DNA from: Candidatus Latescibacterota bacterium
Lineage (GTDB): Bacteria > Latescibacterota > UBA2968 > GCA-2709665
Assembly (NCBI GenBank): GCA_965203805.1
Contig: OZ241917.1
Coordinates: 192,001 to 256,000, forward strand
Length of the DNA stretch: 64,000 nt
Direction: 5' to 3'
A model generated the notes under the pieces. It ran no database searches. It saw nothing but the letters and a program-made list of their open reading frames with translations, and had not been told where the DNA came from. Of the stretch, positions 1 through 64,000 are shown in pieces (positions within the stretch are counted from its first letter, which is position 1; every line of letters starts with the position of its first letter). The position numbers were made by a program, and so were the translations under genes.

Positions 1-10
1 GGGCGCGTGG

Positions 11-535
11 TTGTTGATCGACGAGAAGCTCACGTTCCCGGGTGCTGTGGGCATCGTAACCGTCCTGCTCGGCATCATCCTGCTGGGCCTGGGTGGGGTG
101 CGTTCGCGGCAGCGGCGCCGTTCCATACCGTATGCGCTCATCGTAGGCGCATCGATCGCCGTCTATTCCGTCGTGGACAAGCTGGGCGTATCGCTTGTTC
201 ATCCCGTGCATTACGTCTTTTCCCTGTTCGTCATTCCGGGGGTGATCCTCTCTCCGTACGTGCTCTTGCGGCACCGATCCGCGGTTGTCCGGACCTGGCG
301 CGGCATGAAGAAATACGCGTTCCTGGCAGGGCCGGGTTCCATGGCGACATACCTGCTCGTTCTGTATGCCATGCGCATCGGAAAGGTCAGCTATATTCTG
401 GCCGTCAGGGAGTTTTCGGTGGTCATCGGCGCCCTGCTGGGGGTACTTTTCCTCGGCGAACGGTTCGGATGGCATAAAGGAGTGGGCATCGGCGCGGTTG
501 TTTTGGGGCTGGTGCTTGTCAAGCTGGGGGGATAG
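11..535 (+). CDS. EamA/DMT family transporter (5'-truncated by window edge)
   Basis: Several hydrophobic segments; DMT-typical motifs 'AVYSVVDKLGV', 'AVREFSVVIGALLGVLFLGE'. Confidence 0.85.
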   Translation: MLIDEKLTFPGAVGIVTVLLGIILLGLGGVRSRQRRRSIPYALIVGASIAVYSVVDKLGVSLVHPVHYVFSLFVIPGVILSPYVLLRHRSAVVRTWRGMKKYAFLAGPGSMATYLLVLYAMRIGKVSYILAVREFSVVIGALLGVLFLGERFGWHKGVGIGAVVLGLVLVKLGG

Positions 536-745
536 GCGAACGGCCGCCTGGGAGCAGCAGGAACAGCGATCAACCGTCAGCCTGAACCTAGGAATCCAAT
601 CAGCTGACGTCAGCGCCGTGAAGAGGCGGCACGTGAATCGGCGCAGCAAGACGGGTTGAATCCGCGGTTCAAGATAGCCTGGCGGAAGGGGAGCGTCAAG
701 CCCTTAAGCCCTCTGTGGGGATGCCGTGAGAAAGGGAGATTTCGC

Positions 746-774
746 TTTACACGCCATTGGCCGATTCGTATCAT
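746..774 (+). promoter_or_regulatory. Putative sigma70 promoter for the GH38-like gene
   Basis: TTTACA(746-751)-17 bp-TATCAT(769-774), about 65 bp upstream of the ATG at 840. Confidence 0.5.
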
Positions 775-839
775 ACGTCGGCCGATCATAGAGGTCCGGT
801 AACGCACGCCCACCGAACTGAAACATCGTCGAATCCTCC

Positions 840-3371
840 ATGTCGAAAGAGGCAATATACGTCGTTCCGTATTCGCGGTTGACGCTCTTCGGATTGGGCG
901 ACAAAGAGGCGTGCCTGTCTCGGGGCGTGCAGATTATCGCGCGGGTACTGGGACTGTTGGAGGCCAGGGACGACTTCAGGTTCCTTATTGAAAATCCGGT
1001 CCATTTGTGCGCTTTTCTCAAGGCGCATCCCGAGGCCGCGGATCGGGTCCGGGGCGCGGTTTCCGCGGGGCGGCTGGAGTTGGGCGCCGGCTGGACCCAG
1101 ATGGATCACCGGCTGTCCGCTGGCGAAGACCTGGTTCGGAATCTGCTTTACGGAAAGACCTTCGTCCGCGAGGCGCTTGGCGCGGACCCGACGGTTGTGA
1201 ATCTGGGTGACGGGCGGGGTACGACTTCGCAATACGTTCAGGTTGCCTCCAAGTGTGGTGTCGAACTCGTCGTCCTCATGGGTAACGGGTGGAATCAGGA
1301 CGTCCTGTACCGCTGGCCGGGGCCCGACGGATCGCAGGTGATCTGTTGGGACGCTTTGGGCGGCGGACTCCTGCTCTGGGAAGCCGTTCGGGGAACGCCG
1401 AAGTCCAGGCGGGCTGCAAACGACGTTATGGCCGGCTGGCGCGAAACCCACAATGGCGGGTTGGCGATGCACTGGGGCGGGCTGATGGTTCAGCCCAACG
1501 AAGAGACGCTGGCGCAGCTTGAAGCGTGGGCGGAAGAACAGGACGTCGAGCTTAAACTGGGGACCCCCTCAGGCATTCTCCCGCAGTCCCGGAAAATGGC
1601 GCCGCTCAGAGAGGTGCTCCGGCAGAATTCGCCCGGCGGACCGCATCCGGAACCGGTGTTTCCCGAAACGGCGCCTCTGAACGATCCAGCCGTCCGCGGG
1701 CTGCTGCGGGCCGAGCAGATGTCGGCAATCGCGGAGACGTTTCTTGAGTCGGAATATCCCGGCAAGGTCCTGAAGGCGGCCTGGCTGCGTCAACTCGAGG
1801 CAACATCGTACCGCTTCGATGGCGCGGCGGCGAAGGAGGGGCTGGAACGAAGGCGGAACGATCAGCAGGGCGTCATCGACACGGCGGGACGTATTTCACG
1901 GAATGCCGAGGTGGTGATCGCAGAGCGTATCATCCCCCGTGACGGTCCTGACGGCAGATTGCCCATTGTTGTGTTCAATCCGTTATCCTGGCCGCGCACC
2001 GACCTTGTGGAAGCGCACGTCACGTTTTACGGTGAGGTGGAGGCGACCGACTTTTCCCGGTACGAAACGTACAGGCTGGTGGATGCTTCCGGGCGTCCGG
2101 TGCCGTTCCAGGAACTGGCGGGAAGGCAGACGGAGACGGCCGAGATACGCCTGGTCTTCGCGGCGCGGGAGGTTCCGGCCAACGGATACACAACGTACTA
2201 TCTGATTCCGGGTGTTACGGACAGGCAGCCGCTCGTGGGCATTCAGCCGCCGGAGATGATGGCGCCGGGACAGATGGCGCCTGAATTCCCGGAGCCTTCG
2301 TTCGTTCTGGAGGACGTTGAAGACCGCGTGTCCGAAGCATTCGGGGGGGTGCGGATCGGCCGCCGGTTCAGGACGGCGTCCATCGACCTCGAAGTCGACG
2401 AAATTACCGGCCGGGTGCGGGTGTCGGACCGAGCCGCCGGTGAATTGCTGGTCGACGGCATTCATCTCGTCGGGACAGAGGAGGCGCTGACCGGCGGATG
2501 CGCGGTGACGGGAAGGCGGTTCGAGATGGCCGTGGAACGCGTCGATCTGGAAGAAAGCGGCGAGGTCCGGGCAACGGTGCTGGTGGCCGGGAAACTGTTG
2601 TCGTCCCCCTGTGAGATCAGGTACCGGCTTTACGGTGAACCGGACCGCGTGGACGTGGACCTCCGGCTCCAATGGCGCGATGCGAAGCCGGTACGGGTGC
2701 AGATGGTCTTCCCGGCCGCCGGTGACACCATCCGGTACGGAACGCCGCACGGACAACAGTTGCTCGAGCAAGACGAGCACGAAGGTGATTCATCCGACGT
2801 CCGGCGGGTCTGCCAGGGATGGGTGGCAGTGGAAGGATCGGACACCGGCTTCGTGCTGGCCTCGGACCGGAAGGCGTTTCAGTTCGGTCCCGGCGAAGTC
2901 CGCGGCGACGTTTTGCATTCAGGTCTCGATCCCGCATCGTATTCATACAATGTCATCTGGCGCTCGTTTCCGGAAGACGTGGCGTGCGGTTACTCCATCA
3001 GGGGATACCGTGGAGACTTCGCGCGGGGAAACGCTTTCCACGACGGATGGAACCTGGGCCAGCGGCTGAGCGCCCGGGTCGTGTACGACACGGTTTCCGG
3101 GAAGTCGTTGCCGGACCGGATGCAATTCATCTCCCTCGACGGCCCCGGAATCGTATGCACGACAATCAAGCGGGCCGAAGACGGCGAAGGACTGATTCTG
3201 CGCGCGTACGAAACCGTCGGCAGAAACTGTGAAGCCCGCCTGGTATCCTGCCGTCACGTCGTCTCGGTTCGCGAAACCGACCTGATGGAGCGACGCGTGC
3301 GCGATCTGGACGGGGAAACCATCCCATTCGCCCCTTTTGAAATCAAGACCGTGCGGGTTCTGCTGAATTGA
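840..3371 (+). CDS. Glycoside hydrolase family 38 (alpha-mannosidase)-like protein, divergent
   Basis: GH38-type segments 'GRLELGAGW...GEDLVRNLLYGK', 'YRWPGPDGSQV', 'VVFNPLSWPRT', 'KRAEDGEGLILRAYE', 'PFEIKTV'. Confidence 0.75.
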   Translation: MSKEAIYVVPYSRLTLFGLGDKEACLSRGVQIIARVLGLLEARDDFRFLIENPVHLCAFLKAHPEAADRVRGAVSAGRLELGAGWTQMDHRLSAGEDLVRNLLYGKTFVREALGADPTVVNLGDGRGTTSQYVQVASKCGVELVVLMGNGWNQDVLYRWPGPDGSQVICWDALGGGLLLWEAVRGTPKSRRAANDVMAGWRETHNGGLAMHWGGLMVQPNEETLAQLEAWAEEQDVELKLGTPSGILPQSRKMAPLREVLRQNSPGGPHPEPVFPETAPLNDPAVRGLLRAEQMSAIAETFLESEYPGKVLKAAWLRQLEATSYRFDGAAAKEGLERRRNDQQGVIDTAGRISRNAEVVIAERIIPRDGPDGRLPIVVFNPLSWPRTDLVEAHVTFYGEVEATDFSRYETYRLVDASGRPVPFQELAGRQTETAEIRLVFAAREVPANGYTTYYLIPGVTDRQPLVGIQPPEMMAPGQMAPEFPEPSFVLEDVEDRVSEAFGGVRIGRRFRTASIDLEVDEITGRVRVSDRAAGELLVDGIHLVGTEEALTGGCAVTGRRFEMAVERVDLEESGEVRATVLVAGKLLSSPCEIRYRLYGEPDRVDVDLRLQWRDAKPVRVQMVFPAAGDTIRYGTPHGQQLLEQDEHEGDSSDVRRVCQGWVAVEGSDTGFVLASDRKAFQFGPGEVRGDVLHSGLDPASYSYNVIWRSFPEDVACGYSIRGYRGDFARGNAFHDGWNLGQRLSARVVYDTVSGKSLPDRMQFISLDGPGIVCTTIKRAEDGEGLILRAYETVGRNCEARLVSCRHVVSVRETDLMERRVRDLDGETIPFAPFEIKTVRVLLN

Positions 3372-3488
3372 CGGCAGCCGAACGGAAGGCGGCCGCCGTC
3401 GCCCCTAAAGGTGCGCTTCCGGTTTTGCCGGCGTGCCCGTGCGCCGATCCCGGGACGAGCCCGCGATAACCTTGAGGAGGTGTCTCTC

Positions 3489-4217
3489 ATGGCAGGCATC
3501 GAGGTACCGGTACGTTATTATAAGGATTTCCCCGGCGGTTACGATTACGGGTTCGAGGACTTGAAGCTGCCGCTTGAGCGCTGTTGCTTCCTGCTTGTGG
3601 ACGTGGACGGCGCCTATTCGTTCAAGGGCGAACGCAGGGCGCATCCGACCACCCGGGATTTCATCGCGCCGGCCCTGGAGGCGGCCAGGGCCATAAACAT
3701 GAAAGTGGCGTATGTCCACAACGATCTGAGGCTCGTGGCCGATCCCGGCTGTGTGGCGGGTCAGCTCTGGAGCAGGACGAAGGTACCCAATGGTGACGTG
3801 ATGGAGAGTTGGACCAAACGGCCGGATTACGAACCGGTCTACGTGGATTGCGTTGCGCCACGACCGGGCGAGCCGAATTTCCCCAAGTGGATGTGGAGCG
3901 GGTTTCGCGATACGTTTCTCGATCAGAGGCTCCGCTCCTGGGGTATCGAGAATCTGTTCGTTGTGGGCTACAGCCGGCGGGCGTGCCTGCACTACACGTG
4001 CGCGGAGGCGATGGGCCACAACTACCGTGTCATCCTCCTCCGTGACTGTTCGAATCCGCCGGGCGAGATCGAGTTTCCCGATACGCTGGACGACAGCCTG
4101 CCCGAGGGCGGATGGGTGAATCGCATGATGCTTCGCCAGTTCGAGCACCTGATCGGATTCACCACGACCTCTTCGGAGTTTGTCGCCTCCTGCGAACAGG
4201 TGGAGGCATCGGAATGA
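3489..4217 (+). CDS. Isochorismatase-family cysteine hydrolase
   Basis: Catalytic triad pattern: D in 'LLVDVD', K in 'FPKW', C in 'GYSRRAC'; 'SGFRDTFLDQRLRSWGIENLFVVG'. GAGGAGG RBS before the ATG at 3489. Confidence 0.85.
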   Translation: MAGIEVPVRYYKDFPGGYDYGFEDLKLPLERCCFLLVDVDGAYSFKGERRAHPTTRDFIAPALEAARAINMKVAYVHNDLRLVADPGCVAGQLWSRTKVPNGDVMESWTKRPDYEPVYVDCVAPRPGEPNFPKWMWSGFRDTFLDQRLRSWGIENLFVVGYSRRACLHYTCAEAMGHNYRVILLRDCSNPPGEIEFPDTLDDSLPEGGWVNRMMLRQFEHLIGFTTTSSEFVASCEQVEASE

Positions 4218-5335
4218 AGATCCGTGACATCGACTCCATACTGATCGACTCGCCGGGGCGGAAGTGGACGATAGTTCGGGTCCATACGGACGAGGGACCG
4301 GTGGGGCTGGGCGAAGCCACCTACTCGCAAAAAGAACCCGTTGTGGCTGCGGCGCTGGAACATATGAAACAGGAACTCGTCGGCGAGGATGTATCGCGGA
4401 TCGAGTATCTGTGGCACAAGATCTATCGGATTTCCTCACTCAGCGGAATCTGGCGAATGGTGGGTCCCGTCTGGATGAGCGCCCTGAGCGGAATCGACCA
4501 GGCGCTGTGGGACCTGAAGGGCAAGGCGGCGAACCTCCCGGTAGTCGAGTTGCTGGGAGGAAGATTCCGGGACACCGTCCGTGTGTATACCCACTTCGGC
4601 GGCGCCACCCCCGAAGAATCGGCGAAGCGCGCCAGGTTCTGGGCCGACCGGGGCTACAGGGCATTGAAGACGGGCGCGCGTTCGAATACCGGTCGCCCGT
4701 TCGAATTCTACCTGGACGATGGCGCGCCCGCAGAAACGGCGGCGCATTTTGCGGCAGCGAGAGAAGCTGTCGGGCCGGATGTCGACCTGCTGGTGGACTG
4801 CCACGGCCGTTTTACCGTTGGCGGGGCGGTACGGCTGGCGCGTGCGCTGGAACCCTATGACCTGTTCTGCTTTGAAGACCCGGTTCCCCCTGAAGATCTG
4901 TCAGCGTACCCAAAGGTGAGATCGCAGACAAGCATACCGATCATGGGCAGCGAACGGTTGAACACCAAGACGCAATACCGGCAACTGCTGGAACTGGACG
5001 GAATAGATATCGCACAGCCGGATCTCATCTACGCGGGAGGAATTACGGAGGTGAAGAAGATCGCGGCGATCGCCGATACCTATCATGTTCCGATATCCTT
5101 TCACAATACGAAGGGGCCCGTGGGTATTCTGGCAGCGGCGCATCTGCTGGCGTCTATTCCCAACGAAGCGCCGATGGAGTTCGTCACCGGTATCGAATGG
5201 CGGGATGAGATTTTGGTGGAACCCCTGAAGATCGAAGCGGGCTGTCTGGTGGTGCCCGAAGGGCCCGGACTCGGGGTCGAACTGGATATGGAAGGCGTGG
5301 AGAAATATCGGTGGCGCGTGGGAGACCCCTATTGA
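4214..5335 (+). CDS. Mandelate racemase/muconate lactonizing family enzyme (galactonate dehydratase-like)
   Basis: 'GLGEAT', 'SGIDQALWDLKGK', metal ligands in 'VDCHG', 'FEDP', 'GSER', and 'GPGLGVELD'; ATGA overlap with the upstream gene. Confidence 0.9.
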   Translation: MKIRDIDSILIDSPGRKWTIVRVHTDEGPVGLGEATYSQKEPVVAAALEHMKQELVGEDVSRIEYLWHKIYRISSLSGIWRMVGPVWMSALSGIDQALWDLKGKAANLPVVELLGGRFRDTVRVYTHFGGATPEESAKRARFWADRGYRALKTGARSNTGRPFEFYLDDGAPAETAAHFAAAREAVGPDVDLLVDCHGRFTVGGAVRLARALEPYDLFCFEDPVPPEDLSAYPKVRSQTSIPIMGSERLNTKTQYRQLLELDGIDIAQPDLIYAGGITEVKKIAAIADTYHVPISFHNTKGPVGILAAAHLLASIPNEAPMEFVTGIEWRDEILVEPLKIEAGCLVVPEGPGLGVELDMEGVEKYRWRVGDPY

Positions 5336-5428
5336 CGCTTCCGCGAGCCCCGGCCGGCCCACACGCTGTCCCGTCGATACCAGGCCGTCCTGCCCATCGA
5401 TCAACCACATACCGGAAATGCTCCGACA

Positions 5429-7036
5429 ATGCTTGACGTCCTGATCAGAAATGCCAGCATCATCGATGGAACGGGCGCGGCCGCCAATGTTGGCGACGTG
5501 GGTATCGATGGAGACGAGATTGCCGCCGTCGGCAGCGTGTCCGGCCCGGCCAGGGTGGAAATCGACGGGTCCGGTTTGACGGCGGCGCCCGGATTCATCG
5601 ACATCCACACCCATTCGGACTACAGCCTGCTGATCGACGGGCGGGGTGAGAGCGCGCTATACCAGGGCGTGACGACCCATGTTTGCGGTAACTGCGGAAT
5701 ATCGGCATTTCCGGCAGGCGGCAACGGATGCTATTTCGGCCCGTTGGAGTCCAGTCGGCTCAGGTCGGAAATCGCGGCGGACTGGACATCCGCGGACGGG
5801 TATTTCGAGACGCTGGAGCGGCAGGGCGTGGCCATCAACGCCGCGTTTCTCGTGGGACATGGCTCGGTACGGCATACCGTAATGGGGCAATCCGTGCGGC
5901 CGCCCCGCCCCGATCAGCTGCAGGAAATGAAGCGTCTCGTCGACGCTCAGATGGCCGAAGGCGCGCTGGGGATCTCCACCGGTCTCACCTATATGCCCGG
6001 GAGCAGCGCGACGACGGACGAAATCATCGCGCTGGCGGCCGTGACGGCGCCCTACGGCGGAATTTACGCCACACATATGCGCAACTATACGGCGTCCATC
6101 ATGGATGCGCTGGAGGAGGCGATTGCGATCGGGAGGGAGGCCGGCGTTCCCGTTCACGCGTCGCACATTACGCCCTGTCCTCCGGCCACGGGCAGCGCGC
6201 CGCGATTGCTCGAACGCATCAGCCGCGCTCGAGCGGAAGGGCAGGACGTCACGGCGGAGACGGAATTCTATGCGACAGGATCCACGTCCTTGAAGTCTCT
6301 GCTGCCGCCGTGGGCCCTCGAGGGCGGAAACGGGAGGATGGCGGAACGATTGTCGACGCCTTTACTGCGAAGGCGCATGTGGCGTGAGATCCGGGAAAGC
6401 GGATCGGAACTCGGCGGGAGCACCAAGACGGTATTGATGCAACGTGGTCTCTGGAAAAAGCTCTGGCTCGGAAACTGCGCAATTAACGCCTCGCTGACGG
6501 GCAAGAGCTTCGCTGAAATCGGCCGGCTTCGCGGTGTCCATCCGTTCGATGCCGTCTGCGATATCCTGATCGAAGAGAAAGGCGCCGTGAGCTTTTACGG
6601 CGAGGACAAGGCCGACCCGGATATCGACTGCCTCGCCCGGGGGTCGCATTGCGGCGTGGGATCGGATGGGCTGGCCATGGCCAATACGGGTCCGCTTGCA
6701 AACGAGAGGGAGCATCCCCGCTGCTATGGTGGCATGGCGTACCTGATTCGTACGCTCGTCCGGGAACGGGGCGTGCTTTCTCTCGAGCGTCTGGTGGAAA
6801 AGCTCACCCGGTTTCCGGCCGATCGGATGGGGTTTGAAGACCGCGGTCGGCTTCAGGAAGGAAAACGGGCCGACCTGGTCCTGTTCGATCCCGAAGGGAT
6901 GCGCGATCTGGCTACAATTCAGAATCCTTGTCGCTATTCAGAAGGGGTTCGCTGGCTCTTCGTCAACGGCGTTGCGGCGATTTCAGATGGAATGGCGACC
7001 GGCAGGAGAGGCGGCCGCGTGTTGCGGCGAAGGTGA
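5429..7036 (+). CDS. N-acyl-D-amino-acid deacylase (amidohydrolase)
   Basis: 'PGFIDIHTHSD', 'QGVTTHVCGNCG', 'GALGISTGLTYMPG', 'HPRCYG', 'DRGRLQEGKRADLVLFD'. Confidence 0.9.
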   Translation: MLDVLIRNASIIDGTGAAANVGDVGIDGDEIAAVGSVSGPARVEIDGSGLTAAPGFIDIHTHSDYSLLIDGRGESALYQGVTTHVCGNCGISAFPAGGNGCYFGPLESSRLRSEIAADWTSADGYFETLERQGVAINAAFLVGHGSVRHTVMGQSVRPPRPDQLQEMKRLVDAQMAEGALGISTGLTYMPGSSATTDEIIALAAVTAPYGGIYATHMRNYTASIMDALEEAIAIGREAGVPVHASHITPCPPATGSAPRLLERISRARAEGQDVTAETEFYATGSTSLKSLLPPWALEGGNGRMAERLSTPLLRRRMWREIRESGSELGGSTKTVLMQRGLWKKLWLGNCAINASLTGKSFAEIGRLRGVHPFDAVCDILIEEKGAVSFYGEDKADPDIDCLARGSHCGVGSDGLAMANTGPLANEREHPRCYGGMAYLIRTLVRERGVLSLERLVEKLTRFPADRMGFEDRGRLQEGKRADLVLFDPEGMRDLATIQNPCRYSEGVRWLFVNGVAAISDGMATGRRGGRVLRRR

Positions 7037-9500
7037 CGCTGTGGTCGGAGAACGGCGGACTTTCGGCAGCAGTTCGAGTCTTTCTCCGGGCCACGTGTCG
7101 AGAAAGTCAATATCGGGAACCGGATATTCAGTTATGCGATCACGGTACATTGCCTCAAGCGAACCCGGACGGATTCCGCCATCGGGCTCGGGACGCGCAT
7201 GCGGCGTATTCCTCTCCTGGTGCGCGACGTCGCGGATTCTGATTTTCGTTGTCGTCCTGGTTTGCGCGTTCCCCGCAGCCGCCGCGGATCCGGCGCCTCG
7301 GTCCGCTTTTGAGGATAGCGCAGCGATGCTCCTTGCCGAAGTCCCGCTGGACGTGCTCCTGGCAAAGTACGGCGATTCGCTGTTCAGCCCGCCTGAGGGC
7401 AGGGCGCGGATCTTGAGGGATCGCTACGGCGTGCCTCACATCTACGGCCTTCGAGACGTCGACGTCGCTTACGGATTCGGCTATGCGCAGGCCCAGGATC
7501 ACCTGGTTCCGATGTTGCTGAATTACCGGGCGGCGTCGGGTACGGCGTCGGAAGTGCTGGGCGCCGATCATCTGGAGAGCGACGAGCGGGCGTTGCTCTG
7601 GCGGGTCCGGGACGTGGCCGTCGCACGATACGGCGCGCTGCCCCCCGAGACACGGGACCTGATTCGCGCATTTGCCAGCGGCGTGAACCACTATATCGAC
7701 GTGTACAGGGAGGGGTTGCCCGACTGGGTAACCCGTGTGGGCGGTACGGACGTCGTGGCGCTGTCCCGGTGGCTGATCATGTTGTTTGCGGAGCGGGCGG
7801 GAATTCTCGAATTGCAGGATGAGGGCCTGACGCCGTTGCTGCGTGCCCGCCGCACCACGTCGAATATGTGGGTGTTGGGAGCATCGCGAACCGCCTCGGG
7901 GAACCCGGTTTTCGTGATGGACGTGCACCTCCCGTGGCGCGCTCCGTTTCAACCTTACGAGGCGCACCTTGTCAGCGGGGAAGGGCTGAACGTATCTGGC
8001 GTGACCGTGTTTGGCCTTCCGGTCATTCTGGCAGGCCACAACCGCCGCATGGCGTGGTCGTTGGCAGCGAACGACGCGGACGTGTTCGATCTGTATGAAC
8101 TGAAACTGGATCCGGCAAACCGTAAACGGTATGTGTTCGAGAAGGAAATGAGGCGCATGTCGTCTCAGCGCGTGCGCATTCGGGTCAGGGAGCCCCGGGG
8201 AATCCGTGAAGTCGAGCGCGAGTTGCTCTATTCGCACCATGGGCCGGTCTACAAGGCTGTAGATGACCGGGCCTATGCGGGGCGGTGCAGCGCCGGGGAG
8301 GTCGTCAATGCCATCGGGCAGTTCCATATGATCAATCGGGCAGGCGACCCGGACGCGTTCGAACGTGCGTTGCGAATGCTCCAGTTGCCCATGTTCCATG
8401 TCCTGTACGGCGACGTCGAAGGCCGCATGTTGTATGTCTACAGCGCGCGCAGCCCGGTACGAGCGGAAACATTCGACTGGAGAAGCCCCGTCCCCGGTTG
8501 GGTTCCCGATACGGAATGGCGGAGTATAATGGGGTACGATCGCCTCCCGAGAATACTGAATCCCGCGTCGGATTTCCTTCAGAACTGCAATGATGCGCCG
8601 AATTTCGTTACGCACAACAGCGGTCTGAAGCCCACGGATTATCCGCCTTTCATGGGCTGGGGCGGGCTGGACGACCGCGGGCGGCGTCTGCTGACATGGC
8701 TGTCGGCCAACCCGAAGGCGACGCTGGACCAGTTAAAGGAACTGGCCAGAGACTCCTATCTGATCGCGGCGGAGGAACTGAAAGGCTTCATCCTCAGGGC
8801 GTACAATCGAACGTGGTGGGACATCTACGACCCGGACAGGCAGTTGGCCCATGCTGTGGAACTGCTGCGCGGCTGGGACAACCGCGCGTCCGTCGACAGC
8901 CGCGCGACACTCCTGTTCGCCATCTGGAAGTCCAGGTTCATCGAGCTGTTTTCGGGTGTCCCGCCCGAACAACTGAACCAGGTGCGGGTCATGGAGGAAC
9001 TTGCCCTCGAGGGGCTGAGAATGACCGTGGAGCACCTGATGATGAAATACGGGCGGCTGGACGTGCCCTGGGGCGAGGTGCACGTGATAGAACGGGGTGG
9101 CCGCATGTTTCCGGTGGGAGGTTCGGCGCCGGGCACGTATGCCCTGCATACCATGCGGTCCATCCCGGGTGACGACGGGTTGTTCCGCGTCGAGAGTGGA
9201 TCGGCCTATACGATGGTGGTGGAACTCGCCGATACAATTCGATCATGGAGCCTTCAGTCTCTCGGAAACAGTGAGGATCCCGATTCGGACAACTATAGCG
9301 ACCAGGCGGCGATGCAGGCAAGCGGAGAACTGAAGCGCTTTCGGCTGGACAACGAAGCGATCACCGCGGATCTTCAGTCGGTCGTGACCGTGCCGCTCGA
9401 GCAGGCGGAGGTCGACCGGGAGCAGTTTCGCGTCCGGTGGAAGCTGAAGTCGGCGTCCGACGGGATGGCGGACCCGGAGCCGGTCGATGGAGGCGGTTGA
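6834..9500 (+). CDS. Penicillin acylase family (peptidase S45, Ntn hydrolase); true start probably near 7134 or later, likely exported
   Basis: 'RDRYGVPHIYG', 'YGFGYAQAQDH', beta-chain nucleophile 'SNMWVLG', 'HGPV', 'QNCND'; signal-peptide-like 'ILIFVVVLVCAFPAAA'. Confidence 0.88.
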   Translation: MKTAVGFRKENGPTWSCSIPKGCAIWLQFRILVAIQKGFAGSSSTALRRFQMEWRPAGEAAACCGEGDAVVGERRTFGSSSSLSPGHVSRKSISGTGYSVMRSRYIASSEPGRIPPSGSGRACGVFLSWCATSRILIFVVVLVCAFPAAAADPAPRSAFEDSAAMLLAEVPLDVLLAKYGDSLFSPPEGRARILRDRYGVPHIYGLRDVDVAYGFGYAQAQDHLVPMLLNYRAASGTASEVLGADHLESDERALLWRVRDVAVARYGALPPETRDLIRAFASGVNHYIDVYREGLPDWVTRVGGTDVVALSRWLIMLFAERAGILELQDEGLTPLLRARRTTSNMWVLGASRTASGNPVFVMDVHLPWRAPFQPYEAHLVSGEGLNVSGVTVFGLPVILAGHNRRMAWSLAANDADVFDLYELKLDPANRKRYVFEKEMRRMSSQRVRIRVREPRGIREVERELLYSHHGPVYKAVDDRAYAGRCSAGEVVNAIGQFHMINRAGDPDAFERALRMLQLPMFHVLYGDVEGRMLYVYSARSPVRAETFDWRSPVPGWVPDTEWRSIMGYDRLPRILNPASDFLQNCNDAPNFVTHNSGLKPTDYPPFMGWGGLDDRGRRLLTWLSANPKATLDQLKELARDSYLIAAEELKGFILRAYNRTWWDIYDPDRQLAHAVELLRGWDNRASVDSRATLLFAIWKSRFIELFSGVPPEQLNQVRVMEELALEGLRMTVEHLMMKYGRLDVPWGEVHVIERGGRMFPVGGSAPGTYALHTMRSIPGDDGLFRVESGSAYTMVVELADTIRSWSLQSLGNSEDPDSDNYSDQAAMQASGELKRFRLDNEAITADLQSVVTVPLEQAEVDREQFRVRWKLKSASDGMADPEPVDGGG

Positions 9501-9503
9501 ATC

Positions 9504-10271
9504 GTGTTGCCCAGCATGCGCCTGGAAGACAAAATCGTGATGGTGACGGGCGCGGGCTCCGGCATCGGCCGGGCCGTGGCCATCGCGGCCGCCGAGGCGG
9601 GCGCGCACTGTGTGCCGTGTGAACTGCCGGAAAAGACCGATGACCTGGCGGGTGTCTGCGCCGACGTCGAACGTCTGGGACGGCGGGCGCTGCCCGTATC
9701 CCTCCGGCTGCCGGACGTGGAGAGCATTGAACTTGCCGTTGAGCAGGCCGTGAAGGAGATGGGGCGGATCGACGTGCTCGTGAACAATGCCGGCGTGAAT
9801 ATCCCCAGAGACGCGCTGGACGTCGACGAGGCGGACTGGGACGGCGTTATGGACGTGAATCTGAAGGGCCTGTTCTTCATGTCCCAGCGCGTCGGGCGCC
9901 GGATGGTGAACGCCGGTGGTGGCAAGATCGTCAATATGGCTTCACAGAACGGCGTGATCGGTTACTATCGCCGAGCGGCCTATTGTTCCAGCAAAGCCGG
10001 GGTGGTGAATCTGACACGCGTACTGGCGCTCGAGTGGGCTCCGTACGGAATCACCGTAAACGCCGTGGGACCCACGTTTATCCTGACGCCCCTTACGCAG
10101 TCCACCTTTGACGATCCGGCGCTCCGGCAGGATCTGTTGAAGCGGATCCCGCTCGGGCGGGTTGGGCGGCCCGAAGACGTCGTGGGGGCCGTGGTTTTCC
10201 TGGCGAGCCAGGCCGCGGATCTGATCACGGGGCACACGCTTCTCGTAGACGGCGGCTGGACGGCGGTTTAG
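9504..10271 (+). CDS. Short-chain dehydrogenase/reductase (KduD/FabG-like)
   Basis: 'TGAGSGIG', 'NNAG', 'YCSSK', 'TGHTLLVDGG'. Confidence 0.92.
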   Translation: MLPSMRLEDKIVMVTGAGSGIGRAVAIAAAEAGAHCVPCELPEKTDDLAGVCADVERLGRRALPVSLRLPDVESIELAVEQAVKEMGRIDVLVNNAGVNIPRDALDVDEADWDGVMDVNLKGLFFMSQRVGRRMVNAGGGKIVNMASQNGVIGYYRRAAYCSSKAGVVNLTRVLALEWAPYGITVNAVGPTFILTPLTQSTFDDPALRQDLLKRIPLGRVGRPEDVVGAVVFLASQAADLITGHTLLVDGGWTAV

Positions 10272-10325
10272 TCGGTTTCGACGATTGCAGGAAACGATTT
10301 ATACCGGCTGGAAGAGGTCTGTGAA

Positions 10326-11291
10326 ATGGATTCGCCTGGCATTTCTGCAGTCACCGTAGTCGGGGCGGGAACCATGGGCGCCGGTATCGCCGGCATGTTC
10401 GCCCGGAGGGGATGTTGCGTCCATCTCGTCGACCTGAGCGATGCGCTTTTGGATCGGGCCAGGGCGCGCCTGCGGCTGGGCCAGGAGGCGCTGGTCGAGG
10501 CCGGCCTGCTGTGCTCCCGCGACGCGGATGCGTCGGAATCGCGGGTGACAACGACGACGGACCTGGCCGAAGCGTGCGACGGGTCGGATTTTCTGCTGGA
10601 GGCGGTGACCGAAGACCTGGCGTTGAAGCAGGAGCTGTTCTCGGCATTCGACAGACTCTGTCCGCATGACACTGTTCTGGCCACCAATACGTCGGGCCTG
10701 TCGGTGACCGCCATTGCGGGCGCGACCGGTCGTCCGGAAAAGGTGGGCGGGATGCACTTCTGGAACCCGCCGCATCTGATTCCCCTGGTGGAAGTGATAC
10801 GCGCCGACACGACCTCCGACGAAACGGCCGAACGCCTGAAGGCGGTCGCCATCGGGCTGAACAAAAAACCGATCATGGTGCGGCGGGACATTCCCGGATT
10901 CGTGGGGAACCGCCTGCAGTTCGCCGTGGTTCGTGAGGCGCTGCATCTGCTTCAGGAAGGCGTGGCTTCCGCCGAGGATATCGATACCGCGATGACCGCG
11001 GGCCCCGGCCTTCGCTACAGTTTCCTTGGCCCGCTGCGGACCGCGGATCTGGGCGGACTCGATGTGTTTCGAGCCATCAGCAGTTATCTGTTCGCCAGTT
11101 TGAGCGTGGACCGGGAGGCGCCCGAGGCGTTGCACGCGCTCGTCGAGGACGGGAAGCTCGGCGCGAAGACGGGCGCGGGGTTTTACCGCTATTCTAACGC
11201 CGACCTGGGGCGGTTCATACAACATCGTGACCGGACCCTGCTGAGATTGACTGAGGTCCTGGAGGCGGAAGAGGGTGTGACCCATGGCTGA
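10326..11291 (+). CDS. 3-hydroxyacyl-CoA dehydrogenase family protein
   Basis: 'GAGTMGAGIA', 'EAVTEDLALK', 'NTSGL', 'HFWNPPHLIPLVE', 'GFVGNRLQ'. Confidence 0.92.
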   Translation: MDSPGISAVTVVGAGTMGAGIAGMFARRGCCVHLVDLSDALLDRARARLRLGQEALVEAGLLCSRDADASESRVTTTTDLAEACDGSDFLLEAVTEDLALKQELFSAFDRLCPHDTVLATNTSGLSVTAIAGATGRPEKVGGMHFWNPPHLIPLVEVIRADTTSDETAERLKAVAIGLNKKPIMVRRDIPGFVGNRLQFAVVREALHLLQEGVASAEDIDTAMTAGPGLRYSFLGPLRTADLGGLDVFRAISSYLFASLSVDREAPEALHALVEDGKLGAKTGAGFYRYSNADLGRFIQHRDRTLLRLTEVLEAEEGVTHG

Positions 11292-12282
11292 TCTGGCATC
11301 CGGCTCGGGCCCGCTGTTTACAGATCCGGACCCCGAGGAGGCGCGACGGGCCTTCCGGAAGAAACGCGCGGCCTTCGAAGACAAAGTGACGTCCGTTCAG
11401 GATGCAGTTGCACAATTCGTGAGAGACGGCGACTACGTCGCCTCGGGCGGGTTTGGCGCGAACCGGATTTCGACCGCGTGCATGCACGAGATCCTTCGGC
11501 AAGGCCGGCAGGATCTGGGTTTTGCCGGCCATACGACCACTCACGACTTCGAAATCCTGGCAGCAGGAAATCGAAGCGGCCGCAAGTTGCTGTCCCGGGT
11601 GGATGCGGCATATATCGTCGGACTGGAGGCAAGGGGGTTGTCGCCGCAAGCCAGGCGGACGATGCAAAGCGGCGAGGTCACCGTGTGCGAGTGGTCTAAC
11701 TTTGCCCTGGCGGCGCGCTTCCGGGCGGCGGCCGCGGGTGTGCCGTTTATGCCCATGCGGAGTCTGCTGGGCACGGACACCTTCAAGCGCAGTGCGGCGA
11801 AGGAAATCGTCTGTCCGTTCACGGGACATAGGCTTCTGGCCGTGCCCGCGCTGTATCCCGACGTCTCGTTTATCCACGTGCACGAAAGCGATCCCTGCGG
11901 AAATTGCCGGATTCGCGGGATTTCGGTGGCGGATTTCGACCTCGCGCGCGCCTCCAAACGCCTGGTCGTCACAACGGAGCGACTCGTCGGCACCGAAGAG
12001 ATCCGGCGGACGCCGGAGGCCACGGTGATTCCCGCGTTTTGCGTGGATGCGGTCTGCGAGGTACCGTTCGGTTCTTATCCGGGAAACATGGCGGGAGCGT
12101 ATTTCTCGGATGAGGACCATCTCACGGAATGGCTCGACGTCGAACGGGATGAAGACAGGTTTGACGCCTTTTTGCAGAAGTACATCTACGACGTGGAGCG
12201 CTTTGAGCAGTATGTACAGCTGTGCGGTGGGGCCGAACGCCTGAAGGAACTGCGGGATCTGGAGTTGCATCCGGAGTCCTGA
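11284..12282 (+). CDS. CoA transferase subunit A (glutaconate CoA-transferase-like)
   Basis: 'VRDGDYVASGGF', 'RAAAAGVPFMP', 'VPALYPDVSFIHV', 'VDAVCEVPFGSYP'. Confidence 0.88.
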   Translation: MADLASGSGPLFTDPDPEEARRAFRKKRAAFEDKVTSVQDAVAQFVRDGDYVASGGFGANRISTACMHEILRQGRQDLGFAGHTTTHDFEILAAGNRSGRKLLSRVDAAYIVGLEARGLSPQARRTMQSGEVTVCEWSNFALAARFRAAAAGVPFMPMRSLLGTDTFKRSAAKEIVCPFTGHRLLAVPALYPDVSFIHVHESDPCGNCRIRGISVADFDLARASKRLVVTTERLVGTEEIRRTPEATVIPAFCVDAVCEVPFGSYPGNMAGAYFSDEDHLTEWLDVERDEDRFDAFLQKYIYDVERFEQYVQLCGGAERLKELRDLELHPES

Positions 12283-12356
12283 TGGCCGCGCGGTCGTGCG
12301 TTCCGGCTGTTGAAGCGGACATTCACGGCCGTCAACGCGTTAAGGAGGAGAAGGGC

Positions 12357-13124
12357 ATGTCCGATTACAGCGCCACCGAACTGGCGATCTGCACGGCATC
12401 CAGAATGTTGGAGGACGGCGCCACGGTGGGCGTCGGAACCGGAGCGCCGTGCGCCACGGCGATGCTTGCGCAAAAACGTCATGCCCCGCATCTGCTGGTC
12501 GCGTTCGAAGCAGGCGGCCTCGCGCCGCTGTTGCCGTCCATGCCGATTTCAGTTGGGGATTCCAGGACGTTTTATCAGGCGCAGATGGCGACCAGTATGG
12601 GCGACGTCATGGAGGCGTGCCAGCGCGGGATGATGGATTACGCCTTCCTGGGCGGGGCTCAGATCGATCCGTTCGGCAACCTGAACTCAACGGTGATCGG
12701 GGATCACGGGCGTCCCAAAGTACGGTTTCCGGGCAGTGGCGGGGGAAACGACTTCGCCAGTCTGTGCTGGCGCACAATGGTCATGACGCAGCACGATCGA
12801 AGGCGGTTCGTGGAACGGCTGGATTTCCTGACCACGCCAGGCTTCCTTACGGGTCCCGGCGCCCGCGAGGAGGCGGGGTTGCCGCACGGCGGAGGGCCGT
12901 ATAAGGTGATCACGGACCTGGCGGTGATGGGGTACGATCCCGTTAGCTGCCGGATGCAGGTGGAGAGCCTGCATCCCGGGGTCACCTTCGAGACGGTTCA
13001 GGCAAACACCGGGTTCGAGTTGTCGCTGTCGCCCGGCGCGGGTGAAACAGCGGCACCTGAAGAGGACGAATTGCGCATCCTCAGGGATGAGGTGGATCCG
13101 TACCGGTATATCATCGGCAGATAG
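12357..13124 (+). CDS. CoA transferase subunit B (glutaconate CoA-transferase-like)
   Basis: 'VGVGTG', 'FEAG' (catalytic Glu), 'FLGGAQIDPFGNLNST', 'PGSGGGND'; AGGAG RBS upstream of the ATG at 12357. Confidence 0.88.
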   Translation: MSDYSATELAICTASRMLEDGATVGVGTGAPCATAMLAQKRHAPHLLVAFEAGGLAPLLPSMPISVGDSRTFYQAQMATSMGDVMEACQRGMMDYAFLGGAQIDPFGNLNSTVIGDHGRPKVRFPGSGGGNDFASLCWRTMVMTQHDRRRFVERLDFLTTPGFLTGPGAREEAGLPHGGGPYKVITDLAVMGYDPVSCRMQVESLHPGVTFETVQANTGFELSLSPGAGETAAPEEDELRILRDEVDPYRYIIGR

Positions 13125-13140
13125 AAGGCGGAGGATTCGA

Positions 13141-14004
13141 ATGGCATCCGTAGAGGAGATTTACCGTTTTGACGAGCTGACCTGGCCCGAGGTAAACGAA
13201 GCCGTGGCGATGGGCAAGATCCCCATAATTCCCACGGGCTCGGTCGAACAGCACGGGCACCATCTGCCGCTGAAGGTCGATCATCTCTGCGCCGACGCGG
13301 TGGCGACCGAGGCCGCGAGACGGAAGCCGGGCCTGAGCCTGGTATTGCCGCCGGTCAGCTACGGCTACGTCCACCACGTCATGGACTTTCCGGGGTCGTT
13401 GAATATTCATTTCGAGCATTTTATACAGTACGTTCTGGATATTTGCAAGAGCCTGGCCTATCATGGATTCAAGAAGATGATCCTGGTGAACGGCCACGGA
13501 TCCAACCACAACCTCGTGGACATGGTGGCCAGGCGCGCGATCGTCGAAACGGACGCGAGTTGCGTGTTCTGTTCCTGGTGGCAGTTGTTGAAAGTGAATC
13601 CGGACTTCGACAAGAAGTGGCGTGAGAGCGTCTTCCCGGGAGGCTGCGCCCACGCGGGCGAACTGGAAACGTCAATGATGTTGTACCTTGCGCCTGAAAG
13701 CGTGCGCAAGGACCGGATCAGGAGCGAGATTGCGAAAACGAACAAACTGGGGTCGAAGTTCGTCTGGACGGATCTGTTCGCCAAGGGTGCGATGGGACTG
13801 ATCGAATGGACCAGCCAGTATACCGACAGCGGTGTGATGGGCGAGGCCGAGAAGGCGACTGCGGAGAAGGGCAGGATCGTTTTCGAGGAAGCCAGCCGGA
13901 ATCTGGCGGAGTTCATTGAGGAATACCACGCGATGGAGATCGCCGGGCGTACGCCGCACCAGAAGGATGCGCCGACGTTTCCGCTCTCGTATCCCACGGA
14001 TTGA
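13141..14004 (+). CDS. Creatininase family amidohydrolase
   Basis: 'GSVEQHGHHLPLKVD', 'NGHGSN', 'HAGELETS'; GGAGG RBS before 13141. Confidence 0.92.
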   Translation: MASVEEIYRFDELTWPEVNEAVAMGKIPIIPTGSVEQHGHHLPLKVDHLCADAVATEAARRKPGLSLVLPPVSYGYVHHVMDFPGSLNIHFEHFIQYVLDICKSLAYHGFKKMILVNGHGSNHNLVDMVARRAIVETDASCVFCSWWQLLKVNPDFDKKWRESVFPGGCAHAGELETSMMLYLAPESVRKDRIRSEIAKTNKLGSKFVWTDLFAKGAMGLIEWTSQYTDSGVMGEAEKATAEKGRIVFEEASRNLAEFIEEYHAMEIAGRTPHQKDAPTFPLSYPTD

Positions 14005-14103
14005 ATTGACGTATCGGGAGCATGCTGCCGGGTTTTGCGGATGCTTCCTGAACATTCATGCAGATTTCCATTTCTGAAACAAGTGGAAAAAAGGGGGTGC
14101 AGA

Positions 14104-15072
14104 ATGAAGCTTGTAACCTTTGGGATTGGTAGAAACCGGTACGTCGGGGCCGTTACCGCCGATGGCGGAATCGTCGTGGATCTCGCGGCCGCAGAGAAGG
14201 AACTGGCCGGAAATCAGGGCCGGGAGCCCCGCGGAATTTTCGGCGAGATGCTCAGTCTGCTCGACGCGGGTGGGGCGGGGCTCCGCGCGGCGAAACAGGT
14301 ATCGCAATTTGCCGAAGACCGGTTGGGAGGTACGGCCGACGGCCGGCTTGGTCATCCGATCGGCCGCGTAAGGCTCAAGGCGCCTGTGCCGAATCCCCGA
14401 AAGGTGTTCTGCCTGGCGGGAAACTACCAGGACCATATTGAAGAGGGCGGCGGAAAAATGGCCGTCCAGGACAGGGAAACGCCGCGGGTCTTCATGAAGC
14501 CGCCGTCCACGACGGTGATCGGGCCCGGAGAGCGCATCCTGATTCCGCCCGTGGCCCGTTCGATCGACTGGGAGGGCGAACTGGCCGTGGTGATGGGGAG
14601 AAAGGCAAAGGCGGTCAAGGCGGAAGACGCGCTGAAATACGTGGCCGGCTATACGATAATGAACGACGTGTCCGAACGGGACCTCGTGATCAAAGAGCGG
14701 ACGGATAGCCGCGACCGAGACAAGTGGTTCGACTGGCTGAACGGAAAATGGCTGGATACGTTCGGACCCCAGGGGCCGTGGATCGTAACGTCCGATGAGA
14801 TTGAGGACCCCCAGGCGCTGGAGATCAGCACCTACGTGAATGGCGAGAGAAAACAGAACAACAACACGGGGCAGATGTTATATCCCGTTGATATGATCAT
14901 CGAATATATCTCGGCGATCATTACCCTCGAGCCGGGCGATCTGATCAGTACCGGCACCATTTCCGGAGTGGGCGCGACCACGGGAACCTTCATGAAGCCC
15001 GGTGACCGTGTGGAAATCGAAATCTCGGGAATCGGCGTGTTGCGGAACGGCGTGGCGGCAAGCAAGCGTTGA
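14104..15072 (+). CDS. Fumarylacetoacetate hydrolase family protein
   Basis: 'GNYQDH', 'DWEGELAVVMG', 'MNDVSERD', 'GKWLDTFGPQGP', 'PGDLISTGT'. Confidence 0.92.
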   Translation: MKLVTFGIGRNRYVGAVTADGGIVVDLAAAEKELAGNQGREPRGIFGEMLSLLDAGGAGLRAAKQVSQFAEDRLGGTADGRLGHPIGRVRLKAPVPNPRKVFCLAGNYQDHIEEGGGKMAVQDRETPRVFMKPPSTTVIGPGERILIPPVARSIDWEGELAVVMGRKAKAVKAEDALKYVAGYTIMNDVSERDLVIKERTDSRDRDKWFDWLNGKWLDTFGPQGPWIVTSDEIEDPQALEISTYVNGERKQNNNTGQMLYPVDMIIEYISAIITLEPGDLISTGTISGVGATTGTFMKPGDRVEIEISGIGVLRNGVAASKR

Positions 15073-15145
15073 CTTTGCAGCGGCTCGATGGATATTCTCG
15101 CCGCCGAAAAGACGCCTGTGCGTTCCGGTATAAGGGTACGGTGAA

Positions 15146-16177
15146 GTGGACGCGAAGAGTAAACGTAAGATCAACTGGTACAGGTGTCCCGTGGACAGGG
15201 ATACGCTGAACGCGCTGAATCGGCGCAGCGACTTCAAGGGGTTTCTGCAGACGCTGGGTCACCTCGGCTTGCTCACCCTGACGGGCGGGTTTGCCTGGTA
15301 CGCGTCGGAACACCTCGCGCTGGCTTTCCTGATCCTGGCCCTGTTCCTGCACGGGACCGGTTATGCATTTCTGCTGAACGGGTTTCACGAGTTCTGCCAT
15401 GGTACGGTGTTCAGATCGAGGTGGTTGAACGTGATATTTCTCAAGGTCTTCAGTTTCCTGGGCTGGTACAATCCCGTCTTTTTCTGGACCAGCCACTCGA
15501 AGCACCACCGGTTCACCCTGCATCCGCCGGACGATATGGAAGTCGTGCTTCCGGTGGAGATTACGCTCGGCAGTTTCCTCAAGGCCGCGGTTGTCAATCC
15601 CTGGGGTCTGTACAACAGATTGAAAGGGGTCGTTCGCCTGTGTTTCGGAAAGTTGGAGGGTCCGTGGGAGCATGTCCTGTTTCCGGAGTCGGACCCCGCG
15701 CTGCGGCGGCGTCTGTTTAACTGGGCGCGTATCCTGCTGGCGGGTCACGGGCTGCTCGCGGGCGTGTCGATCTATTCCGGTCTGTGGATGCTTCCGGTAT
15801 TGGTCACGTTGGCGCCGTTCTACGGCGGGTGGCTGCTGTTTCTCTGCAACAACACGCAACATGTGGGCCTCCGGGACAACGTGCCCGACTTCAGACTGAA
15901 CAGCCGGACTGTGATATTGAATCCGCTGTTTCGGTTTCTCTATTGGCACATGAACTACCACATCGAACATCACATGTACGCCGCGGTTCCGTGTTATCAC
16001 CTGGGAAGGCTGCACAAGATGATCAAACCCGAAATGCCGCGGTGTCAGGTCGGCCTCATCGCCTGCTGGAAGGAAATCATCGGCATTTTGAAAAAGCAGA
16101 AAACAGACTCCGGGTACCAGTATACGCCGGAACTCCCCCCGCGCGTTGAGAATTACGAGCCGGAGCCGGCCGATTAA
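15146..16177 (+). CDS. Membrane fatty acid desaturase family protein
   Basis: Three His boxes 'HEFCH', 'HSKHH', 'HIEHH' plus transmembrane segments. Confidence 0.88.
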   Translation: MDAKSKRKINWYRCPVDRDTLNALNRRSDFKGFLQTLGHLGLLTLTGGFAWYASEHLALAFLILALFLHGTGYAFLLNGFHEFCHGTVFRSRWLNVIFLKVFSFLGWYNPVFFWTSHSKHHRFTLHPPDDMEVVLPVEITLGSFLKAAVVNPWGLYNRLKGVVRLCFGKLEGPWEHVLFPESDPALRRRLFNWARILLAGHGLLAGVSIYSGLWMLPVLVTLAPFYGGWLLFLCNNTQHVGLRDNVPDFRLNSRTVILNPLFRFLYWHMNYHIEHHMYAAVPCYHLGRLHKMIKPEMPRCQVGLIACWKEIIGILKKQKTDSGYQYTPELPPRVENYEPEPAD

Positions 16178-16221
16178 CCCCCTCATCCGAAACCGCACCC
16201 CTTGAAGGGACCCGTCCTGCC

Positions 16222-17415
16222 GTGGCAGACCGCCCGAAGATCGCCGCCGTCGTTACCGAGTACCGCAAGTACTCCCATGCCCAGCATATCTGCGACCGCT
16301 TTCTCGAAGGTTACGGCTGGAACGGCCGGCATCACCGACCGCCCATGGACCTGGTCTCGCTCTACGTGGATCAGCGCCCGGAAGGCGACCTCAGCGGCGA
16401 GCGGGCCGCCCGTTTCCCCGGCGTGGTCATCTATCCCACCGTGGGCGATGCCCTGACCCGCGGCGGTTCGGACCTCGCCGTGGATGGCGTCCTTCTCGTG
16501 GGCGAGCACGGACAATACGGTACGAACGACAGGGGTCAGCATCTTTATCCGCGGTACGAGTTGTTCAAGCAGATCGCGGCTGTGTACCGCACGTCGGGCA
16601 GGAGCGCGCCGGTCTTCAACGACAAGCATCTGTCGTGGCGCTGGGACTGGGCGAAAGAGATGTACGATGTTTCACGGGAGATGGGTTTTGCCTTTATGGC
16701 GGGCTCGTCACTCCCGGTGACGTGGCGTACGCCCTCCATCGATATGCCGCTTGACGCCCGTGTGACCGAAGCCATGTGCATCGGTTACGGCGGCGTGGAC
16801 AGCTACGATTTTCACGCACTGGAGACCCTGCAGTGCATGGTCGAGCGGCGCCGGGGAGGCGAGACGGGCGTCCTGTGGCTCGACACGTTCCGGGGCGAAC
16901 GTTTCTGGAATGCGCATCATGATCGTGTCTGGTCACGGGAACTCTTCGAGTCCTGCCTGGCGCGCAGCCACACGCTGGCGCAGCCTCGCGCGGGTTTCAG
17001 CCATGTGCTACCCACACTGGACGAGATGAAGTCGCTCGAGGACGATCCCATCGCCTACCAGTACGAACACAACGACGGCCTGGTATCCACCATGATTCTG
17101 CTCAACGGCGTTGTGCGGGATTTCAATTTCGCGGCGCACCTGCCGGAGCGGCGCCATCCTCTGTCCACCCAGATGTACCTGCCCATGCCGCCCGCGTACA
17201 CGACCCTTGCGAATTTCTTTTCGCCTCAGGTCAATAATGTGGAACGCATGTTCCTCACGGGTATCGCCACATATCCCGTTGAGCGGACCCTGCTCACCAC
17301 GGGACTCGTGGCCGCGGGGGTGGAAGGTCTGAACCGGGACCAGGCACGGGTTCAGACGCCGCATCTGAACGTGGTATACCGGCCCAATCCCGAATCGACC
17401 TTCTGGAGGACGTGA
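16222..17415 (+). CDS. Conserved hypothetical protein (possibly Gfo/Idh/MocA-like oxidoreductase fold), paralog 1
   Basis: Long ORF with host-like codon use; shares many motifs with 17416-18630 ('SHAQHI', 'SLYVDQ', 'GEHG', 'YPRYE', 'VFNDKHLS', 'AGSSLPV', 'HALE', 'CMVERR'). Confidence 0.75.
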   Translation: MADRPKIAAVVTEYRKYSHAQHICDRFLEGYGWNGRHHRPPMDLVSLYVDQRPEGDLSGERAARFPGVVIYPTVGDALTRGGSDLAVDGVLLVGEHGQYGTNDRGQHLYPRYELFKQIAAVYRTSGRSAPVFNDKHLSWRWDWAKEMYDVSREMGFAFMAGSSLPVTWRTPSIDMPLDARVTEAMCIGYGGVDSYDFHALETLQCMVERRRGGETGVLWLDTFRGERFWNAHHDRVWSRELFESCLARSHTLAQPRAGFSHVLPTLDEMKSLEDDPIAYQYEHNDGLVSTMILLNGVVRDFNFAAHLPERRHPLSTQMYLPMPPAYTTLANFFSPQVNNVERMFLTGIATYPVERTLLTTGLVAAGVEGLNRDQARVQTPHLNVVYRPNPESTFWRT

Positions 17416-18630
17416 ATGGATTGCCGCGGAAAACAGGGCGCGCCGGCTGCCGCGCCACGGCGTCTCGCCGTGATCGCCACCATTTATCGCTACCTCTCCC
17501 ACGCGCAGCATATCGCGGACCGGTTCGAGGTCGGGTACCCGTATGAAGGGCGGTGGCGGTGGCCTGACACGCGCATCGTTTCGCTCTACGTAGACCAGAA
17601 GCCGGAGGGTGACCAGAGCCGGGACCGCGCAAGGGAATTCGGGTTTGACGTCTACGACACCATATCCCGGGCGCTTCGCTGCGGCACCGACCGGCTGGCC
17701 GTGGATGCGGTGTTGATCATCGGGGAGCACGGCGAATACCCGAATAACGACAAGGGGCAGAAACTCTATCCGCGGTATGAGTTCTTCAAGGAGTGCGTCA
17801 GGGTCTTTGAGCAGGACGGTGTTGCCGTGCCCGTGTTTAACGACAAACACCTCTCCTACAGCTTTGGGAAAGCCCGCGAGATGGTGGCTGACTCCCGCCG
17901 CCTCGGGTTTCCGCTTCTGGCGGGGTCTTCGCTGCCCGTCAGCTATCGGTTGCCGGACCTGGAGTTGCCGCTGGACTGCGGCATTCAGGAGGCCCTGATG
18001 GTGGGGGTTGGCGGCTCCGATGCGATGGACTACCATGCACTCGAAGCCATGCAGTGCATGGTCGAACGCAGGCAGGGGGGCGAAACCGGCGTCAGGGCCG
18101 TGCAGATGATCGAGGGTGACGCCGTCTGGCGGGCGGGCGAGGAGGGCCGATGGACCAGGGAGTTGCTTGAAGCAGCCCTTTCGCGCAGCGATTCGCCTTG
18201 CGGCCTGCCCGAAGCAGACGGCCGCACCCGGGATCTCCTGGAGGCAGGGGAACTGCCGGGCCTCGCGAAAAATCCCGCGGCCTACTTTATCGAGTACCGG
18301 GACGGCTTGAGGGCGACGCTTCTCATGCTGAACGGGGCCGTGCGCGATTACTGCTTTGCGGCGCGGGTGGACGGATACGATACGCCGGCATCCACGCAGT
18401 TTCTCCTGTCACCCACGCCGAACGTCACCTATTCGGCCTGCTTGGTCCACAAAATCGTGGAGATGATAGAAAGTGGCGCGGCGCCGTACCCGCCTGAACG
18501 GACCCTCATCGTCTGCGGCATTCTCGAGGCCTGTCTTACATCCAGATTGCAGGGCGAGACACGCCTGGAGACGCCCCACATCGACGTGGCCTACCAGGCG
18601 CCCGCGGAGTCTCACCACGCGAAGGCTTGA
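17416..18630 (+). CDS. Conserved hypothetical protein, paralog 2 of 16222-17415
   Basis: Starts immediately after the paralog's stop codon; same motif series. Confidence 0.75.
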   Translation: MDCRGKQGAPAAAPRRLAVIATIYRYLSHAQHIADRFEVGYPYEGRWRWPDTRIVSLYVDQKPEGDQSRDRAREFGFDVYDTISRALRCGTDRLAVDAVLIIGEHGEYPNNDKGQKLYPRYEFFKECVRVFEQDGVAVPVFNDKHLSYSFGKAREMVADSRRLGFPLLAGSSLPVSYRLPDLELPLDCGIQEALMVGVGGSDAMDYHALEAMQCMVERRQGGETGVRAVQMIEGDAVWRAGEEGRWTRELLEAALSRSDSPCGLPEADGRTRDLLEAGELPGLAKNPAAYFIEYRDGLRATLLMLNGAVRDYCFAARVDGYDTPASTQFLLSPTPNVTYSACLVHKIVEMIESGAAPYPPERTLIVCGILEACLTSRLQGETRLETPHIDVAYQAPAESHHAKA

Positions 18631-18655
18631 CAGGTTCAGCACCACGAGTCTTGAT

Positions 18656-18690
18656 CCCGGGCAAACCGGCAGTATGTCCGGGTTTCTTTA
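18656..18690 (+). terminator. Possible intrinsic terminator
   Basis: CCCGGGCA...TGTCCGGG stem (one G-U pair) followed by TTTCTTTA, just after the stop at 18630. Confidence 0.4.
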
Positions 18691-18793
18691 TTGCCTGCAG
18701 GATTACTGCTGCGAAACCGCGGGATTTTTTATACTATTATGGAAACGAGTCGGGCGATTGATTGACGGACGTCGAACACACGGGAGGTGTGCC

Positions 18794-19891
18794 ATGAAAA
18801 TGCAGGCATCGGTACTGTTGGAACCCCTCAGGCCCCTGGTCGTGGAGGATCTGGAACTTGAAGGGCCGAAGCAGGACGAAGTCATGGTGCGGATGGTGGC
18901 CAGCGGGGTCTGTCACAGCTGTCTGCACGTGGTGGACGGAGGCTGGAAGGGGTTTCCGATGCCCATGGTGCTCGGCGATGAAGGGGCCGGTGTGGTCGAG
19001 GAGGTGGGGCCCGGCGTGACGAACGTGAAGCCGGGCGATCACGTGATCCTCTCTTGGGCGCCCACCTGCGGGCGCTGCCACTATTGTGTGACCGGGTTGT
19101 CGCACCTTTGCGAACGCGGGGTTCCGTCCAACGGCGTGTTGATGGATGGCACCTCGAGAATGAAACTGAGGGGTGAAACGGTTTACCACTACGGGCCGGC
19201 GTGCAGCTTTTCTTCCTATTCCGTAATGCCGGCGTCGTGCGCGGTGCCCATTCGCCAGGATATGCCGCTCGACGTGGCCGCGCTGATCGGATGTTCTGTA
19301 ATGACGGGCGTGGGTTCGGTGATCAACACCGCCGCGGTGACGCCGGGGGAGAGCATGGCGGTTTTCGGCGCGGGCGGCATCGGCCTGAACGCGGTCCAGG
19401 GCGGAACGCTGGTGCAGGCCCATCCCATCATCGCCGTGGACATCAATCCCGCGAAGCTGGAATACGCGAAGTCGTTCGGCGCCACCCACACGATCAACGC
19501 CGCCGAGGGTGATCCGGTGGAAGCGATCCGCGACATTACGGGACGCGGGGCCGACCATTCGTTCGTGGCCGTGGGAGAGCCGCGGGTGATCAACCAGGCG
19601 TGGGACTGTCTGGCATCCCGGGGACAGTGCGTGCTGATCGGGCTTCCGCCAACCGGATCCACGGTGACCTTCGATACGGGCAATCTCCAGTCGAACGAAC
19701 GCATCATGCGGGGATCCAAATACGGAAGCGCGAGGACGTGGGACGATTTTCCCCGGATGGTCGAGCTCTACCTGGCAGGAAAACTGAAGATAGACGAACT
19801 GGTGACCCGGAAATACGGCGTGGATGAAGCGAACGAGGCGTTCGATGCGCTTACGGCAGGCGAGGTGGCTCGGGGCCTGATCGTCTTCTGA
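18794..19891 (+). CDS. Zn-dependent alcohol dehydrogenase (class III-like MDR)
   Basis: 'GVCHSC', 'LGDEGAG', structural Zn site 'CGRCHYC...C', 'GCSVMTG', 'GAGGIG'; GGAGG RBS. The usual GHE motif reads GDE. Confidence 0.9.
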   Translation: MKMQASVLLEPLRPLVVEDLELEGPKQDEVMVRMVASGVCHSCLHVVDGGWKGFPMPMVLGDEGAGVVEEVGPGVTNVKPGDHVILSWAPTCGRCHYCVTGLSHLCERGVPSNGVLMDGTSRMKLRGETVYHYGPACSFSSYSVMPASCAVPIRQDMPLDVAALIGCSVMTGVGSVINTAAVTPGESMAVFGAGGIGLNAVQGGTLVQAHPIIAVDINPAKLEYAKSFGATHTINAAEGDPVEAIRDITGRGADHSFVAVGEPRVINQAWDCLASRGQCVLIGLPPTGSTVTFDTGNLQSNERIMRGSKYGSARTWDDFPRMVELYLAGKLKIDELVTRKYGVDEANEAFDALTAGEVARGLIVF

Positions 19892-19912
19892 CCGCGGACG
19901 AACGGAGTAAGG

Positions 19913-20830
19913 CTATTCGTTCGATCGGTCGTCACGCCAGGACGGCTCGGTCCATGTATTGTGCCAGTTCCATTTCCAGAGCACCCGCTTCGAAGGCAGT
20001 TCCACTTCGTATTCCACCCCAGCCGTGAAGGGCAGCACACGGGTTCTCTTTCCCACGGCCTCCCGAATCCATTCAATGAAAGCGCCCACGTCCGTGACGT
20101 CGGGCGGCCAGGTCCCGTGCGGGATCGGGTCCGACGCGCGGTCGGTGCGGTAGTGGATGGGTATCAGGAACTCCGGCTCGATGGCTTCGATGCATCGGAT
20201 AAGCTTGTCCGTGCGGTCCTCCCCGCCCCATTCCGTGAGGCCCATCTTCATATGGATGAGGTAGGTGACCCGGCCTCGCAGCTTCTCGAGCGCAAGGTAG
20301 GGTTCGGTGAGGTCACCCGTGTGCAGAAACGAGACGCCGAGGTCCCGGACGGTGACGAGGTATCCGCAGTTGGGCAGGTCCGGCCTCTGGTTTTCCCCGC
20401 TTTCGATGATGTCCACGTGAACGGGCCCGAGGTCCAGTTCGAACGGGCCGGGAAAGATGCGGGATTCTCCGCCGACGTGGCTCAGGTGACGGGGGAAGAC
20501 GACCTGCACGATGTTGGGATCCAGGTACTTCGTAATGGGCAGGTCCCGGTCGAACGCGGCGTCTCGGTATTTTTCGTCAACCGGTTGATCGGGATCGCAG
20601 CACCCAGGGCTGACGAAGATTTTCTTGAAGCGATCGCCTCGGCAGAGCCGGCGAAGCGTGCCCGGATGGCAGTGGTCGAAGTGTTCGTGGCTGATGAAGA
20701 TGTAGTCGAAATCGGGCGACGCGCCGGTCAGATGATCGCCAAACAGGTAGGGGTCGAAGGCGAAGTTGACCGCGTCGGTCCGGACCTCGAATCCACCGCA
20801 GCCGGTCCATTTGAGAAAGATCGGATTCAT
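19913..20830 (-). CDS. MBL-fold metallo-hydrolase
   Basis: 'FDPYL', 'SHEHFDHCH' (HxHxDH), 'HTGDL', 'IPIHY'; start taken at 'MNPIFLKW'. Confidence 0.85.
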   Translation of the reverse strand: MNPIFLKWTGCGGFEVRTDAVNFAFDPYLFGDHLTGASPDFDYIFISHEHFDHCHPGTLRRLCRGDRFKKIFVSPGCCDPDQPVDEKYRDAAFDRDLPITKYLDPNIVQVVFPRHLSHVGGESRIFPGPFELDLGPVHVDIIESGENQRPDLPNCGYLVTVRDLGVSFLHTGDLTEPYLALEKLRGRVTYLIHMKMGLTEWGGEDRTDKLIRCIEAIEPEFLIPIHYRTDRASDPIPHGTWPPDVTDVGAFIEWIREAVGKRTRVLPFTAGVEYEVELPSKRVLWKWNWHNTWTEPSWRDDRSNE

Positions 20831-20875
20831 GGGTGACTCGCTTTTGTGATTCGTCTTATTCAAAAAACGGAACTT

Positions 20876-20902
20876 ACATGGATGGACAGGATGGACAGGA
20901 TA
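20876..20902. repeat. Short 9-bp-period intergenic repeat (GGATGGACA x2 + GGATA)
   Basis: acatGGATGGACAGGATGGACAGGATA read directly from the sequence. Confidence 0.6.
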
Positions 20903-21212
20903 AAAACAAAAGCAGGAAGAATGCTACCTGTCATGGAATTTGCCGTTAAATCCTTCCACACCGGACCGCGCAACACAACACTGACCAACCCGGATTCTTA
21001 ACTGCAGAAACTGCCGCGGTTTTTATACGATAAATTTTTTATAAACAATATTTTATTCAATTAAAAGACCAATGTTTGTGAATCATCCAGGGGGATTGAG
21101 TCACATCTGTCCAGGATCGGTTTCAGACCTTGACGTCATTGCCCTTTTCATCTGCAATAAAGCTGCGAAACTGGTGACCCGATTGCGGTCGTTTCCGCTC
21201 TGGTTTGCACGT

Positions 21213-21239
21213 TCTGTGGCTTTCGTGCTTTTTGTGGCT
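21213..21239. repeat. Degenerate 9-bp-period intergenic repeat
   Basis: TCTGTGGCT-TTCGTGCTT-TTTGTGGCT. Confidence 0.45.
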
Positions 21240-21335
21240 ATAGTCGTTCGACGATCACAGATGACCGCGTCGTCTCCCCTGTAAAAGCGGACACCTGCCC
21301 GGACAACATATCGATCACGAATCGGAAAGCAAAGC

Positions 21336-21932
21336 ATGGAATGGGGTGCGCCTGTGGCAGGAAGCGGCGACATGCGTGTTGAGTCGAATCGCGGGACGCC
21401 TTCGGGCCTTCAACCTGCGGGGCCCCAATCCGGTCTCACGATCTCCCTCTTCGTCTACGGCACCCTGAAGCGCGGTTATTCGAACCACGACGGCTACTGT
21501 CGCGGCGTGCTGGCGATTGAGCCGGCGCTGGTCAGGGGATGCATGTATATCAGGCCGGATCGCATTCCGTTTCTCGACGTACCCGACCGGGATATCCTCG
21601 CCATTGGAACCGCCGATCCGCGGTCCGATGCGGCCGCGCAGCGACGCCTTGCACGTGACATTGAGTCTGGAAAATTGGCCGAAAGCCCGCCCGATCCGCA
21701 GGTGAGCGACCGGGGCGTCGTGCGCGGGGAATTGCTCGTATTCGACGATCCTGAAACCCGCCTGCCCGCCATCGACCGCCTGGAAGGCTTCCGCCCCGCC
21801 GGTCGAAGTCTGTACCGCCGGGTGCTCGTGCCGGTACGGGTGAAAGATTCGTTCACAGTCGCCTGGACTTACGCGGTGGAGACGAAACCGCTCGATTGGC
21901 CGAAACTGGGATCCGACTGTTGGGCGGGATGA
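21336..21932 (+). CDS. Gamma-glutamylcyclotransferase family protein (start uncertain)
   Basis: 'LFVYGTLKRG', 'VRGEL', 'IDRLEGF', 'LYRRV', 'AWTY'. Confidence 0.85.
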   Translation: MEWGAPVAGSGDMRVESNRGTPSGLQPAGPQSGLTISLFVYGTLKRGYSNHDGYCRGVLAIEPALVRGCMYIRPDRIPFLDVPDRDILAIGTADPRSDAAAQRRLARDIESGKLAESPPDPQVSDRGVVRGELLVFDDPETRLPAIDRLEGFRPAGRSLYRRVLVPVRVKDSFTVAWTYAVETKPLDWPKLGSDCWAG

Positions 21933-22155
21933 GGGTACACGCCGCGGAGAAGTCGTTTGACCCTATACGGGGCGTCGACGATGTGTATCAATATAGCAGC
22001 AGAGAATATAAGGGAGAGTTACAATAACGCGAAATTACCAGTAAACTGAGAGTCTCCTCCAAATAGTCCGGCGTATCGGCCCCTCACTTCCGTGCTGTTC
22101 GCGTCCCCGATTCCTGATCCGCACAGGCTGTTGAAATTTCCCCGCCCCCGACCTT

Positions 22156-22207
22156 ATATAACAGTTGTTATATTTCCCTTGACAATCACCCGATCATTGT
22201 TTATATT
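22156..22207 (+). promoter_or_regulatory. Sigma70 promoter of the defence island with an upstream palindromic operator
   Basis: TTGACA(22179-22184)-17 bp-TATATT(22202-22207); perfect inverted repeat ATATAACA-GT-TGTTATAT at 22156-22173. Confidence 0.7.
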
Positions 22208-22241
22208 CCGTGTGCCTATATAGAAAAGACGGGGAGTCTGT

Positions 22242-25200
22242 ATGTCAACCGTTATGTCAAGCAGAATTCCAGACGATTATTACAAGCGTATCAAGAGCGC
22301 GAGAGGCGTCATGGGGCTGACCCAGACCCAGTTCGCAAACTTGATCGGAGTCTCGTTTGCTTCCGTCAATCGATGGGAAAACGGACAGTCTCGCCCGAAT
22401 GGTCTGGCATGGAGGCGCATCGTCGAACTTGAACACGAGTCCATCGCTGCAGTGGACGCAGGTCAGGACCATTCAGAGACGAAACCAACCGCTCCGCCGC
22501 AACTTGATTTCGCGGCCGACCCTCACGCCGTTTCCGTCCTCGCAGAAGCACATCGGCTGGCCTGGGGGCACCTCTTCAACCCCACGTTCGCGACCGAGAC
22601 TTCGTCAATCGATCCACTTCCTCATCAGCGCATCGCGGTATATGAGACAATGTTACAAAAGGCCCCCCTGCGATTCCTTCTCGCAGACGACGCAGGCGCC
22701 GGCAAAACGATCATGACTGGATTGTACGTTCGCGAGATGTTGTCCCGTGGATTGATACGACGCGTCTTGATCGTGCCCCCCGCCGGTCTGGTGGGTAACT
22801 GGGAGCGGGAGATGCGGACGCTGTTTCGGCTTCAGTTCCGGATCATTCACGGTACGGATGCGCAGGCCGGAAATCCATTCACGCTTCCCGAAAGCGACTT
22901 GGTCATCGTGAGCGTCGATACTCTGGCCGGAAAACGCATGTTTACGCATCTGCGAAACCGGGATACGAAGGCTTACGACCTGGTCGTTTTCGACGAAGCT
23001 CACAAGTTGTCTGCTCATCGGGCGCCAGGGTTCCAGGTACGGAAAACGGACCGATACAGACTCGGGGAAGCAATCGCCGGCGCCGAGTCCGGCGACTGCG
23101 ATTGGGCGCTTTCCTGGTCTGCCCAGCACTTGCTACTTCTGACGGCAACTCCCCATATGGGGAAGGACTATCCGTACTACGCGCTATGGCGCCTGCTGCT
23201 TCCGGAGACCCTAACGACCCAGGACGCTTTTGACGAATTCTCTAGTGAGTCCCGTTCCAGACACTTTCTCCGCCGGACGAAGGAGGAGATGGTCCACTTT
23301 GACGGGTCAGCACTGTACCCGCAGAGAAACTGCGATACCCTCAGCTACAGTCTTTCGCAGGGGCCTGGTAGCGAACAGGAACTCTACGATGAGACCACGG
23401 ATTACATTAAGTATTTCTACAACCGTGCGAGGCAGCTGAACCGTTCCGCCGCTCGGTTGGCGATGAGCGTATTCCAGCGGCGGCTGGCAAGTTCGACGTA
23501 CGCATTGATGCGATCCTTCGAGCGGCGGGAAGCGAAACTGGGCGCTTTGATCGAAGCAATACGCAGAGGCAATGTAACCGAGGAACAGCTGGTTCGCCAA
23601 CAGCGGCAGTTGGATGGTCTCGACGACGCATTCGAAACGCGTACCTTTGATGAGGATCCGGATACGGATGATGGACAGGAGCAGGACGAGGCGTACGAAA
23701 GCCAGGCATTAGGCGGCACCGTGGCTGTCAGTCTTGTCGAACTGGAGGATGAACGACGCAGGGTGGTAGGGCTGCTGAGCAGGGCTCGTGATCGACTCGA
23801 AGTGGGCGAGGAATCGAAATTTGAAAGGCTTCGAGAGGTACTTCGGGAACCCAAATACGCAAACGAGAAATTTATCATCTTCACGGAACACCGGGACACC
23901 GCCGTCTTCCTTGTACGTCGACTTGAGGGTCTCGGCTTCACGGGGCGTGTCGCCCTGATTCACGGTGGATTGGCGTATCAAGAGCGAGAGAGACAGGTGG
24001 AATTCTTCCGGCGGCCGGCGACAGAGGGTGGCGCCAGCTACCTCGTTGCGACCGACGCAGCCGGTGAGGGAATAAACCTGCAATTCTGCTGGCTGATGGT
24101 TAATTACGACATACCCTGGAATCCTGCACGGCTCGAACAGCGGATGGGGCGCATTCACCGCTACGGCCAAGTGCACGATCCTGTAATCGTCGTCAATCTC
24201 GTCGCAGGCGGAACGCGAGAAGGGCGGGTCTTGAAAACCCTTCTCGACAAGCTGGAGGCAATGCGGCGACAGCTGCAATCCGACAAGGTATTCGACGTTG
24301 TCGGACGTCTCTTCGCAGATGTATCCATACGGGAATATCTCGAACAGGCGGTCACCCAGAACGCCGAAGCTGCTGCAAGTCGACTGGAGGGCGACCTTAC
24401 GGTGGAGCAGATGGAGGCTCTCGACGATAAAGAACGCTCGATTTATGGCGAAGGGGGTGACGTACGGCGCAGGCTTACCCGTCTCAACAAAGATACAGAT
24501 CAGGAGTCCTTTCGCAGGCTCCTGCCCGGATTCGTTCGCCGTTTCGTGGCCAAGGCCGCGCCTCTGCTCGACCTGCGGGTGGATGGCGATCTGGAACAGT
24601 CCTTCGCACTCGTTCCGGGAAGCGCTCGCGCCGGCAATCTCGTCTTGTCTGCACTCGACACGTACCCCGAAACCGCGCAGGGTCGGCTGACGGTCTACAG
24701 GTCGGCCGGCGGAGAGGAAGCGGTGTGGATGCATCCGGGCGAACCGGTCTTCGACGCCATCTCGGCGTCGATTATAAGCCGGTACGAACGTGAGGGTGTC
24801 CGCGGATCGGTGTTCATCGACCCGGAAGCGTCCGAGCCCTATCTGTTCCATATTGCGAGAATGACGGTAGAAGAGGAAGGTCCGGTCGCCACGCGGTCGC
24901 CTGAATTGCCGGACGAAGATCCTGCCGCGGTATCACGCTCAAGGCTTCTTGATTCCAGACTGATCGGGCTACGTCAATCGAGCGATGGAAACGTCGAGGA
25001 GTCACAGGTGGAACGCATGCTCATATTGCAGGAGGCGGACGGCTTCGCGCCCGGGCGTGAGCCGCTAGCGGCCGCGGCTCTGAGTCTCCTTTCAGATGTC
25101 GCTCGGTTTGCGCGTGAAGACGTACTTGAGTCCCTCCTGGAACAACATCGACAGCGCCGTACCGCCGAACTGTCGGCCCGTATCGACTTTGTCAATCGCG

Positions 25201-25856
25201 GATTCGACTATGAGGCTGCGGAACTCGCATCAGCACGTTCGCGGCTTACCGCGCAGGCTCGAGCGGGCGACAGCAAGGCAAACGCAAGACTTGGCTATGT
25301 TAAGGCACGTCAACGGCTCCAGGCTGCGTGCCGGGCTAGACGCCAGGCCGAACTGACGGGCGAATCAGACATTGCCGGGGCTGGTGAGGTCGAGTTTCTG
25401 GTTCATGCGCTTGTCGTGCCGGCTCAGAACAATGAAGATTCAGACCGTTATGACACGGACATCGAAGCTATCGCAATGGAAGTCGCGATCGACTATGAAA
25501 GGAGTTTCGGCGCTGATGTGAAGGATGTATCCAAACCCAAACTTGCCCGGCGCGTCGGACTCCCCGACTGGCCGGGATTTGACGTACTTTCGGTCCGTGA
25601 CTGCGCGGAGCGTCGCAGGATAGAGGTCAAGGGACGCGCCGGTACCGGAAGCGTAGAGATGAGGGCGAATGAGTGGGCTAACGCCTGCATCCACCGCAAC
25701 GAATACTGGCTCTACGTCGTCTTTGACTGTGCATCACCCCGACCACGCCTCGTAAGGGTGCGTGATCCGTTTACCAAACTGCTCGTCAGTAGACGCGAGA
25801 CTGTAGCCCACACCATCACGCCTGGTGAAATATCGAAGGCAGCCGAGGACCGGTGA
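22242..25856 (+). CDS. XRE-HTH + SNF2-family helicase + DUF3883 PD-(D/E)xK nuclease fusion (restriction-like system helicase)
   Basis: N-terminal HTH 'LTQTQFANLIGVSFASVNRWENG'; 'PLPHQ', 'LLADDAGAGKT', 'DEAH', 'TATPH', 'TDAAGEGINLQ', 'LEQRMGRIHRYGQ'; C-terminal 'GFDVLS...IEVKGR'. Confidence 0.9.
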   Translation: MSTVMSSRIPDDYYKRIKSARGVMGLTQTQFANLIGVSFASVNRWENGQSRPNGLAWRRIVELEHESIAAVDAGQDHSETKPTAPPQLDFAADPHAVSVLAEAHRLAWGHLFNPTFATETSSIDPLPHQRIAVYETMLQKAPLRFLLADDAGAGKTIMTGLYVREMLSRGLIRRVLIVPPAGLVGNWEREMRTLFRLQFRIIHGTDAQAGNPFTLPESDLVIVSVDTLAGKRMFTHLRNRDTKAYDLVVFDEAHKLSAHRAPGFQVRKTDRYRLGEAIAGAESGDCDWALSWSAQHLLLLTATPHMGKDYPYYALWRLLLPETLTTQDAFDEFSSESRSRHFLRRTKEEMVHFDGSALYPQRNCDTLSYSLSQGPGSEQELYDETTDYIKYFYNRARQLNRSAARLAMSVFQRRLASSTYALMRSFERREAKLGALIEAIRRGNVTEEQLVRQQRQLDGLDDAFETRTFDEDPDTDDGQEQDEAYESQALGGTVAVSLVELEDERRRVVGLLSRARDRLEVGEESKFERLREVLREPKYANEKFIIFTEHRDTAVFLVRRLEGLGFTGRVALIHGGLAYQERERQVEFFRRPATEGGASYLVATDAAGEGINLQFCWLMVNYDIPWNPARLEQRMGRIHRYGQVHDPVIVVNLVAGGTREGRVLKTLLDKLEAMRRQLQSDKVFDVVGRLFADVSIREYLEQAVTQNAEAAASRLEGDLTVEQMEALDDKERSIYGEGGDVRRRLTRLNKDTDQESFRRLLPGFVRRFVAKAAPLLDLRVDGDLEQSFALVPGSARAGNLVLSALDTYPETAQGRLTVYRSAGGEEAVWMHPGEPVFDAISASIISRYEREGVRGSVFIDPEASEPYLFHIARMTVEEEGPVATRSPELPDEDPAAVSRSRLLDSRLIGLRQSSDGNVEESQVERMLILQEADGFAPGREPLAAAALSLLSDVARFAREDVLESLLEQHRQRRTAELSARIDFVNRGFDYEAAELASARSRLTAQARAGDSKANARLGYVKARQRLQAACRARRQAELTGESDIAGAGEVEFLVHALVVPAQNNEDSDRYDTDIEAIAMEVAIDYERSFGADVKDVSKPKLARRVGLPDWPGFDVLSVRDCAERRRIEVKGRAGTGSVEMRANEWANACIHRNEYWLYVVFDCASPRPRLVRVRDPFTKLLVSRRETVAHTITPGEISKAAEDR

Positions 25857-25911
25857 ACCGATACGTATACAATCCTCGCCGATGAGGAGTCTCAACGTGA
25901 TCACAAAAGCC

Positions 25912-27498
25912 ATGCGGTTCTTCAACACGGCTGGTCCCATCGATACCGAGATGCACTACCATATCCCGCCCCTTGCGCGGCTGGACGCGGAGGACCTCAT
26001 GCTGCTCATCCGGCAGCAGAAGTACTTCGTCCTGCACGCGCCGCGGCAGACCGGCAAGACATCGGCATTGTTCGCCTTGAGGGACCAGCTCAACACCAGC
26101 GGCGAGTTTCGCTGCGTCTACGTAAACGTCGAGGTCGGCCAGTCAGCGCGAGAGGACGTGGCCGCCGCGATGCGGGCCATACTCGGTCAGATGGCTTCGG
26201 AGGCGGAGTACGTTTTGAGCGACTCGACTCTTGCGAAACTAAGCCTCGACACATTCGAGGCGTTCGGCCCGCACCAGGCGCTCCGAGGGACATTGGCGCG
26301 CTGGGCCGAGTCGGACGCCAGGCCACTGGTGCTCATGCTCGACGAGATCGACGCGCTGATCGGCGACACCCTGCTGGCAGTGCTGCGGCAACTGCGTGCC
26401 GGCTATCCGGAACGCCCGCGCCGCTTTCCGCAGAGTGTGATTCTGTGCGGGGTGCGCGACGTGCGGGACTACCGCATCCGGTCGTCCGTCGAGAACGCCG
26501 TCGTCGCCGGTGGCAGCGCCTTCAACGTCCGCGCCGAGTCCCTGCGGCTGGGTGACTTCACCCGCGCCGACGTCGAGCGCCTGCTGGCGCAGCACACCTC
26601 GGAGACCGGCCAGTCGTTCGCCGGCGAGGCGCGCGCCGCGGTCTGGGAGTTGACGCGGGGGCAGCCGTGGCTGGTCAACGCCCTGGCCTACGAAGCTTGC
26701 TTCAGGAACAGGGCGGGGAGAGACCGTGAGCGTACGATCACTGCCGAAGCCGTCCAGGACGCGCGCGAAGATTTGATCCTGCGCCGCGAGACCCATTTGG
26801 ATCAACTCACCGACAAGCTGCAGGAGGAACGAGTGCGCCGCGTGGTCGAGCCACTGCTGAGCGGCGGCGGTGCCGATCCGGTTGCAGACGATGATCTTCA
26901 GTACGTCCGCGACCTGGGTCTGGTGGGCCAGGGCAAGCCCGTCGCGATTGCCAACCCGATTTACCGCGAAGTGATCCCGCGCGCCCTCACCTATACCACA
27001 CAGGAGATGTCGATCCATCACGACCCGGCCTGGTACGTCGACGCCGATGGGAGCCTGGAGGCGAGTAGACTGCTGGCCGCGTTCCAAGAGTTTTTCCGTG
27101 AACACTCCGAACATTGGGAGGAGCGATTCCAGTACAAGGAGGCCGGACCGCAGTTGCTGCTGCAGGCGTTCCTGCAGCGCATCGTCAACAGCGGGGGACG
27201 TATTGAGCGCGAGTATGGCTTGGGCCGGGGACGCACGGATATGCTGTTGGTGTGGCCGGTGAGCGGGGATACCGGCCGTAAGCAGAAGGTCGTCGTCGAA
27301 TGTAAAATCCTGCGCCGGGGGCTGGAGCGAACGCTGGTCGAGGGATTGGCGCAGACGCGCGCCTACATGGATCGCTGCGCCGCGGCGGAGGGGCATCTCG
27401 TGCTCTTTGACCGGAGCAAGGACAGGTCGTGGGACGACAAGGTGTATCGCCGCGAGGAAACCGAAGGCGGCGCGCGGGTTACGGTGTGGGGAATGTGA
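25912..27498 (+). CDS. AAA-like P-loop ATPase with a C-terminal PD-(D/E)xK-like domain
   Basis: 'MRFFNTAGP', Walker A 'APRQTGKT', Walker B 'LMLDEID', 'TRGQPWLVN', C-terminal 'GRTDMLL...VVECK'. Confidence 0.85.
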   Translation: MRFFNTAGPIDTEMHYHIPPLARLDAEDLMLLIRQQKYFVLHAPRQTGKTSALFALRDQLNTSGEFRCVYVNVEVGQSAREDVAAAMRAILGQMASEAEYVLSDSTLAKLSLDTFEAFGPHQALRGTLARWAESDARPLVLMLDEIDALIGDTLLAVLRQLRAGYPERPRRFPQSVILCGVRDVRDYRIRSSVENAVVAGGSAFNVRAESLRLGDFTRADVERLLAQHTSETGQSFAGEARAAVWELTRGQPWLVNALAYEACFRNRAGRDRERTITAEAVQDAREDLILRRETHLDQLTDKLQEERVRRVVEPLLSGGGADPVADDDLQYVRDLGLVGQGKPVAIANPIYREVIPRALTYTTQEMSIHHDPAWYVDADGSLEASRLLAAFQEFFREHSEHWEERFQYKEAGPQLLLQAFLQRIVNSGGRIEREYGLGRGRTDMLLVWPVSGDTGRKQKVVVECKILRRGLERTLVEGLAQTRAYMDRCAAAEGHLVLFDRSKDRSWDDKVYRREETEGGARVTVWGM

Positions 27499-27849
27499 AC
27501 TGAAAAAGCTGCCGGCCGTGCGGCTAAAGAGGCTGCGAAGGAAAGCGAGATCGGTGCAAGGAGAACGGAACGTACAGCAGCCGCGTTTTCGCAAAGGGAG
27601 GCCACCCGGCGTGGTCATGCGCCAATCACCGACGGCAACGCACGTCTATTTGACGAGTACATTGGAACCGTTTAGTGGGACTGGGGAGTTCTGCACGGTG
27701 GAAGTGGTTGCGTTCGAAATGACGCGCTTCGCCGGAACAAGGCTGCTCAGAGGCAACGGACCGAGAGTGGAAATGGTGGACCGTGGCGCGATGAGGATTA
27801 AGGAGTGGCGCTATAATGGAGCAATCAGGAAACGACACTTGTCCCACAA

Positions 27850-27878
27850 TTGACAGATCGACGGTCCATTTAAATAAT
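27850..27878 (+). promoter_or_regulatory. Possible promoter for the CBASS genes
   Basis: TTGACA(27850-27855)-17 bp-AATAAT(27873-27878), immediately upstream of the CD-NTase start. Confidence 0.4.
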
Positions 27879-27889
27879 AAGAGGGATTG

Positions 27890-28813
27890 ATGGCCAGAAA
27901 TTGGGAGAATGACTTCAGCCAGTGGGCGCGACCACCAGGCAGAACTGAGGATGAGCGTTGTGAAAATGCCATCAAAGCTATTCGCAATGCAATCGCCGAA
28001 AACGATAAGTTGAAGAGCCGGACACTGAAAGTTTTCCCGCATGGCTCGTACCACAACAGTGTCAATGTCCGGCAGGATAGTGACGTCGACGTGGGGATAC
28101 TTTGCGACGAGTCTTTCTTTCGCCACCTCCCCGATGGGACCACCCCTGAGACCTTTAGCCTTATTCCAGCTACCTACGTCTATACTCAGTTTAAGAACGA
28201 AATCGAGGAAGCTCTGACTGAACACTTAGGATATGGGGCTGTGCGTCGTGGAAACAAAGCCATCAATATTCGAGAAAACACGTACCATGTAGAAGCTGAC
28301 ATTGCTCCGTTCTTTGAATATCGATTCTACTCGCACGATGGAACCTATCGCTGTGGTGTAGCTTTGTCACCCGACAATGGCGGGCTGATCTATAACTACC
28401 CCGAGCGGATACTCGATAGCTGGCCGCAGATACCGATGCACTTCGAGAACGGAGTTGCTAAAAACAAAAAAACAGATCGTTCCTACAAGGGCGTCGTTCG
28501 CGTTCTCAAAAAGATACGCAACGAAATGGAGGATGCTGGCATCGCTGCCGCGAGGTCGATTCCTGGATTCTTGGTCGAGTGCATGATCTGGAATGTGCCG
28601 AATGCGTGTTTTAAGGGAAATACGTGGGACGAAAGAGTACAAGCGGTGCTTCTACACCTTTGGTCAGGTACCAAGGATGAATCGAGCTGTGAGAAATGGA
28701 AAGAGGTCAACGATATAAAGTTCCTCTTTGCATCAGCTCAACCTTGGACTATACGTGAGGCATATGCCTTCATTGACGCTGCGTGGAGCTATGTAGGTGT
28801 AAGGATAAAATGA
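27890..28813 (+). CDS. CBASS cGAS/DncV-like nucleotidyltransferase (CD-NTase, CdnE-like)
   Basis: 'HGSYHNSVNVRQDSDVDVGI' (GS...DxD), 'RGNKAI', 'EADIAP', 'NYP', 'ENGVAKN', 'YKGVVRVLK', 'FLVECMIWNVP'. Confidence 0.9.
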   Translation: MARNWENDFSQWARPPGRTEDERCENAIKAIRNAIAENDKLKSRTLKVFPHGSYHNSVNVRQDSDVDVGILCDESFFRHLPDGTTPETFSLIPATYVYTQFKNEIEEALTEHLGYGAVRRGNKAINIRENTYHVEADIAPFFEYRFYSHDGTYRCGVALSPDNGGLIYNYPERILDSWPQIPMHFENGVAKNKKTDRSYKGVVRVLKKIRNEMEDAGIAAARSIPGFLVECMIWNVPNACFKGNTWDERVQAVLLHLWSGTKDESSCEKWKEVNDIKFLFASAQPWTIREAYAFIDAAWSYVGVRIK

Positions 28814-29454
28814 AAATTGAACGGATCCATATCTATGTCTTTGTTGGAATAGCCGCACTTGTGTGGTGGGTGACTTTGGTTTTTCAGGGTACCATTGTCA
28901 CCTGGGAACACGCAACGCCCTTCAGTGTAGTCGTATTTGCGCTTGGATTGTTTGGGTTTGCCTTCGATCGATTTTTTTGGCGTTTCAGATTATTTCACGG
29001 ATGGCTGGTTAAACGGCCGGACCTGCGCGGGACTTGGCGTGTCGAAATCCAGTCAAGTTATATCAATCCTGAGAGGATGGAGCGGGTACCCGCGTTCGTT
29101 TGCTACATGGGGGTCAAACAGACTCTTTCGGAGCTCAAGATGCATTTGATGACACCGGAATCCGAGTCCTTGTCCATCGCAGGCCACATTGCGCGCCAAC
29201 CGAGCGGAGAGGGTTATCAGGTGATCTGTAGCTACACGAACGAACCTGACATCCTTCTTCGAAACGAACGTGTTAGTGATATGCACAAGGGAATACTAAT
29301 AATCGATTCTCATGGTTCCGGTGTGCGGCCCGATACACTTACGGCGGAATACTGGACAGACCGCAAGACGGTGGGTACGATGGTTTTCAGCATGCGTGCC
29401 AACGAGGTTTTTACCCGCTTTGAAGACGCGAGGCAGTATTTCGAGCAAAGCTAA
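28810..29454 (+). CDS. cap15: CBASS Cap15-type 2TM + beta-barrel membrane effector
   Basis: Two N-terminal TM helices, then 'PDLRGTW', 'KQT', 'ESES', 'YTNEP', 'HKG', 'YWTDRKTVG'; ATGA overlap with the CD-NTase. Confidence 0.85.
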   Translation: MKIERIHIYVFVGIAALVWWVTLVFQGTIVTWEHATPFSVVVFALGLFGFAFDRFFWRFRLFHGWLVKRPDLRGTWRVEIQSSYINPERMERVPAFVCYMGVKQTLSELKMHLMTPESESLSIAGHIARQPSGEGYQVICSYTNEPDILLRNERVSDMHKGILIIDSHGSGVRPDTLTAEYWTDRKTVGTMVFSMRANEVFTRFEDARQYFEQS

Positions 29455-29510
29455 TCAGACATTCAGATGCCAATCTTTGCATACCCAATCTTAATCGAGC
29501 CGAATAAGAC

Positions 29511-29642
29511 GTGACCCCCGACGACAAGCGCCTCATTGAAAATGCCTTCCCGCTCATGCAGATTTCTCTCGACTCCGTACACGAGAAGAACGTGCAGTAC
29601 GGGCACATATCCACCCTAAAAATACGGAACAGCCAAAAATGA
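29511..29642 (+). pseudogene. 5' stump of a second DUF1156 methylase allele (43 codons)
   Basis: Translates VTPDDKRLIENAFPLMQISLDSVHEKNVQYGHISTLKIRNSQK*; 27/32 aa identical to the N-terminus of 31537-34719. Its stop overlaps the ATG at 29639. Confidence 0.9.
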
Positions 29643-31540
29643 TCAAAACTAACCTATCTTTCTCTTTACCGCAGCCATGGCAAGGGCAGACATTCAGCAT
29701 TCAGGAGGTTGGTCCGATAAACTATCTTGTAGGTCCAAATGGAAGTGGCAAAACTCAATTCGCGGGTGAATTGGTCCGACACCTCGAAGAGTCACGCCTG
29801 CTTGGTACAGATAGGCTAAGTGAAATGGGGAGATCCTCGCAGGTAAGAACCTATTTCGGTGACCCATTTGACGAAGGTTTCCCATCGCGCCATTTCGACC
29901 AATTAAGATTAGCTGGTGCGGATGGATCAGGTATTGACACAATAGTCCTACTGGAAGAGAGAATGGACCTCCGTATCCAGGTTGAAGCAATTCTTAGTAG
30001 TCTCTTCGATCGAGAGATTATCCTCGAATGGGAATCAGGATTTCTTGTACCCTACATACGACGCAGAGGAGACAGCGCATCTTACAGGCTGGATCGCGAA
30101 GAGTGCCATGGAATCAAGGAACTCTTAGTGATGTTGACGCACCTTTATGACGACGAGCGTAAGTACCTAATTGTAGACGAACCCGAGCTCAATTTACACC
30201 CTCAACATCAAGCTTTCTTTTTACAGGAAGTTCGTAAGCTCGCAGGAGATCCATCAACCGACAGTAGAAAGAAAATCGTATTCCTGATTACGCACTCCCC
30301 ATTTATCCTGGACTTTCGGTCCGAGGACGATCTGAAGTCAGTCATATCCTTCAGCCTGGATTACTCCTCCCCGAAGCAGATTGCCAATCTTGACCTGGAA
30401 ACATCCTTGAGATCGTTTTCGTTAGCAGGAAGAATGAACACGAATCATAAGCAACTCTTTTTTTCCGACAATCCAATCTTCGTCGAAGGTCTTCTCGACG
30501 CCCAGCTAATTGCGGCAATGATGGAGGCTCGCGGTGCGTCAGTCGCTGCCGCCGGAAGTTGTATCATTGACTCGGGTGGTTCCGAGGAAGTTAACCATTA
30601 TTTGACCTTGTGCAAAGGTCTTGGCAAGGAAGCTCATTTCCTTTATGACCTCGATAGTTTATTTGGTGGAAACCTACGGGCTTGCATACGAGATGACCAA
30701 TCGGTACGAAGCTTTTTGGCAGCTGCTGGACTCGGAAGTGACTTTGGTAAATATTGCGGCGCGCTGGACAGGAAACTCAAATGCCTGATAGATCTCTTAC
30801 TCACGATTCCTTCTCAACAAGGTCATCTTGCAGGGTTACACGACTTTCTGAAATCGCTCGGTAAAATGCCTTGGGATAAAGGTAAACTGGCAAGGGCACG
30901 AACAGCAGTAATGACGGCGATAAGCAAGCATAGAGAAGACATCATACGATCGGTTTCGCCGCAATTGGTCGCGGATATAGAAGGTCATAGGGAACAAATA
31001 CTTACAGCCTTGAAGCAGAAGAATATCAGTGTCTTACCGGGAGGAAGTATAGAACGATACCTGCCACACTATACGGGAGATGAATACCGCCTTAACGATG
31101 AGCAAAAACGAAAAGCCGTAAATTCAGAGATCCGAGAATTCCCCAACTTGGCCAGTGAAGAAGCGTTTGCTAATAGATACGGGCAATTGTACGAAGCCAT
31201 TTGTGCCTTGCCATCAAAGGATGATGTGGACGTCGATACAGTTCTTCGAAAATACATAAGTGACTACATACATGAGCTTCAGAAAGTAATACTGGAAAAT
31301 TCCGGTCTTAGCCGCAAACAAATACTACGACGTTTGAATGCCATTCTTCCAGGACTTTCCCGAGTTTTTTCTCTCTCTACATATGAGTCGAGCCAGCAGG
31401 ACGAGTTCAGCGCGACAATCGAAATCGCAAGAATGCTTGGCGTCGAAAAGCGTGTTGTATACGTAAGCCACCGAACTAACGCAGGCATGGGGAAATTCGA
31501 TATAGAGGAAGCTACAAAAATGAGCGAGAACGCACTATGA
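29639..31540 (+). CDS. OLD-family-like ABC ATPase + TOPRIM nuclease
   Basis: 'GPNGSGKT', 'IVDEPELNLHP', 'LITHSP', TOPRIM 'FFSDNPIFVEG..D' and 'YDLD'. Confidence 0.82.
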   Translation: MIKTNLSFSLPQPWQGQTFSIQEVGPINYLVGPNGSGKTQFAGELVRHLEESRLLGTDRLSEMGRSSQVRTYFGDPFDEGFPSRHFDQLRLAGADGSGIDTIVLLEERMDLRIQVEAILSSLFDREIILEWESGFLVPYIRRRGDSASYRLDREECHGIKELLVMLTHLYDDERKYLIVDEPELNLHPQHQAFFLQEVRKLAGDPSTDSRKKIVFLITHSPFILDFRSEDDLKSVISFSLDYSSPKQIANLDLETSLRSFSLAGRMNTNHKQLFFSDNPIFVEGLLDAQLIAAMMEARGASVAAAGSCIIDSGGSEEVNHYLTLCKGLGKEAHFLYDLDSLFGGNLRACIRDDQSVRSFLAAAGLGSDFGKYCGALDRKLKCLIDLLLTIPSQQGHLAGLHDFLKSLGKMPWDKGKLARARTAVMTAISKHREDIIRSVSPQLVADIEGHREQILTALKQKNISVLPGGSIERYLPHYTGDEYRLNDEQKRKAVNSEIREFPNLASEEAFANRYGQLYEAICALPSKDDVDVDTVLRKYISDYIHELQKVILENSGLSRKQILRRLNAILPGLSRVFSLSTYESSQQDEFSATIEIARMLGVEKRVVYVSHRTNAGMGKFDIEEATKMSENAL

Positions 31541-34500
31541 ACGCCAATGACAAACGCCTTATCGAAGTCGCCTTCCCGCTGAAGCAGGTCTCCCTCGACT
31601 CTGTCCACGAGAAAAACGTGCGGCACGGCCATATTTCCACGCTCCACATCTGGCCGGCAAGGAGGCCGTTGGCGGCTTGTCGTGCGGCCTTGATCGCCAC
31701 GCTGCTTCCCGACCCGGGCGACGCGGAAACCCGAAACGCGATTATGGAACGTATGGCTGGTCGCATTATCGACAAGATCGAGCGCAAGCGGGTGAACGGC
31801 CGCCTGGTTGAGAAGACCAAGCCTGAGACGCTTGGAGGCATCCTTCACTGGAAACGCGAAAGTGATTCAGATCTCACGTGGTTCCGCGATGAGATCCGCA
31901 AAGCTTACGGCGGGCGTGAGCCAAAAGTTTTGGACCCGTTTGCGGGTGGGGGTGCCATTCCCCTCGAAGCCTTGCGTCTCGGTTGTGACGTCACGGCCAT
32001 GGACATTAACCCCGTTGCCTGGTTCATTCTCAAGTGTACCCTTGAGTACCCGCAAAGGCTTGTCGGGCAGACCCGACCACTACCTGAGTTTGCGTTGCAG
32101 GACCAGAAATTCATGGAAGATTACTTAAAGGAACAAGGGTTTAGGGGTGCGAGCCTGCGGACCCTTCTGGAACGGCTTGGCCACGGTAGCAGTGGCAATA
32201 CACAACTCGATATCGTACAACAGGATGATCCCATCTTTAAGGCTGATCTTGCCTGGCATGTGCGCGCCTGGGGTCGCTGGGTGCTGGCAACGGCGCGTAG
32301 GAAGCTTGCTTCGTATTACCCGACCTATGCGGAGTTTGAGCCACTTGAGACCGGGAGACAGTTCGAATCTCGCGCGATTAGGCTGCTAGAAACCGATGAT
32401 GTCGGGGTTACTAGACTCGATCCGCTCAACGCCGGTTTCGACGCCGCCTATCTAAAGGATCCCCGTAACCCGCGCTGGATCGTCAAGCCTACGGTGGCCT
32501 ATCTGTGGGCGCGGACCGCGACCTGCAAGCAATGCCGCACCACGCTGCCGCTGCTTAAGACACGCTGGTTGTGTAAGAAGGATCGGAAACGCGTGCTACT
32601 TACGATCGAGCCAGGTGATAACGAGAACGGCGTCGGCTTTGGCATACGCAACGACGTACCGAAACATGGCGGCAACGCGGCACAGAGGCGTGAGCACGAC
32701 AAACGCGTTGGCGCGGGCACCATGTCGCGCACCGGCGCGACCTGCCCGTGTTGTGGAACAATTATGACCATGGAGGACATCCGATTTGAAGGACGCGCAG
32801 GACGGCTGAGTGCGACCATTACAACTGTGGTGGTGGACGGGCCAAAGGGCAAGGAATACCGTTTGCCAACGGACCATGAGCGGACGGTGGCGGACGTAAC
32901 CGAGAATCAACTTGAGGAGCTCTATGCGGATGTCCCGTTCGGTTTGCCGGAGGAACAGACGCCCAAGGCGGGAATCGGGGCATCGCGGGCATTTTCGGTC
33001 GATGGTTATGGCTTCGACACGTGGCGCAAGCTCTTTACGAATCGTCAACTGTTAGCCCTCGGCGAGTTCGTTTACGTGTTAAATACGATGTCAAGGAAAC
33101 TCGCCGACTGCACTCCTAAATGGAGAGAATCTCTCGTTGCGATGTGCTTGCCCATCATCAGCCGAATTGCAGATCGAGGAAGCACGTTGGCGACATGGAC
33201 CAATAATCCCGAAAAAATCAGAAGTACATTTGCACGATTCGCGTTGCCCATTACCTGGGATTTTTCAGAATCCGCACCTCTTTCTGACACTACGGGAGGT
33301 TTTGTACAATCCGTCGATTGGGTGTTCAAGGTATGCAGTCATCTACAGAAGAGTGTCGATACAGCTAGAACGGGACAGACAGCGTGCGCCTCGGCTGTCC
33401 ACTGCAAAAACGAAAGTGTGGATCTGATCCTGACCGATCCACCCTATTACGACGCGATTCCCTATTCAGACCTAATGGATTTCTTCTACGTGTGGTTGAG
33501 GCGATCTATTTTGGGATTATCGCCTGAGTTAAATTTGGCTTTCTCTAGTACTCTCGGCCCCAAATGGGATCACGGCAACGACGACGGAGAACTCATTGAT
33601 GACGCAAGCAGATTTGACGGCGACAGAGAACGGTCAAAGCAGAATTACGAAGACGGCATCGCTCGTTCATTCCGCTCCTGTCACTCTGCACTAAGGCCGG
33701 ATGGACGGCTCGTGGTCGTATTTGCCAATAAACATCCCGACGCGTGGGAGACGTTGGTCGCCGCGCTGATTAGATCGGGTTTCGTGGTGAACGGCTCCTG
33801 GCCGATCCAGACGGAAATGAGTAACCGAAACCGAGCAATAGCCTCGGCCGCTCTTTCATCTTCCGTTTGGATTGTCTGCAAAAAACGATCAGTCGCACGC
33901 CCCGGATGGGACAATAATGTGCTCAACGAGATGCGCGAGAACATTAGCCATAAGCTCCGGGAATTCTGGGACGCAGGTATTCGTGGGCCCGACTTTGTAT
34001 GGGCGGCGACCGGTCCGGCTCTCGAAGCGTTTAGCAAGCACCCCGTCGTCAAGAAAGCAAATGACCCGAACCAATTAATGACAGTGTCGGAGTTCCTGCG
34101 CGAAGTGCGCCGCATGGTCGTTGATTTCGTCGTCGGTCGAGTACTAATCCGAGATGCCGACCAAGAAACTGAGACTGGACTCGACGACGTGACTACCTAT
34201 TACCTGCTCCATCGCTACGACTTTGGCCTGGAAGACGCACCAGTCGGTGGCTGTATTCTCTACGCGTTGTCCTGTAACCTATCTGACACAGCTTTAATCA
34301 ACCATCACGACCTCCTCGCACAACCGGGCAAAGGAGGTGGCGACGATCTCGATGAGGACGACCCGCCCGAGGACGCGGAAGAGTCAGGCGGAGGTGCCAA
34401 GGTCAAACTCAAACCTTGGAGCCGCCGGAGGAGCCGCAATCTTGGACTGGAGTCACCCAGTGGTCGCTCTGTACCACTAATCGACCAGTTACACAAGCTT

Positions 34501-34719
34501 ATGCACCTCTGGCGCGGCGGCGACCAGGTCAAGGTTGACGACTACCTCGACACACGCGGCCTTCAGCGCAACGCCTTGTTCAATCAGATCCTTCAAGCTC
34601 TTATCGAATTGGCCGACCGTCGTTCCGACGAGCGTTCGATTCTCGAATCCCTAAGCAACCATATAGCCGCCCGTGGCGATGTCGGGACACCGGGGCAGGC
34701 GCGGATTCAGTTCCGGTAA
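31537..34719 (+). CDS. DUF1156-domain DNA adenine methyltransferase (restriction-like system)
   Basis: 'RLIEVAFPL', 'HIWPARRPLAACRA', motif I 'LDPFAGGGAIPLEA', Zn ribbon 'CKQC...CPCC', catalytic 'TDPPYY'. Confidence 0.92.
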   Translation: MNANDKRLIEVAFPLKQVSLDSVHEKNVRHGHISTLHIWPARRPLAACRAALIATLLPDPGDAETRNAIMERMAGRIIDKIERKRVNGRLVEKTKPETLGGILHWKRESDSDLTWFRDEIRKAYGGREPKVLDPFAGGGAIPLEALRLGCDVTAMDINPVAWFILKCTLEYPQRLVGQTRPLPEFALQDQKFMEDYLKEQGFRGASLRTLLERLGHGSSGNTQLDIVQQDDPIFKADLAWHVRAWGRWVLATARRKLASYYPTYAEFEPLETGRQFESRAIRLLETDDVGVTRLDPLNAGFDAAYLKDPRNPRWIVKPTVAYLWARTATCKQCRTTLPLLKTRWLCKKDRKRVLLTIEPGDNENGVGFGIRNDVPKHGGNAAQRREHDKRVGAGTMSRTGATCPCCGTIMTMEDIRFEGRAGRLSATITTVVVDGPKGKEYRLPTDHERTVADVTENQLEELYADVPFGLPEEQTPKAGIGASRAFSVDGYGFDTWRKLFTNRQLLALGEFVYVLNTMSRKLADCTPKWRESLVAMCLPIISRIADRGSTLATWTNNPEKIRSTFARFALPITWDFSESAPLSDTTGGFVQSVDWVFKVCSHLQKSVDTARTGQTACASAVHCKNESVDLILTDPPYYDAIPYSDLMDFFYVWLRRSILGLSPELNLAFSSTLGPKWDHGNDDGELIDDASRFDGDRERSKQNYEDGIARSFRSCHSALRPDGRLVVVFANKHPDAWETLVAALIRSGFVVNGSWPIQTEMSNRNRAIASAALSSSVWIVCKKRSVARPGWDNNVLNEMRENISHKLREFWDAGIRGPDFVWAATGPALEAFSKHPVVKKANDPNQLMTVSEFLREVRRMVVDFVVGRVLIRDADQETETGLDDVTTYYLLHRYDFGLEDAPVGGCILYALSCNLSDTALINHHDLLAQPGKGGGDDLDEDDPPEDAEESGGGAKVKLKPWSRRRSRNLGLESPSGRSVPLIDQLHKLMHLWRGGDQVKVDDYLDTRGLQRNALFNQILQALIELADRRSDERSILESLSNHIAARGDVGTPGQARIQFR

Positions 34720-34762
34720 GAGGAACGGTGTACAGCAAATTTGCCAGGAGGTATCAGTGTCT

Positions 34763-37378
34763 ATGTACCAGGCGCTTCGCAATTTGCTTAGGACTGACGA
34801 ATTCACGGTAGAGGAACAGTTCGAAATTCCGGGTCGGCAGGCGCGGTATACGGCAGTACCGAGGTTCTTGTTCGAGTCACGCGTTGGACGGCATCTCCGA
34901 GAGCAGGCCGAGCGCCACGTTTGGCAAGGGCCGCTGTGGGATCACCAAGCCCAGGCGTTGGAGGCGCTTGGGCGAGGTGAAAACGTCGTTCTTTCGACGA
35001 GTACAGCGTCAGGTAAGAGTCTTGTATTCCGGTCGATTTCGTTCCACAAAGCTCTTCTGAATCCTGACAGCCGTGCTATCGTTTTCTATCCGCTAAAGGC
35101 GCTCGCTGCAGACCAGATACGTGGCTGGCGGGAAATGGCGCGAGAGCTTGATCTTAAAGAAGGCGTCATCGGGAGAATAGATGGGTCGGTACCAGTCAAA
35201 GAACGTGAAGAAGTACTTCAACGTGCTCGCATCGTTATAATGACTCCGGATGTTTGTCATGCGTGGCTAATGTCCCGCTTGTCACTACCCCTGGCAAGGG
35301 ATTTTCTGCGTAGGGTTTCAACAGTAGTTATCGACGAAGCGCACACACTGGAAGGCGTATTTGGGAGCAACTTTGCATTTCTCTTTCGTCGGCTCATTGC
35401 AGCACGCAATAACCTTCTGAATGAAGTAGAAGACGAAAAGCCGCTACAATTCGTAGCCGCGACCGCGACCATCAAGAATCCCGGTGAGCACCTTAGGCAT
35501 CTTGTCGGTTCCAAGTTCACTGTAATTGACCATATGTCGGATGCCGCTCCACAGTACAATCGGATTGTAGCACACGTCTCGTGTCAAAATGGTGAAGAGC
35601 ACGAAGTAGCCAAGGCACTCCATGGTCGTGTGCTCGCACCTGGCACCGAAGGGGGATTCATCACGTTCGTGGATTCAAGGAAGGGCGTGGAAGGCCTGGC
35701 CGTAGCGACTCAAGATGCATCAAGAGACGAAGCGATAGCTAACTCGCTGAGTGATGCCGAGGTACTTCCTTACCGGGCTGGTTACGACGCTACGGATCGT
35801 CAGAAGATCGAACAAAGGCTACAGTCGGGAACCCTTAGAGGAATCGTCTCGACGTCGGCGCTTGAACTCGGAATCGACATTCTTCACTTGGCGGTAGGAT
35901 TCAACATAGGGGTTCCTGCAACGCGCAAGGCTTATCGGCAGAGGCTTGGACGGGTTGGAAGAAGTGGACCTGGCGCATTCGTAGTGATTGCCCCCGAACT
36001 TGCGTTTCGAAGTTTCGGGACCACCTTTCGTGAGTATCATGAGATGTCGGTTGAACCGTCCTATCTGTACCTGGACAATCGTTTCATGCAATTTGCCCAT
36101 GGACGTTGCTTGGCTGCCGAGTTGGAATCCCTCGGCGCCCCGCCTGCCACGCCTTCCCGTGTTGACTGGCCCAAGGGATTCAAACAGATGCACTTGGCTG
36201 CCCGTCCCGGCGGTGCCAGAGCACCAGAATATGACTCCATCGCCGCACTCGGAGGAGACACGCCCCATTTTGGCTATCCGCTTCGCAATGTCGGCGAACT
36301 CAACTATCTTATAACAAGGGGATCGAATGACGACAGCTTCGGTCAGGTCAGCCAGCTCCAAGCTCTAAGGGAGTGCTACCCTGGCGCCACCTACCTGCAC
36401 CTGACAAAGCCATATCAGATCGTCGCCTGGCACGCGAGTACGTTTGAGCCCTTCATCCGTGTAAAACCTTGTCGCCCGGGAAGATCGACACGGCCAAGAA
36501 TCACGACGTGGATTAACGCATCAGTAGCGCCTAATGACATCCAGGGTCGCCACTTTATTAGGGGCGAGAATGGATTTCTTGTTGAATGTCTAATGCAGAT
36601 TACGGAACGCGTGGAAGGATACATAGATGGATCAAGTGGTCATTTTCACTCCTACCAAGATCTCCAACAAAAGAACCCAAACATGCGGGCGCGCTCTCGT
36701 AATTTTCGCACAAGTGGGGTAGTGCTCTGTATCGACAAGGATTGGTTCAAGAATGCATCGGTGAAACGGTCTTTTGCTGAGAGGCTTCGTGAGGTGTTCG
36801 TGCGGGAATATAGTATCTCGACACAAGATGTTGGCTCGGCAGGCACGAACATCTCTGTTCGAAGCGTTGACGGAAGCAGAATAAGTGGGGGATGCGTCGC
36901 GATATATGACGAGACCTATGGCAGCCTGCGTCTTACTGAAAGGCTCTATATCGAATTCGAGCATGTTCTGACTCGACTGTCACACGCCGTGGCGGTAGAC
37001 CCGATCGATGAAGGAGACGAACTTGAAAAGGTCGTGGCACAGGTGAGAATTGAAGTGGACGCGTTCAGCGAAACTCTGATGGGAGCGCCGGATAACGAGA
37101 TGACGCATAGTCGAACCGGCTACGATCAGGTCTTTTCTAAAGGGTCTACGGTCTGTTACCAAGTGGCCGGGCAAATGGCAATCGATGTCGAAGTCATCCA
37201 GCCAACAATTTTGAATGGAACATTGATGTACCAGGTAACCCTTCCACAGAGGGGCGCGAAGCGGTGGATTTCAGCGGCAGACATAGCCCCGTCCGCGAAC
37301 GCCGACGCTTGGGATATTGCTTGGTGGAATCGCGACACCGAAACTTATGAGGATCCACCGGAAGGGGAGGAGTCATAG
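34763..37378 (+). CDS. DEAD/DEAH box helicase, MrfA/Hrq1-like, with a degenerate DUF1998-like region
   Basis: 'HQAQAL', 'TASGKS', 'YPLKALAADQ', 'DEAH', 'ATATI', 'TSALELGID', 'QRLGRVGR', 'IYDETYG'; GGAGG RBS. Confidence 0.85.
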   Translation: MYQALRNLLRTDEFTVEEQFEIPGRQARYTAVPRFLFESRVGRHLREQAERHVWQGPLWDHQAQALEALGRGENVVLSTSTASGKSLVFRSISFHKALLNPDSRAIVFYPLKALAADQIRGWREMARELDLKEGVIGRIDGSVPVKEREEVLQRARIVIMTPDVCHAWLMSRLSLPLARDFLRRVSTVVIDEAHTLEGVFGSNFAFLFRRLIAARNNLLNEVEDEKPLQFVAATATIKNPGEHLRHLVGSKFTVIDHMSDAAPQYNRIVAHVSCQNGEEHEVAKALHGRVLAPGTEGGFITFVDSRKGVEGLAVATQDASRDEAIANSLSDAEVLPYRAGYDATDRQKIEQRLQSGTLRGIVSTSALELGIDILHLAVGFNIGVPATRKAYRQRLGRVGRSGPGAFVVIAPELAFRSFGTTFREYHEMSVEPSYLYLDNRFMQFAHGRCLAAELESLGAPPATPSRVDWPKGFKQMHLAARPGGARAPEYDSIAALGGDTPHFGYPLRNVGELNYLITRGSNDDSFGQVSQLQALRECYPGATYLHLTKPYQIVAWHASTFEPFIRVKPCRPGRSTRPRITTWINASVAPNDIQGRHFIRGENGFLVECLMQITERVEGYIDGSSGHFHSYQDLQQKNPNMRARSRNFRTSGVVLCIDKDWFKNASVKRSFAERLREVFVREYSISTQDVGSAGTNISVRSVDGSRISGGCVAIYDETYGSLRLTERLYIEFEHVLTRLSHAVAVDPIDEGDELEKVVAQVRIEVDAFSETLMGAPDNEMTHSRTGYDQVFSKGSTVCYQVAGQMAIDVEVIQPTILNGTLMYQVTLPQRGAKRWISAADIAPSANADAWDIAWWNRDTETYEDPPEGEES

Positions 37379-37380
37379 GC

Positions 37381-37601
37381 GGAAAATTCTGGCCCCCTCA
37401 AGAACACTATGACTTTCCACTTACAATGGACGTCAGACTCCTTTATCTGCCTACTCCATTTTCTTTTCGTTTCACGCGTTGGGATTATGTGGGCTTCCCA
37501 GCAATACGTTTGTGGATTTGCCCGAAATCATTGAGGCGCTTGAGCGATCGATTCCTGAGATTTCGAGCGAAAATGTGGTGAGGATTCATCGACCAATGTA
37601 G
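37381..37601 (+). pseudogene. Decayed DUF5615 (PIN-like toxin) remnant
   Basis: Frameshifted pieces 'QEHYDFPLTMD' and 'GLPSNTFVDLPEIIEALERSIPEISSENVVRIH' resemble the middle and C-terminus of DUF5615 proteins. Confidence 0.4.
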
Positions 37602-37637
37602 AGTTATTTACAGTGTATTGGAAACGACGAGGACGAT

Positions 37638-40600
37638 ATGTCAATTAGACCTTCGATTAAACCTTGGCACGAGGTGGTGCAGCTTCGTGATGACCTTAGA
37701 TCCGGTGAATTGCCACTGGCGATATTCGCCGCTGATCTGTACGACGTGGTGATGCAGAAGGGTTCGCGTCCCGCATACGAGCGGCCTGAAGACTTTTTCG
37801 CCTTGACCTATGCGACTTTAAATCTTCGTGAACTGGTCAAAGATGTGGCGATGAGGCTGTCCGGGCAGAGCGACAAGGCCTATAGAAAATTGTCGGTAAA
37901 TTACGGCGGTGGAAAGACCCACACACTCATCGCGTTGCGGCATCTTGCATACAATCCGGACAATCTTCCAGACCTGCCGTCGGTGAAGGATTTCGATGCA
38001 CACATCGGGTTCAGGATGCCTAAAGCCCGCGTGGTGGCGCTATGCTTCGATAAAATCGACCTGGAAAAAGGTGTCGAGACCCTGGGCCCCTGCGGGGAGA
38101 TCAGAATGCTGAAGCATCCGTGGAGCATCCTCGCCTTTCAACTGGCGGGGGCCGACGGTCTACGACTCATACACGCTGACGGCGGGGACGAAGAGCGTGA
38201 GACGCCGCCGGCAGAACCGTTATTGGCGGAGCTTCTGTCAAGACCACAAGCGGAGGAGCTATCGACGCTGGTGCTGCTTGACGAAGTCCTTATGTACGTT
38301 CGTACACTGGTTGAGTCGCACCCGGATTCGCGGGGACGCCTGGTCAGTTTTTTCCAATATCTGACCCAGGCCGTGGTCAAAGTGGACCGCTGTGCCATGG
38401 TAGCCTCGCTTCTCGCATCGGATCCGCGGAAGCACGACGAATTCGGAAACGAACTCCTGCGTGACGTAGGCGATGTCTTCGGTCGGCAAATGGAGGAGGA
38501 TGCAAGTCCCGTAAGCAAGGAGGACGTGGCGGAAGTGCTGCGGCGTCGATTCTTTAAGCCGGAATCCATCCGTGACCCGGGAAAATTTCGACCCGTTGTC
38601 ACTTCTATAGTCGGCAGCATCGCAACGCTAGACGAACAGACGGCAAAGGAACGTGGAGCGGCCGAGGAGCGATTCCTTGCCAGTTATCCGTTCCACCCCG
38701 ACCTCACTGAGGTCTTCTACACCCGCTGGACGCAACTCGAAGGGTTTCAACGAACTCGTGGAATCTTACGTACGTTTGCCATTGGATTGCGCGATGCCGA
38801 GACGTGGGATACGAGTCCGCTGGTCGGGCCGAATATTCTGCTGGCCGATCCGGAAAAGGAACCCTTGGCAGAAGCCGCCAGTGAACTTGCTTCCTTTGCC
38901 AGCGTGGACGCGGCCACCGGAAAGCACCAGGAATGGCGGCCGATCCTTGAAGGCGAGTTGACCAAGGCACGTGCCATTCAGACGGAGGCGACTGGCCTGA
39001 GCCATCGAGAAATGGAACAGGCTGTTATTGCCGTCTTTCTGAGTTCTCAGCCCATTGGCCACAAAGCGCTAACCCGGGAGCTTGTGTTACTAATCGGAGC
39101 GGCCAATCCTGATAAGATAGAACTTGAGAAGGCGCTGCGTCGTTGGATTGAACTTTCGTGGTTTCTCGATGAAGCGGAAGTCGCCACCGGGGAAGACGGA
39201 TCCGACCGGCAATTGCCCAGGGCATGGAGGCTGGGCAATCGTCCCAACCTTCGACAGATGCACCACGATGCCTGCAGCAATCGTGTGCCTCCGCCTTTGG
39301 TTGATGCGCAAGTGATCGATGCGATTGAGAAACAGCGATCGCTTACCTCTGGCGCGGCCGCAGCCGGTGCAACCGTGCACAACCTTCCCGAGAGACCTCG
39401 AGACATCGGGGACGACGGGAAGTTTCACTACGCCGTACTCGGCTCCGATGCGGTATCCGAGTCCGGTAAACCAAGCAGCGTCGCTAGGCGATTCATCGAT
39501 GAGAAGACTGCTTCTGATCGCCCGCGCGTGAATCGGAACGCAATCGTCCTCGCCGTTCCTTCGAAGGACGGTTTGGATGCACTGCGTGTTCGTGTGCGAG
39601 AGCATCTCGGCTGGATGGAGGTTGGCGAACAACTCAAGGAACAGCCAATCGACCCGATTCGCGAACAGATGCTCTCGAGCGAAACACGGGCGTCACAAAG
39701 GCGGATTCCAGAAGCCGTCACCCAGGCCTATTCCATTGTTGTTACGGTGAATGAAAGCAACGACGTCCACGCCTTCAGAGTCGTCGTGACGGACGAACCC
39801 TTGTTCACGACCATAAAGGCCGACAAGCGAGCCCGCATCCAGGAAGCGCCGATAAACTCGGAAGCAATGATGCCCGGCGGTCCCTACGACTTATGGCGGG
39901 AAGACGAACCGTCACGCCGGGTCAGGGATCTCGTAGGAGCCTTCGCGCAGTTTGCAAAGTTACCGAAAATGCTGCGGCATAAGGAAATTCTGGACACCGT
40001 GGTTCAGGGCGTTCAGGAAGGGATATGGGTGGCGCAGGTATCCCGCCCTGACAGGACAATCAGGACCTTCTGGCGAACGCCCATCGACGACACGGCCCTA
40101 CAAGATCCCGGTCTGGAGGTGTTTCTCCCGGAGGCAGCTACCTTAAGCGAATTGGCGCCAGAGTTGCTTGTACACAATCAGCTCCCCGGGCTCTGGGGGT
40201 CCGATGAACTCACAGTACAGGATGTCTATGACTATTTCTCTGGTGGCCATACGGTAGTCGTTCCAAGGGAGGGCTATGAAGAGACAATTGTGATCCCGAA
40301 ATGTGACTCGAAAGATGTGGAAGGCGCTATTTCCCAAGCCGTCGAACAGGGTCAGGTGTGGTTGACAGCCGGCCCGGCCTCGATTCTAAAGGAGCCCTTG
40401 CCGCCCGGCGTACTCACGGCCTCTGCAGTGTTGAGGCCGCCACCGGAGGGTATCGACGTTACACAATTGATGCCACAGTCGATTCCGGGCGCTTGGGTAG
40501 AAGGCAAGGCCAACGCGCTCGCTATTTCGGCCACGCTCTCGGCTCAATGGGGAATGACCCTGCCCTGGTCGACGGTCGAATCGGTGATTGACTCTGGTAT

Positions 40601-40958
40601 ACGTGCTCGGTGGATCGAGCTCAGCCCTGACAGCGTTGAGTGGCCGTGCGGTATTGGCAATGCACAGCATGTAATTCTGCAGATTCCGTTGCAGAAGGGC
40701 GTCGGAGAAGCTGGCGGCGGATCATATGGAACCGGGGATCAACCAAAGGGCGCGCTCCGTGCTGAAGCCGTACTTGAAGCCAATGGTATTCAGGACCTGG
40801 CGGATCAGATTCCGGACATGACTAAAACTTCGATCGGCACGGATCTCAAATTTACCGTCCGGGTTGATTTGGGGGGAGAGAAATCGCCTGATCCGAAAAC
40901 GGTGGAGAAAATCAATGAACTGCTTTCCGAGGTGTCGGATGAGTTTAAGTTGGAGTGA
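37638..40958 (+). CDS. DUF499 AAA+ ATPase (restriction-like system)
   Basis: 'KPWHEVV', 'FAADL', 'FFALTY', Walker A 'YGGGKTH', Walker B 'VLLDE', 'LRRRFF', 'YPFHP', 'FQRTRG'. Confidence 0.92.
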   Translation: MSIRPSIKPWHEVVQLRDDLRSGELPLAIFAADLYDVVMQKGSRPAYERPEDFFALTYATLNLRELVKDVAMRLSGQSDKAYRKLSVNYGGGKTHTLIALRHLAYNPDNLPDLPSVKDFDAHIGFRMPKARVVALCFDKIDLEKGVETLGPCGEIRMLKHPWSILAFQLAGADGLRLIHADGGDEERETPPAEPLLAELLSRPQAEELSTLVLLDEVLMYVRTLVESHPDSRGRLVSFFQYLTQAVVKVDRCAMVASLLASDPRKHDEFGNELLRDVGDVFGRQMEEDASPVSKEDVAEVLRRRFFKPESIRDPGKFRPVVTSIVGSIATLDEQTAKERGAAEERFLASYPFHPDLTEVFYTRWTQLEGFQRTRGILRTFAIGLRDAETWDTSPLVGPNILLADPEKEPLAEAASELASFASVDAATGKHQEWRPILEGELTKARAIQTEATGLSHREMEQAVIAVFLSSQPIGHKALTRELVLLIGAANPDKIELEKALRRWIELSWFLDEAEVATGEDGSDRQLPRAWRLGNRPNLRQMHHDACSNRVPPPLVDAQVIDAIEKQRSLTSGAAAAGATVHNLPERPRDIGDDGKFHYAVLGSDAVSESGKPSSVARRFIDEKTASDRPRVNRNAIVLAVPSKDGLDALRVRVREHLGWMEVGEQLKEQPIDPIREQMLSSETRASQRRIPEAVTQAYSIVVTVNESNDVHAFRVVVTDEPLFTTIKADKRARIQEAPINSEAMMPGGPYDLWREDEPSRRVRDLVGAFAQFAKLPKMLRHKEILDTVVQGVQEGIWVAQVSRPDRTIRTFWRTPIDDTALQDPGLEVFLPEAATLSELAPELLVHNQLPGLWGSDELTVQDVYDYFSGGHTVVVPREGYEETIVIPKCDSKDVEGAISQAVEQGQVWLTAGPASILKEPLPPGVLTASAVLRPPPEGIDVTQLMPQSIPGAWVEGKANALAISATLSAQWGMTLPWSTVESVIDSGIRARWIELSPDSVEWPCGIGNAQHVILQIPLQKGVGEAGGGSYGTGDQPKGALRAEAVLEANGIQDLADQIPDMTKTSIGTDLKFTVRVDLGGEKSPDPKTVEKINELLSEVSDEFKLE

Positions 40959-40966
40959 AAAGTAAC

Positions 40967-41010
40967 ACCCGAAAGACGTCGTATCCTCTTGTCTTTGGGT
41001 AGTCCTTTTT
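40967..41010 (+). terminator. Possible terminator after the DUF499 gene
   Basis: ACCCGAAAGAC...GTCTTTGGGT stem (one bulge), followed by AGTCCTTTTT. Confidence 0.45.
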
Positions 41011-41068
41011 CCAGATTATCTCTGTCAGCATCAGGTCACGATGGATAAACCTCAAGGGATGCCACAAT

Positions 41069-42028
41069 ATGCCAACCCAAGACCCAAACGACCTGTCTTT
41101 TGACTTCGATGTCTGTCTGTCCTTCGCTGGCGAAGAAAGAGAATATGTCTACCAAGTGGCCAACCAGCTTCGGGAGCGCGGCATTCGGGTTTTTTACGAC
41201 AAATACGAAGATGCCACATTGTGGGGTAAAGATCTTTACGCGCATTTGGATGATATTTATCGTCATTCGGCGCGTTACTGCGTTATGTTTATCTCGAAGC
41301 ACTACGCAAAGAGACTGTGGACGAACCACGAACGACGGAGCGCCCAAGCTCGGGCGTTGAAGGACAATGCCGAGTACATTCTTCCTGCACGATTTGACTC
41401 AACGGAGATTCCAGGACTCCCCGGCACGATCGGATATGTCGATCTCCGCGAAATTAAAATGGAACGGCTCGTAGAGATGATTACGGAGAAGATCGGCCCA
41501 AGGCAAAACTTCAGTTACCTGCCACCTGTCCCCGATCGTCTTTTTCATTCCCTAGCCGTCAAAGACAAAACTGACCAAGATTTCGTACATCGAAGTGCGT
41601 GTAGTTTTCTCGAGTCACTAGGCAGAATGTCTAAAGAAGAACGCAGTGTCACATTTCAATTCGTCCTTAACGCTTGTCTAGAAGAGCTTCCCGATAATTT
41701 GCATATTAACATTGACTTACTCAGACGATACACCGGTTCCACTCCACAACGGCTTCGTCGTATACTGGGCGGCCTTCAATCCTTGGGATTCGAATCCCTC
41801 GTCCGAGATGATGAAGAGACAAGGCCTGGCCGGATTGGTAAGTCTGAAATGTTAGTTCTGCGATGGCACGATATGAAATACAACGGAATGGGAAATGCCA
41901 CGGATATTATCTACTCCATGATTCAAGGCGCTACTGAGGGATATTGTCACGAACACGCGATGTCGGCACTTGATCGGCTCGATTTTTCACAACTTGGAAC
42001 TGCATCCACAGAAATTGATGAACATTGA
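41069..42028 (+). CDS. TIR-domain protein
   Basis: 'FDVCLSFAGEER', 'VFYD', 'LWGKDL', 'FISKHY...WTNHE' (catalytic Glu), 'YILPARFD'. Confidence 0.9.
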   Translation: MPTQDPNDLSFDFDVCLSFAGEEREYVYQVANQLRERGIRVFYDKYEDATLWGKDLYAHLDDIYRHSARYCVMFISKHYAKRLWTNHERRSAQARALKDNAEYILPARFDSTEIPGLPGTIGYVDLREIKMERLVEMITEKIGPRQNFSYLPPVPDRLFHSLAVKDKTDQDFVHRSACSFLESLGRMSKEERSVTFQFVLNACLEELPDNLHINIDLLRRYTGSTPQRLRRILGGLQSLGFESLVRDDEETRPGRIGKSEMLVLRWHDMKYNGMGNATDIIYSMIQGATEGYCHEHAMSALDRLDFSQLGTASTEIDEH

Positions 42029-42295
42029 CGTATATTGACAATTTTTATCCGCTACTGGATACGGATCTCGGTTCTTGCTTTTCAGGGTCGGATAACCGTT
42101 CGCATTGGCAGCGATTGATCCGAGTGATTTTCGCTGGTTCGGTGCGGTGTATTCTGGCACCGAAGTTGCGGTTAAGACAATAGGCGAGATGAGATCCTGA
42201 GGAGTGCAACAGACTTATTCCCGCAACAGATCAGAATTGTAGTCCGGCCTGGATTTCGATGTTTATGGGTAACCGGTTTCCTGAACCGGAATAAC

Positions 42296-42402
42296 ACCAC
42301 TGCCACCTCACCCGTAGCTGCGTAGTCTGATGGTCGTTCAGGAGAAATACGAAAACTATCGAGGTCTATAGTACAGGCAGTCGTGAAAACGCCTCGTATT
42401 GA
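42296..42402 (+). pseudogene. Truncated RelE-like toxin remnant (copy of 63664-63927)
   Basis: HCHLTRSCVV*WSFRRNTKTIEVYSTGSRENASY*; lacks the N-terminal part and has an internal TGA where the intact copy has TGT. Confidence 0.85.
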
Positions 42403-42475
42403 GATTTTCGTCAAAGGGGAGATTCAAGAAGAGCTCATGTCTGTTTTAAATGAGGAATACGCCGGACAGGTTCGG
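42296..42475 (+). repeat. Diverged direct repeat, copy 1 (pairs with 63821-64000)
   Basis: Ungapped 180-bp alignment with about 30 mismatches by manual count (~83% identity). Confidence 0.9.
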
Positions 42476-42739
42476 TTGTTGCAAGACAGTGGCGATGAAA
42501 TCGTCGATATCATCCAGACCGAATGGTATCGGAGCGTCAAATCCGGAATGACACCGGGCGACAATCTGAGGATTTACCGGGAGAATCAGGGCTTGACGCA
42601 GGCAAGGCTGGGCGAGATGATCGGGGGGATTCCGCGCCAACATATCTCGAATATGGAGCGGGAAGTCCGGTCAATCAGCCTGAAGACCGCTCGATAGTTG
42701 GCAGAGATATTGCGTGTGTCGCCACAGAAGTTTATTTGA
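42383..42739 (+). pseudogene. XRE-HTH antitoxin with a premature stop
   Basis: 'TPGDNLRIYRENQGLTQARLG...HISNME...ISLKTAR*LAEILRVSPQKFI*'; TAG at 42695-42697 cuts off the final helix. Confidence 0.8.
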
Positions 42740-42888
42740 AGGTATGGAATGGCAAACGGCCCCCGACAGGAGCCAACGTGAAGGTTTCAGCATCATGAGG
42801 TCATCCGGATTCGAATGGTAATGACTCCGTACATTGACTGCGTTGCCGACGCGCCCCAAGGCACGTCTTCCGCAAAGGACGTACAAAC

Positions 42889-43125
42889 GTGAAATCGATT
42901 GACAAATATATCGTGATCCCTGCGGACGGCACGTTGCCACAGGATTTCCGTGAAGCATTTGGCCGGAAGGCCCGTGTCGTCGTCTACCTGCAGGACGAAG
43001 AGTTTCAAAACACACAGTCCAACCAACGCCTGATGAGCCTCGCTGGCAAAATTCAAGCATTCCGAGATGTTGACGATCCGGTTGACTTACAGCGTGATCT
43101 TCGAAATTCGTGGGAGCGCGGTTAG
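42889..43125 (+). CDS. Small antitoxin-like protein with no adjacent toxin
   Basis: 78 aa; beta-rich N-terminus and C-terminal 'LMSLAGKI...DPVDLQRDLRNSWE', a pattern typical of PIN-toxin-associated antitoxins. Confidence 0.5.
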   Translation: MKSIDKYIVIPADGTLPQDFREAFGRKARVVVYLQDEEFQNTQSNQRLMSLAGKIQAFRDVDDPVDLQRDLRNSWERG

Positions 43126-43130
43126 GACCG

Positions 43131-43480
43131 ATGACTCACATTACCGACACTTTAATCGACGACATGGTTCAAGCGATCGTCGACGAAGTGGATCCCGAGC
43201 AGGTGATCCTCTTTGGCTCCCGCGGGCGCTGCGGGAGGGTAACGTGCTCTATGAGCGACGTTAAGTGTGCCAGGATGCTTCTTCGGGCGGCGGAGCGCGG
43301 GATATAACCGCACGCAGATTTATGTGCGGTCCGAGCGATTACAGGCCCTCCGCCTTGCCGCGTCGCAACCATAGTGTTGGCCCCGATGCCGAGCCCATTG
43401 ATCGACAGGACGCTCTAGCACTCGTAGAGACACTGAGGGGACACGTTGGGCCAGAGTTACCAGAAGCGGAGGCCGGGTGA
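43131..43480 (+). pseudogene. MNT-HEPN toxin-antitoxin remnant
   Basis: MNT N-terminus 'MVQAIVDEVDPEQVILFGSRGR' ends abruptly, followed by HEPN-like pieces 'MSDVKCARMLLRAAER' and 'AEPIDRQDALALVETLRGHV'. Confidence 0.7.
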
Positions 43481-44661
43481 TGGCGTGGCCCATGGCGGAA
43501 TTGAACACGGTAGCCGAAATTCGGGGAGGAGCCACCCCGCGGCGCGACAACCCGATATACTGGAATGGAGACATCCCCTGGGTTACACCTACCGACCTGC
43601 CAGCGCTTGGGGAGGGCATTTCAGAGCTGGATAGTACCACAGAAGCGATCACCAACGAAGGACTTGCGTCCTGCTCAGCCCGCCTTCTTCCGCCCGGGAC
43701 GGTTCTGTTCTCTTCGCGTGCGACGATTGGAAAAGTCGGAATTGCAACTGTCCCGCTCGCGACGAACCAGGGATTCGCAAATTTCATACCTAAATCTGGA
43801 GTGGAATCGCGTTATCTCGCATGGTGTCTTCATCACGCCGCTGATCGGGTCGCAGGGCTCGCCGGCTCGACAACGTTTAAGGAGGTCTCAAAGAGCTCAT
43901 TTGGGCGTTTTCGCATCCCAATCCCACCACTCTCCGAACAACGCCACATCGTCGACATCCTCGATCAGGCCGACCGCCTCCGCCGTCTCCGAGCCGAAGG
44001 CGATGCCAAAGCAGCGCGCATTCTGCCAGCCCTTTTTATCGAAATGTTCAGTGATCCGGCGACAAATCCGATGGGGTGGCCAGTCAGGCCCTTTGACAGT
44101 GTCTGTGAGTCTCGACTTGGCAAGATGCTGGATCAAAAACAGCAGACTGGCCGACATCGACGTTTTTATCTTAGGAATGCGAATGTTTATTGGGATCGGT
44201 TGGACCTTCGCGAAGTTCTTGAGATGGACTTCGACGAGGCAGACCGCGATGAATTCAGACTAAGGAAGGGAGACGTCCTGATCTGTGAAGGTGGAGAGGT
44301 TGGTCGTTGCGCCATTTGGAATGACGAGTTACCGGAGTGCTACTTCCAAAAAGCCCTCCATCGAGCACGTCCCTTTCCGAGCACTGCGACTTCTGAGTAT
44401 ATCGTATTTCTATTTCTGTTGTTGGCGCAGCGCGGCGCTTTGCTGGACGCCGCCTCCAAGGTGACATTTTCGCACTTAACAGGCGTAAAGTTGAAAGGGC
44501 TGGCAATTCCAGTACCGCCTTTCCATCTTCAGGAACGATTCTCTTCGAAGGCGCGCGCGACAAAGAATGCTCTGGAACCGGCCGCATTGGCACAGGATAG
44601 AATCAGTTTGGCGAATACGGTCCTCTTGAACCGCGCTTACTCCGGTACACTGACAGCTTGA
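43477..44661 (+). CDS. hsdS: Type I restriction-modification specificity subunit (orphan)
   Basis: Two TRDs ('GGATP...YWNGDIPW', 'SSRATIG', 'NQGF'; 'LGKMLD', 'GDVLICEGGEVGR') with conserved 'IPIPPLSEQ..IV', 'NPMGW', 'IPVPP..LQ'. Confidence 0.92.
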   Translation: MMAWPMAELNTVAEIRGGATPRRDNPIYWNGDIPWVTPTDLPALGEGISELDSTTEAITNEGLASCSARLLPPGTVLFSSRATIGKVGIATVPLATNQGFANFIPKSGVESRYLAWCLHHAADRVAGLAGSTTFKEVSKSSFGRFRIPIPPLSEQRHIVDILDQADRLRRLRAEGDAKAARILPALFIEMFSDPATNPMGWPVRPFDSVCESRLGKMLDQKQQTGRHRRFYLRNANVYWDRLDLREVLEMDFDEADRDEFRLRKGDVLICEGGEVGRCAIWNDELPECYFQKALHRARPFPSTATSEYIVFLFLLLAQRGALLDAASKVTFSHLTGVKLKGLAIPVPPFHLQERFSSKARATKNALEPAALAQDRISLANTVLLNRAYSGTLTA

Positions 44662-44853
44662 ATCGAGAACTGTGCTTGAGTGAATCAGGTGCAACAAAAG
44701 CGGAAAATTGCCGAATTGTGGGGGGCCGGGGGCCGTCAATAAGCAACACGGGAGTCGGCAGGAATGCCGGAGTCCTTAGCGGGGTCGCCGGGTTGTGCCG
44801 AACAATGACTCGAATACATACCGTGATCGAACACCTGGAACCAGATTGCCGCG

Positions 44854-46566
44854 TTGGTGACCGTCATGACAAGACAAGATGTTGTGAATGGAACACAGTG
44901 TGACGCCAAAGATCTAGTGAAAAGTCGCTCGCTTGAAAATTCGACGGTGGATCCTAGACGACTCCGAGGAGTATATTACACGCCGGACGCAATAGCGGGC
45001 CTCTTGGCAGAATGGGCGATCGCAGCGGAGCCAGGCACTGTACTGGATCCCAGCTTTGGCGGATGCGCGTTTATGAACGCGGCAACGAGAGTCTTAGCTA
45101 GCAGGGGTATCTCGTATCCCGGGCGTTTAGTTTTCGGCGTAGACGTTGAACCCTCTTGCTTGGAATATGTACGCGCAAGCACAAATCTCGTTGAGACAAA
45201 CTGCACGATCAACGACTTCTTAACTCTTTTGCCCGAGGATATGCATGGTGCTCCGTTTCAGGCGGTTATCGGCAATCCGCCATACGTGCGTCACCATTGG
45301 CTCAAAGGAACCACCAGAGAGGCTGGCAGCACAGCCATAGAAGCCACGGGGGTAAACCTTTCCGGCAGGGCGAGCGCGTGGGCATATTTCCTGATTCACA
45401 CAATGAACTTTATTGCAACGAATGGTAGACTTGCGCTGCTTGTTCCCGAAGCAATCCTTCAAGCCGACTACGCTACCGCAGTCAGAGACTTCCTCCGAAG
45501 TTCCTTTAGTCATGTTTGCCTCGTTCACGTTCGCGATCGTTTATTTGAGGACACCGACGAGGCTGTTGTCGTGGTCGCTGCTTCGGAATATGGAGGCAAC
45601 GGTGGCCTTCTGCGTGTTGAAGCAGTCGAGTGCTCAGAGGAACTGGAGGCGGTTCTAAATGCTCCAAGCAGCCGGAAAGCTAGTTTACAACTCGTAACTT
45701 CGAAAGGTCGTCGCGTTGAGTCGCTGACTTTGGAAGTGCTTAGTGAATTAGAGCAACACCCGTCAGTACGGCAGATCCATGATTTCGCGACTGTGAAGGT
45801 TGGCGTGGTGACAGGTGCTAATCAACACTTCATCCGCAATGACAATGACATGAAGCACCTCGGTGTCCCCCAAGAATTTTGGGAGCGGCTAATTTCACGT
45901 ACGCGATGGCTTTCAGGATTGGAATTCACTGAAGAAGATCTTCATCGACTCGCGGACGCAGGCCATCATACAATATTGGTTCGCCCTCTGTCAACGATTG
46001 AAGAGTCTTCCGGCATCCAGCAGTGGATTGCGGAAGGCATGGAGGCAGGAATTCACGAGCGGTACAAATGTAAACTGCGACGTCCCTGGTATCGTGTCGA
46101 CTTACAGGCTGCACCGGATGCCTTCGCTACATGCACCCGTCTGGGCGCTCCCCTGCTCGTACTAAACCTAGCAGGCTGCCGATGCACCAATGCACTCCAT
46201 GCGATGTATTGGCATCAGGGAATCGAGGTCTCGCCGTCGGCCATCTCTGTAGGGTTCCTCACAAGCGCGGTCAGTGTCTGGGCCGAACTCCACGGCCGTC
46301 GGTACGGAGGAGGCGTTTTGAAGATCGAACCTAGCACCTTGAACCGAACGCCGGTACCGCTCGTTGAGAATTCGGAAGGTGCTTTCGACGAATTGAATCA
46401 ACTCATTCGATATGGCCGAGAAGCCGAAGCCAGGGCGCTGGCGGACGATCTGGTTCTTGGAGACCGATTGGGATTAACGAAGAAAGATATCCGGCGACTA
46501 CAGCGGGCACGCACGCAATTGATGGCCCAACGCCGACCCGTCAGAAATGGAAGTGACCATGCCTAA
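44854..46566 (+). CDS. N6-adenine DNA methyltransferase (gamma class, Eco57I/HsdM-like); start may be 44866
   Basis: 'GVYYTP', motif I 'LDPSFGGCAF', 'GVDV', catalytic 'GNPPYVR', 'GVVTGAN', 'GRRYGGGVLKIEP'. Confidence 0.9.
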   Translation: MVTVMTRQDVVNGTQCDAKDLVKSRSLENSTVDPRRLRGVYYTPDAIAGLLAEWAIAAEPGTVLDPSFGGCAFMNAATRVLASRGISYPGRLVFGVDVEPSCLEYVRASTNLVETNCTINDFLTLLPEDMHGAPFQAVIGNPPYVRHHWLKGTTREAGSTAIEATGVNLSGRASAWAYFLIHTMNFIATNGRLALLVPEAILQADYATAVRDFLRSSFSHVCLVHVRDRLFEDTDEAVVVVAASEYGGNGGLLRVEAVECSEELEAVLNAPSSRKASLQLVTSKGRRVESLTLEVLSELEQHPSVRQIHDFATVKVGVVTGANQHFIRNDNDMKHLGVPQEFWERLISRTRWLSGLEFTEEDLHRLADAGHHTILVRPLSTIEESSGIQQWIAEGMEAGIHERYKCKLRRPWYRVDLQAAPDAFATCTRLGAPLLVLNLAGCRCTNALHAMYWHQGIEVSPSAISVGFLTSAVSVWAELHGRRYGGGVLKIEPSTLNRTPVPLVENSEGAFDELNQLIRYGREAEARALADDLVLGDRLGLTKKDIRRLQRARTQLMAQRRPVRNGSDHA

Positions 46567-48889
46567 GTTTACTGTCGACACGCACTTGTTTCGCGAGTTG
46601 GGGGAGCTGTTGGTCGGGCGCGACTCAACCGCGCTCATCGAACTGATCAAGAACGCCTACGATGCCGATGCGACCGAGGTTACCGTCTATGGAGAGCGGC
46701 TCGATAGTCTAGATGAAGGCGGCATTCTGATTACCGATAACGGGGTCGGTATGACCGCGGATAATTTTGAGAACGGATTCTTGCGGATCGCTTCTAGGAT
46801 GAAAGAGCACGGAGAGCGGCGATCCAACGTATTTCAACGTCGTTACACCGGCGCCAAGGGAATCGGCCGACTCGCCGCCCATAAGCTTGCCAGAAAGCTC
46901 GACGTAGATAGCGTTCCGCGAGACTCTGAGCCCGAGGGGCTTCAAGAAATCGTGCACGCCGAGATAGATTGGGATAAGATCGAGGGGTACGAAATTCTGG
47001 ATGAACTTGACGCTACCGACGCGATTCGTCTGGAAACGAAGACGGTGCACGAAAACGCCGTTCCCGGCACGACGCTCGTTCTCTCTCGGCTGCGGCGAGT
47101 CTGGACAGAAGTTGAGCGTGCGAGGTTTTTTGCCGAGGTCCAATCTTTCGATCCTCCCTCATTCCTACGCGAGCCGCTCCCTCGATCAGTCGTCGAAAAA
47201 CCACTGCTGTTCGACACGCCGACTGTCCGGGACCATGGTAACGACGCTGCGGCCTCCTCATTCAAAGTGAATCTTGAAGGGGACTTTGCTGCTGGCGAGA
47301 ACTACTGGGCGCTCGTTGCCGAGGTTGCGACTTGGGTGCTGGAGATAACGGCAGTTGCCGGCAGCGACGAAGTGCATTTTGCCATTGCGCCAACGAAAAG
47401 AACACGCAAGGATAACCCGGAAGCGAGGGAGTACTACCATTCGATCCGTCATCCCACTCCCGGAAAGGGTCCGCATTTCGAGGCACGTATCCTGGTCAGA
47501 GAAGGGCGCGTTAGCGGCAGCCGGGACCAGCGGGTGTGGGCGACGCGAGTCAGCGGAATCCGAGTTTATCTGGAAGGTTTTCGCGTCTTACCCTATGGCG
47601 AGCAACAGGACGATTGGCTCTCGATTGACGCGGACTATACGAGACGCCCGCGGCAACTCGAGATGCTTCAAGAACTCCGTCTTGGTGCAGAAGCGACCGA
47701 CCCCGACGAGGGCCTCATTCGCGTGCCGAACAACAACTACTTTGGAGCGGTTTTTCTTATCCAGGAACGCTGTCCCAATCTTCGTGTTCTCGTGAACCGA
47801 GAGGGATTCATCCCCGAGGCCGGATTTGACACATTGGTGAAACTCGTGCGGACAGGAATCGATTTTTGCACGCGCGCGAGGGCAGCAGCGGCCCACGCGC
47901 GCCGCCAACGAAGGAAGGAAGACCGTCGTCGAGAACCAAAGGCCGCATTGGGTCAGACGGGAGAGGTAGAAGCCAGTGGAGCTACAGACGAGGCGATTGA
48001 GGAGCTTGCGGCGCCCAACCGGCTTCGAGGTGCGGTTCAGCTCATGAAAAAAGCTCGCGTGCACCTCAGCGCGGGAGATACCACAACAGCCGAAGTCACC
48101 ACTAACGCGGCCCTGCAAGAACTAGGCGAAGCGACTGATCTCGTCGAGGACCTGTGGTCCGAACGATCTCTCCTGCACATCCTTGCGTCCGTGGGAACTC
48201 AGATGGCCGCTTTCGTCCATGAAATCAACGCCTTGATCGGAGCGGCACAAACCATCGAACAGGCCCTGGAATGCGTCCTCAAAGAGAAAGGGCTGTCTCA
48301 AGAACGGCGCCGAACGCTAAGGGAGATAGTTACGGTCGCCACGGACCTGAAGCGTGGGCTGGAGCGCCAGGCTGCCTATCTGATAGACATCGAAACGCCC
48401 GACGCACGCCGCCGCCGTTCGCGCCAGCGTTTAAGCGAACGCTTCGAAGCTGCGGTTCGCCTCGTTAGGCATCAAGCGGACCGCCGAGACATTGACATCG
48501 ACAATCAGATTCCATCTGAATTAAGATCTCCCCCGATGTTTCCTGCTGAGGTTACGGCGGTATTTGCCAATCTCCTGACCAATGCGGTTAAAGCCGCTGG
48601 AGAGGATGGACGTATCCGTGCTTCGGCATCCAGTGAAGGCAATCAAGTACAGATTCGTATTCAGAACACCGGTGACGCCGTCAATCTTGATGAATCAGAG
48701 CGCTTGTTTAAGCCATTCGAGTCGACGACATTGGAAGTAGACTCAGTATTGGGTCAGGGAATGGGGCTGGGGTTACCGATTACACGGAACCTGTTGGATA
48801 ACTATGGGGCGTTAATAGATTTCGTCGATCCAACCGATCCGTTCGCGACGGCTATTGAGATCACCTTTCCAGGCAGGAGTCAACCTTAG
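46559..48889 (+). CDS. GHKL (MORC/MutL-like) ATPase fused to a histidine kinase
   Basis: N-terminal GHKL motifs 'ELIKNAYDADA', 'DNGVGM', 'GAKGIGRLA', 'GTTL'; C-terminal H-box 'FVHEIN', N-box 'NLLTNAVKA', F-box 'LFKPFEST', G2 'GMGLGL'. No TM segment. Confidence 0.88.
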   Translation: MPKFTVDTHLFRELGELLVGRDSTALIELIKNAYDADATEVTVYGERLDSLDEGGILITDNGVGMTADNFENGFLRIASRMKEHGERRSNVFQRRYTGAKGIGRLAAHKLARKLDVDSVPRDSEPEGLQEIVHAEIDWDKIEGYEILDELDATDAIRLETKTVHENAVPGTTLVLSRLRRVWTEVERARFFAEVQSFDPPSFLREPLPRSVVEKPLLFDTPTVRDHGNDAAASSFKVNLEGDFAAGENYWALVAEVATWVLEITAVAGSDEVHFAIAPTKRTRKDNPEAREYYHSIRHPTPGKGPHFEARILVREGRVSGSRDQRVWATRVSGIRVYLEGFRVLPYGEQQDDWLSIDADYTRRPRQLEMLQELRLGAEATDPDEGLIRVPNNNYFGAVFLIQERCPNLRVLVNREGFIPEAGFDTLVKLVRTGIDFCTRARAAAAHARRQRRKEDRRREPKAALGQTGEVEASGATDEAIEELAAPNRLRGAVQLMKKARVHLSAGDTTTAEVTTNAALQELGEATDLVEDLWSERSLLHILASVGTQMAAFVHEINALIGAAQTIEQALECVLKEKGLSQERRRTLREIVTVATDLKRGLERQAAYLIDIETPDARRRRSRQRLSERFEAAVRLVRHQADRRDIDIDNQIPSELRSPPMFPAEVTAVFANLLTNAVKAAGEDGRIRASASSEGNQVQIRIQNTGDAVNLDESERLFKPFESTTLEVDSVLGQGMGLGLPITRNLLDNYGALIDFVDPTDPFATAIEITFPGRSQP

Positions 48890-48891
48890 TC

Positions 48892-50004
48892 ATGAAGAAG
48901 ATCAATAGGCCATCAATTCTTGCAATTGACGATAAACCTGATGAATTGATTCCTCAATTCGCTCTAGATCTGAATAGCCGCGTAGCGGCACGTGTAATTC
49001 ATCCTCAGGATGTAGATATATCGGACCTTGAAGATGCCGATCTGGTTCTGGTGGACTATCGCCTGGACAGTTGGCGGGAAAGGGACGTTCTCTCGACCGC
49101 TTCACTACAGCCAGCAACGGGAATGGCTCTAGCGACTATTCTGAGAGAGCTGGTAGATAAAAATGAAAGAGATAGATTGACGGCATTTGCGTTGCATACG
49201 GCTCATCTCGGCGATATTAGAGGCCGTTTTCCTTCAGGGACGGCTCAACACGTTCTTGCGCGTCTGAACAACCTGGAGTGGATTTTTCCTAAGACAGAAC
49301 CTAATCGTCATTACCAGATGCTTCTTCTTGCGAAGGCCGTACAACGACTTCCTGACCGATGGCCGGATAACTCGACTTCAACGGCAAGGCAGCTTCTCGA
49401 TATGGATGAGGACGACGATTCGTTTCAGAGTTGCTGGCACGATGTTCGAGACTGCCGGGTGCCAATTAATGAGTTGACGACAGGTGGACACGGCATCCTT
49501 TTCATACGATGGTTGCTTCATCAAGTATTGCCGTATCCCACCTTTTTGTGGGCAGAGCATTGGGTTGCGGCGCGCCTTGCAATTTCGGTTGGTGTCCTTC
49601 GCGATATACTGGCGGGAGATAGTCTTTTGGCTAAAGACTTGAAAGCCATGCGCTATTCTGGGATTCTGGCGGGATTTCTCGGAGTTAGGTGGTGGCGAGG
49701 TGCTCTCGAGGACTACGTTTGGAAATTATCAGGAGGATCCACGGCTGATGCACAACTATTGCGGAACGCCCTAGTCAAGCGTGCAGGGGTGGATTTGGAT
49801 CAAATTGACGCGCATCCTGCAGTCGTTTGTATGGACAGGGATTTACAGCCCACCGGCAAGTTTTTAACGCCAATGACCGCGATTGCTATCCACCCGGACC
49901 ACTGGCCCCCATTTGCTGACGCAGCCTGGATAGACATCGAAACCGTGAGACATGACACTACTTTGCTGTCCATGGTGGATCCTCTTGACCCTCGCCTTGA
50001 ATGA
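48892..50004 (+). CDS. Response-regulator receiver domain + uncharacterised C-terminal domain
   Basis: 'ILAIDD', phospho-acceptor 'DLVLVDYRL', 'TGMAL', 'LHTAH', 'IFPK'; no HTH output domain recognised. Confidence 0.78.
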   Translation: MKKINRPSILAIDDKPDELIPQFALDLNSRVAARVIHPQDVDISDLEDADLVLVDYRLDSWRERDVLSTASLQPATGMALATILRELVDKNERDRLTAFALHTAHLGDIRGRFPSGTAQHVLARLNNLEWIFPKTEPNRHYQMLLLAKAVQRLPDRWPDNSTSTARQLLDMDEDDDSFQSCWHDVRDCRVPINELTTGGHGILFIRWLLHQVLPYPTFLWAEHWVAARLAISVGVLRDILAGDSLLAKDLKAMRYSGILAGFLGVRWWRGALEDYVWKLSGGSTADAQLLRNALVKRAGVDLDQIDAHPAVVCMDRDLQPTGKFLTPMTAIAIHPDHWPPFADAAWIDIETVRHDTTLLSMVDPLDPRLE

Positions 50005-50741
50005 AGATGAACAGGAAAATAATAATGGCTGGATTACGGTTTAAGGTGATTGAACTTGTACAGGAAACCAAAGCAATGATAACCATGGGAACAGGTTTCT
50101 TTGATTCGCGAACATCGTGGGCATTGGACCAGTTCCTGCGCGATCTCCAAAGGATTGGTAGTAGGGTACATACAGGAAGTTCTCGGTTGGTGCTACAATG
50201 CCTTCACACTAAACCGAGCGACAAATACGAGGCTGGTCGACGTCGAGGTGGTAAACGGATACACGCGGTAATTGCAGGCACTTGGGATCTGCGACCGTTA
50301 GAGAAGCGCGAGATAGAATTCTGCGGGATCGCTTCTACTAAGGTCGAATTGTACGCTTCGGACGATCCGAACGAACGCTTGGCAATGTGGCGTTTGGAAC
50401 TGGGTGCTGAGGACAGCCCGGGCTGCTACGTACACGCTCAGATACTGGGGGACACCGAAAAACCGCCATTCCCCAAATCACTACCGATTCCCAGATTACC
50501 TAGCCTCTTCGTCACTCCAATGAGCGCTGTAGAGTTCGTACTCTGCGAACTTTTCCAGGACGATTGGGCTAAGGCGATCGCTAAAAAGAGTCACGCGGCC
50601 GACGATTGGCGTGCGCTGCAAAAAAAGTGGCTCCATAAGCTGTTTTCATGGTACAGAGAACAAATAGAAAAAGCGGGTTCCTCTTCTTGGGTGACATTAA
50701 AGGAGGCGAAGCCAAAACACAATATGTTTCTTCCACGTTGA
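50001..50741 (+). CDS. Hypothetical protein, last gene of the MTase-HK-REC operon
   Basis: ATGA overlap with the REC gene; 'WRLELG...PGCYVHAQI...IPRLPSLFVTP..AVEFVLCELF' loosely resembles DUF2290-like proteins. Confidence 0.65.
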   Translation: MKMNRKIIMAGLRFKVIELVQETKAMITMGTGFFDSRTSWALDQFLRDLQRIGSRVHTGSSRLVLQCLHTKPSDKYEAGRRRGGKRIHAVIAGTWDLRPLEKREIEFCGIASTKVELYASDDPNERLAMWRLELGAEDSPGCYVHAQILGDTEKPPFPKSLPIPRLPSLFVTPMSAVEFVLCELFQDDWAKAIAKKSHAADDWRALQKKWLHKLFSWYREQIEKAGSSSWVTLKEAKPKHNMFLPR

Positions 50742-50881
50742 ATTCCCAAGGTTGGCATGTCACGTTTGCCGCAGACAACTCCGTTCCAAGGAGTTGAGCA
50801 CCCAGATAGATATCGCTTGCGGACCCGATTTTTTAAGTCTCCTTTGCCGCACAGTGAAATTAGAGACTTCATCGTTAGTCA

Positions 50882-51106
50882 ATGAACAATAAGATAATCA
50901 GCAGGAATCCCGGCATCCTCTGCGAAACCCCCGTGTTCTCTGGGACCAGGGTGTCGATACGTATTCTGTTCGAATACTTGGAAGCAGGGGACCGTCTCGA
51001 AGACTTCCCTGACAGCTACCCCACGGCGTCACGCGATCAGGCGATTGAAGTACTCAAAACCGCGAAGATGACGCTGACCGGGAAATCGGATGAAGCTGTT
51101 GTTTGA
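50882..51106 (+). CDS. DUF433 antitoxin
   Basis: 'IISRNPGILCETPVFSGTRVSI..LFEYLEAG..LEDF...YP'. Confidence 0.88.
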   Translation: MNNKIISRNPGILCETPVFSGTRVSIRILFEYLEAGDRLEDFPDSYPTASRDQAIEVLKTAKMTLTGKSDEAVV

Positions 51107-51215
51107 CAAGTCCCTGCCGATACCGCTCGAAGCTTACTTCCCGGGATCATTTGATATACTTACGGTTTAGCGCATGGACTGGACGAGGTAATCAAACGGT
51201 GAGCTACTGTACCTG
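51090..51215 (+). pseudogene. DUF5615 PIN-like toxin pseudogene
   Basis: MKLLFDKSLPIPLEAYFPGSFDILTV*RMDWTR*SNGELL: two in-frame stops, then loss of frame; overlaps the DUF433 stop as expected for this TA pair. Confidence 0.8.
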
Positions 51216-51265
51216 CCGCTTCCACGCACCGGTACGGCCGGACACAACCGCCGGGAATCTCGGAT

Positions 51266-54200
51266 GTGAAACTTCCCGAGGGCCGGGTGCCAGGTCGCCT
51301 GTTCTGCTGTGTAGTGTGGAATGCAGGTTTATTCAATACTCCAATTATCCATCCAGGAGGTATTATTACACTCTGTAATGAAGAGAATACCATTGCTGTT
51401 CTCCTGGCTACGTCCAACCGGACATATCTGCTGAAGAACCGGGCGCTTCCATCGATCGAGCAGCAGTCCCGTCCCCCGGCCCGGGTGATCATCGTCGATG
51501 ACTCGGGCGATGAGGCTGCCGCCGAACGAACCGGGCTGATAGTCCGGCAATGGCAACGGGCCCGAATGGATGTGGATTTTCTACACAACCGGCGCACGAA
51601 GGGGGCCGCAGGTGCGTGGAACTCAGGTTTAGATCACCTGCTGCGAACATGCTGTGACCCAAGACAACAGTACGTCGCAATCTTGGACGACGATGATCAG
51701 TGGCATCCCCACCATCTGCGCACATGTCTGGCGACCGCCGAGAAAAAAAGCCTTGACATGGTCGCGGCTCCGTTTCTTCGGGTGGAAGAGAACGCCAAGA
51801 CCCTCTTGACGTCTCCGCCAGCATCACTCGATGCGGCGAACTTCTTGGTCGGTAATCCCGGTATCCAAGGCAGTAATCTGGTTTGTCGCCTGAGCGTGTT
51901 ACTTGAAGCAGGTCTGTTCGATGAATCGCTGCCGAGTTGTACCGATCGCGATCTATGCATCCGCATCGCGGAGTTGCCCGGCGTTCGGTACGGTTCCACC
52001 ACGGAACCGACTGTCCATCACTTTGCTTGCGAGTCAAGACCTCGATTGTCAACACCCGGGTCGCACGACAAGGTCAGGGGGCTGGATCGATTCTTCCGCA
52101 AGTACAAGGGGCGTATGTCCGATGTCGAGAAAGTAGCGTTTTGCGCCCGCGCCGAGAGACTTTTCGGATGGAAGGAATCGCCGCAATCACCCGAAGCTGA
52201 AGGTCGTCTGCACGGCGGCCGACTGTCATCAGCCTCTCCAACACTGGCGCCACGTCAGGCACCGCCCCACTTGGTCGTCGGGGTGGTTGCCGACAATGCC
52301 AGGCACAAGGAGGTGGGAAATCTTCTCGACGATCTTCACGGGTTGGCCGATGCGACTGACTTATCGGGCTACGACGTCTTAGTCTTGGAGAACGGCGACG
52401 ATGGGACGCCCAGCGACGAACTACGTACACTAATCGAGCGCGAGCGTAGTAACGGTCTGAGTATCCATTTTATGGACCGTGCGCGGCATTTGCAAGATGC
52501 CACGAGCGGACGGGTTCTCGACGGTGGCGTGAGTAAGGAAGTTAGGTTGTCAATCGCCCATGCGCGGACGGTATTGCAGACGTACCTGTACGCATTCGCT
52601 AAAAGACGGCCAGGTGCGGTGGTTTGGATCATCGATGACGACATGCGGCTCGACCCGTTGTTCATTGAGAAAAATGGAAGCCTACAACGGCGAGCAAATA
52701 AGATTGCACCGATACTCCGAGAGCTTCGCCGACTCCGTGCCGGTGGGATCGTCGATATCGCAATCGGGACGTACACTGGAGCGGCGCCTTTGCCGTCTTT
52801 CGCAACCGTACGTGTTCAGGTCGTCGATTTGATCGCGTCGCTATGGTGGCTGGCGTCCCAGAAATCTACAGACTGCCTTCCGGATCGAGGGATGGAGAAC
52901 GCCACGTGGCGGTCCGGCCGGCGCGACTACTATTACGATCTGTCGCGCAAAGAGACAGATCGATTGGAAGCCCCGTTCTGGATCACGCCCGCGTTTCCCG
53001 GTGAAAAGGTCGGTTCAGCGTTCGTGCGCGTAGCTGGCATTGCGGAGCGGATCCTCGCTGGCGAGCAGGTCTTCCGGCCTCTTGCATTGGAGGCCAATCT
53101 CAATCCTCTCGATTTGATCGGTGAAGGGCTTCAGCGAGGCGGCAATACCTTTGTGCTCGATGTCGAATCTCTGAAGCTGGCCCCTAATCCATCACCGATC
53201 ATCGACGGGCGACCGAGCCGCCGTGCTGACATGATTTGGGCGTTGCTGCAGAAACGCTACTTCAGCCGTCAGATCGTCACCTTGCCGTTCGGCCTGTTTC
53301 ACGACAGATCACATGTCGCCGCCGCCGAATTGGATGTCGCCGACATCGTCGACGATATACGTGGATACGCGATGTTCTCAGCGCTTGAGGACATTCCTGG
53401 GGTATTCAAGATCACCACGGATGACCGGGGCATTCGTTTGTCCGAAGAAATGGTCGTTTGTTTCGCTCAGCGCGTCCACAAATACCTCGAAGAACGGCGG
53501 GCCGCATTTCGCCTTTCATTCTACCGAATCCGCGGTCTGATCCGTGTCTTACGAAGGCTAATGGACGACCCAGAAAATTGGTGGCAGGGAGTTGAATATC
53601 GAACTGCGGTAAGACAACTTCGGACGTTTTCCGAACGCTTGGCCGATTTCTACAAGATGGAGACTCTGAATCGCATTGAACGCGGAACTGAGGAACTTGA
53701 TGCACGCCGCATCGCCGAGTTTCTTGAACATCTGCCAATCGAAATTGAGAGCCATAGAAGGCGGCTTTCGGATATCTCGGCTCTGGTTCACAGCCTTGAG
53801 GGCGACAGGATCGCGAACGCCAAGGCCATTGCCACGCGACTGGCAGTACCCATCGGTGTGCTTAAGGTATTGGGATGCGGCATGGAGGGAGTAGCCCTCA
53901 CCGATGGCACCAGGGTATTTAAAGTCTTCGATTACTGGTGGAAGCGTTCTCACAAACTCTCGGCCCCTGCGTTCCTGCGTTCGCTTGTCGGCGCCTGGAA
54001 GGACACGCACGCTCTCTATCCGCTTCATGATTTCGTCGAGTCGGGACATCAAAAGGTGCTGACGTACTCTTATGAAGTCAGCACACCTTACAAGGGCGGT
54101 CACGGGCCCTCCATGGTTAATCTGGTCGCCGAATGTCGCCGGCATGGTATCGTTTGTCGAAACATCGATCCAGACAACCTGCGTGTAGTTAATGGACGGA

Positions 54201-56647
54201 TTCGGCTGATCGACTACGGTTCGGACATCCACCCATTCGATGAAGATGAATTCCATACGATGTGCCAGCGCGCTTGGCTATCATATCGCTGGGCTGACCG
54301 TTCAAACTTAAAAAACATCATGCGCGAGGCGCTGACGGACGAGAAAATACCTGAACTCGATGGTTTTGAGCGGTTCTACGAGGCAATTCGAAAGGTTACA
54401 GGTCAGCATGAAACGCCGAAGGATGTTGTGCTGAATTTTGTTGAGAAAGCCGAGCGAATTCTCGACTACGGGTGTGGCAAGGGATGGCTTGCCCGAGAAA
54501 TTTCGGACATGGGCAGGGATGTCTTTGGTTACGATCCTGGAGAAGCATACAAGTCGCGTTGGGAGTCACTCTGTCGGAAACGTGAAAACCTACGATTTGC
54601 GGATGATCTGAGTGACGCGTTGGCGGCGGGTCCATTTGATCTTGTTGTTTGCCGTCGTGTGCTTTGCACGATTGAAGACAACGAAGAATTTAGGACGATT
54701 CTCAGCGATTTGCGAAATCTGGTCAGCGAGAGTGGTCGGGTATTGGTTACCGTTTGTGACCCAAATTTCACGTTCGGTGGTTCGACACCTGAGGCTGACC
54801 GTGAACTGCCCCCTGATGCCCGTTACGAGAGTGTCTTCAGGTGGCTCAAGAGGGTGCGCGAAACCGGCAGGGTGCGCCTCGAGGTGCACCGACCCGAGCG
54901 GATGCTTCGGCGAGAATTTGCTCTGGCAGGTCTGGCGGTGTGTCGCCGTGTCGAAGTACCTACAATTGATCTTGAGCGATTCGAACCATCGTCGGACCAG
55001 TTAGTCTTTGAACTCAGCCCAATAGCGCCACTGCCCGGCGAGGTCACGCTAATGATCAAGGCATGTGGCATGGAAGCTGCTACTTTGGATGTGCAGGTTC
55101 GCCACCTTGTTTCACAACTGGAGACCTCGAGGGCTTTTACCGAGCGAATTCTGGTAATCGACTCCCGTGAAGATGAATTCCTTAGGCAACACACCATTGG
55201 GAACTTGGCCGATTTGTATAATGCGGCGCGTCGTTTGGAGCAAGCAGGATGGATCGACCGGATTGTTGACGGGCCGAATGACGTCGACGACACGGTATTG
55301 CTAAACAAGCGGTGGTTCGGAATTCCCTGTCGTACGGCTCACGCTTACAGCGGCGCTCAGATCGCCTCTACGCTGAACGGATTCGATGCATGTTCCACCC
55401 GGTACGTCCTCCAATTGGACGTTGACGTCATGGTTGGCCGACTGGACCGTAGTCATGATTATCTAGCGGAAATGCTTTCAGTGTTGCAGCGCGATCCGGA
55501 AGCGGTCACGGTATCTTTCAATGTAGCGATGGACCATGATCGGCCCTATACGGAAGCGGGAGAGACGGGGGCGTGGCGTGTGGAGGTGCGCGCAGGATTG
55601 ATAGATCTCCAACGTCTTTTCGACGCTCGGCCGCTACCGAACCGGCTCCGCGGAGAACGTCTGGAATTTCACTGGTACCGAGCCCTAGATCGGCAGATCG
55701 CGCAGGGTAGGGGTCGTTCATATCGCGGCGGCGACCGTCGAACCTACTTCGTGCACCCGCCCAATGTTCGCAAGCGCAATATTACTGAGTGGTTCGCAAT
55801 ACTCGACCGCATTGAACACGGTGTGGTCCCGTGCGTTCAATTTGGAAACGTGGATTGGGTCGGCGACAAGGTGAGCTGGATGGGACCGCAGCGGTTAGAA
55901 CAGTTCGTCTTTGTGGTATCGGGTCGTAACGTGCAGCCGGGGCGGTTTCGTCGTTGCATCGAGTCATTGGCTAGACAGAAAGGGGCACAATGGGGCGCCG
56001 TGGTTATTGATGACGGATCGGACCCGATGTTTGCCGAACACTTTGAGATCGCTTGCCGGCCGCTCGTAGAGCGTTGCACGGTCATTCGTAACCGCCGTCG
56101 TTGTGGATTGCTCGTCAACATGGTAACTGCAATTAGGCAGTTATGTGCCGATCCCGAATCGGTCATTGTAACTCTCGATTCTGACGATGCCCTGATCGGC
56201 GATCGCGTTCTGGAAAGACTTGCAGCAGAGTACGATCGGGGAGCCGACGTGACAGTTGGTACAATGCTGCGGATCGACAAGGACGCCAATTATCCGGTTT
56301 GTTTCGATCAGCCGCGGCGACACCGTGGAGGAAACGTTTGGCAGCACCTTCGGTCGTTCAAAAAACGGCTTTTCGATGCCATTCCTGACGATGCACTTCG
56401 GCTCGATGGAGACTATATCGACCTCGCCAATGACTGGGCGTACATGCTGCCGATTGTGGAGATGGCAGACATGCCCGTACATATTGCTGAACCACTTTAT
56501 CTTTACGAACCTTCAAGGATTTGGAAAGGAGCTGATCGAGCACTTCGCGAGGAAGTCATCGCACGCATCGCCGCCAAGGACACGGTGTACCAAGACGAGA
56601 CGTGCAATGCGTACAGCGAAAAAATCGACGCAAGGGTCAGGCGATAA
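51266..56647 (+). CDS. Giant multidomain protein: GT2 + GT-A + kinase-like + SAM methyltransferase + GT-A + GT2 (start uncertain)
   Basis: Acidic GT motifs 'IIVDDS...AILDDDD', 'WIIDDDM', 'LQLDVDV', 'VIDDGS...TLDSDD'; kinase-like 'LGCGMEG...VFK', 'CRNIDPDN', 'LIDYG'; MTase 'ILDYGCGKG', 'FDLVV'. Confidence 0.82.
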   Translation: MKLPEGRVPGRLFCCVVWNAGLFNTPIIHPGGIITLCNEENTIAVLLATSNRTYLLKNRALPSIEQQSRPPARVIIVDDSGDEAAAERTGLIVRQWQRARMDVDFLHNRRTKGAAGAWNSGLDHLLRTCCDPRQQYVAILDDDDQWHPHHLRTCLATAEKKSLDMVAAPFLRVEENAKTLLTSPPASLDAANFLVGNPGIQGSNLVCRLSVLLEAGLFDESLPSCTDRDLCIRIAELPGVRYGSTTEPTVHHFACESRPRLSTPGSHDKVRGLDRFFRKYKGRMSDVEKVAFCARAERLFGWKESPQSPEAEGRLHGGRLSSASPTLAPRQAPPHLVVGVVADNARHKEVGNLLDDLHGLADATDLSGYDVLVLENGDDGTPSDELRTLIERERSNGLSIHFMDRARHLQDATSGRVLDGGVSKEVRLSIAHARTVLQTYLYAFAKRRPGAVVWIIDDDMRLDPLFIEKNGSLQRRANKIAPILRELRRLRAGGIVDIAIGTYTGAAPLPSFATVRVQVVDLIASLWWLASQKSTDCLPDRGMENATWRSGRRDYYYDLSRKETDRLEAPFWITPAFPGEKVGSAFVRVAGIAERILAGEQVFRPLALEANLNPLDLIGEGLQRGGNTFVLDVESLKLAPNPSPIIDGRPSRRADMIWALLQKRYFSRQIVTLPFGLFHDRSHVAAAELDVADIVDDIRGYAMFSALEDIPGVFKITTDDRGIRLSEEMVVCFAQRVHKYLEERRAAFRLSFYRIRGLIRVLRRLMDDPENWWQGVEYRTAVRQLRTFSERLADFYKMETLNRIERGTEELDARRIAEFLEHLPIEIESHRRRLSDISALVHSLEGDRIANAKAIATRLAVPIGVLKVLGCGMEGVALTDGTRVFKVFDYWWKRSHKLSAPAFLRSLVGAWKDTHALYPLHDFVESGHQKVLTYSYEVSTPYKGGHGPSMVNLVAECRRHGIVCRNIDPDNLRVVNGRIRLIDYGSDIHPFDEDEFHTMCQRAWLSYRWADRSNLKNIMREALTDEKIPELDGFERFYEAIRKVTGQHETPKDVVLNFVEKAERILDYGCGKGWLAREISDMGRDVFGYDPGEAYKSRWESLCRKRENLRFADDLSDALAAGPFDLVVCRRVLCTIEDNEEFRTILSDLRNLVSESGRVLVTVCDPNFTFGGSTPEADRELPPDARYESVFRWLKRVRETGRVRLEVHRPERMLRREFALAGLAVCRRVEVPTIDLERFEPSSDQLVFELSPIAPLPGEVTLMIKACGMEAATLDVQVRHLVSQLETSRAFTERILVIDSREDEFLRQHTIGNLADLYNAARRLEQAGWIDRIVDGPNDVDDTVLLNKRWFGIPCRTAHAYSGAQIASTLNGFDACSTRYVLQLDVDVMVGRLDRSHDYLAEMLSVLQRDPEAVTVSFNVAMDHDRPYTEAGETGAWRVEVRAGLIDLQRLFDARPLPNRLRGERLEFHWYRALDRQIAQGRGRSYRGGDRRTYFVHPPNVRKRNITEWFAILDRIEHGVVPCVQFGNVDWVGDKVSWMGPQRLEQFVFVVSGRNVQPGRFRRCIESLARQKGAQWGAVVIDDGSDPMFAEHFEIACRPLVERCTVIRNRRRCGLLVNMVTAIRQLCADPESVIVTLDSDDALIGDRVLERLAAEYDRGADVTVGTMLRIDKDANYPVCFDQPRRHRGGNVWQHLRSFKKRLFDAIPDDALRLDGDYIDLANDWAYMLPIVEMADMPVHIAEPLYLYEPSRIWKGADRALREEVIARIAAKDTVYQDETCNAYSEKIDARVRR

Positions 56648-56898
56648 GGATTATTTTCGTTGTAGCGGTTATTTTGCGGGAACCATGCCGCGAACTCTTC
56701 TGTTATGATTCAGACGAAAAATGGGCTTTTTCGGTTTATGTATAAGCCATAAGTTGGACTCAATAGATGGAGGAGTCCGTATCGAAGAAGCGGTAGCAGT
56801 AAAGCCTATTGCCGCAAGCTATCACGGGGTTTTTATAGTTGATATAATAATCCTGTGTAGGAGGAGCGAGATATTTCAATTATTCTACGTTCGAACAG

Positions 56899-57177
56899 AT
56901 GCTAATCAAACTTACTATCCGCATATCTAGACGCTTCCGAGAGGTTGAGATCGAATTGGGGAGTCCGGCGGGCTTCATCGGACCCAACAACTCGGGCAAG
57001 ACCTTGGCCATGCAGGGGCTGGCGTTATGGGACATTGGGCTGATGCGCTGGAATGAGAAGCGCTCCGGCAAGAGTTCACCCGAGAAACCCCCGGGAGTCA
57101 CGATATACCGGTGTGAACTCGTTCACTGCGTCCCCGAACCGAAATTCGGATTGAACTCGACGCAATTTCGGATGTAG
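56899..57177 (+). pseudogene. 5' stump of an ABC/AAA ATPase
   Basis: 'MLIKLTIR...F.EVEIELG...FIGPNNSGKT' then ends after 92 aa with no Walker B. Confidence 0.75.
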
Positions 57178-57208
57178 CCGATAGTGCGATTTCTGCAGGA
57201 GATTCAAC

Positions 57209-58936
57209 ATGAATCTTACAGCCTTCAGTATCGCTAACTTCAAGGCCTTCGCCGATGCTCAACGCATTCCGCTACGGCCCATCACATTGATCTACGGCGC
57301 TAACAGTGCCGGAAAATCGAGTGCGATTCATGCGCTCGCACTTGCGCATCACGCTATCGAGACCGGAGACCTCGACGTACAGCGGACCCGTATCGGTGGC
57401 GAGTCCATTGATCTTGGCGGTTTCCAACAGTACGTACATCGGCGTGAACACACCAGAGACGTCGAACTCGGTTTCGAATTGGATCCAACCGGCCTCGTCG
57501 ATCGCCTTCCGGATTCGCTGGACTCGACGTACAAGATCGAGGCGGAACTGACAATCGGAGAAGCGGATGGCGGCGTAAGAACTGCATCATCAGGTAGTCG
57601 TACTCGCGGCGTGTGCCTTCATCGCTTTGTGCTGAACATTGATGATGCAGAGTTGCTTTCCATGAGCGCCAGGCGTGGGGGGCTGATGGGCATGAATCGA
57701 ATTGACCACGAACATCCGGTCCTTCGGGATCTTTTTCGTCGCCAACTGTTGCAGGTTACGGAGAGTCGAGAAAATCTCGATACAGACGTCGCCAATCTCC
57801 ACCAAATGCTCAGGCTGCTGGTCCCCAATATCACGGCCACGTCCGGAGGAATATTCCCTCGAATAAGAAAGGAGTTTGCCGGTAATGATCTGTATGGGAG
57901 CAGGCGGGAGGACACCGTACGTGCAATCGTACCAATCGACGCGATAAACGATCTCATGGTGGGACTTGGCACGGCCCTTGAGGACGAATTAGATAGACTC
58001 CGCTACCTTGGCGCGTTAAGATCGTATCCTCCCAGACATCATGTCTTTTCACAGCACGATGATCCAAACAGGTACGCTGGTGGCGGCTATGCCTGGGACG
58101 TAGTTCGTGATAATCCGGAAGTGCGTAGACTCGTTAATGAATGGCTGGGTGACTCAGAACGGCTGAAGACACCTTACGAACTCCAGGTACGTGATTTGCT
58201 ATCGACAGACATGGTGTCCCGCGATGTGCGAGGAAAGATTCGCAAGGCGCTACACGATCTTCTAACGTCACTTCTCAGCCGAATGGACGCACAGGAACTC
58301 ATCAAATTGAAGGTCCTGGCTGATCGTCTTGCCGAGCGAATCGTAGAACTTGACCCGGAGGATGAGGAGGATTTGATCCCCGATATTGAGGAACTCGTAT
58401 CGTCGTTAAGCGACGAAGACCAGGTGTCCGAGCGGTGGGTTGAGGAGATGGTAGCGGCGCGGTCTGAAGCCCTAAAACAGCTCGTTCTCATCGACAAACG
58501 CACCGGCACCCCGATTAGTCACCGTGACGTGGGAATCGGTGTGAGCCAGGTGCTGCCGGTTCTGGTCTCGGCCTACGCATCGAAAAACAAACTACTGGCA
58601 ATCGAACAGCCGGAAATCCACCTCCATCCGGCGCTTCAGGCCGAGTTGGGCGATGTATTTCTGCAGTCGGCGTTGGGCGACAGCGACAATACATTCCTCA
58701 TTGAAACACACAGTGAACACTTGCTGCTGCGCATCATGCGACGCATGCGGGAGACGGACGCTGGCGAATTGGATGATTCATTGCCGGACGTGCATCCGGA
58801 CGACGTGATGGTACTATTCGTCGAGCCAGACGGACCACAAAGTATCGTCCGCCAGATGCCCCTCAACGAACGTGGAGAGTTGGTCAAGGCCTGGCCTGGT
58901 GGCTTTTTCGAGGAAGGAATAAGGGAAATCTTCTGA
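57209..58936 (+). CDS. ABC-type (AAA_21) ATPase with a DUF3696-like C-terminus
   Basis: 'NFKAF', 'GANSAGKSS', 'YLGALR', 'DVGIGVSQVLPV', 'IEQPEIHLHP', 'IETHSEH', C-terminal 'GEL..WPGGFFE'. Confidence 0.88.
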   Translation: MNLTAFSIANFKAFADAQRIPLRPITLIYGANSAGKSSAIHALALAHHAIETGDLDVQRTRIGGESIDLGGFQQYVHRREHTRDVELGFELDPTGLVDRLPDSLDSTYKIEAELTIGEADGGVRTASSGSRTRGVCLHRFVLNIDDAELLSMSARRGGLMGMNRIDHEHPVLRDLFRRQLLQVTESRENLDTDVANLHQMLRLLVPNITATSGGIFPRIRKEFAGNDLYGSRREDTVRAIVPIDAINDLMVGLGTALEDELDRLRYLGALRSYPPRHHVFSQHDDPNRYAGGGYAWDVVRDNPEVRRLVNEWLGDSERLKTPYELQVRDLLSTDMVSRDVRGKIRKALHDLLTSLLSRMDAQELIKLKVLADRLAERIVELDPEDEEDLIPDIEELVSSLSDEDQVSERWVEEMVAARSEALKQLVLIDKRTGTPISHRDVGIGVSQVLPVLVSAYASKNKLLAIEQPEIHLHPALQAELGDVFLQSALGDSDNTFLIETHSEHLLLRIMRRMRETDAGELDDSLPDVHPDDVMVLFVEPDGPQSIVRQMPLNERGELVKAWPGGFFEEGIREIF

Positions 58937-59866
58937 GTGCCGCTTCTTGCCGATTACGCAATTACGCCTGATGTGTTCGACCCCACGTCTTACTCCAACG
59001 AGGAAATCGGACGTCTGCACCTCCGTGAAATTGGCGAAGTAATGAGGACCGAGGGTGTCGTTCGCGATCTCCGTTCTGGGGAATGGCGCCGACTCTTCGC
59101 TTCCGACGTACGGCCCTGGCATCGAACCGGTAAGGAATTGGTAAGGAAACTTGCGGCTCAAGGAAGACTGATTGAATTCCAACCGGCATTGGGTAACGTC
59201 CCTGCGGATGATGCCGGCTGGTGCGCAGAAGCGCTCGCGACACAGGCGGTGATGTCCCTCACGGGTGGCATCATTGCGACGGAGCCGGTGAAAGACCTCT
59301 ATCGGTCAGAATCGTTGGTAGCACGCATCGACCGGCTTGACAGCGCGGACTGGTGGCAGAATCGCAGTTCTTCCGTTCGTCTTCCCCGCAGCCTGACGGC
59401 TTATCAGCAGCATCTCGAACCGATTCTCCGCTGTGCGAACTCACTGCAGTTCATCGATCCACACCTGGATCCGACGTTAGGACGATACAGGGAATTCGGG
59501 GACCTCCTTGATGTTATTGGTGCGCCAGTGATCGAAATTCACCGCGTGTGTTACTATGGGACCGGCAGCAGTCGCAGGATTCCCGATCTCGCCGAGTGGG
59601 AGAAACACTTCCGCGCCGGGCTTGATGCTTCCCTACGATCCGCAAATCTCCGGGCAGAGATCTTCATTTGGGATAACTTCCACGACCGTTACCTGATCAG
59701 CAATCTGATTGGCATCTCGCTGCCGAATGGCTTCGATACGACGAGCATCCCTAATGACAGAACCACCTGGACCCGCCTTGGTAGGCGCGACCGCGACGAC
59801 ATACAGCGCGAGTTCGATCCCGCCAGCAGACACCATACACTACATGGGCAATTCAGCATACCGTAG
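58937..59866 (+). CDS. Hypothetical protein with PLD-like motifs; partner of the upstream ATPase
   Basis: GTG directly after the ATPase stop; 'QFIDPHL' and 'FHDRYLIS...GISLPNGFD' match the IxDP...HDR pattern of divergent PLD-fold proteins. Confidence 0.65.
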   Translation: MPLLADYAITPDVFDPTSYSNEEIGRLHLREIGEVMRTEGVVRDLRSGEWRRLFASDVRPWHRTGKELVRKLAAQGRLIEFQPALGNVPADDAGWCAEALATQAVMSLTGGIIATEPVKDLYRSESLVARIDRLDSADWWQNRSSSVRLPRSLTAYQQHLEPILRCANSLQFIDPHLDPTLGRYREFGDLLDVIGAPVIEIHRVCYYGTGSSRRIPDLAEWEKHFRAGLDASLRSANLRAEIFIWDNFHDRYLISNLIGISLPNGFDTTSIPNDRTTWTRLGRRDRDDIQREFDPASRHHTLHGQFSIP

Positions 59867-59876
59867 GCCAGTGTAA

Positions 59877-61697
59877 ATGCCCGATACGGAGCTCGACAGA
59901 CTCGCCGCTCAGATCGCACGCGAGGAAGCACGGCTAAGAGAAATCGAGGCCGAACAGACCGCCGCCAGGCAGCGTCTGAAGGCACTATCCGCGAAGCTCG
60001 GCATGCTGCAGCAGTCGGTTTCCGGCGCCCCGGTTTCGCCGCAAACAAACGCCCAGAAGGTCGCCCTCTTCCGGTCTCTATTCAGAGGCCGAGCCGACGT
60101 TTTCCCCAGGCATTGGCAGAACCCGAAAAAGCAAACCACTGGCTACGCCCCGGCATGCGCCAACGAATGGGTGCGTGGGGTCTGTGAAAAACCACGCGTC
60201 AAGTGTGGCGAGTGCCCCAATCAGGCCTTCATCACTGTGACGGATCAAATGATCATCGATCACCTCAGAGGTCGTCACATCGTTGGCGTTTATCCGTTGC
60301 TGGAAGACGAGACGTGCTATTTCCTCGCTCTCGACTTCGACAGGGCGGACTGGAAGAATGATGTGGCCGCATTCCGAAACACCTGTAAGCATTTCGGACT
60401 GAATGCGGCAGTGGAGCGTTCCCGGTCCGGCAAGGGAGCCCACGTGTGGTTCTTCTTTGCCGAGCCGGTTCCCGCGAGTGAGGCGCGCAGACTGGGATGC
60501 TACCTGATCACCGAGACGATGGCGCACCGGAACGAGCTTCCGATGAGCTCGTACGACCGTCTGTTTCCAAGCCAGGACACGATGCCGCAAGGTGGTTTTG
60601 GCAATCTGATCGCCCTGCCGTTGCAGTACGAGGCCAGGCAGCAGGACAATACCGTGTTCGTCAATGAGTCATGGGACCCGTACCCGGACCAATGGGCGTA
60701 CCTGGCGGGCCTTCCCAGGATCGACCGATCTCGAGTGAAGGAGCTGGCGAGAGACGCGGTAGAGCGAGGAAAGGTTGTCGGCGTTCCTATCGCGCAGGAA
60801 ACGAAGGGAACAAGAAGCCAACTCAGCCTTGAGGAGGCTTCAAGGAGGACAATCGCTATAAATAAAACGCTTCCGCCCCGTGTGTGCGCTGTTCTCGGAG
60901 CGGACATCGTGGTGGACGCAACGAGTTTGCCACCGGTGCTGATCGATCAGATCAAACGCCTCGCCGCTTTCGAGAATCCGGAGTTCTACAAGAAGCAGGC
61001 AATGCGTCTGTCGACGGCGCTGACGCCGCGCGTAATCAGCTGTGCCGAAGTGGCAGGCAACCGGATCGGCTTGCCCCGAGGTTGTCTGCCCGCACTTGAG
61101 GATTTGATCGATAAGCACGATATCGAATTCGTAATCGATGATCAAAGATTGGATGGCGAGGCAATTGGTGTTGAGTTTCGCGGTGAGTTGACCGTCATTC
61201 AGCAGCAAGCGGTTCGTGCGTTGCTCGCCCACGATATCGGTGTCTTTGTCGCTCCCCCTGGCAGTGGTAAGACGGTTTTGGGCACGCACCTGGTAGCCGA
61301 CCGTGGACGCAGCGCGCTCGTCCTTGTGCACCGTACGCAGCTCATTGACCAGTGGAGAACTCAACTGTCCGTTTTCCTCGATTTGAATCCGCGTGAGATC
61401 GGACAGATCGGCGGAGGCAGGCGAAAAACCACGGGAATTGTCGACGTCGGCATGCTGCAGAGCCTCGTGCGACGCGACAGGGAGACCCTGTCGGGGTACG
61501 GACACGTGATCGTGGACGAATGTCATCATGTCCCCGCCGTCTCTTTTGAAAAGGTAATGCGGACGGTGCAGGCACGGTATATAACCGGGCTCACTGCAAC
61601 GCCTCAGCGGAGGGACGGTCATCATCCGATCCTGCATTTCCAACTCGGCCCGATCCGCTTCTCGGTCGATTCCAGGCGCGCGAAGGCAGCGCAGTGA
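59877..61697 (+). CDS. TOTE-type archaeo-eukaryotic primase + SF2 (ResIII-like) helicase, N-terminal part
   Basis: 'LFRGRADV', Zn motif 'CANEW..GVC.K..C..C', AEP motifs 'LALDFD' and 'SRSGKGAHVW', 'GNLIALPLQ'; helicase 'PGSGKT', 'DECHH', 'TATP'. Confidence 0.85.
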   Translation: MPDTELDRLAAQIAREEARLREIEAEQTAARQRLKALSAKLGMLQQSVSGAPVSPQTNAQKVALFRSLFRGRADVFPRHWQNPKKQTTGYAPACANEWVRGVCEKPRVKCGECPNQAFITVTDQMIIDHLRGRHIVGVYPLLEDETCYFLALDFDRADWKNDVAAFRNTCKHFGLNAAVERSRSGKGAHVWFFFAEPVPASEARRLGCYLITETMAHRNELPMSSYDRLFPSQDTMPQGGFGNLIALPLQYEARQQDNTVFVNESWDPYPDQWAYLAGLPRIDRSRVKELARDAVERGKVVGVPIAQETKGTRSQLSLEEASRRTIAINKTLPPRVCAVLGADIVVDATSLPPVLIDQIKRLAAFENPEFYKKQAMRLSTALTPRVISCAEVAGNRIGLPRGCLPALEDLIDKHDIEFVIDDQRLDGEAIGVEFRGELTVIQQQAVRALLAHDIGVFVAPPGSGKTVLGTHLVADRGRSALVLVHRTQLIDQWRTQLSVFLDLNPREIGQIGGGRRKTTGIVDVGMLQSLVRRDRETLSGYGHVIVDECHHVPAVSFEKVMRTVQARYITGLTATPQRRDGHHPILHFQLGPIRFSVDSRRAKAAQ

Positions 61698-62354
61698 ATG
61701 GAACATCAGGTCATAATAAGACAGACGGCCTTTCGGCTTGAGGACGAGTCGTCTGGATCCAGCATCCAGGAGATCTACTCGAAACTCGCAAGCGACCGAA
61801 ATCGCAACGAGATGATTCTGGACGATGTCATTGGCGCCCTCGAGAAAGGAAGGTCTCCCATTCTGCTCACGGAACGCAGAGACCATCTCGACTACTTCGT
61901 CGGCCAACTGCACAGCGTCGCTCGGCACCTGGTGGTACTTCAGGGAGGAATGGGTGTGAGACAGCGGGAGGGAGTCCGTCAGCAATTGAAGGACATTCCT
62001 GATGACGAGGAACGTCTCATCCTGGCAACCGGCCGCTTTATCGGTGAAGGCTTCGATGATTCCAGACTCGACGCGTTGTTCCTTGCAATGCCGATCTCGT
62101 GGCGAGGCACCCTTGTGCAATACACGGGCCGGCTTCATCGCAGGCACCCGTCCAAGTCCGAGGTTCGCATATACGACTACGTGGACGCCGATGTGCCGAT
62201 GCTCGCAAAGATGTTTAAAAAACGACGAAAGGGATACCGGGCTATGGGCTATGATCTGCGCAAGCCCGACAACGACGAAAGTGTTGGAAGCGGCGAATAC
62301 GTTGTTGAATACGACCGGGAAGTGATCCAGAGTCTCGGACGTGAGACGTTCTGA
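61698..62354 (+). CDS. C-terminal helicase domain of the primase-helicase (same frame, after one TGA)
   Basis: 'LTERRDH', 'GEGFD', 'QYTGRLHR', 'IYDYVD'; in frame with 59877. Confidence 0.82.
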   Translation: MEHQVIIRQTAFRLEDESSGSSIQEIYSKLASDRNRNEMILDDVIGALEKGRSPILLTERRDHLDYFVGQLHSVARHLVVLQGGMGVRQREGVRQQLKDIPDDEERLILATGRFIGEGFDDSRLDALFLAMPISWRGTLVQYTGRLHRRHPSKSEVRIYDYVDADVPMLAKMFKKRRKGYRAMGYDLRKPDNDESVGSGEYVVEYDREVIQSLGRETF

Positions 62355-62439
62355 TTTACCGATCTGAGCGGCTTCGCCTGCGAGACCGGACTCGACGCGG
62401 GGAAAATGGGCGAAACTGAAAACATCACACAGTGCGCAT

Positions 62440-62476
62440 TTGACGTGATCCCTGCTTAGCTATATGCGTAGCTAAG
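62440..62476 (+). promoter_or_regulatory. Promoter/operator of the Phd-VapC module
   Basis: TTGACG at 62440; perfect inverted repeat CTTAGCTA-6 bp-TAGCTAAG (62455-62476) over the -10 region. Confidence 0.65.
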
Positions 62477-62509
62477 AAAGTTATCGACCGTTTTTGAGGG
62501 AGTCACACA

Positions 62510-62743
62510 ATGTCAGTAGTCAACGTACATGAGGCCAAAACACAGCTATCCCGTCTCCTGGCGAGGGCTGAGGCGGGTGAAGAGATCGTCATTGCCCGTA
62601 ATGGCGACCCGGTTGCAAGGCTCGTGCCCTGCGAAAATTGTCCCGGTGTCCGGCAGTTTGGCGCCAAGAAGGGCCTGATTGTGGTCGACGACAGTTTCTT
62701 CGACCTACTTCCGGAAGACGAATTGGCTGCCTGGGAGGGATGA
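62510..62743 (+). CDS. Phd/YefM family antitoxin
   Basis: 'VNVHEAKTQLSRLL...GEEIVIARNGDPVARLVP'. Confidence 0.92.
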   Translation: MSVVNVHEAKTQLSRLLARAEAGEEIVIARNGDPVARLVPCENCPGVRQFGAKKGLIVVDDSFFDLLPEDELAAWEG

Positions 62744-62747
62744 TTGC

Positions 62748-63136
62748 GTGCGCATTCTACTCGACACCCATGCCTTTCTCTGGTGGCTCGCCGGCAGTGA
62801 TCGTTTGTCGGGGATTGCCCGCGATGCAATTGCCGACCCGGGTAAAGATGTCCTCATCAGCGCGGCGTCCGCGCCTGGGAGATCGCAACGAAGCATCGCC
62901 TCGGGAAGCTTCCGTGGGCCGACGTGGTCGTACATGACTTCGCCGGCTGCATTGCGGGCCAGGGATTTCAGGAATTGCCGATTACCGTCCGAAACGGCGA
63001 ACGCGCCGGTCGGCTGCAGGGATTGCATCGCGACCTCTTCGACCGGATGCTGATCGCACAGGCCCTCACCCTCGATGTCCCCCTTGTTTCGATAGAGACA
63101 CGATTCGATCGATATGGCGTTAACCGCTTCTGGTAG
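62748..63136 (+). pseudogene. vapC: VapC (PIN) toxin with a frameshift
   Basis: 'VRILLDTHAFLWW...ISAASA' shifts frame near 62872 into 'WEIATKHRLGKL...HRDLFDRMLIAQA'. Confidence 0.85.
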
Positions 63137-63632
63137 TGATGTCGACCCCCAACCCTATTGCGGAATCTCGCACGCACAATCAGGAGCGAATTATCGGCAG
63201 CGCTGTCATAGACGGTGGTCATTGAAGTCTCCGACATTCTATCGAGGACGGGATGGAACTTGACATCGAGAGGATATGGCCACCTGTTGCCGGACACAGA
63301 TCCATCCTGTCCACCATCGACCGCCTGGAAGTTTTGCGTCCCGGCGGTCGAAGTCATTGCGGCCGTGACCGTACTCGGGTTTATGGGTATCGACCACAAG
63401 CAGATTCGTGAAACCACAGAGTTCCCTATGCATGATGTAAGTACCTGAAAATACGTAGGGAGTTATGTTTTAAGTGAGCGAAAGCATGGATGCGCATTTG
63501 GTTCGTTGCGACGCCTGGATCCTGACACTGCGCGTGAGTGGACGATGGCACGCGGATTGCACGAGTTTTCGTCTGCGACGGAAAGCCGAACCGATTCGTA
63601 GATGCAATGCTGGGTTTGTCGACGACTTTAAT

Positions 63633-63660
63633 TTGACATGTAACTATTTAATGGTTACGT
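63633..63660 (+). promoter_or_regulatory. Promoter/operator of the RelE-HTH module
   Basis: TTGACA(63633-63638) followed by the imperfect inverted repeat ATGTAAC...GTTACGT; ATG at 63664 with no RBS, so possibly leaderless. Confidence 0.5.
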
Positions 63661-63663
63661 TGG

Positions 63664-63927
63664 ATGTATCGAATCCACATAAGGAGAAGCGTACTGCGGC
63701 GTATTCAGAGGCTACCCGAATCAGTACAACGAAGGGTAGCCAACCTTGTCGAGGATCTGCGGGATAACGGGCCTATCCAAAACAACTGGCCCAACTACGG
63801 AAAACTGGGAGCGGACAGATACCACTGCCACCTCACACGGAGCTGGGTAGTCTGTTGGTCATACAGGAGAAATGCGAAAACGATCGAGGTCTATTATGCA
63901 GGCAGTCGTGAAAACGCCCCGTATTGA
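63664..63927 (+). CDS. RelE-like toxin
   Basis: 87 aa, basic; 'RLPESVQ', 'WPNYGKL', 'YHCHL', 'IEVYYAGSRENAPY'; lies upstream of an HTH antitoxin (HigBA-like order). Confidence 0.78.
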   Translation: MYRIHIRRSVLRRIQRLPESVQRRVANLVEDLRDNGPIQNNWPNYGKLGADRYHCHLTRSWVVCWSYRRNAKTIEVYYAGSRENAPY

Positions 63928-64000
63928 GATTCTCATCAAGGGAGACATCCCTGACAAGCTGATGTCCGTGCTGAATGAGCAATACGGCGAACAGGTTCGG
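63821..64000 (+). repeat. Diverged direct repeat, copy 2 (pairs with 42296-42475; runs off the window)
   Basis: Same alignment as copy 1. Confidence 0.9.
63908..64000 (+). CDS. XRE-HTH antitoxin (3'-truncated by window edge)
   Basis: 'MKTPRIEILIKGDIPDKLMSVLNEQYGEQVR', homologous to 42383-42739. Confidence 0.8.
   Translation, partial: MKTPRIEILIKGDIPDKLMSVLNEQYGEQVR

Follow-up and report, generated by a model that had tools for sequence, protein, structure and literature searches.

The locus considered here raises the question of whether four adjoining genes constitute a new defence system, as an initial annotation had proposed, or a branch of a kind already described. The genes lie in the window (the whole stretch of 64,000 nucleotides analysed from a Candidatus Latescibacterota bacterium) and encode a DNA methyltransferase, a sensor kinase with two ATP-binding modules, a receiver protein and a candidate effector.

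Layout of the cassette

The open reading frames of the cassette overlap or abut (Table 1). ATG 44866 is the likely start of gene 1, and ATG 46559 the likely start of gene 2, as homologues begin at the fifth codon of the window ORF (consensus MAKFTVDTH). Gene 2 therefore overlaps gene 1 by 8 bp (46559-46566); a 2-nt gap lies ahead of gene 3 at 48892, and genes 3 and 4 are joined by an ATGA overlap (50001-50004). All three junctions had been reported in the initial annotation and were reproduced from the ORF coordinates, and the four-gene content, tight coupling and conserved residues that it described were likewise borne out by ORF, Pfam and homologue alignment evidence. No 19-residue window in any of the four proteins reached a Kyte-Doolittle value of 1.6, so all four look soluble, including gene 2 for which this had been claimed.

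Table 1. Positions of the cassette genes and of selected codons, counted from the first letter of the window.
Feature	Position	Strand	Description
Four-gene cassette	44854-50741	+	All genes co-directional; overlapping or abutting ORFs
Gene 1	44854..46566	+	Eco57I-type (gamma-class, NPPY) N6-adenine DNA methyltransferase with its own target-recognition domain
Gene 2	46547..48889 (ORF)	+	Soluble sensor kinase: HATPase_c_3 GHKL, S5-like, DHp and CA; 780 aa
H558 codon in gene 2	48218..48220	+	Predicted phospho-accepting His of the H-box (FVHEIN)
Gene 3	48892..50004	+	Divergent receiver domain and C-domain; 370 aa
D55 codon in gene 3	49054-49056	+	Receiver phospho-acceptor
Gene 4	50001..50741	+	246-aa candidate effector, fold without recognisable match
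H145 codon in gene 4 ('HAQI')	50433-50435	+	Conserved His

The G+C content of the cassette is 0.49-0.58, compared to approximately 0.62 for the window's first 27 kb. The region 5' of gene 1 holds only an orphan type I S gene and an 81-codon ORF (44658-44903), which was considered as an XRE regulator and rejected, as it has no likeness to the XRE gene of locus L101 and looks non-coding. A scan of positions 44300-51400 was uninformative, with four promoter-like sites against 4.2 expected and no terminators, and no tRNA genes were found in the window. RNA-library contigs from a close relative span genes 1-4, one of them bridging the gene 2/gene 3 junction; RNA libraries can contain DNA, and these contigs are taken as a hint of expression. 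In Pfam, PADLOC, NCBIfam and PHROGs searches, none of the four proteins showed a nuclease domain or any other known effector domain.

Domain make-up of the four proteins

Gene 1 matched the Pfam families N6_Mtase (9.6e-14), Eco57I (1.7e-09) and M_Eco57I_C (1.1e-20) as well as the PADLOC model MTase_II (8.3e-98). It carries the NPPY motif, its closest solved chain is M.BseCI (E 9.8e-09), and its identity across loci L001-L004 is 58-69%.

Gene 2 combines two Pfam ATPase domains, HATPase_c_3 at residues 28-126 and HATPase_c at residues 669-775. The former belongs to an N-terminal MORC/MutL-type GHKL ATPase (about residues 8-190), and a middle domain with conserved motifs (GFRVLPYG..DDW at 344-357; NREGF at 417-421) leads into a charged helical linker, a DHp domain containing H558 and a CA domain (665-775). 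The DHp and CA regions aligned with HK853/ZraS chains, the region around H558 aligning with the HK853 DHp. Across 51 homologues E32, N36, D64-G66-G68, G102-G107, H558-E559, N679, F721/F724 and G736-L743 were invariant. Searches returned 1763 relatives at E<=1e-3, and none among the 120 listed carried PF19191.

The gene 3 model (pLDDT 76.8) places a receiver fold at residues 5-155 (VIA against 3bre_A: Z 12.4, rmsd 2.7 Å, 121 residues aligned). Foldseek matched the model to PorX and CheY-like chains, and the Foldseek and VIA lists for the whole protein were filled by receiver-domain matches. The receiver residues were kept in nearly all of 113 divergent relatives (D13 in 109, D14 in 111, D55 in 113, S/T103 in 110 and K134 in 109), and by modelled fold and catalytic residues gene 3 is a canonical (beta-alpha)5 receiver. 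The window's gene 3 had no match to PF00072, for which 11 of the 113 relatives gave weak matches, and no match in Pfam, PADLOC 2.0.0, NCBIfam or PHROGs, in a family that comprises 604 clusters (50% identity) at E<=1e-3. PDB profile searches gave no matches for A1, matches only at about E 1 for A2 and only weak receiver matches for A4 (best E 0.014).

The gene 3 C-domain (about 215 residues, helical/small-beta) has conserved R206-W207, P214-Y215-P216, Y255, R266-W267-W268 and D336-x-W338-P339. HTH-type families (HTH_3, HTH_31, LacI, YdaS_toxin and HTH_Tnp_ISL3) accounted for five of the 25 family rows listed for the 113 relatives, each with a single member and with a best E of 0.0044. The domain looks, by these weak sequence indications, like an HTH-like binding module rather than an enzyme. 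An ESM Atlas search with the C-domain returned no usable match, and a complex prediction of the C-domain (156-370) with gene 4 scored 0.00 against a mark of 0.32, which says nothing either way.

Gene 4 was modelled with confidence (pLDDT 87.8, pTM 0.86) as an alpha-alpha-beta5-alpha4 arrangement. The best Foldseek match in the PDB reached an E of only 0.16, no chain among 48161 compared by VIA attained Z>=5 (best 4.2), BFVD gave nothing at E<=1e-3, and Pfam, NCBIfam, PADLOC 2.0.0 and PHROGs gave no match. The histidine of the 'HAQI' motif, H145, reaches at least 95% conservation across 54 distinct sequences that are 26-64% identical; T70, R165 and E183 are also conserved. In the ESM Atlas the nearest clusters (0.92-0.94) have no common Pfam family, and one is auto-named 'AbiEi antitoxin'; these are probably the gene 4 family's own clusters and provide a lead only.

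The features that the initial annotation had read from the letters thus stand for genes 2 and 3, namely the two ATP-binding modules with H, N, F and G2 boxes, invariant in 51 homologues, and the intact DD/D/T/K receiver residues, each kept in at least 109 of 113 relatives within a modelled receiver fold; its candidate histidine in gene 4 proved to be the conserved H145. The structural comparison that it proposed recognised the receiver domain of gene 3 and left gene 4 without a match, and PADLOC recognised gene 1 (MTase_II) and the head of gene 2 (REase_II), with no model matching genes 3 and 4.

Linkage, distribution and neighbourhood

A synteny search, which had been suggested as a check, found the unit conserved. 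The same four-gene order was present in 4/4 genome loci (Thermodesulfobacteriota, Poribacteria and Latescibacterota). The metagenome set comprised 80 loci, scored only where at least 800 nt downstream (gene 4) or at least 600 nt upstream (gene 2) was available; gene 4 directly followed gene 3 in 57/57 of these loci and gene 2 directly preceded it in 49/51. In 34 metagenome loci gene 2 and gene 4 are both complete; an Eco57I-type methylase lay at one end or the other of 32 of them (upstream in 4, downstream in 28), and locus L067 had no adjacent methylase despite room on both sides. The gene order is far beyond chance. Methylase lineage and position vary (22-49%), whereas genes 2-4 stay together (45-56% identity).

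The flanks of the cassette differ from locus to locus, and homology among close relatives ends just past gene 4, at 50789. Distribution is patchy, as 6 of the 168 genomes searched in the window's phylum have gene 3 and none of the 14 other genomes of the same genus does; when the gene 3 profile was run on 401 genomes of the phylum of genome G168, G168 alone matched. Family hosts include Latescibacterota, Poribacteria, Gemmatimonadota, Thermodesulfobacteriota and others. Cassette copies reside on plasmids of Rhizobium and Clavibacter, and plasmids of Paraburkholderia, Hymenobacter and Halomicrobium carry forms that are more distant. The four genes are a self-contained, conserved and horizontally moving unit.

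The cassette often neighbours defence genes. The island surrounding it in the window includes CBASS, an OLD/Gabija-like ATPase, Hma and a TIR protein, and in 7 of 15 long metagenome loci PADLOC (E<=1e-12) matched flanking ORFs, 8 out of 55 in all, the flanks of the other 8 loci giving no match. When flanking ORFs at L003, L004 and L001 were scanned with Pfam, most looked like housekeeping genes, AAA-type ATPases being the exception.

In this clade the fourth slot of the cassette is occupied by a gene 4 relative, including on Rhizobium pTH2c (hhalign 96.8%; local HMM E 8e-21), and at L016, a true HEF_HK/Response_reg_2 locus, by an HNH_2 nuclease; we propose that it is a variable effector slot. 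Gene 4 and the HNH_2 gene of a like locus gave an hhalign probability of 0.9%. The possibility that gene 4 is the missing C-terminal part of longer Response_reg_2 proteins was rejected (hhalign probability 0.2%), and kinship with the genes in fourth position at the plasmid loci of Paraburkholderia and Hymenobacter yielded nothing significant (hhalign 0.1-0.3%; no BLASTP match), a local HMM for gene 4 giving E 0.067 at L102 and nothing at L101. By eye, these plasmid genes have H-x-Q and P-R-L/I-P motifs in common with gene 4. The likeness of the Clavibacter fourth gene to gene 4 was not significant.

Relation to known systems and proposed working

The initial annotation had held that no characterised system had this make-up. 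This does not hold, as the grammar was described in 2021 (PMC8011034) and has been validated as Ambrosia (AbrR-AbrA-AbrB-AbrC-AbrD), reported as an experimentally validated anti-phage system of Pseudomonas aeruginosa that consists of an N6A methylase, a histidine kinase with an HSP90-like ATPase, a REC protein, an HNH protein and an XRE protein (bioRxiv 10.1101/2025.09.30.679545). According to the same preprint, none of the five genes is dispensable for defence, nor is the receiver Asp (D60A), the operon is induced upon infection, and AbrA methylation gave phage no protection, phage from a methylase-only host remaining sensitive. Within the sources cited here, Ambrosia is the only tested system of the methylase, paraMORC-kinase and receiver grammar.

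The window cassette can be likened to Ambrosia by architecture only. The N6-adenine methylase AbrA corresponds to gene 1 (Eco57I-type, as in the 32 of 34 complete metagenome loci), the kinase AbrB with its HSP90-like ATPase corresponds to gene 2 in architecture only, the phospho-Asp of AbrC lies near residue 55-60 as does D55, and both operons are co-directional and contain a fourth short protein. A counterpart to the winged-HTH output of AbrC is only hinted at in gene 3, by the five single-member HTH-type rows. In contrast, the last gene of Ambrosia encodes an HNH endonuclease (AbrD), whereas gene 4 has no HNH match or recognised fold; a HipB-like XRE regulator (AbrR) heads the Ambrosia operon, whereas the window cassette has no XRE gene; and Ambrosia is reported from Gammaproteobacteria (bioRxiv 10.1101/2025.09.30.679545), whereas the window family occurs in the Latescibacterota and other phyla named above. 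By analogy of architecture, the window cassette is a putative branch of the kind validated as Ambrosia and not a wholly new kind.

Loci with a methylase, a HATPase_c_3 histidine kinase and a receiver-like protein were described computationally by Bellieny-Rabelo, Pretorius & Moleleki 2021 (PMC8011034), who proposed that such kinase/receiver pairs regulate restriction-modification genes; that source treats HEF_HK (PF19191)/Response_reg_2 (PF19192) as modules resembling two-component systems and associated with paraMORC ATPases and restriction-modification genes. As in the window, these modules comprise a soluble HATPase_c_3, DHp and HATPase_c kinase adjoining a receiver-like protein and a methylase, and the true member L016 (PF19191 5.1e-27; PF19192 1.5e-34 as control) has the same four-gene order with its HNH_2 gene last. 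The GHKL head and middle domains of gene 2 are homologous to those of the L016 kinase, with motifs in common (BLASTP E 1e-09 and 4e-06). However, PF19191 had no match on gene 2 (E<=10) or at the window locus in a whole-genome search. PF19192 had none on the window's gene 3 or in the genome that carries it, and passed in 0 of 40 divergent gene 3 relatives; weak matches came from 3 of 113, with a best E of 0.07. Aligned by hhalign with the L016 receiver protein, the gene 3 profile gave a probability of 0.2%. The L016 kinase and receiver protein are also longer (984 aa versus 780; 547 aa versus 370), and the HEF_HK methylase is of the C5 type rather than the N6A Eco57I type of the window.

Prokaryotic MORC/paraMORC GHL ATPases in restriction-modification neighbourhoods were reportedly described by Iyer, Abhiman & Aravind in 2008. 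Such ATPases are cited in PMC8011034 and bioRxiv 10.64898/2026.09.30.754977, the latter also citing the proposal that paraMORCs sense unmethylated DNA, and the group is reported to include the GHKL-headed BbrUII/HgiDII restriction enzymes (NCBIfam NF050001) and the GHKL-Shedu protein VcSduA (PMC12137116). Gene 2 resembles them in its N-terminal Bergerat ATPase with invariant catalytic Glu and Mg-binding Asn, and in being methylase-linked and located in defence islands. These ATPases are fused or linked directly to a nuclease, whereas that of gene 2 is fused to a histidine kinase with output via a receiver protein.

Detocs reportedly lacks a methylase and consists of a TPR-type sensor, a separate receiver acting as a buffer, and a nucleosidase effector with a receiver fused to it. 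No TPR sensor, buffer receiver or nucleosidase fusion was seen in the window cassette (Pfam, PADLOC, NCBIfam), and family searches gave no Detocs matches. The likeness to this defensive two-component system would lie in defence by a cytoplasmic sensor kinase that signals to a receiver-linked effector through His-to-Asp phosphotransfer (bioRxiv 10.1101/2023.01.24.525353).

Our preferred reading, to which we assign a probability of about 0.6, is that the cassette is a self-contained, horizontally transferred anti-phage/mobile-DNA defence of the methylase, paraMORC-histidine-kinase and receiver kind to which Ambrosia belongs. The domain make-up, intact ATPase, H-box and receiver residues, strict linkage, patchy mobile distribution and defence neighbourhoods are as observed directly; what we infer is the biochemistry at each step, the kind of signal that is sensed, how gene 4 contributes, and whether methylation serves to protect DNA or to mark it. 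Gene 2 would act as a dimer joined through its DHp bundle, with the N-terminal MORC/MutL-type ATPase and middle domain as the sensor, probably an ATP-driven clamp responding to DNA or to an infection cue. This sensor would set the kinase state, leading to phosphorylation of H558 and transfer of the phosphate to D55 of gene 3. Phosphorylated gene 3 may then act on DNA via its HTH-like C-domain, turning the cassette on in the manner reported for Ambrosia and bringing in gene 4, in the variable effector slot. The gene 1 N6-adenine methylase would be the source of the epigenetic mark on which the system depends. As AbrA methylation did not protect phage and the Ambrosia operon is infection-induced, a simple self-marking reading is not safe.

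The output may alternatively be post-translational, as in the phosphorelay-gated restriction model of the initial annotation, with phosphorylated gene 3 binding gene 4 and licensing it as an enzyme on unmethylated invader DNA, and the methylase shielding the host chromosome. The ATGA overlap and the position of gene 4 next to gene 3 in all 57 loci fit a stoichiometric pair, the polar set T70, H145, R165 and E183 is typical of enzymes, gene 2 begins like the BbrUII/HgiDII GHKL head (NCBIfam 5.1e-23, PADLOC REase_II 4.7e-16), and the cited proposal that paraMORCs sense unmethylated DNA (bioRxiv 10.64898/2026.09.30.754977) points the same way. However, the reported sensitivity of phage from the methylase-only host, the infection-induced Ambrosia operon and the lack of a recognisable nuclease fold in gene 4 argue against it, and the variable methylase beside the steadier genes 2-4 is awkward if the same DNA site is read; we consider this account possible, if doubtful. 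A bolder proposal, which we regard as rather unlikely to hold, is that the MORC/MutL-type gate of gene 2 closes on invading or unmethylated DNA, flipping DHp-CA so that gene 3 is phosphorylated, and that gene 4 (H145, E183, R165, T70) is the founding enzyme of a new-fold effector class switched on by the phospho-receiver.

A primarily epigenetic regulatory or addiction module, in which kinase and receiver tune the methylase as an elaborate C-protein equivalent and help a selfish cassette to persist, would accord with the regulatory role proposed for such pairs by Bellieny-Rabelo et al. 2021 (PMC8011034), with the aromatic, proline and basic (not catalytic) conserved residues of the gene 3 C-domain and with the mostly housekeeping-like scanned flanks of L003, L004 and L001. 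It nevertheless leaves the strictly linked gene 4 without a role, sits poorly with the frequent defence neighbours and with the reported protection against phage by Ambrosia, the one tested system of this grammar, and is decidedly unlikely. The match of gene 2 residues 7-190 to NF050001 (5.1e-23) and PDLC03419 (4.7e-16) could also be interpreted as an ordinary Type II restriction-modification pair, with gene 2 a BbrUII/HgiDII-family restriction enzyme and genes 3 and 4 unrelated passengers. This interpretation is barely credible and already contradicted, as the NF050001 match is confined to model positions 2-175 of 659 and scores 81.5 bits against a curated cut-off of 550, beyond that match gene 2 is a DHp-CA kinase whose H, N, F and G2 boxes are invariant, and strict linkage ties genes 3 and 4 to it.

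The receiver protein, whose family is large, and gene 4 are not covered by Pfam, NCBIfam, PADLOC 2.0.0 or PHROGs, and current annotation therefore reads 'sensor histidine kinase + hypothetical proteins'. The cassette provides a clean case in which to ask how a GHL-type ATPase could act as the input domain of a histidine kinase. If the clamp and enzyme reading of genes 2 and 4 were true, it would represent new DNA sensing in two-component signalling and a new effector class. If the cassette works as we propose in our preferred reading, Ambrosia-type phosphorelay-controlled, methylase-linked immunity would reach many non-proteobacterial phyla and plasmids, the more distant form would extend it to an archaeal plasmid, and gene 4, a confidently modelled 246-residue protein of unrecognised fold, would be a candidate new effector.

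Composition of the four-gene cassette

Four plus-strand ORFs of 570, 780, 370 and 246 codons occupy positions 44854–50741 of the window, and the four-gene arrangement described in the initial annotation was confirmed. Homologues of gene 2 begin at the fifth codon of the window ORF, so ATG 46559 is the likely start, and with this start the 8-bp overlap previously claimed between genes 1 and 2 was borne out. A gap of 2 nt separates the gene 2 stop from the gene 3 start, the gene 3 stop and gene 4 ATG overlap as ATGA, and none of the four proteins contains a membrane-spanning hydrophobic stretch. Gene 1 carries the Pfam domains N6_Mtase, Eco57I and M_Eco57I_C, matched MTase_II in PADLOC (8.3e-98) and had M.BseCI as its closest solved chain.

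Gene 2, for which 1763 relatives were found, possesses two GHKL modules in Pfam, HATPase_c_3 (residues 28–126) and HATPase_c (669–775); the DHp and CA domains of HK853 and ZraS aligned to residues 547–760, and MORC2 and MutL aligned weakly to the N-terminus. Three sets of residues do not vary across 51 homologues of 61–96% identity, namely the first module's Bergerat residues (E32, N36, D64-G66-G68, G102-G107), the GFRVLPYG..DDW and NREGF stretches that make up a middle motif, and the kinase H, N, F and G2 boxes (H558-E559, N679, F721/F724, G736-L743).

Gene 3 had no match in Pfam, NCBIfam, PADLOC or PHROGs. An AlphaFold model built from 50 homologues (pLDDT 76.8) contained a CheY-like domain at residues 5–155, and VIA comparison aligned the model to 3bre_A (Z 12.4, rmsd 2.7 Å, 121 aligned residues) and to dozens of receiver domains at Z 10–12, while Foldseek returned PorX and isolated receivers (target TM 0.62–0.69). 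The catalytic quintet was kept among 113 relatives of 30–56% identity (D13 in 109, D14 in 111, D55 in all, S/T103 in 110 and K134 in 109). Judged from the predicted fold, gene 3 is a true receiver protein missed by the sequence libraries. Its C-domain (156–370), helical with a small sheet and with conserved R206-W207, P214-Y215-P216, Y255, G257, R266-W267-W268, D336-x-W338-P339 and D366, looks like a binding module and not an enzyme. The segment at about 225–240 reads, on thin support, like a helix-turn-helix, and families of this type appeared as five single-member entries among those shown for the 113 relatives. Word search yielded 410 gene 3 relatives, and exhaustive HMMER search yielded 604 clusters (50% identity) at E ≤1e-3 and 333 at E ≤1e-30.

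The candidate effector encoded by gene 4 (172 relatives) gave a confident model (pLDDT 87.8, pTM 0.86) with a predicted layout of two helices, five long antiparallel strands and four helices. The best Foldseek match in the PDB reached only E 0.16, no chain among 48161 representatives reached Z ≥5 in VIA (best 4.2), BFVD gave no match at E ≤1e-3 and searching PDB sequences by profile found nothing; gene 4 thus has no recognisable relatives outside its own family in the PDB, VIA and BFVD searches. At least 95% conservation was observed across 54 distinct sequences (26–64% identity) for T70, W95, W130, P140-G141, H145, P164-R165, P167, P173, E183, F185, W189, W203 and P229. This set includes the histidine of 'HAQI' (H145) singled out earlier from the sequence, and its conservation makes it a good candidate functional residue.

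Linkage, distribution and genomic surroundings

Genes 1-2-3-4 occurred in this order in all four genome loci found (52–75% identity; titled Thermodesulfobacteriota, Poribacteria and, twice, Latescibacterota), one of which is cut within gene 1. A gene 3 relative (33–57% identity) was present in each of 80 metagenome loci. Wherever the room was 800 nt or more, gene 4 came directly after gene 3 (57 of 57); given 600 nt or more, gene 2 came before it in 49 of 51 loci, the exceptions being L096, in which gene 2 is disrupted, and L097. In 34 loci, genes 2 and 4 are both complete; 4 of these have the methylase upstream, 27 have it downstream on the same strand and 1 has it downstream on the opposite strand, and none was seen in L067 (room for one) or L088 (little room); every methylase checked in the metagenome loci was of the Eco57I type. 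Genes flanking the cassette varied from locus to locus, and homology in contigs of close relatives ended at 50789, just past gene 4. The S-subunit gene and the large ORF on either side (see table) had no match in 84 other loci and were therefore placed outside the unit.

Several individual loci were also recorded. In L067, genes 2-3-4 lie amid housekeeping-like genes without an adjacent methylase, and in L096 the methylase is on the opposite strand. Two short contigs carry in-frame deletion-fusions, joining the first ~165 residues of gene 2 to the part of gene 4 that begins near residue 61 (P0165) and the first ~293 residues of gene 2 to the part of gene 3 that begins near residue 45 (P0377); these are either decayed cassette copies or assembly chimeras.

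Features of the window around the cassette
Feature	Position	Strand	Description
CBASS-type cyclase	27887–28813		defence island
2TM effector of CBASS	28783–29454		defence island
OLD/Gabija-like ATPase	29639–31540		defence island
HmaB-type DUF1156 methylase	31537–34719		Hma-like trio
DEAH helicase	34673–37378		Hma-like trio
HmaC/DUF499 ATPase	37638–40958		Hma-like trio
TIR-domain protein	41069–42028		defence island
Type I specificity gene (HsdS)	43477–44661		complete; no adjoining HsdM or HsdR
Gene 1	44854..	+	Eco57I-type N6-adenine methyltransferase, NPPY and own recognition domain
74-codon ORF	50882–51106		just past gene 4
Large ORF, 1793 codons	51266–56647		glycosyltransferase family 2, SAM-methyltransferase, second glycosyltransferase 2 domain
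AAA_15/AAA_21 ATPase (PADLOC PDC-M55A/NsnB-like), then 309-codon ORF without match	within 57209–62354		
PrimPol-helicase ORF	59877–61697		directly followed by 218-codon ORF matching helicase C-terminal parts of DrmA/DrmD

The window contains a low-G+C island from ~28 kb that is rich in defence genes. In the metagenome, PADLOC matches at E ≤1e-12 were obtained for 8 of 55 flanking ORFs, distributed over 7 of 15 long loci (type I and IIG restriction, LmuB, HEC-05, PDC-S28, PDC-S37 and PifA/QatA-like), and flanking ORFs of the other 8 had no match at this threshold. The HsdS gene also adjoins the cassette in close relatives from public runs. After the 74-codon ORF, whose motif presumably resembles DUF433-type antitoxin-like proteins, comes a short ORF that looks truncated, and these may be a toxin-antitoxin remnant. 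The genes listed within 57209–62354 are likewise defence-like, and the PrimPol-helicase ORF and the 218-codon ORF are possibly one split gene.

Gene 3 was present in 6 of 168 genomes of the window's own phylum, in none of 14 other genomes of its genus and in 5 of 21 from one genus of another family, and in another phylum a single genome among 401 had a match. Cassettes were also carried by plasmids, including Clavibacter pCCa and Rhizobium sp. TH2 pTH2c, the latter in the order methylase (other strand), genes 2, 3 and 4, and a gene named GIY-YIG nuclease in RefSeq. This last gene (7842–8771 of locus L100) begins 13 nt past the gene 4 homologue and matched only DUF4357, at its end, in Pfam; it may be an added nuclease of that branch or a mere neighbour. 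More distant forms with the same gene grammar were found on plasmids of Paraburkholderia (HTH, methylase, kinase, receiver-like protein and 225-aa gene, beside an integrase), Hymenobacter (kinase, receiver-like protein, 289-aa gene and N6 methylase, beside a Piwi gene) and the archaeon Halomicrobium. Matches between their receiver-like proteins and the gene 3 profile were modest, spanning 260 columns for Hymenobacter (E 5.8e-05), 230 columns for Halomicrobium (E 8.3e-05) and the C-domain core only for Paraburkholderia (E 9.5e-05), and the plasmid alignments take in the DD, D and RWW motifs.

Eight metatranscriptome contigs lay across the S gene and genes 1–4, one of which (48582–48945) spans the gene 2/3 junction, and the same sample holds a ~95% identical DNA copy; being RNA-library contigs, they give only a hint that the cassette is transcribed.

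Relation to known systems and proposed function

Bellieny-Rabelo et al. (2021, PMC8011034) describe 644 regions in which soluble HATPase_c_3 + HEF_HK + HATPase_c proteins adjoin Response_reg_2 proteins, C5 methylases being present in most of them and HNH_2 or Vsr genes in many, and propose a paraMORC-derived, two-component-like system tied to restriction-modification. The preprint by Van den Berg and colleagues (bioRxiv 10.1101/2025.09.30.679545) reports Ambrosia, validated in P. aeruginosa, as XRE, N6A methylase, HK/HSP90-like ATPase, REC with winged HTH, and HNH; defence needs every gene and is lost with D60A, infection induces reporters in the operon, and phage grown on the methylase alone remains sensitive. 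Our literature search found no publication on the window's cassette family.

The window cassette shares the grammar of both systems but consists of different proteins. PF19191 (HEF_HK) and PF19192 (Response_reg_2) had no match in the window's genes or genome, PF19191 was absent from all 120 gene 2 relatives among the matches listed, and none of 40 divergent gene 3 relatives passed PF19192. Two true HEF_HK/Response_reg_2 members were fetched for comparison, including L016 (C5 methylase, 984-aa kinase, 547-aa Response_reg_2 protein and HNH_2 nuclease). Gene 2 and the L016 kinase have in common the GHKL head (E 1e-09, with 30% identity across 148 residues) as well as the middle motif (E 4e-06), indicating that the sensor half is homologous, and hhalign of the gene 3 profile with the L016 receiver protein gave 0.2%. 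The fourth position holds a gene 4 relative in the window's clade and HNH_2 in L016, and no relation to either was found for fourth-position proteins of other loci. With a last gene that varies next to a sensor-transducer pair that is conserved, this position can be interpreted as an effector slot, comparable to those of other modular defence systems.

Overall, we read the cassette as a phosphorelay-controlled, methylase-linked defence system (probability about 0.6). Gene 2 is laid out as a GHL ATPase, in which a transiently dimerising ATPase head and a middle domain are combined with a constitutive dimer, a part played here by the DHp bundle. A change in the head could therefore travel down the helical linker and reach the kinase core, in the manner of ordinary sensor kinases. 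H558 would pass its phosphate on to D55 in gene 3, and in the favoured output phosphorylated gene 3 would act on DNA and the cassette would be induced, following the behaviour reported for Ambrosia; gene 4 would be the executing protein. Alternatively, phosphorylated gene 3 may license gene 4 directly while the methylase is protective, as the initial annotation had proposed; we consider this possible, if distinctly less probable than output through DNA. A purely regulatory or addiction role is improbable, and it is very improbable that the cassette is a plain Type II pair whose nuclease is gene 2; both accord less well with the data. The genes, their close packing and the key residues put forward at the outset were upheld and the interpretation was supported in part, but the assertion that no comparable system had been characterised was not upheld, given that Ambrosia has the same grammar.

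In summary, the cassette is an unannotated, widespread sister of the Ambrosia and HEF_HK/Response_reg_2 modules, and its newness lies in a receiver protein absent from Pfam and a candidate effector of no recognised fold.

Follow-up and report, generated by a model that had tools for sequence, protein, structure and literature searches.

What is the function of a single gene that encodes glycosyltransferase, kinase-like and methyltransferase domains on one giant polypeptide and that lies among defence genes? This question was addressed for a gene of a Latescibacterota bacterium located in a stretch of 64,000 nucleotides (the window). The open reading frame at 51266..56647 of the forward strand is a single unbroken frame of 1793 codons counted from a GTG, stop codon included, which confirmed the one ORF of about 1,790 amino acids reported in the initial annotation. 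Among the 120 relatives listed, over 100 are colinear along their full length, with 1,740–1,790 amino acids and 56–93% identity, and some of them reside on Mb-size contigs. Because so many colinear full-length relatives exist, a chimeric assembly, which the initial annotation had named as a possible artefact, was ruled out. An alignment of 27 sequences gave a mean column identity of 67%. Comparison with two copies from the same genus (L001 and L002) yielded dN/dS values of 0.18–0.22, with 0.13–0.31 in every module; a dN/dS of about 0.2 is indicative of purifying selection. The absence of obvious transmembrane helices was also confirmed: no transmembrane segment was detected, and the highest Kyte-Doolittle mean over 19 residues was 1.58, within the first strand of the kinase-like domain. 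A hydrophobic or amphipathic membrane-binding segment was likewise not found in the giant protein. ORF 51266..56647 is therefore a genuine and undamaged gene, and its product is a giant soluble enzyme composed of six modules and a helical bundle.

The domain structure was determined by a Pfam scan, which gave eight matches at E ≤ 0.1, and by structure prediction. Pfam detected GT2 domains at aa 58–235 and 1560–1674 and assigned aa 1060–1186 to a class I methyltransferase. The three remaining domains were missed by Pfam and are backed by two AlphaFold2 models, one of aa 300–1050 (pLDDT 87.6, pTM 0.87) and one of aa 1030–1793 (pLDDT 89.9, pTM 0.88). These values point to a compact multi-domain body. 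Fold searches with the models revealed a GT-A-type domain at aa ~335–720, a protein-kinase-like domain at aa ~867–1044 and a tandem GT-A pair at aa ~1259–1775. The earlier parsing into six domains thus stood, with coordinates that agree within a few tens of bases. The order is GT2, GT75-like, helices, kinase-like, methyltransferase, GT-A and GT2:

51395..52165, forward strand: module 1 (aa 44–300), GT2-type GT-A glycosyltransferase; Pfam PF00535/PF13641 and partial NCBIfam matches
52268..53425, forward strand: module 2 (aa 335–720), GT-A-type, fold nearest to the GT75 NDP-pyranose mutase MtdL; AlphaFold2 and fold search
53444..53842, forward strand: helical bundle (aa 727–859) of five helices, the longest of 41 residues; secondary structure of the model
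53864..54397, forward strand: module 3 (aa 867–1044), protein-kinase-like; fold searches, alignment and a weak PADLOC PD-T4-6 match
54398..55021, forward strand: module 4 (aa 1045–1252), class I SAM methyltransferase; Pfam, fold matches and invariant residues
55040..55900, forward strand: module 5 (aa 1259–1545), third GT-A; AlphaFold2 and fold search (aligned together with module 6 to K4CP)
55901..56590, forward strand: module 6 (aa 1546–1775), C-terminal GT2; Pfam and fold search

The metal-binding Asp motifs are invariant across 27 relatives in all four GT-A-type domains. The invariant residues are D78 D79 and D141-D144 in module 1, DDD 457–459 together with R516 and R652 R653 x D655 in module 2, D1299 and D1385 x D1387 in module 5, and D1582 D1583 and D1638 x D1640 D1641 in module 6. 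The SAM motif of module 4 (motif I D1067-G1069-G1071-G1073 plus D1090) is invariant in the same 27 relatives. The fold matches of module 4 include ToxA (Z 21.1) and GSMT (Z 19.8), and those of module 6 include WrtF (Z 20.6) and TarS/TarP/RmlT (Z ~19–20). Literature searches for the family or its architecture yielded no paper.

The second domain had been described as a second GT-A glycosyltransferase. Its GT-A-type fold was confirmed, but it is nearer to a GT75 NDP-sugar pyranose/furanose mutase than to a transferase. Superposition with MtdL gave Z scores of 19.6–20.4 with an rmsd of 3.2–3.5 over 304–307 of ~371 residues, whereas the next unrelated GT-A reached Z ≤ 15.2. The match extends into the following helices to aa ~838, and the combination of a GT-A core with a C-terminal helical domain is common to MtdL and to module 2 plus helices. 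Both also share the DDD metal motif. This motif is strictly conserved in GT75 mutases such as MtdL, Hyg20 and the plant UAMs (PMC9937993); in the giant protein D457, D458 and D459 are each kept in 28/28 relatives. R516 and R652-R653-x-D655 are candidates, by chain order only, for Arg159/Asp260 of MtdL (the self-glycosylated Arg and the catalytic Asp). The likeness is structural only, and no sequence similarity between GT75 enzymes and module 2 was detectable: no GT75/RGP-type Pfam family matched the giant protein at E ≤ 0.1, and a module 2 profile found nothing among PDB chains better than E 0.025 (chance level; a designed helical protein). Furthermore, GT75 enzymes are free-standing, whereas module 2 is embedded in a chain of 1,750 residues. 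MtdL itself is an enzyme of a nucleoside-antibiotic pathway.

The ATP/Mg-binding residues G872, E874, G875, K886, N971 and D983 of the kinase-like module 3 are each found in 28/28 relatives. The position of the catalytic base is occupied by Asn966 in 28/28 relatives, not by Asp; a phmmer alignment to MRCK places CRNIDPDN opposite HRDIKPDN. The fold matches include Rio2 (E 3e-5), Rio2 and CDK kinases in the range of E 1e-4 to 1e-5, and AMPK and Pim-1 (Z 12.6–12.8 over ~179 residues). The Protein Atlas provided leads only, at 0.85–0.87, to APH, Kdo and RIO-type kinases. This module may merely bind a nucleotide. A WbdD-like phosphate cap, as suggested by the kinase/methyltransferase pair in the initial annotation, is not a safe inference because none of the 28 aligned relatives has a kinase with the catalytic Asp.

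WbdD of E. coli O9a binds Mg-ATP via N356 and D369 and phosphorylates mannose; it has a long C-terminal coiled coil, acts at the membrane and is partnered by an ABC transporter (PMC3482155). The giant protein resembles the WbdD/WbdA pair in that a eukaryotic-type kinase fold stands beside a class I methyltransferase and a multi-GT polymerase builds the chain. The ATP/Mg residues of WbdD on its protein-kinase-like fold (Gly-rich loop, Lys, Asn and DFG-type Asp) are also kept. In contrast to WbdD, the giant protein carries Asn at the catalytic base and has a reversed domain order and no ruler; no long coiled coil was seen in the model, where the linker is the five-helix bundle. A linkage to wzm/wzt or to an O-antigen cluster, as known for WbdD, was observed neither in the window nor in the annotated flanks of the relatives. 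WbdD was absent from the best 50 Foldseek or VIA matches of either model, both of which are multi-domain.

A further parallel in module content is ORF6 of the K. pneumoniae O7 locus, compared here by description. ORF6 has the order methyltransferase-kinase-Ig-coiled coil-GT2-GT2, with the coiled coil joining the terminator part to two GT2 polymerase modules; its gene belongs to an rfb cluster that includes wzm/wzt, and the enzyme caps the exported O antigen (PMC11231755). Both proteins combine a SAM methyltransferase, a kinase-type module and tandem DxD glycosyltransferases on one polypeptide, and the tandem C-terminal GT modules of the giant protein have invariant DxD motifs (D1385xD1387 and D1638xD1640D1641). 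The ORF6 kinase differs in fold from module 3, and the giant protein differs from ORF6 by four GT-A-type modules, by a kinase-like module followed by the methyltransferase in the middle of the chain, and by lacking an Ig-like domain and a long coiled coil. The giant gene is without a linked transporter or rfb context; its usual partner is a LOG-like protein. To our knowledge, exported O antigens have so far been the only setting in which multi-module glycan polymerase-terminators are known.

The tandem pair of modules 5 and 6 has a counterpart in two-GT-A polymerases such as K4CP, the chondroitin polymerase of E. coli K4, and the Pasteurella heparosan synthase PmHS2. With K4CP the alignment spans the two GT-A domains at once (Foldseek E 2e-17; Z 21.8 over 410 residues). 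However, the identity is 16–17% and the rmsd is 21 Å. Therefore, the two domains are oriented differently than in K4CP. Moreover, K4CP and PmHS2 make exported capsule polymers. A looser analogy, not meant as a family assignment, is offered by the rhizobial Nod-factor pathway. There, the GT2 enzyme NodC, the deacetylase NodB, the methyltransferase NodS and the sulfotransferase NodH produce a decorated oligosaccharide without a polyprenol carrier. Relatives of the giant gene similarly combine GT2 modules, a NodB-type deacetylase and methyltransferases, with a sulfotransferase in the G145/G022 variant; NodS is among the PDB matches of the profile search (3ofj, E 7.6e-5). In contrast, the synthase NodC is an integral membrane protein and a dedicated exporter serves the Nod factors, whereas no acyltransferase or transporter is linked to the giant gene.

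The boundaries of the gene are defined by the following features:

50882-51106 and 51090-51170, forward strand: DUF433 small ORF and 26-codon stub at the 5' junction, directly upstream of the giant gene
51356..51367, forward strand: candidate true start, in-frame ATT codons at 51362 and 51365 preceded by GGAGG, based on the N-termini of relatives
51395..56700, forward strand: only region that aligns at the nucleotide level with the same-genus copies (88.9% with L001, 86.5% with L002)
56673..56694, forward strand: terminator-like hairpin with T-rich tail, 26 bases past the stop codon and still within the conserved block; consensus scan only
56898..57214, forward strand: what remains of an AAA_15 ATPase gene after an internal deletion; PADLOC/Pfam of a 92-aa ORF

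The first ~43 codons of ORF 51266..56647 are unconserved, and nucleotide similarity to the closest copies starts at 51395, downstream of the annotated GTG at 51266. Relatives start 0–22 residues ahead of the first strand of module 1. The native ATG of the closest copies is missing in the window's copy, and no ATG, GTG or TTG is found between the GTG at 51314 and the first strand. GGAGG at 51356-51360 stands just ahead of ATT 51362/51365. On these grounds, the true start is predicted to be one of three candidates, namely GTG 51266, GTG 51314 or ATT 51362/51365. A consensus scan upstream of the giant gene found no promoter-like site, although the consensus may not suit this organism. The segment 50882..51170 is predicted to be a decayed toxin-antitoxin-like pair, in which DUF433 presumably was paired with a PIN-like toxin.

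The conserved block suggests that the window's copy is a single-gene cassette. In L001 and L002 the AAA_15 gene, present as a remnant in the window, is intact and immediately precedes the giant gene, and the G145 variant has a homologue of 35% identity at a distance of 3.6 kb. A partnership with AAA_15 was not established because the gene is absent from other loci. A GIY-YIG gene recurs downstream in five loci; it was treated as a neighbour and not as part of the system because of its match (1.1e-45) to PD-T4-3, a defence gene in its own right. The 25 annotated ORFs between 22.2 and 63.8 kb are defence-type, and none of them encodes sugar-nucleotide, flippase or export functions. Hence, the neighbourhood was correctly described by the initial annotation, both as rich in defence and toxin-antitoxin genes and as devoid of sugar-nucleotide, flippase and ABC-export genes.

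Matches to the giant gene occur in 7/168 genomes of the phylum and in 2/401 genomes of another class. In G022, G124 and G145 the matches cover only part of the gene, and the G022 copy is interrupted beside a transposase. A tRNA adjoins the cassette in 6/43 relatives' loci scanned; the window contains none. No match was found among 50,697 phage records. Plasmids carry partial or split forms only, in 2/47 matching records, and IMG/VR contains three full-length copies (L103–L105) on putatively viral contigs. At 50% identity the family falls into about 330 clusters. It is rare, uncharacterised and horizontally mobile; the confinement of the similarity block to the gene also speaks for mobility.

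The gene had been described as standing alone. This holds true for the window's copy but not for the family, which usually forms a two-gene cassette: a translationally coupled LOG-like SLOG gene follows downstream in 27/41 scorable full-length relatives. Among 59 clustered loci, SLOG is found downstream in 30, often overlapping the stop codon. The partner is sometimes fused to a NodB deacetylase, and its LOG-type GGGxGTxxE motif is invariant in 16/16 SLOG partners. UDP-glucose dehydrogenase (UGDH) is encoded upstream in 12 and an NAD-dependent sugar epimerase/dehydratase in 13 of the 59 clustered loci, and some relatives carry His_Phos_1 as a C-terminal extension plus an extra methyltransferase gene. 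In the window no SLOG partner follows the giant gene. A search with the G040 SLOG-NodB protein found nothing in the genome of the window (G000; E ≤ 0.001) nor in four other partner-less genomes (0/5). A generic genome search with PF18306 gave matches in 13/14 control genomes and was uninformative on the partner. The window's copy thus appears to have lost its SLOG partner, and its product may differ from that of the full cassette because the SLOG-NodB partner was not found. Partner-less copies fall into several separate clades, with at least nine changes of the label "none" on a FastTree phylogeny with SH-like support only, which suggests that the enzyme is kept on its own.

The explanation that we prefer, and that we consider about evenly poised between right and wrong, is a soluble, cytoplasmic, carrier-free glycan or glycoconjugate synthase which is carried as island cargo. 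The enzyme combines seven parts, from the GT2 of module 1 through the GT75-like domain, the helices, the atypical kinase-like domain and the SAM methyltransferase to the tandem GT-A pair that resembles K4CP. Its normal family form is a cassette with the LOG-like SLOG protein (sometimes plus NodB), to which some lineages add UGDH, the epimerase/dehydratase, a second methyltransferase and a histidine phosphatase. In the cytoplasm it would put together a short glycan or glycoconjugate and methylate it, with neither a lipid carrier nor an export route involved, and its GT75-like module would supply a furanose donor or self-prime on arginine. The window's copy is a single-gene derivative which has lost the partner, is still under constraint and travels as cargo in the defence island. 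Even without linked export genes, unlinked host carriers and exporters may still serve the giant enzyme.

An anti-phage function of the gene itself is possible, albeit on balance unlikely. Here, a glycosylated and methylated small molecule, possibly nucleotide-derived, or the glycosylation of phage or host macromolecules would block infection; this overlaps with the carrier-free synthase on chemistry and differs on role. Relatives often lie beside defence genes, a point that the initial annotation had proposed to check, and many of the about 60 related loci hold genes of defence systems or mobile elements. At least one PADLOC match at E ≤ 1e-5 was found in the flanks of 8/11 closer contexts, with Avs4 (4.6e-158) and HEC-01A (6e-183) beside L002, and 22/148 neighbour proteins of a distant clade match PADLOC at E ≤ 1e-12, among them type III REase, PifA, CBASS, BrxA/B, AbiEii and PD-T4-3; these are raw, uncontrolled counts. 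Nucleotide-handling genes recur beside family members as well (LOG-like SLOG, UPRTase, MazG-like and QueC, with RibA on the plasmid variant), and the nearest fold of module 2 comes from a nucleoside-antibiotic pathway. However, some relatives reside amid ordinary metabolic genes (G380, L004, L033, L083), island cargo is not always defence, and PADLOC-DB 2.0 holds no system-specific model that matches the giant protein, which met only the generic mad2 (methyltransferase region, 6.4e-10) and 48 residues of PD-T4-6 (9.8e-5). A defence role is nevertheless plausible. We consider it unlikely, though conceivable, that the family is a new kind of conflict system. In this system a carrier-free cytoplasmic glyco-assembly line, whose GT75-like module makes a furanose donor or primes on its own arginine, would start from a nucleotide-derived or protein primer and add a methylated glycan to it. 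Phages would be countered by this product or by glycosylation of a component of the invader. The nucleotide handle would be the substrate of the LOG-like partner, and the partner-less copy would be streamlined and working.

It is improbable that the protein is an envelope polysaccharide polymerase-terminator like ORF6 of O7 or WbdA/WbdD, acting on undecaprenyl-linked acceptors with unlinked host export, for example for phage-receptor masking. The module content does match ORF6-O7 (PMC11231755) and WbdD (PMC3482155) in GT pairs, a kinase-like domain and a methyltransferase. The C-terminal pair resembles the polymerases K4CP and heparosan synthase, and module 6 resembles TarS, TarP and RmlT, which act on lipid- or polymer-linked acceptors. 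But among the Pfam families in the annotated flanks of about 60 related loci there was none of the Wzx, Wzy, ABC-2 or Wza type, and neither these nor wzm/wzt were found in the window. Because no export-type Pfam family lies near the relatives, an LPS or capsule locus was rejected, and the concern of the initial annotation that homologues might lie mainly in such clusters was not borne out. The lack of a long coiled coil and of a membrane-binding segment, the missing catalytic Asp (28/28) and a family partner which is a cytoplasmic nucleotide-binding LOG-like protein and not a transporter point in the same direction. Finally, the window's copy could be the stranded half of a two-gene cassette, useless without SLOG partner and native start and heading to decay. 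The partner is absent from the genome in the G040 search, other sequence stands at the 5' junction in place of the native ATG and N-terminal leader, an internal deletion has already removed part of the neighbouring AAA_15 gene, and the relatives in G022, G124 and G145 are partial, that of G022 being interrupted beside a transposase. Yet the frame stays open over 5.4 kb and no catalytic motif is damaged, every module shows a dN/dS of about 0.2 in comparison with two other copies that lack the partner, and partner-less copies recur in several clades (at least nine "none" changes). Decay is hence very improbable.

The family uses a toolkit like that of the O-antigen polymerase-terminators in a different setting: the protein is soluble and no exporter is linked to its gene. 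In most cases the family is coupled to a LOG-like protein; it spreads between distant phyla and is found in defence islands. Unusual among its modules are two, a GT75-like domain within a megasynthase, and a kinase fold in which the nucleotide-binding residues are kept and the catalytic base is always Asn. The product, once worked out, would be a new cytoplasmic glycoconjugate or a sugar-based mechanism in bacterial immunity, and the single-gene copy of the window would be the simplest construct for such testing.

The giant gene forms one uninterrupted open frame at 51266-56647 (+ strand). Three of the six domains claimed for its product in the initial annotation were recognised by Pfam: GT2 at residues 58-235 and 1560-1674 and a class I methyltransferase at residues 1060-1186. 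The GT2 and methyltransferase matches in NCBIfam were all sub-threshold. The protein was folded as two overlapping fragments, each with a 28-sequence alignment, and the models were compared with the PDB using Foldseek. The model of residues 300-1050 (pLDDT 87.6, pTM 0.87) matched GT-A folds (MtdL, 7e-6; cellulose and hyaluronan synthases; GlfT2) as well as protein-kinase folds (Rio2, 3e-5; CDKs). The model of residues 1030-1793 (pLDDT 89.9, pTM 0.88) matched class I methyltransferases (1e-10 to 1e-11) and, across about 590 columns that take in both GT-A domains, the chondroitin polymerase K4CP (2e-17). Therefore, the six domains lie where they had been placed. The nearest folds of the methyltransferase module were small-molecule methyltransferases (ToxA, Z 21.1), and the C-terminal GT2 was nearest to WrtF, TarS, TarP and RmlT (Z about 20). 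The noted lack of obvious transmembrane helices was also confirmed: no 19-residue window reached the usual membrane threshold, and the maximum of 1.58 fell within a strand of the kinase-like module. In the model, the linker between module 2 and the kinase-like module forms a five-helix bundle rather than a ruler-type coiled coil.

Module 2, the second GT-A domain, was aligned using VIA-align. MtdL, a GT75 NDP-pyranose mutase, was superimposed with a Z score of 20.4 (rmsd 3.3, 305 of 371 residues), clearly above other GT-A folds (Z ≤15.2), and this match ran past the module into the helices after it. GT75 enzymes are described as converting NDP-pyranoses to NDP-furanoses, as carrying a conserved DDD motif and as self-glycosylating an arginine (PMC9937993). 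In module 2, DDD457-459 was kept in 28 of 28 sequences, and R516 and R652-R653-x-D655 were invariant. Pfam gave no match for module 2, and its profile found no relative among PDB chains. With no link at the sequence level, the resemblance to GT75 counts as a structural lead, not as family membership.

In the kinase-like module, CRNIDPDN...IDYG aligned with HRDIKPDN...ADFG of MRCK. The Gly-rich loop, K886, N971 and D983 were invariant across 28 relatives, as was Asn966, which occupies the position of the catalytic base. Such a pattern suggests a module that binds nucleotide and whose phosphotransfer is atypical or absent, rather than a degenerate relic.

A word-indexed search revealed, among the 120 matches listed, more than 100 colinear relatives of 1,740-1,790 residues with 56-93% identity. 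An alignment of 27 sequences had a mean column identity of 67%; in it the SAM motif was invariant, and so were the Asp motifs of each of the four GT-A-type domains. Relative to the two same-genus copies, L001 and L002, dN/dS was 0.18-0.22 for the whole gene and 0.13-0.31 per module. The linker and kinase-like part (residues 720-1050) was used to scan 1.84 billion representatives at E ≤ 1e-3, which yielded 327 proteins. Nearly all matched either at about 680-1010 of proteins of 1,650-2,040 residues or N-terminally in proteins of about 900-1,125 residues, which look like split C-terminal halves. Linker and kinase-like module are therefore essentially private to this family. Its members are rare and patchily distributed: matches were found in 7 of 168 genomes of the phylum (4 full length, 3 partial), full-length matches in 3 of 15 genomes of the genus, and matches in 2 of 401 genomes sampled from the class that holds the relative L003. 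Family members at L052 and L075-L077 share their contigs with genes of archaeal type (ribosomal protein S6e, aIF-2-like, PTH2, archaeal ATPase_2); apparently, the cassette passes between domains of life. At L075-L077 four ORFs take the place of the one giant gene.

Nucleotide similarity to L001 (88.9%) and L002 (86.5%) was confined to 51395-56700, from the first beta strand of GT2 to 53 bases beyond the stop codon. A DUF433 ORF and a 26-codon stub lie on the 5' side, and on the 3' side is what an internal deletion has left of an AAA_15 ATPase gene; in L001 and L002 this ATPase gene is intact and upstream of the giant gene. The giant gene is thus a one-gene block in reshuffled surroundings. The L001 and L002 copies start with ATG 22 codons ahead of the first strand, other relatives 0-10 residues ahead of it. 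The corresponding stretch of the window contains no ATG, GTG or TTG; candidate starts are GTG at 51266, GTG at 51314 and ATT at 51362/51365, directly after GGAGG.

Flanking genes were compared at 59 loci of relatives, with ORFs called by a simple longest-first rule and flanking proteins clustered and then searched against Pfam. A LOG-like SLOG gene (cluster 4), the partner, lay directly downstream in 30 of 59 loci, often overlapping the stop codon, and all 16 of 16 SLOG proteins kept the LOG-type GGGxGTxxE. Further recurrent proteins were an NAD-dependent epimerase/dehydratase (13/59), UDP-glucose dehydrogenase (12/59), a DUF1152-like protein (8/59), and EEP-family and GIY-YIG proteins (5/59 each). 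Distant-clade proteins of about 1,960 residues carry a C-terminal histidine phosphatase, and some loci add a second methyltransferase gene. Two genomes of the window's order, G145 (L100, 10066-19229) and G022 (L101), contain a variant operon encoding a shorter protein that keeps only the GT2 and GT75-like half, together with a sulfotransferase, an M20-like protein, two PhyH dioxygenases, an arylamine N-acetyltransferase, a SLOG-NodB fusion and an epimerase. The G022 operon is interrupted beside a DDE transposase.

In a FastTree phylogeny of 45 full-length proteins the partner was scored as present at 27 loci, absent at 14 and unknown at 4, and the tree requires at least nine changes of the label "none". 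The window, L001 and L002 form a partner-less clade. Its sister is G040, a genome of the same order whose giant protein is 67% identical and whose SLOG-NodB fusion overlaps the stop codon. With the G040 partner as query, nothing was found in the window's own genome or in four others (G003, G006, G168, G380). The giant genes of L034 and L036 are near-identical (tree distance about 0.04); L036 has SLOG downstream, L034 unrelated small ORFs, which looks like a very recent loss or replacement.

The surroundings of the giant gene in the window are as follows.

22242-27498: HTH-SNF2 helicase with NOV_C domain (1204 aa), overlapping a 557-aa AAA_22/STAND-like ATPase
27887-29454: CBASS-like pair, SMODS-type nucleotidyltransferase then Cap15-type receptor protein
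29639-40958: OLD/GajA-like ATPase-TOPRIM (nuclease), DUF1156 methylase, DEAD-box helicase, DUF499 ATPase
42305-42753 and 63830-63998: two HTH (Xre-type) gene-segment copies
43477-50741: type I S subunit, Eco57I-like methylase, double GHKL ATPase (780 aa), two ORFs of 370 and 246 aa
57209-62354: AAA_15 ATPase (575 aa), PDC-M55A-, NsnB- and HEC-03B-like (AriA/NsnB-like); 309-aa ORF without match; then AEP-TOTE primase-helicase, apparently split at 61697/61698 into 606-aa and 218-aa ORFs

A TIR protein is also among the neighbours. The helicase/ATPase pair directly precedes a G+C drop from about 0.62 to about 0.49-0.55, the island's left edge, where the CBASS-like pair sits. PADLOC assigned the DUF1156 methylase to HmaB (8.7e-113) and the DUF499 ATPase to HmaC (1.3e-73) of an Hma-type system. 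In the 43477-50741 operon, stop and start codons overlap; the 370-aa and 246-aa ORFs had no match in Pfam or PADLOC, and weak mad2/mad5 matches hint at a MADS-like system. In L001 and L002 the giant gene is followed, about 0.5-0.7 kb downstream, by an HTH gene that both copies resemble. In the window, an apparent 7 kb insertion of other defence genes separates the giant gene from the second copy.

Among closer relatives and variants, 8 of 11 contexts gave PADLOC matches at E ≤ 1e-5, including Avs4, HEC-01, PDC-M54A, PDC-S37, type IIG/I methylases and PDC-S11. In the remaining three, Pfam identified a FitA-like antitoxin plus a pPIWI-associated nuclease (L020/L022), a STAND NTPase (G124) and metabolic genes only (G380). 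For the distant clade, 192 flank proteins (singletons plus one per cluster, ≥100 aa, within 5 kb) were searched against Pfam. Removal of genes listed as ordinary or operon members and of proteins <115 aa left 143 of the 192; 5 cluster representatives brought the PADLOC set to 148, of which 22 matched at E ≤ 1e-12. Gene surroundings were ordinary at L004, L033, L083 and G380. Pfam detected no Wzx, Wzy, ABC-2 or Wza-type families in the annotated flanks of relatives, the nearest being nutrient ABC permeases and one PMT_2 protein. Judged by these export families, relatives lie outside LPS and capsule clusters. Enrichment near defence genes, for want of a matched control set, amounts to a strong impression rather than a statistic.

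Phage records contained no match to the giant protein. On plasmids solely partial or split forms were found; a Pseudoalteromonas plasmid form adjoins TraV/TraC, followed by RibA, an asparagine-synthase-like gene and an arylamine N-acetyltransferase. IMG/VR contigs hold three full-length copies with SLOG. Of 43 loci scanned for tRNA genes, 6 have one beside the cassette.

The toolkit resembles that of the O-antigen polymerase-terminators ORF6-O7 (PMC11231755) and WbdD/WbdA (PMC3482155). Four of their defining features are missing from the giant enzyme: catalytic Asp, coiled-coil ruler, membrane association and transporter linkage. The evidence supports a compact, soluble enzyme with three or four predicted sites of NDP-sugar use. 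Its GT75-like module may make a furanose donor or self-prime, a route that the UDP-glucose dehydrogenase and epimerase/dehydratase of relatives would feed. A UDP-xylose/arabinose route is known from plant biology. The methyltransferase module would methylate some substrate, and in the full cassette a deacetylase, a phosphatase and the nucleotide-binding LOG-like partner would act alongside the enzyme. Because nucleotide-handling genes recur and the closest fold has a nucleoside-antibiotic origin, a nucleotide-derived acceptor is an attractive, if unproven, guess. Given its place in the island, phage conflict is a plausible but unproven role. To the picture of the family the window adds a form without partner, a setting in a defence island, module 2 read as GT75-like, and the Asn that never varies in the kinase-like module.
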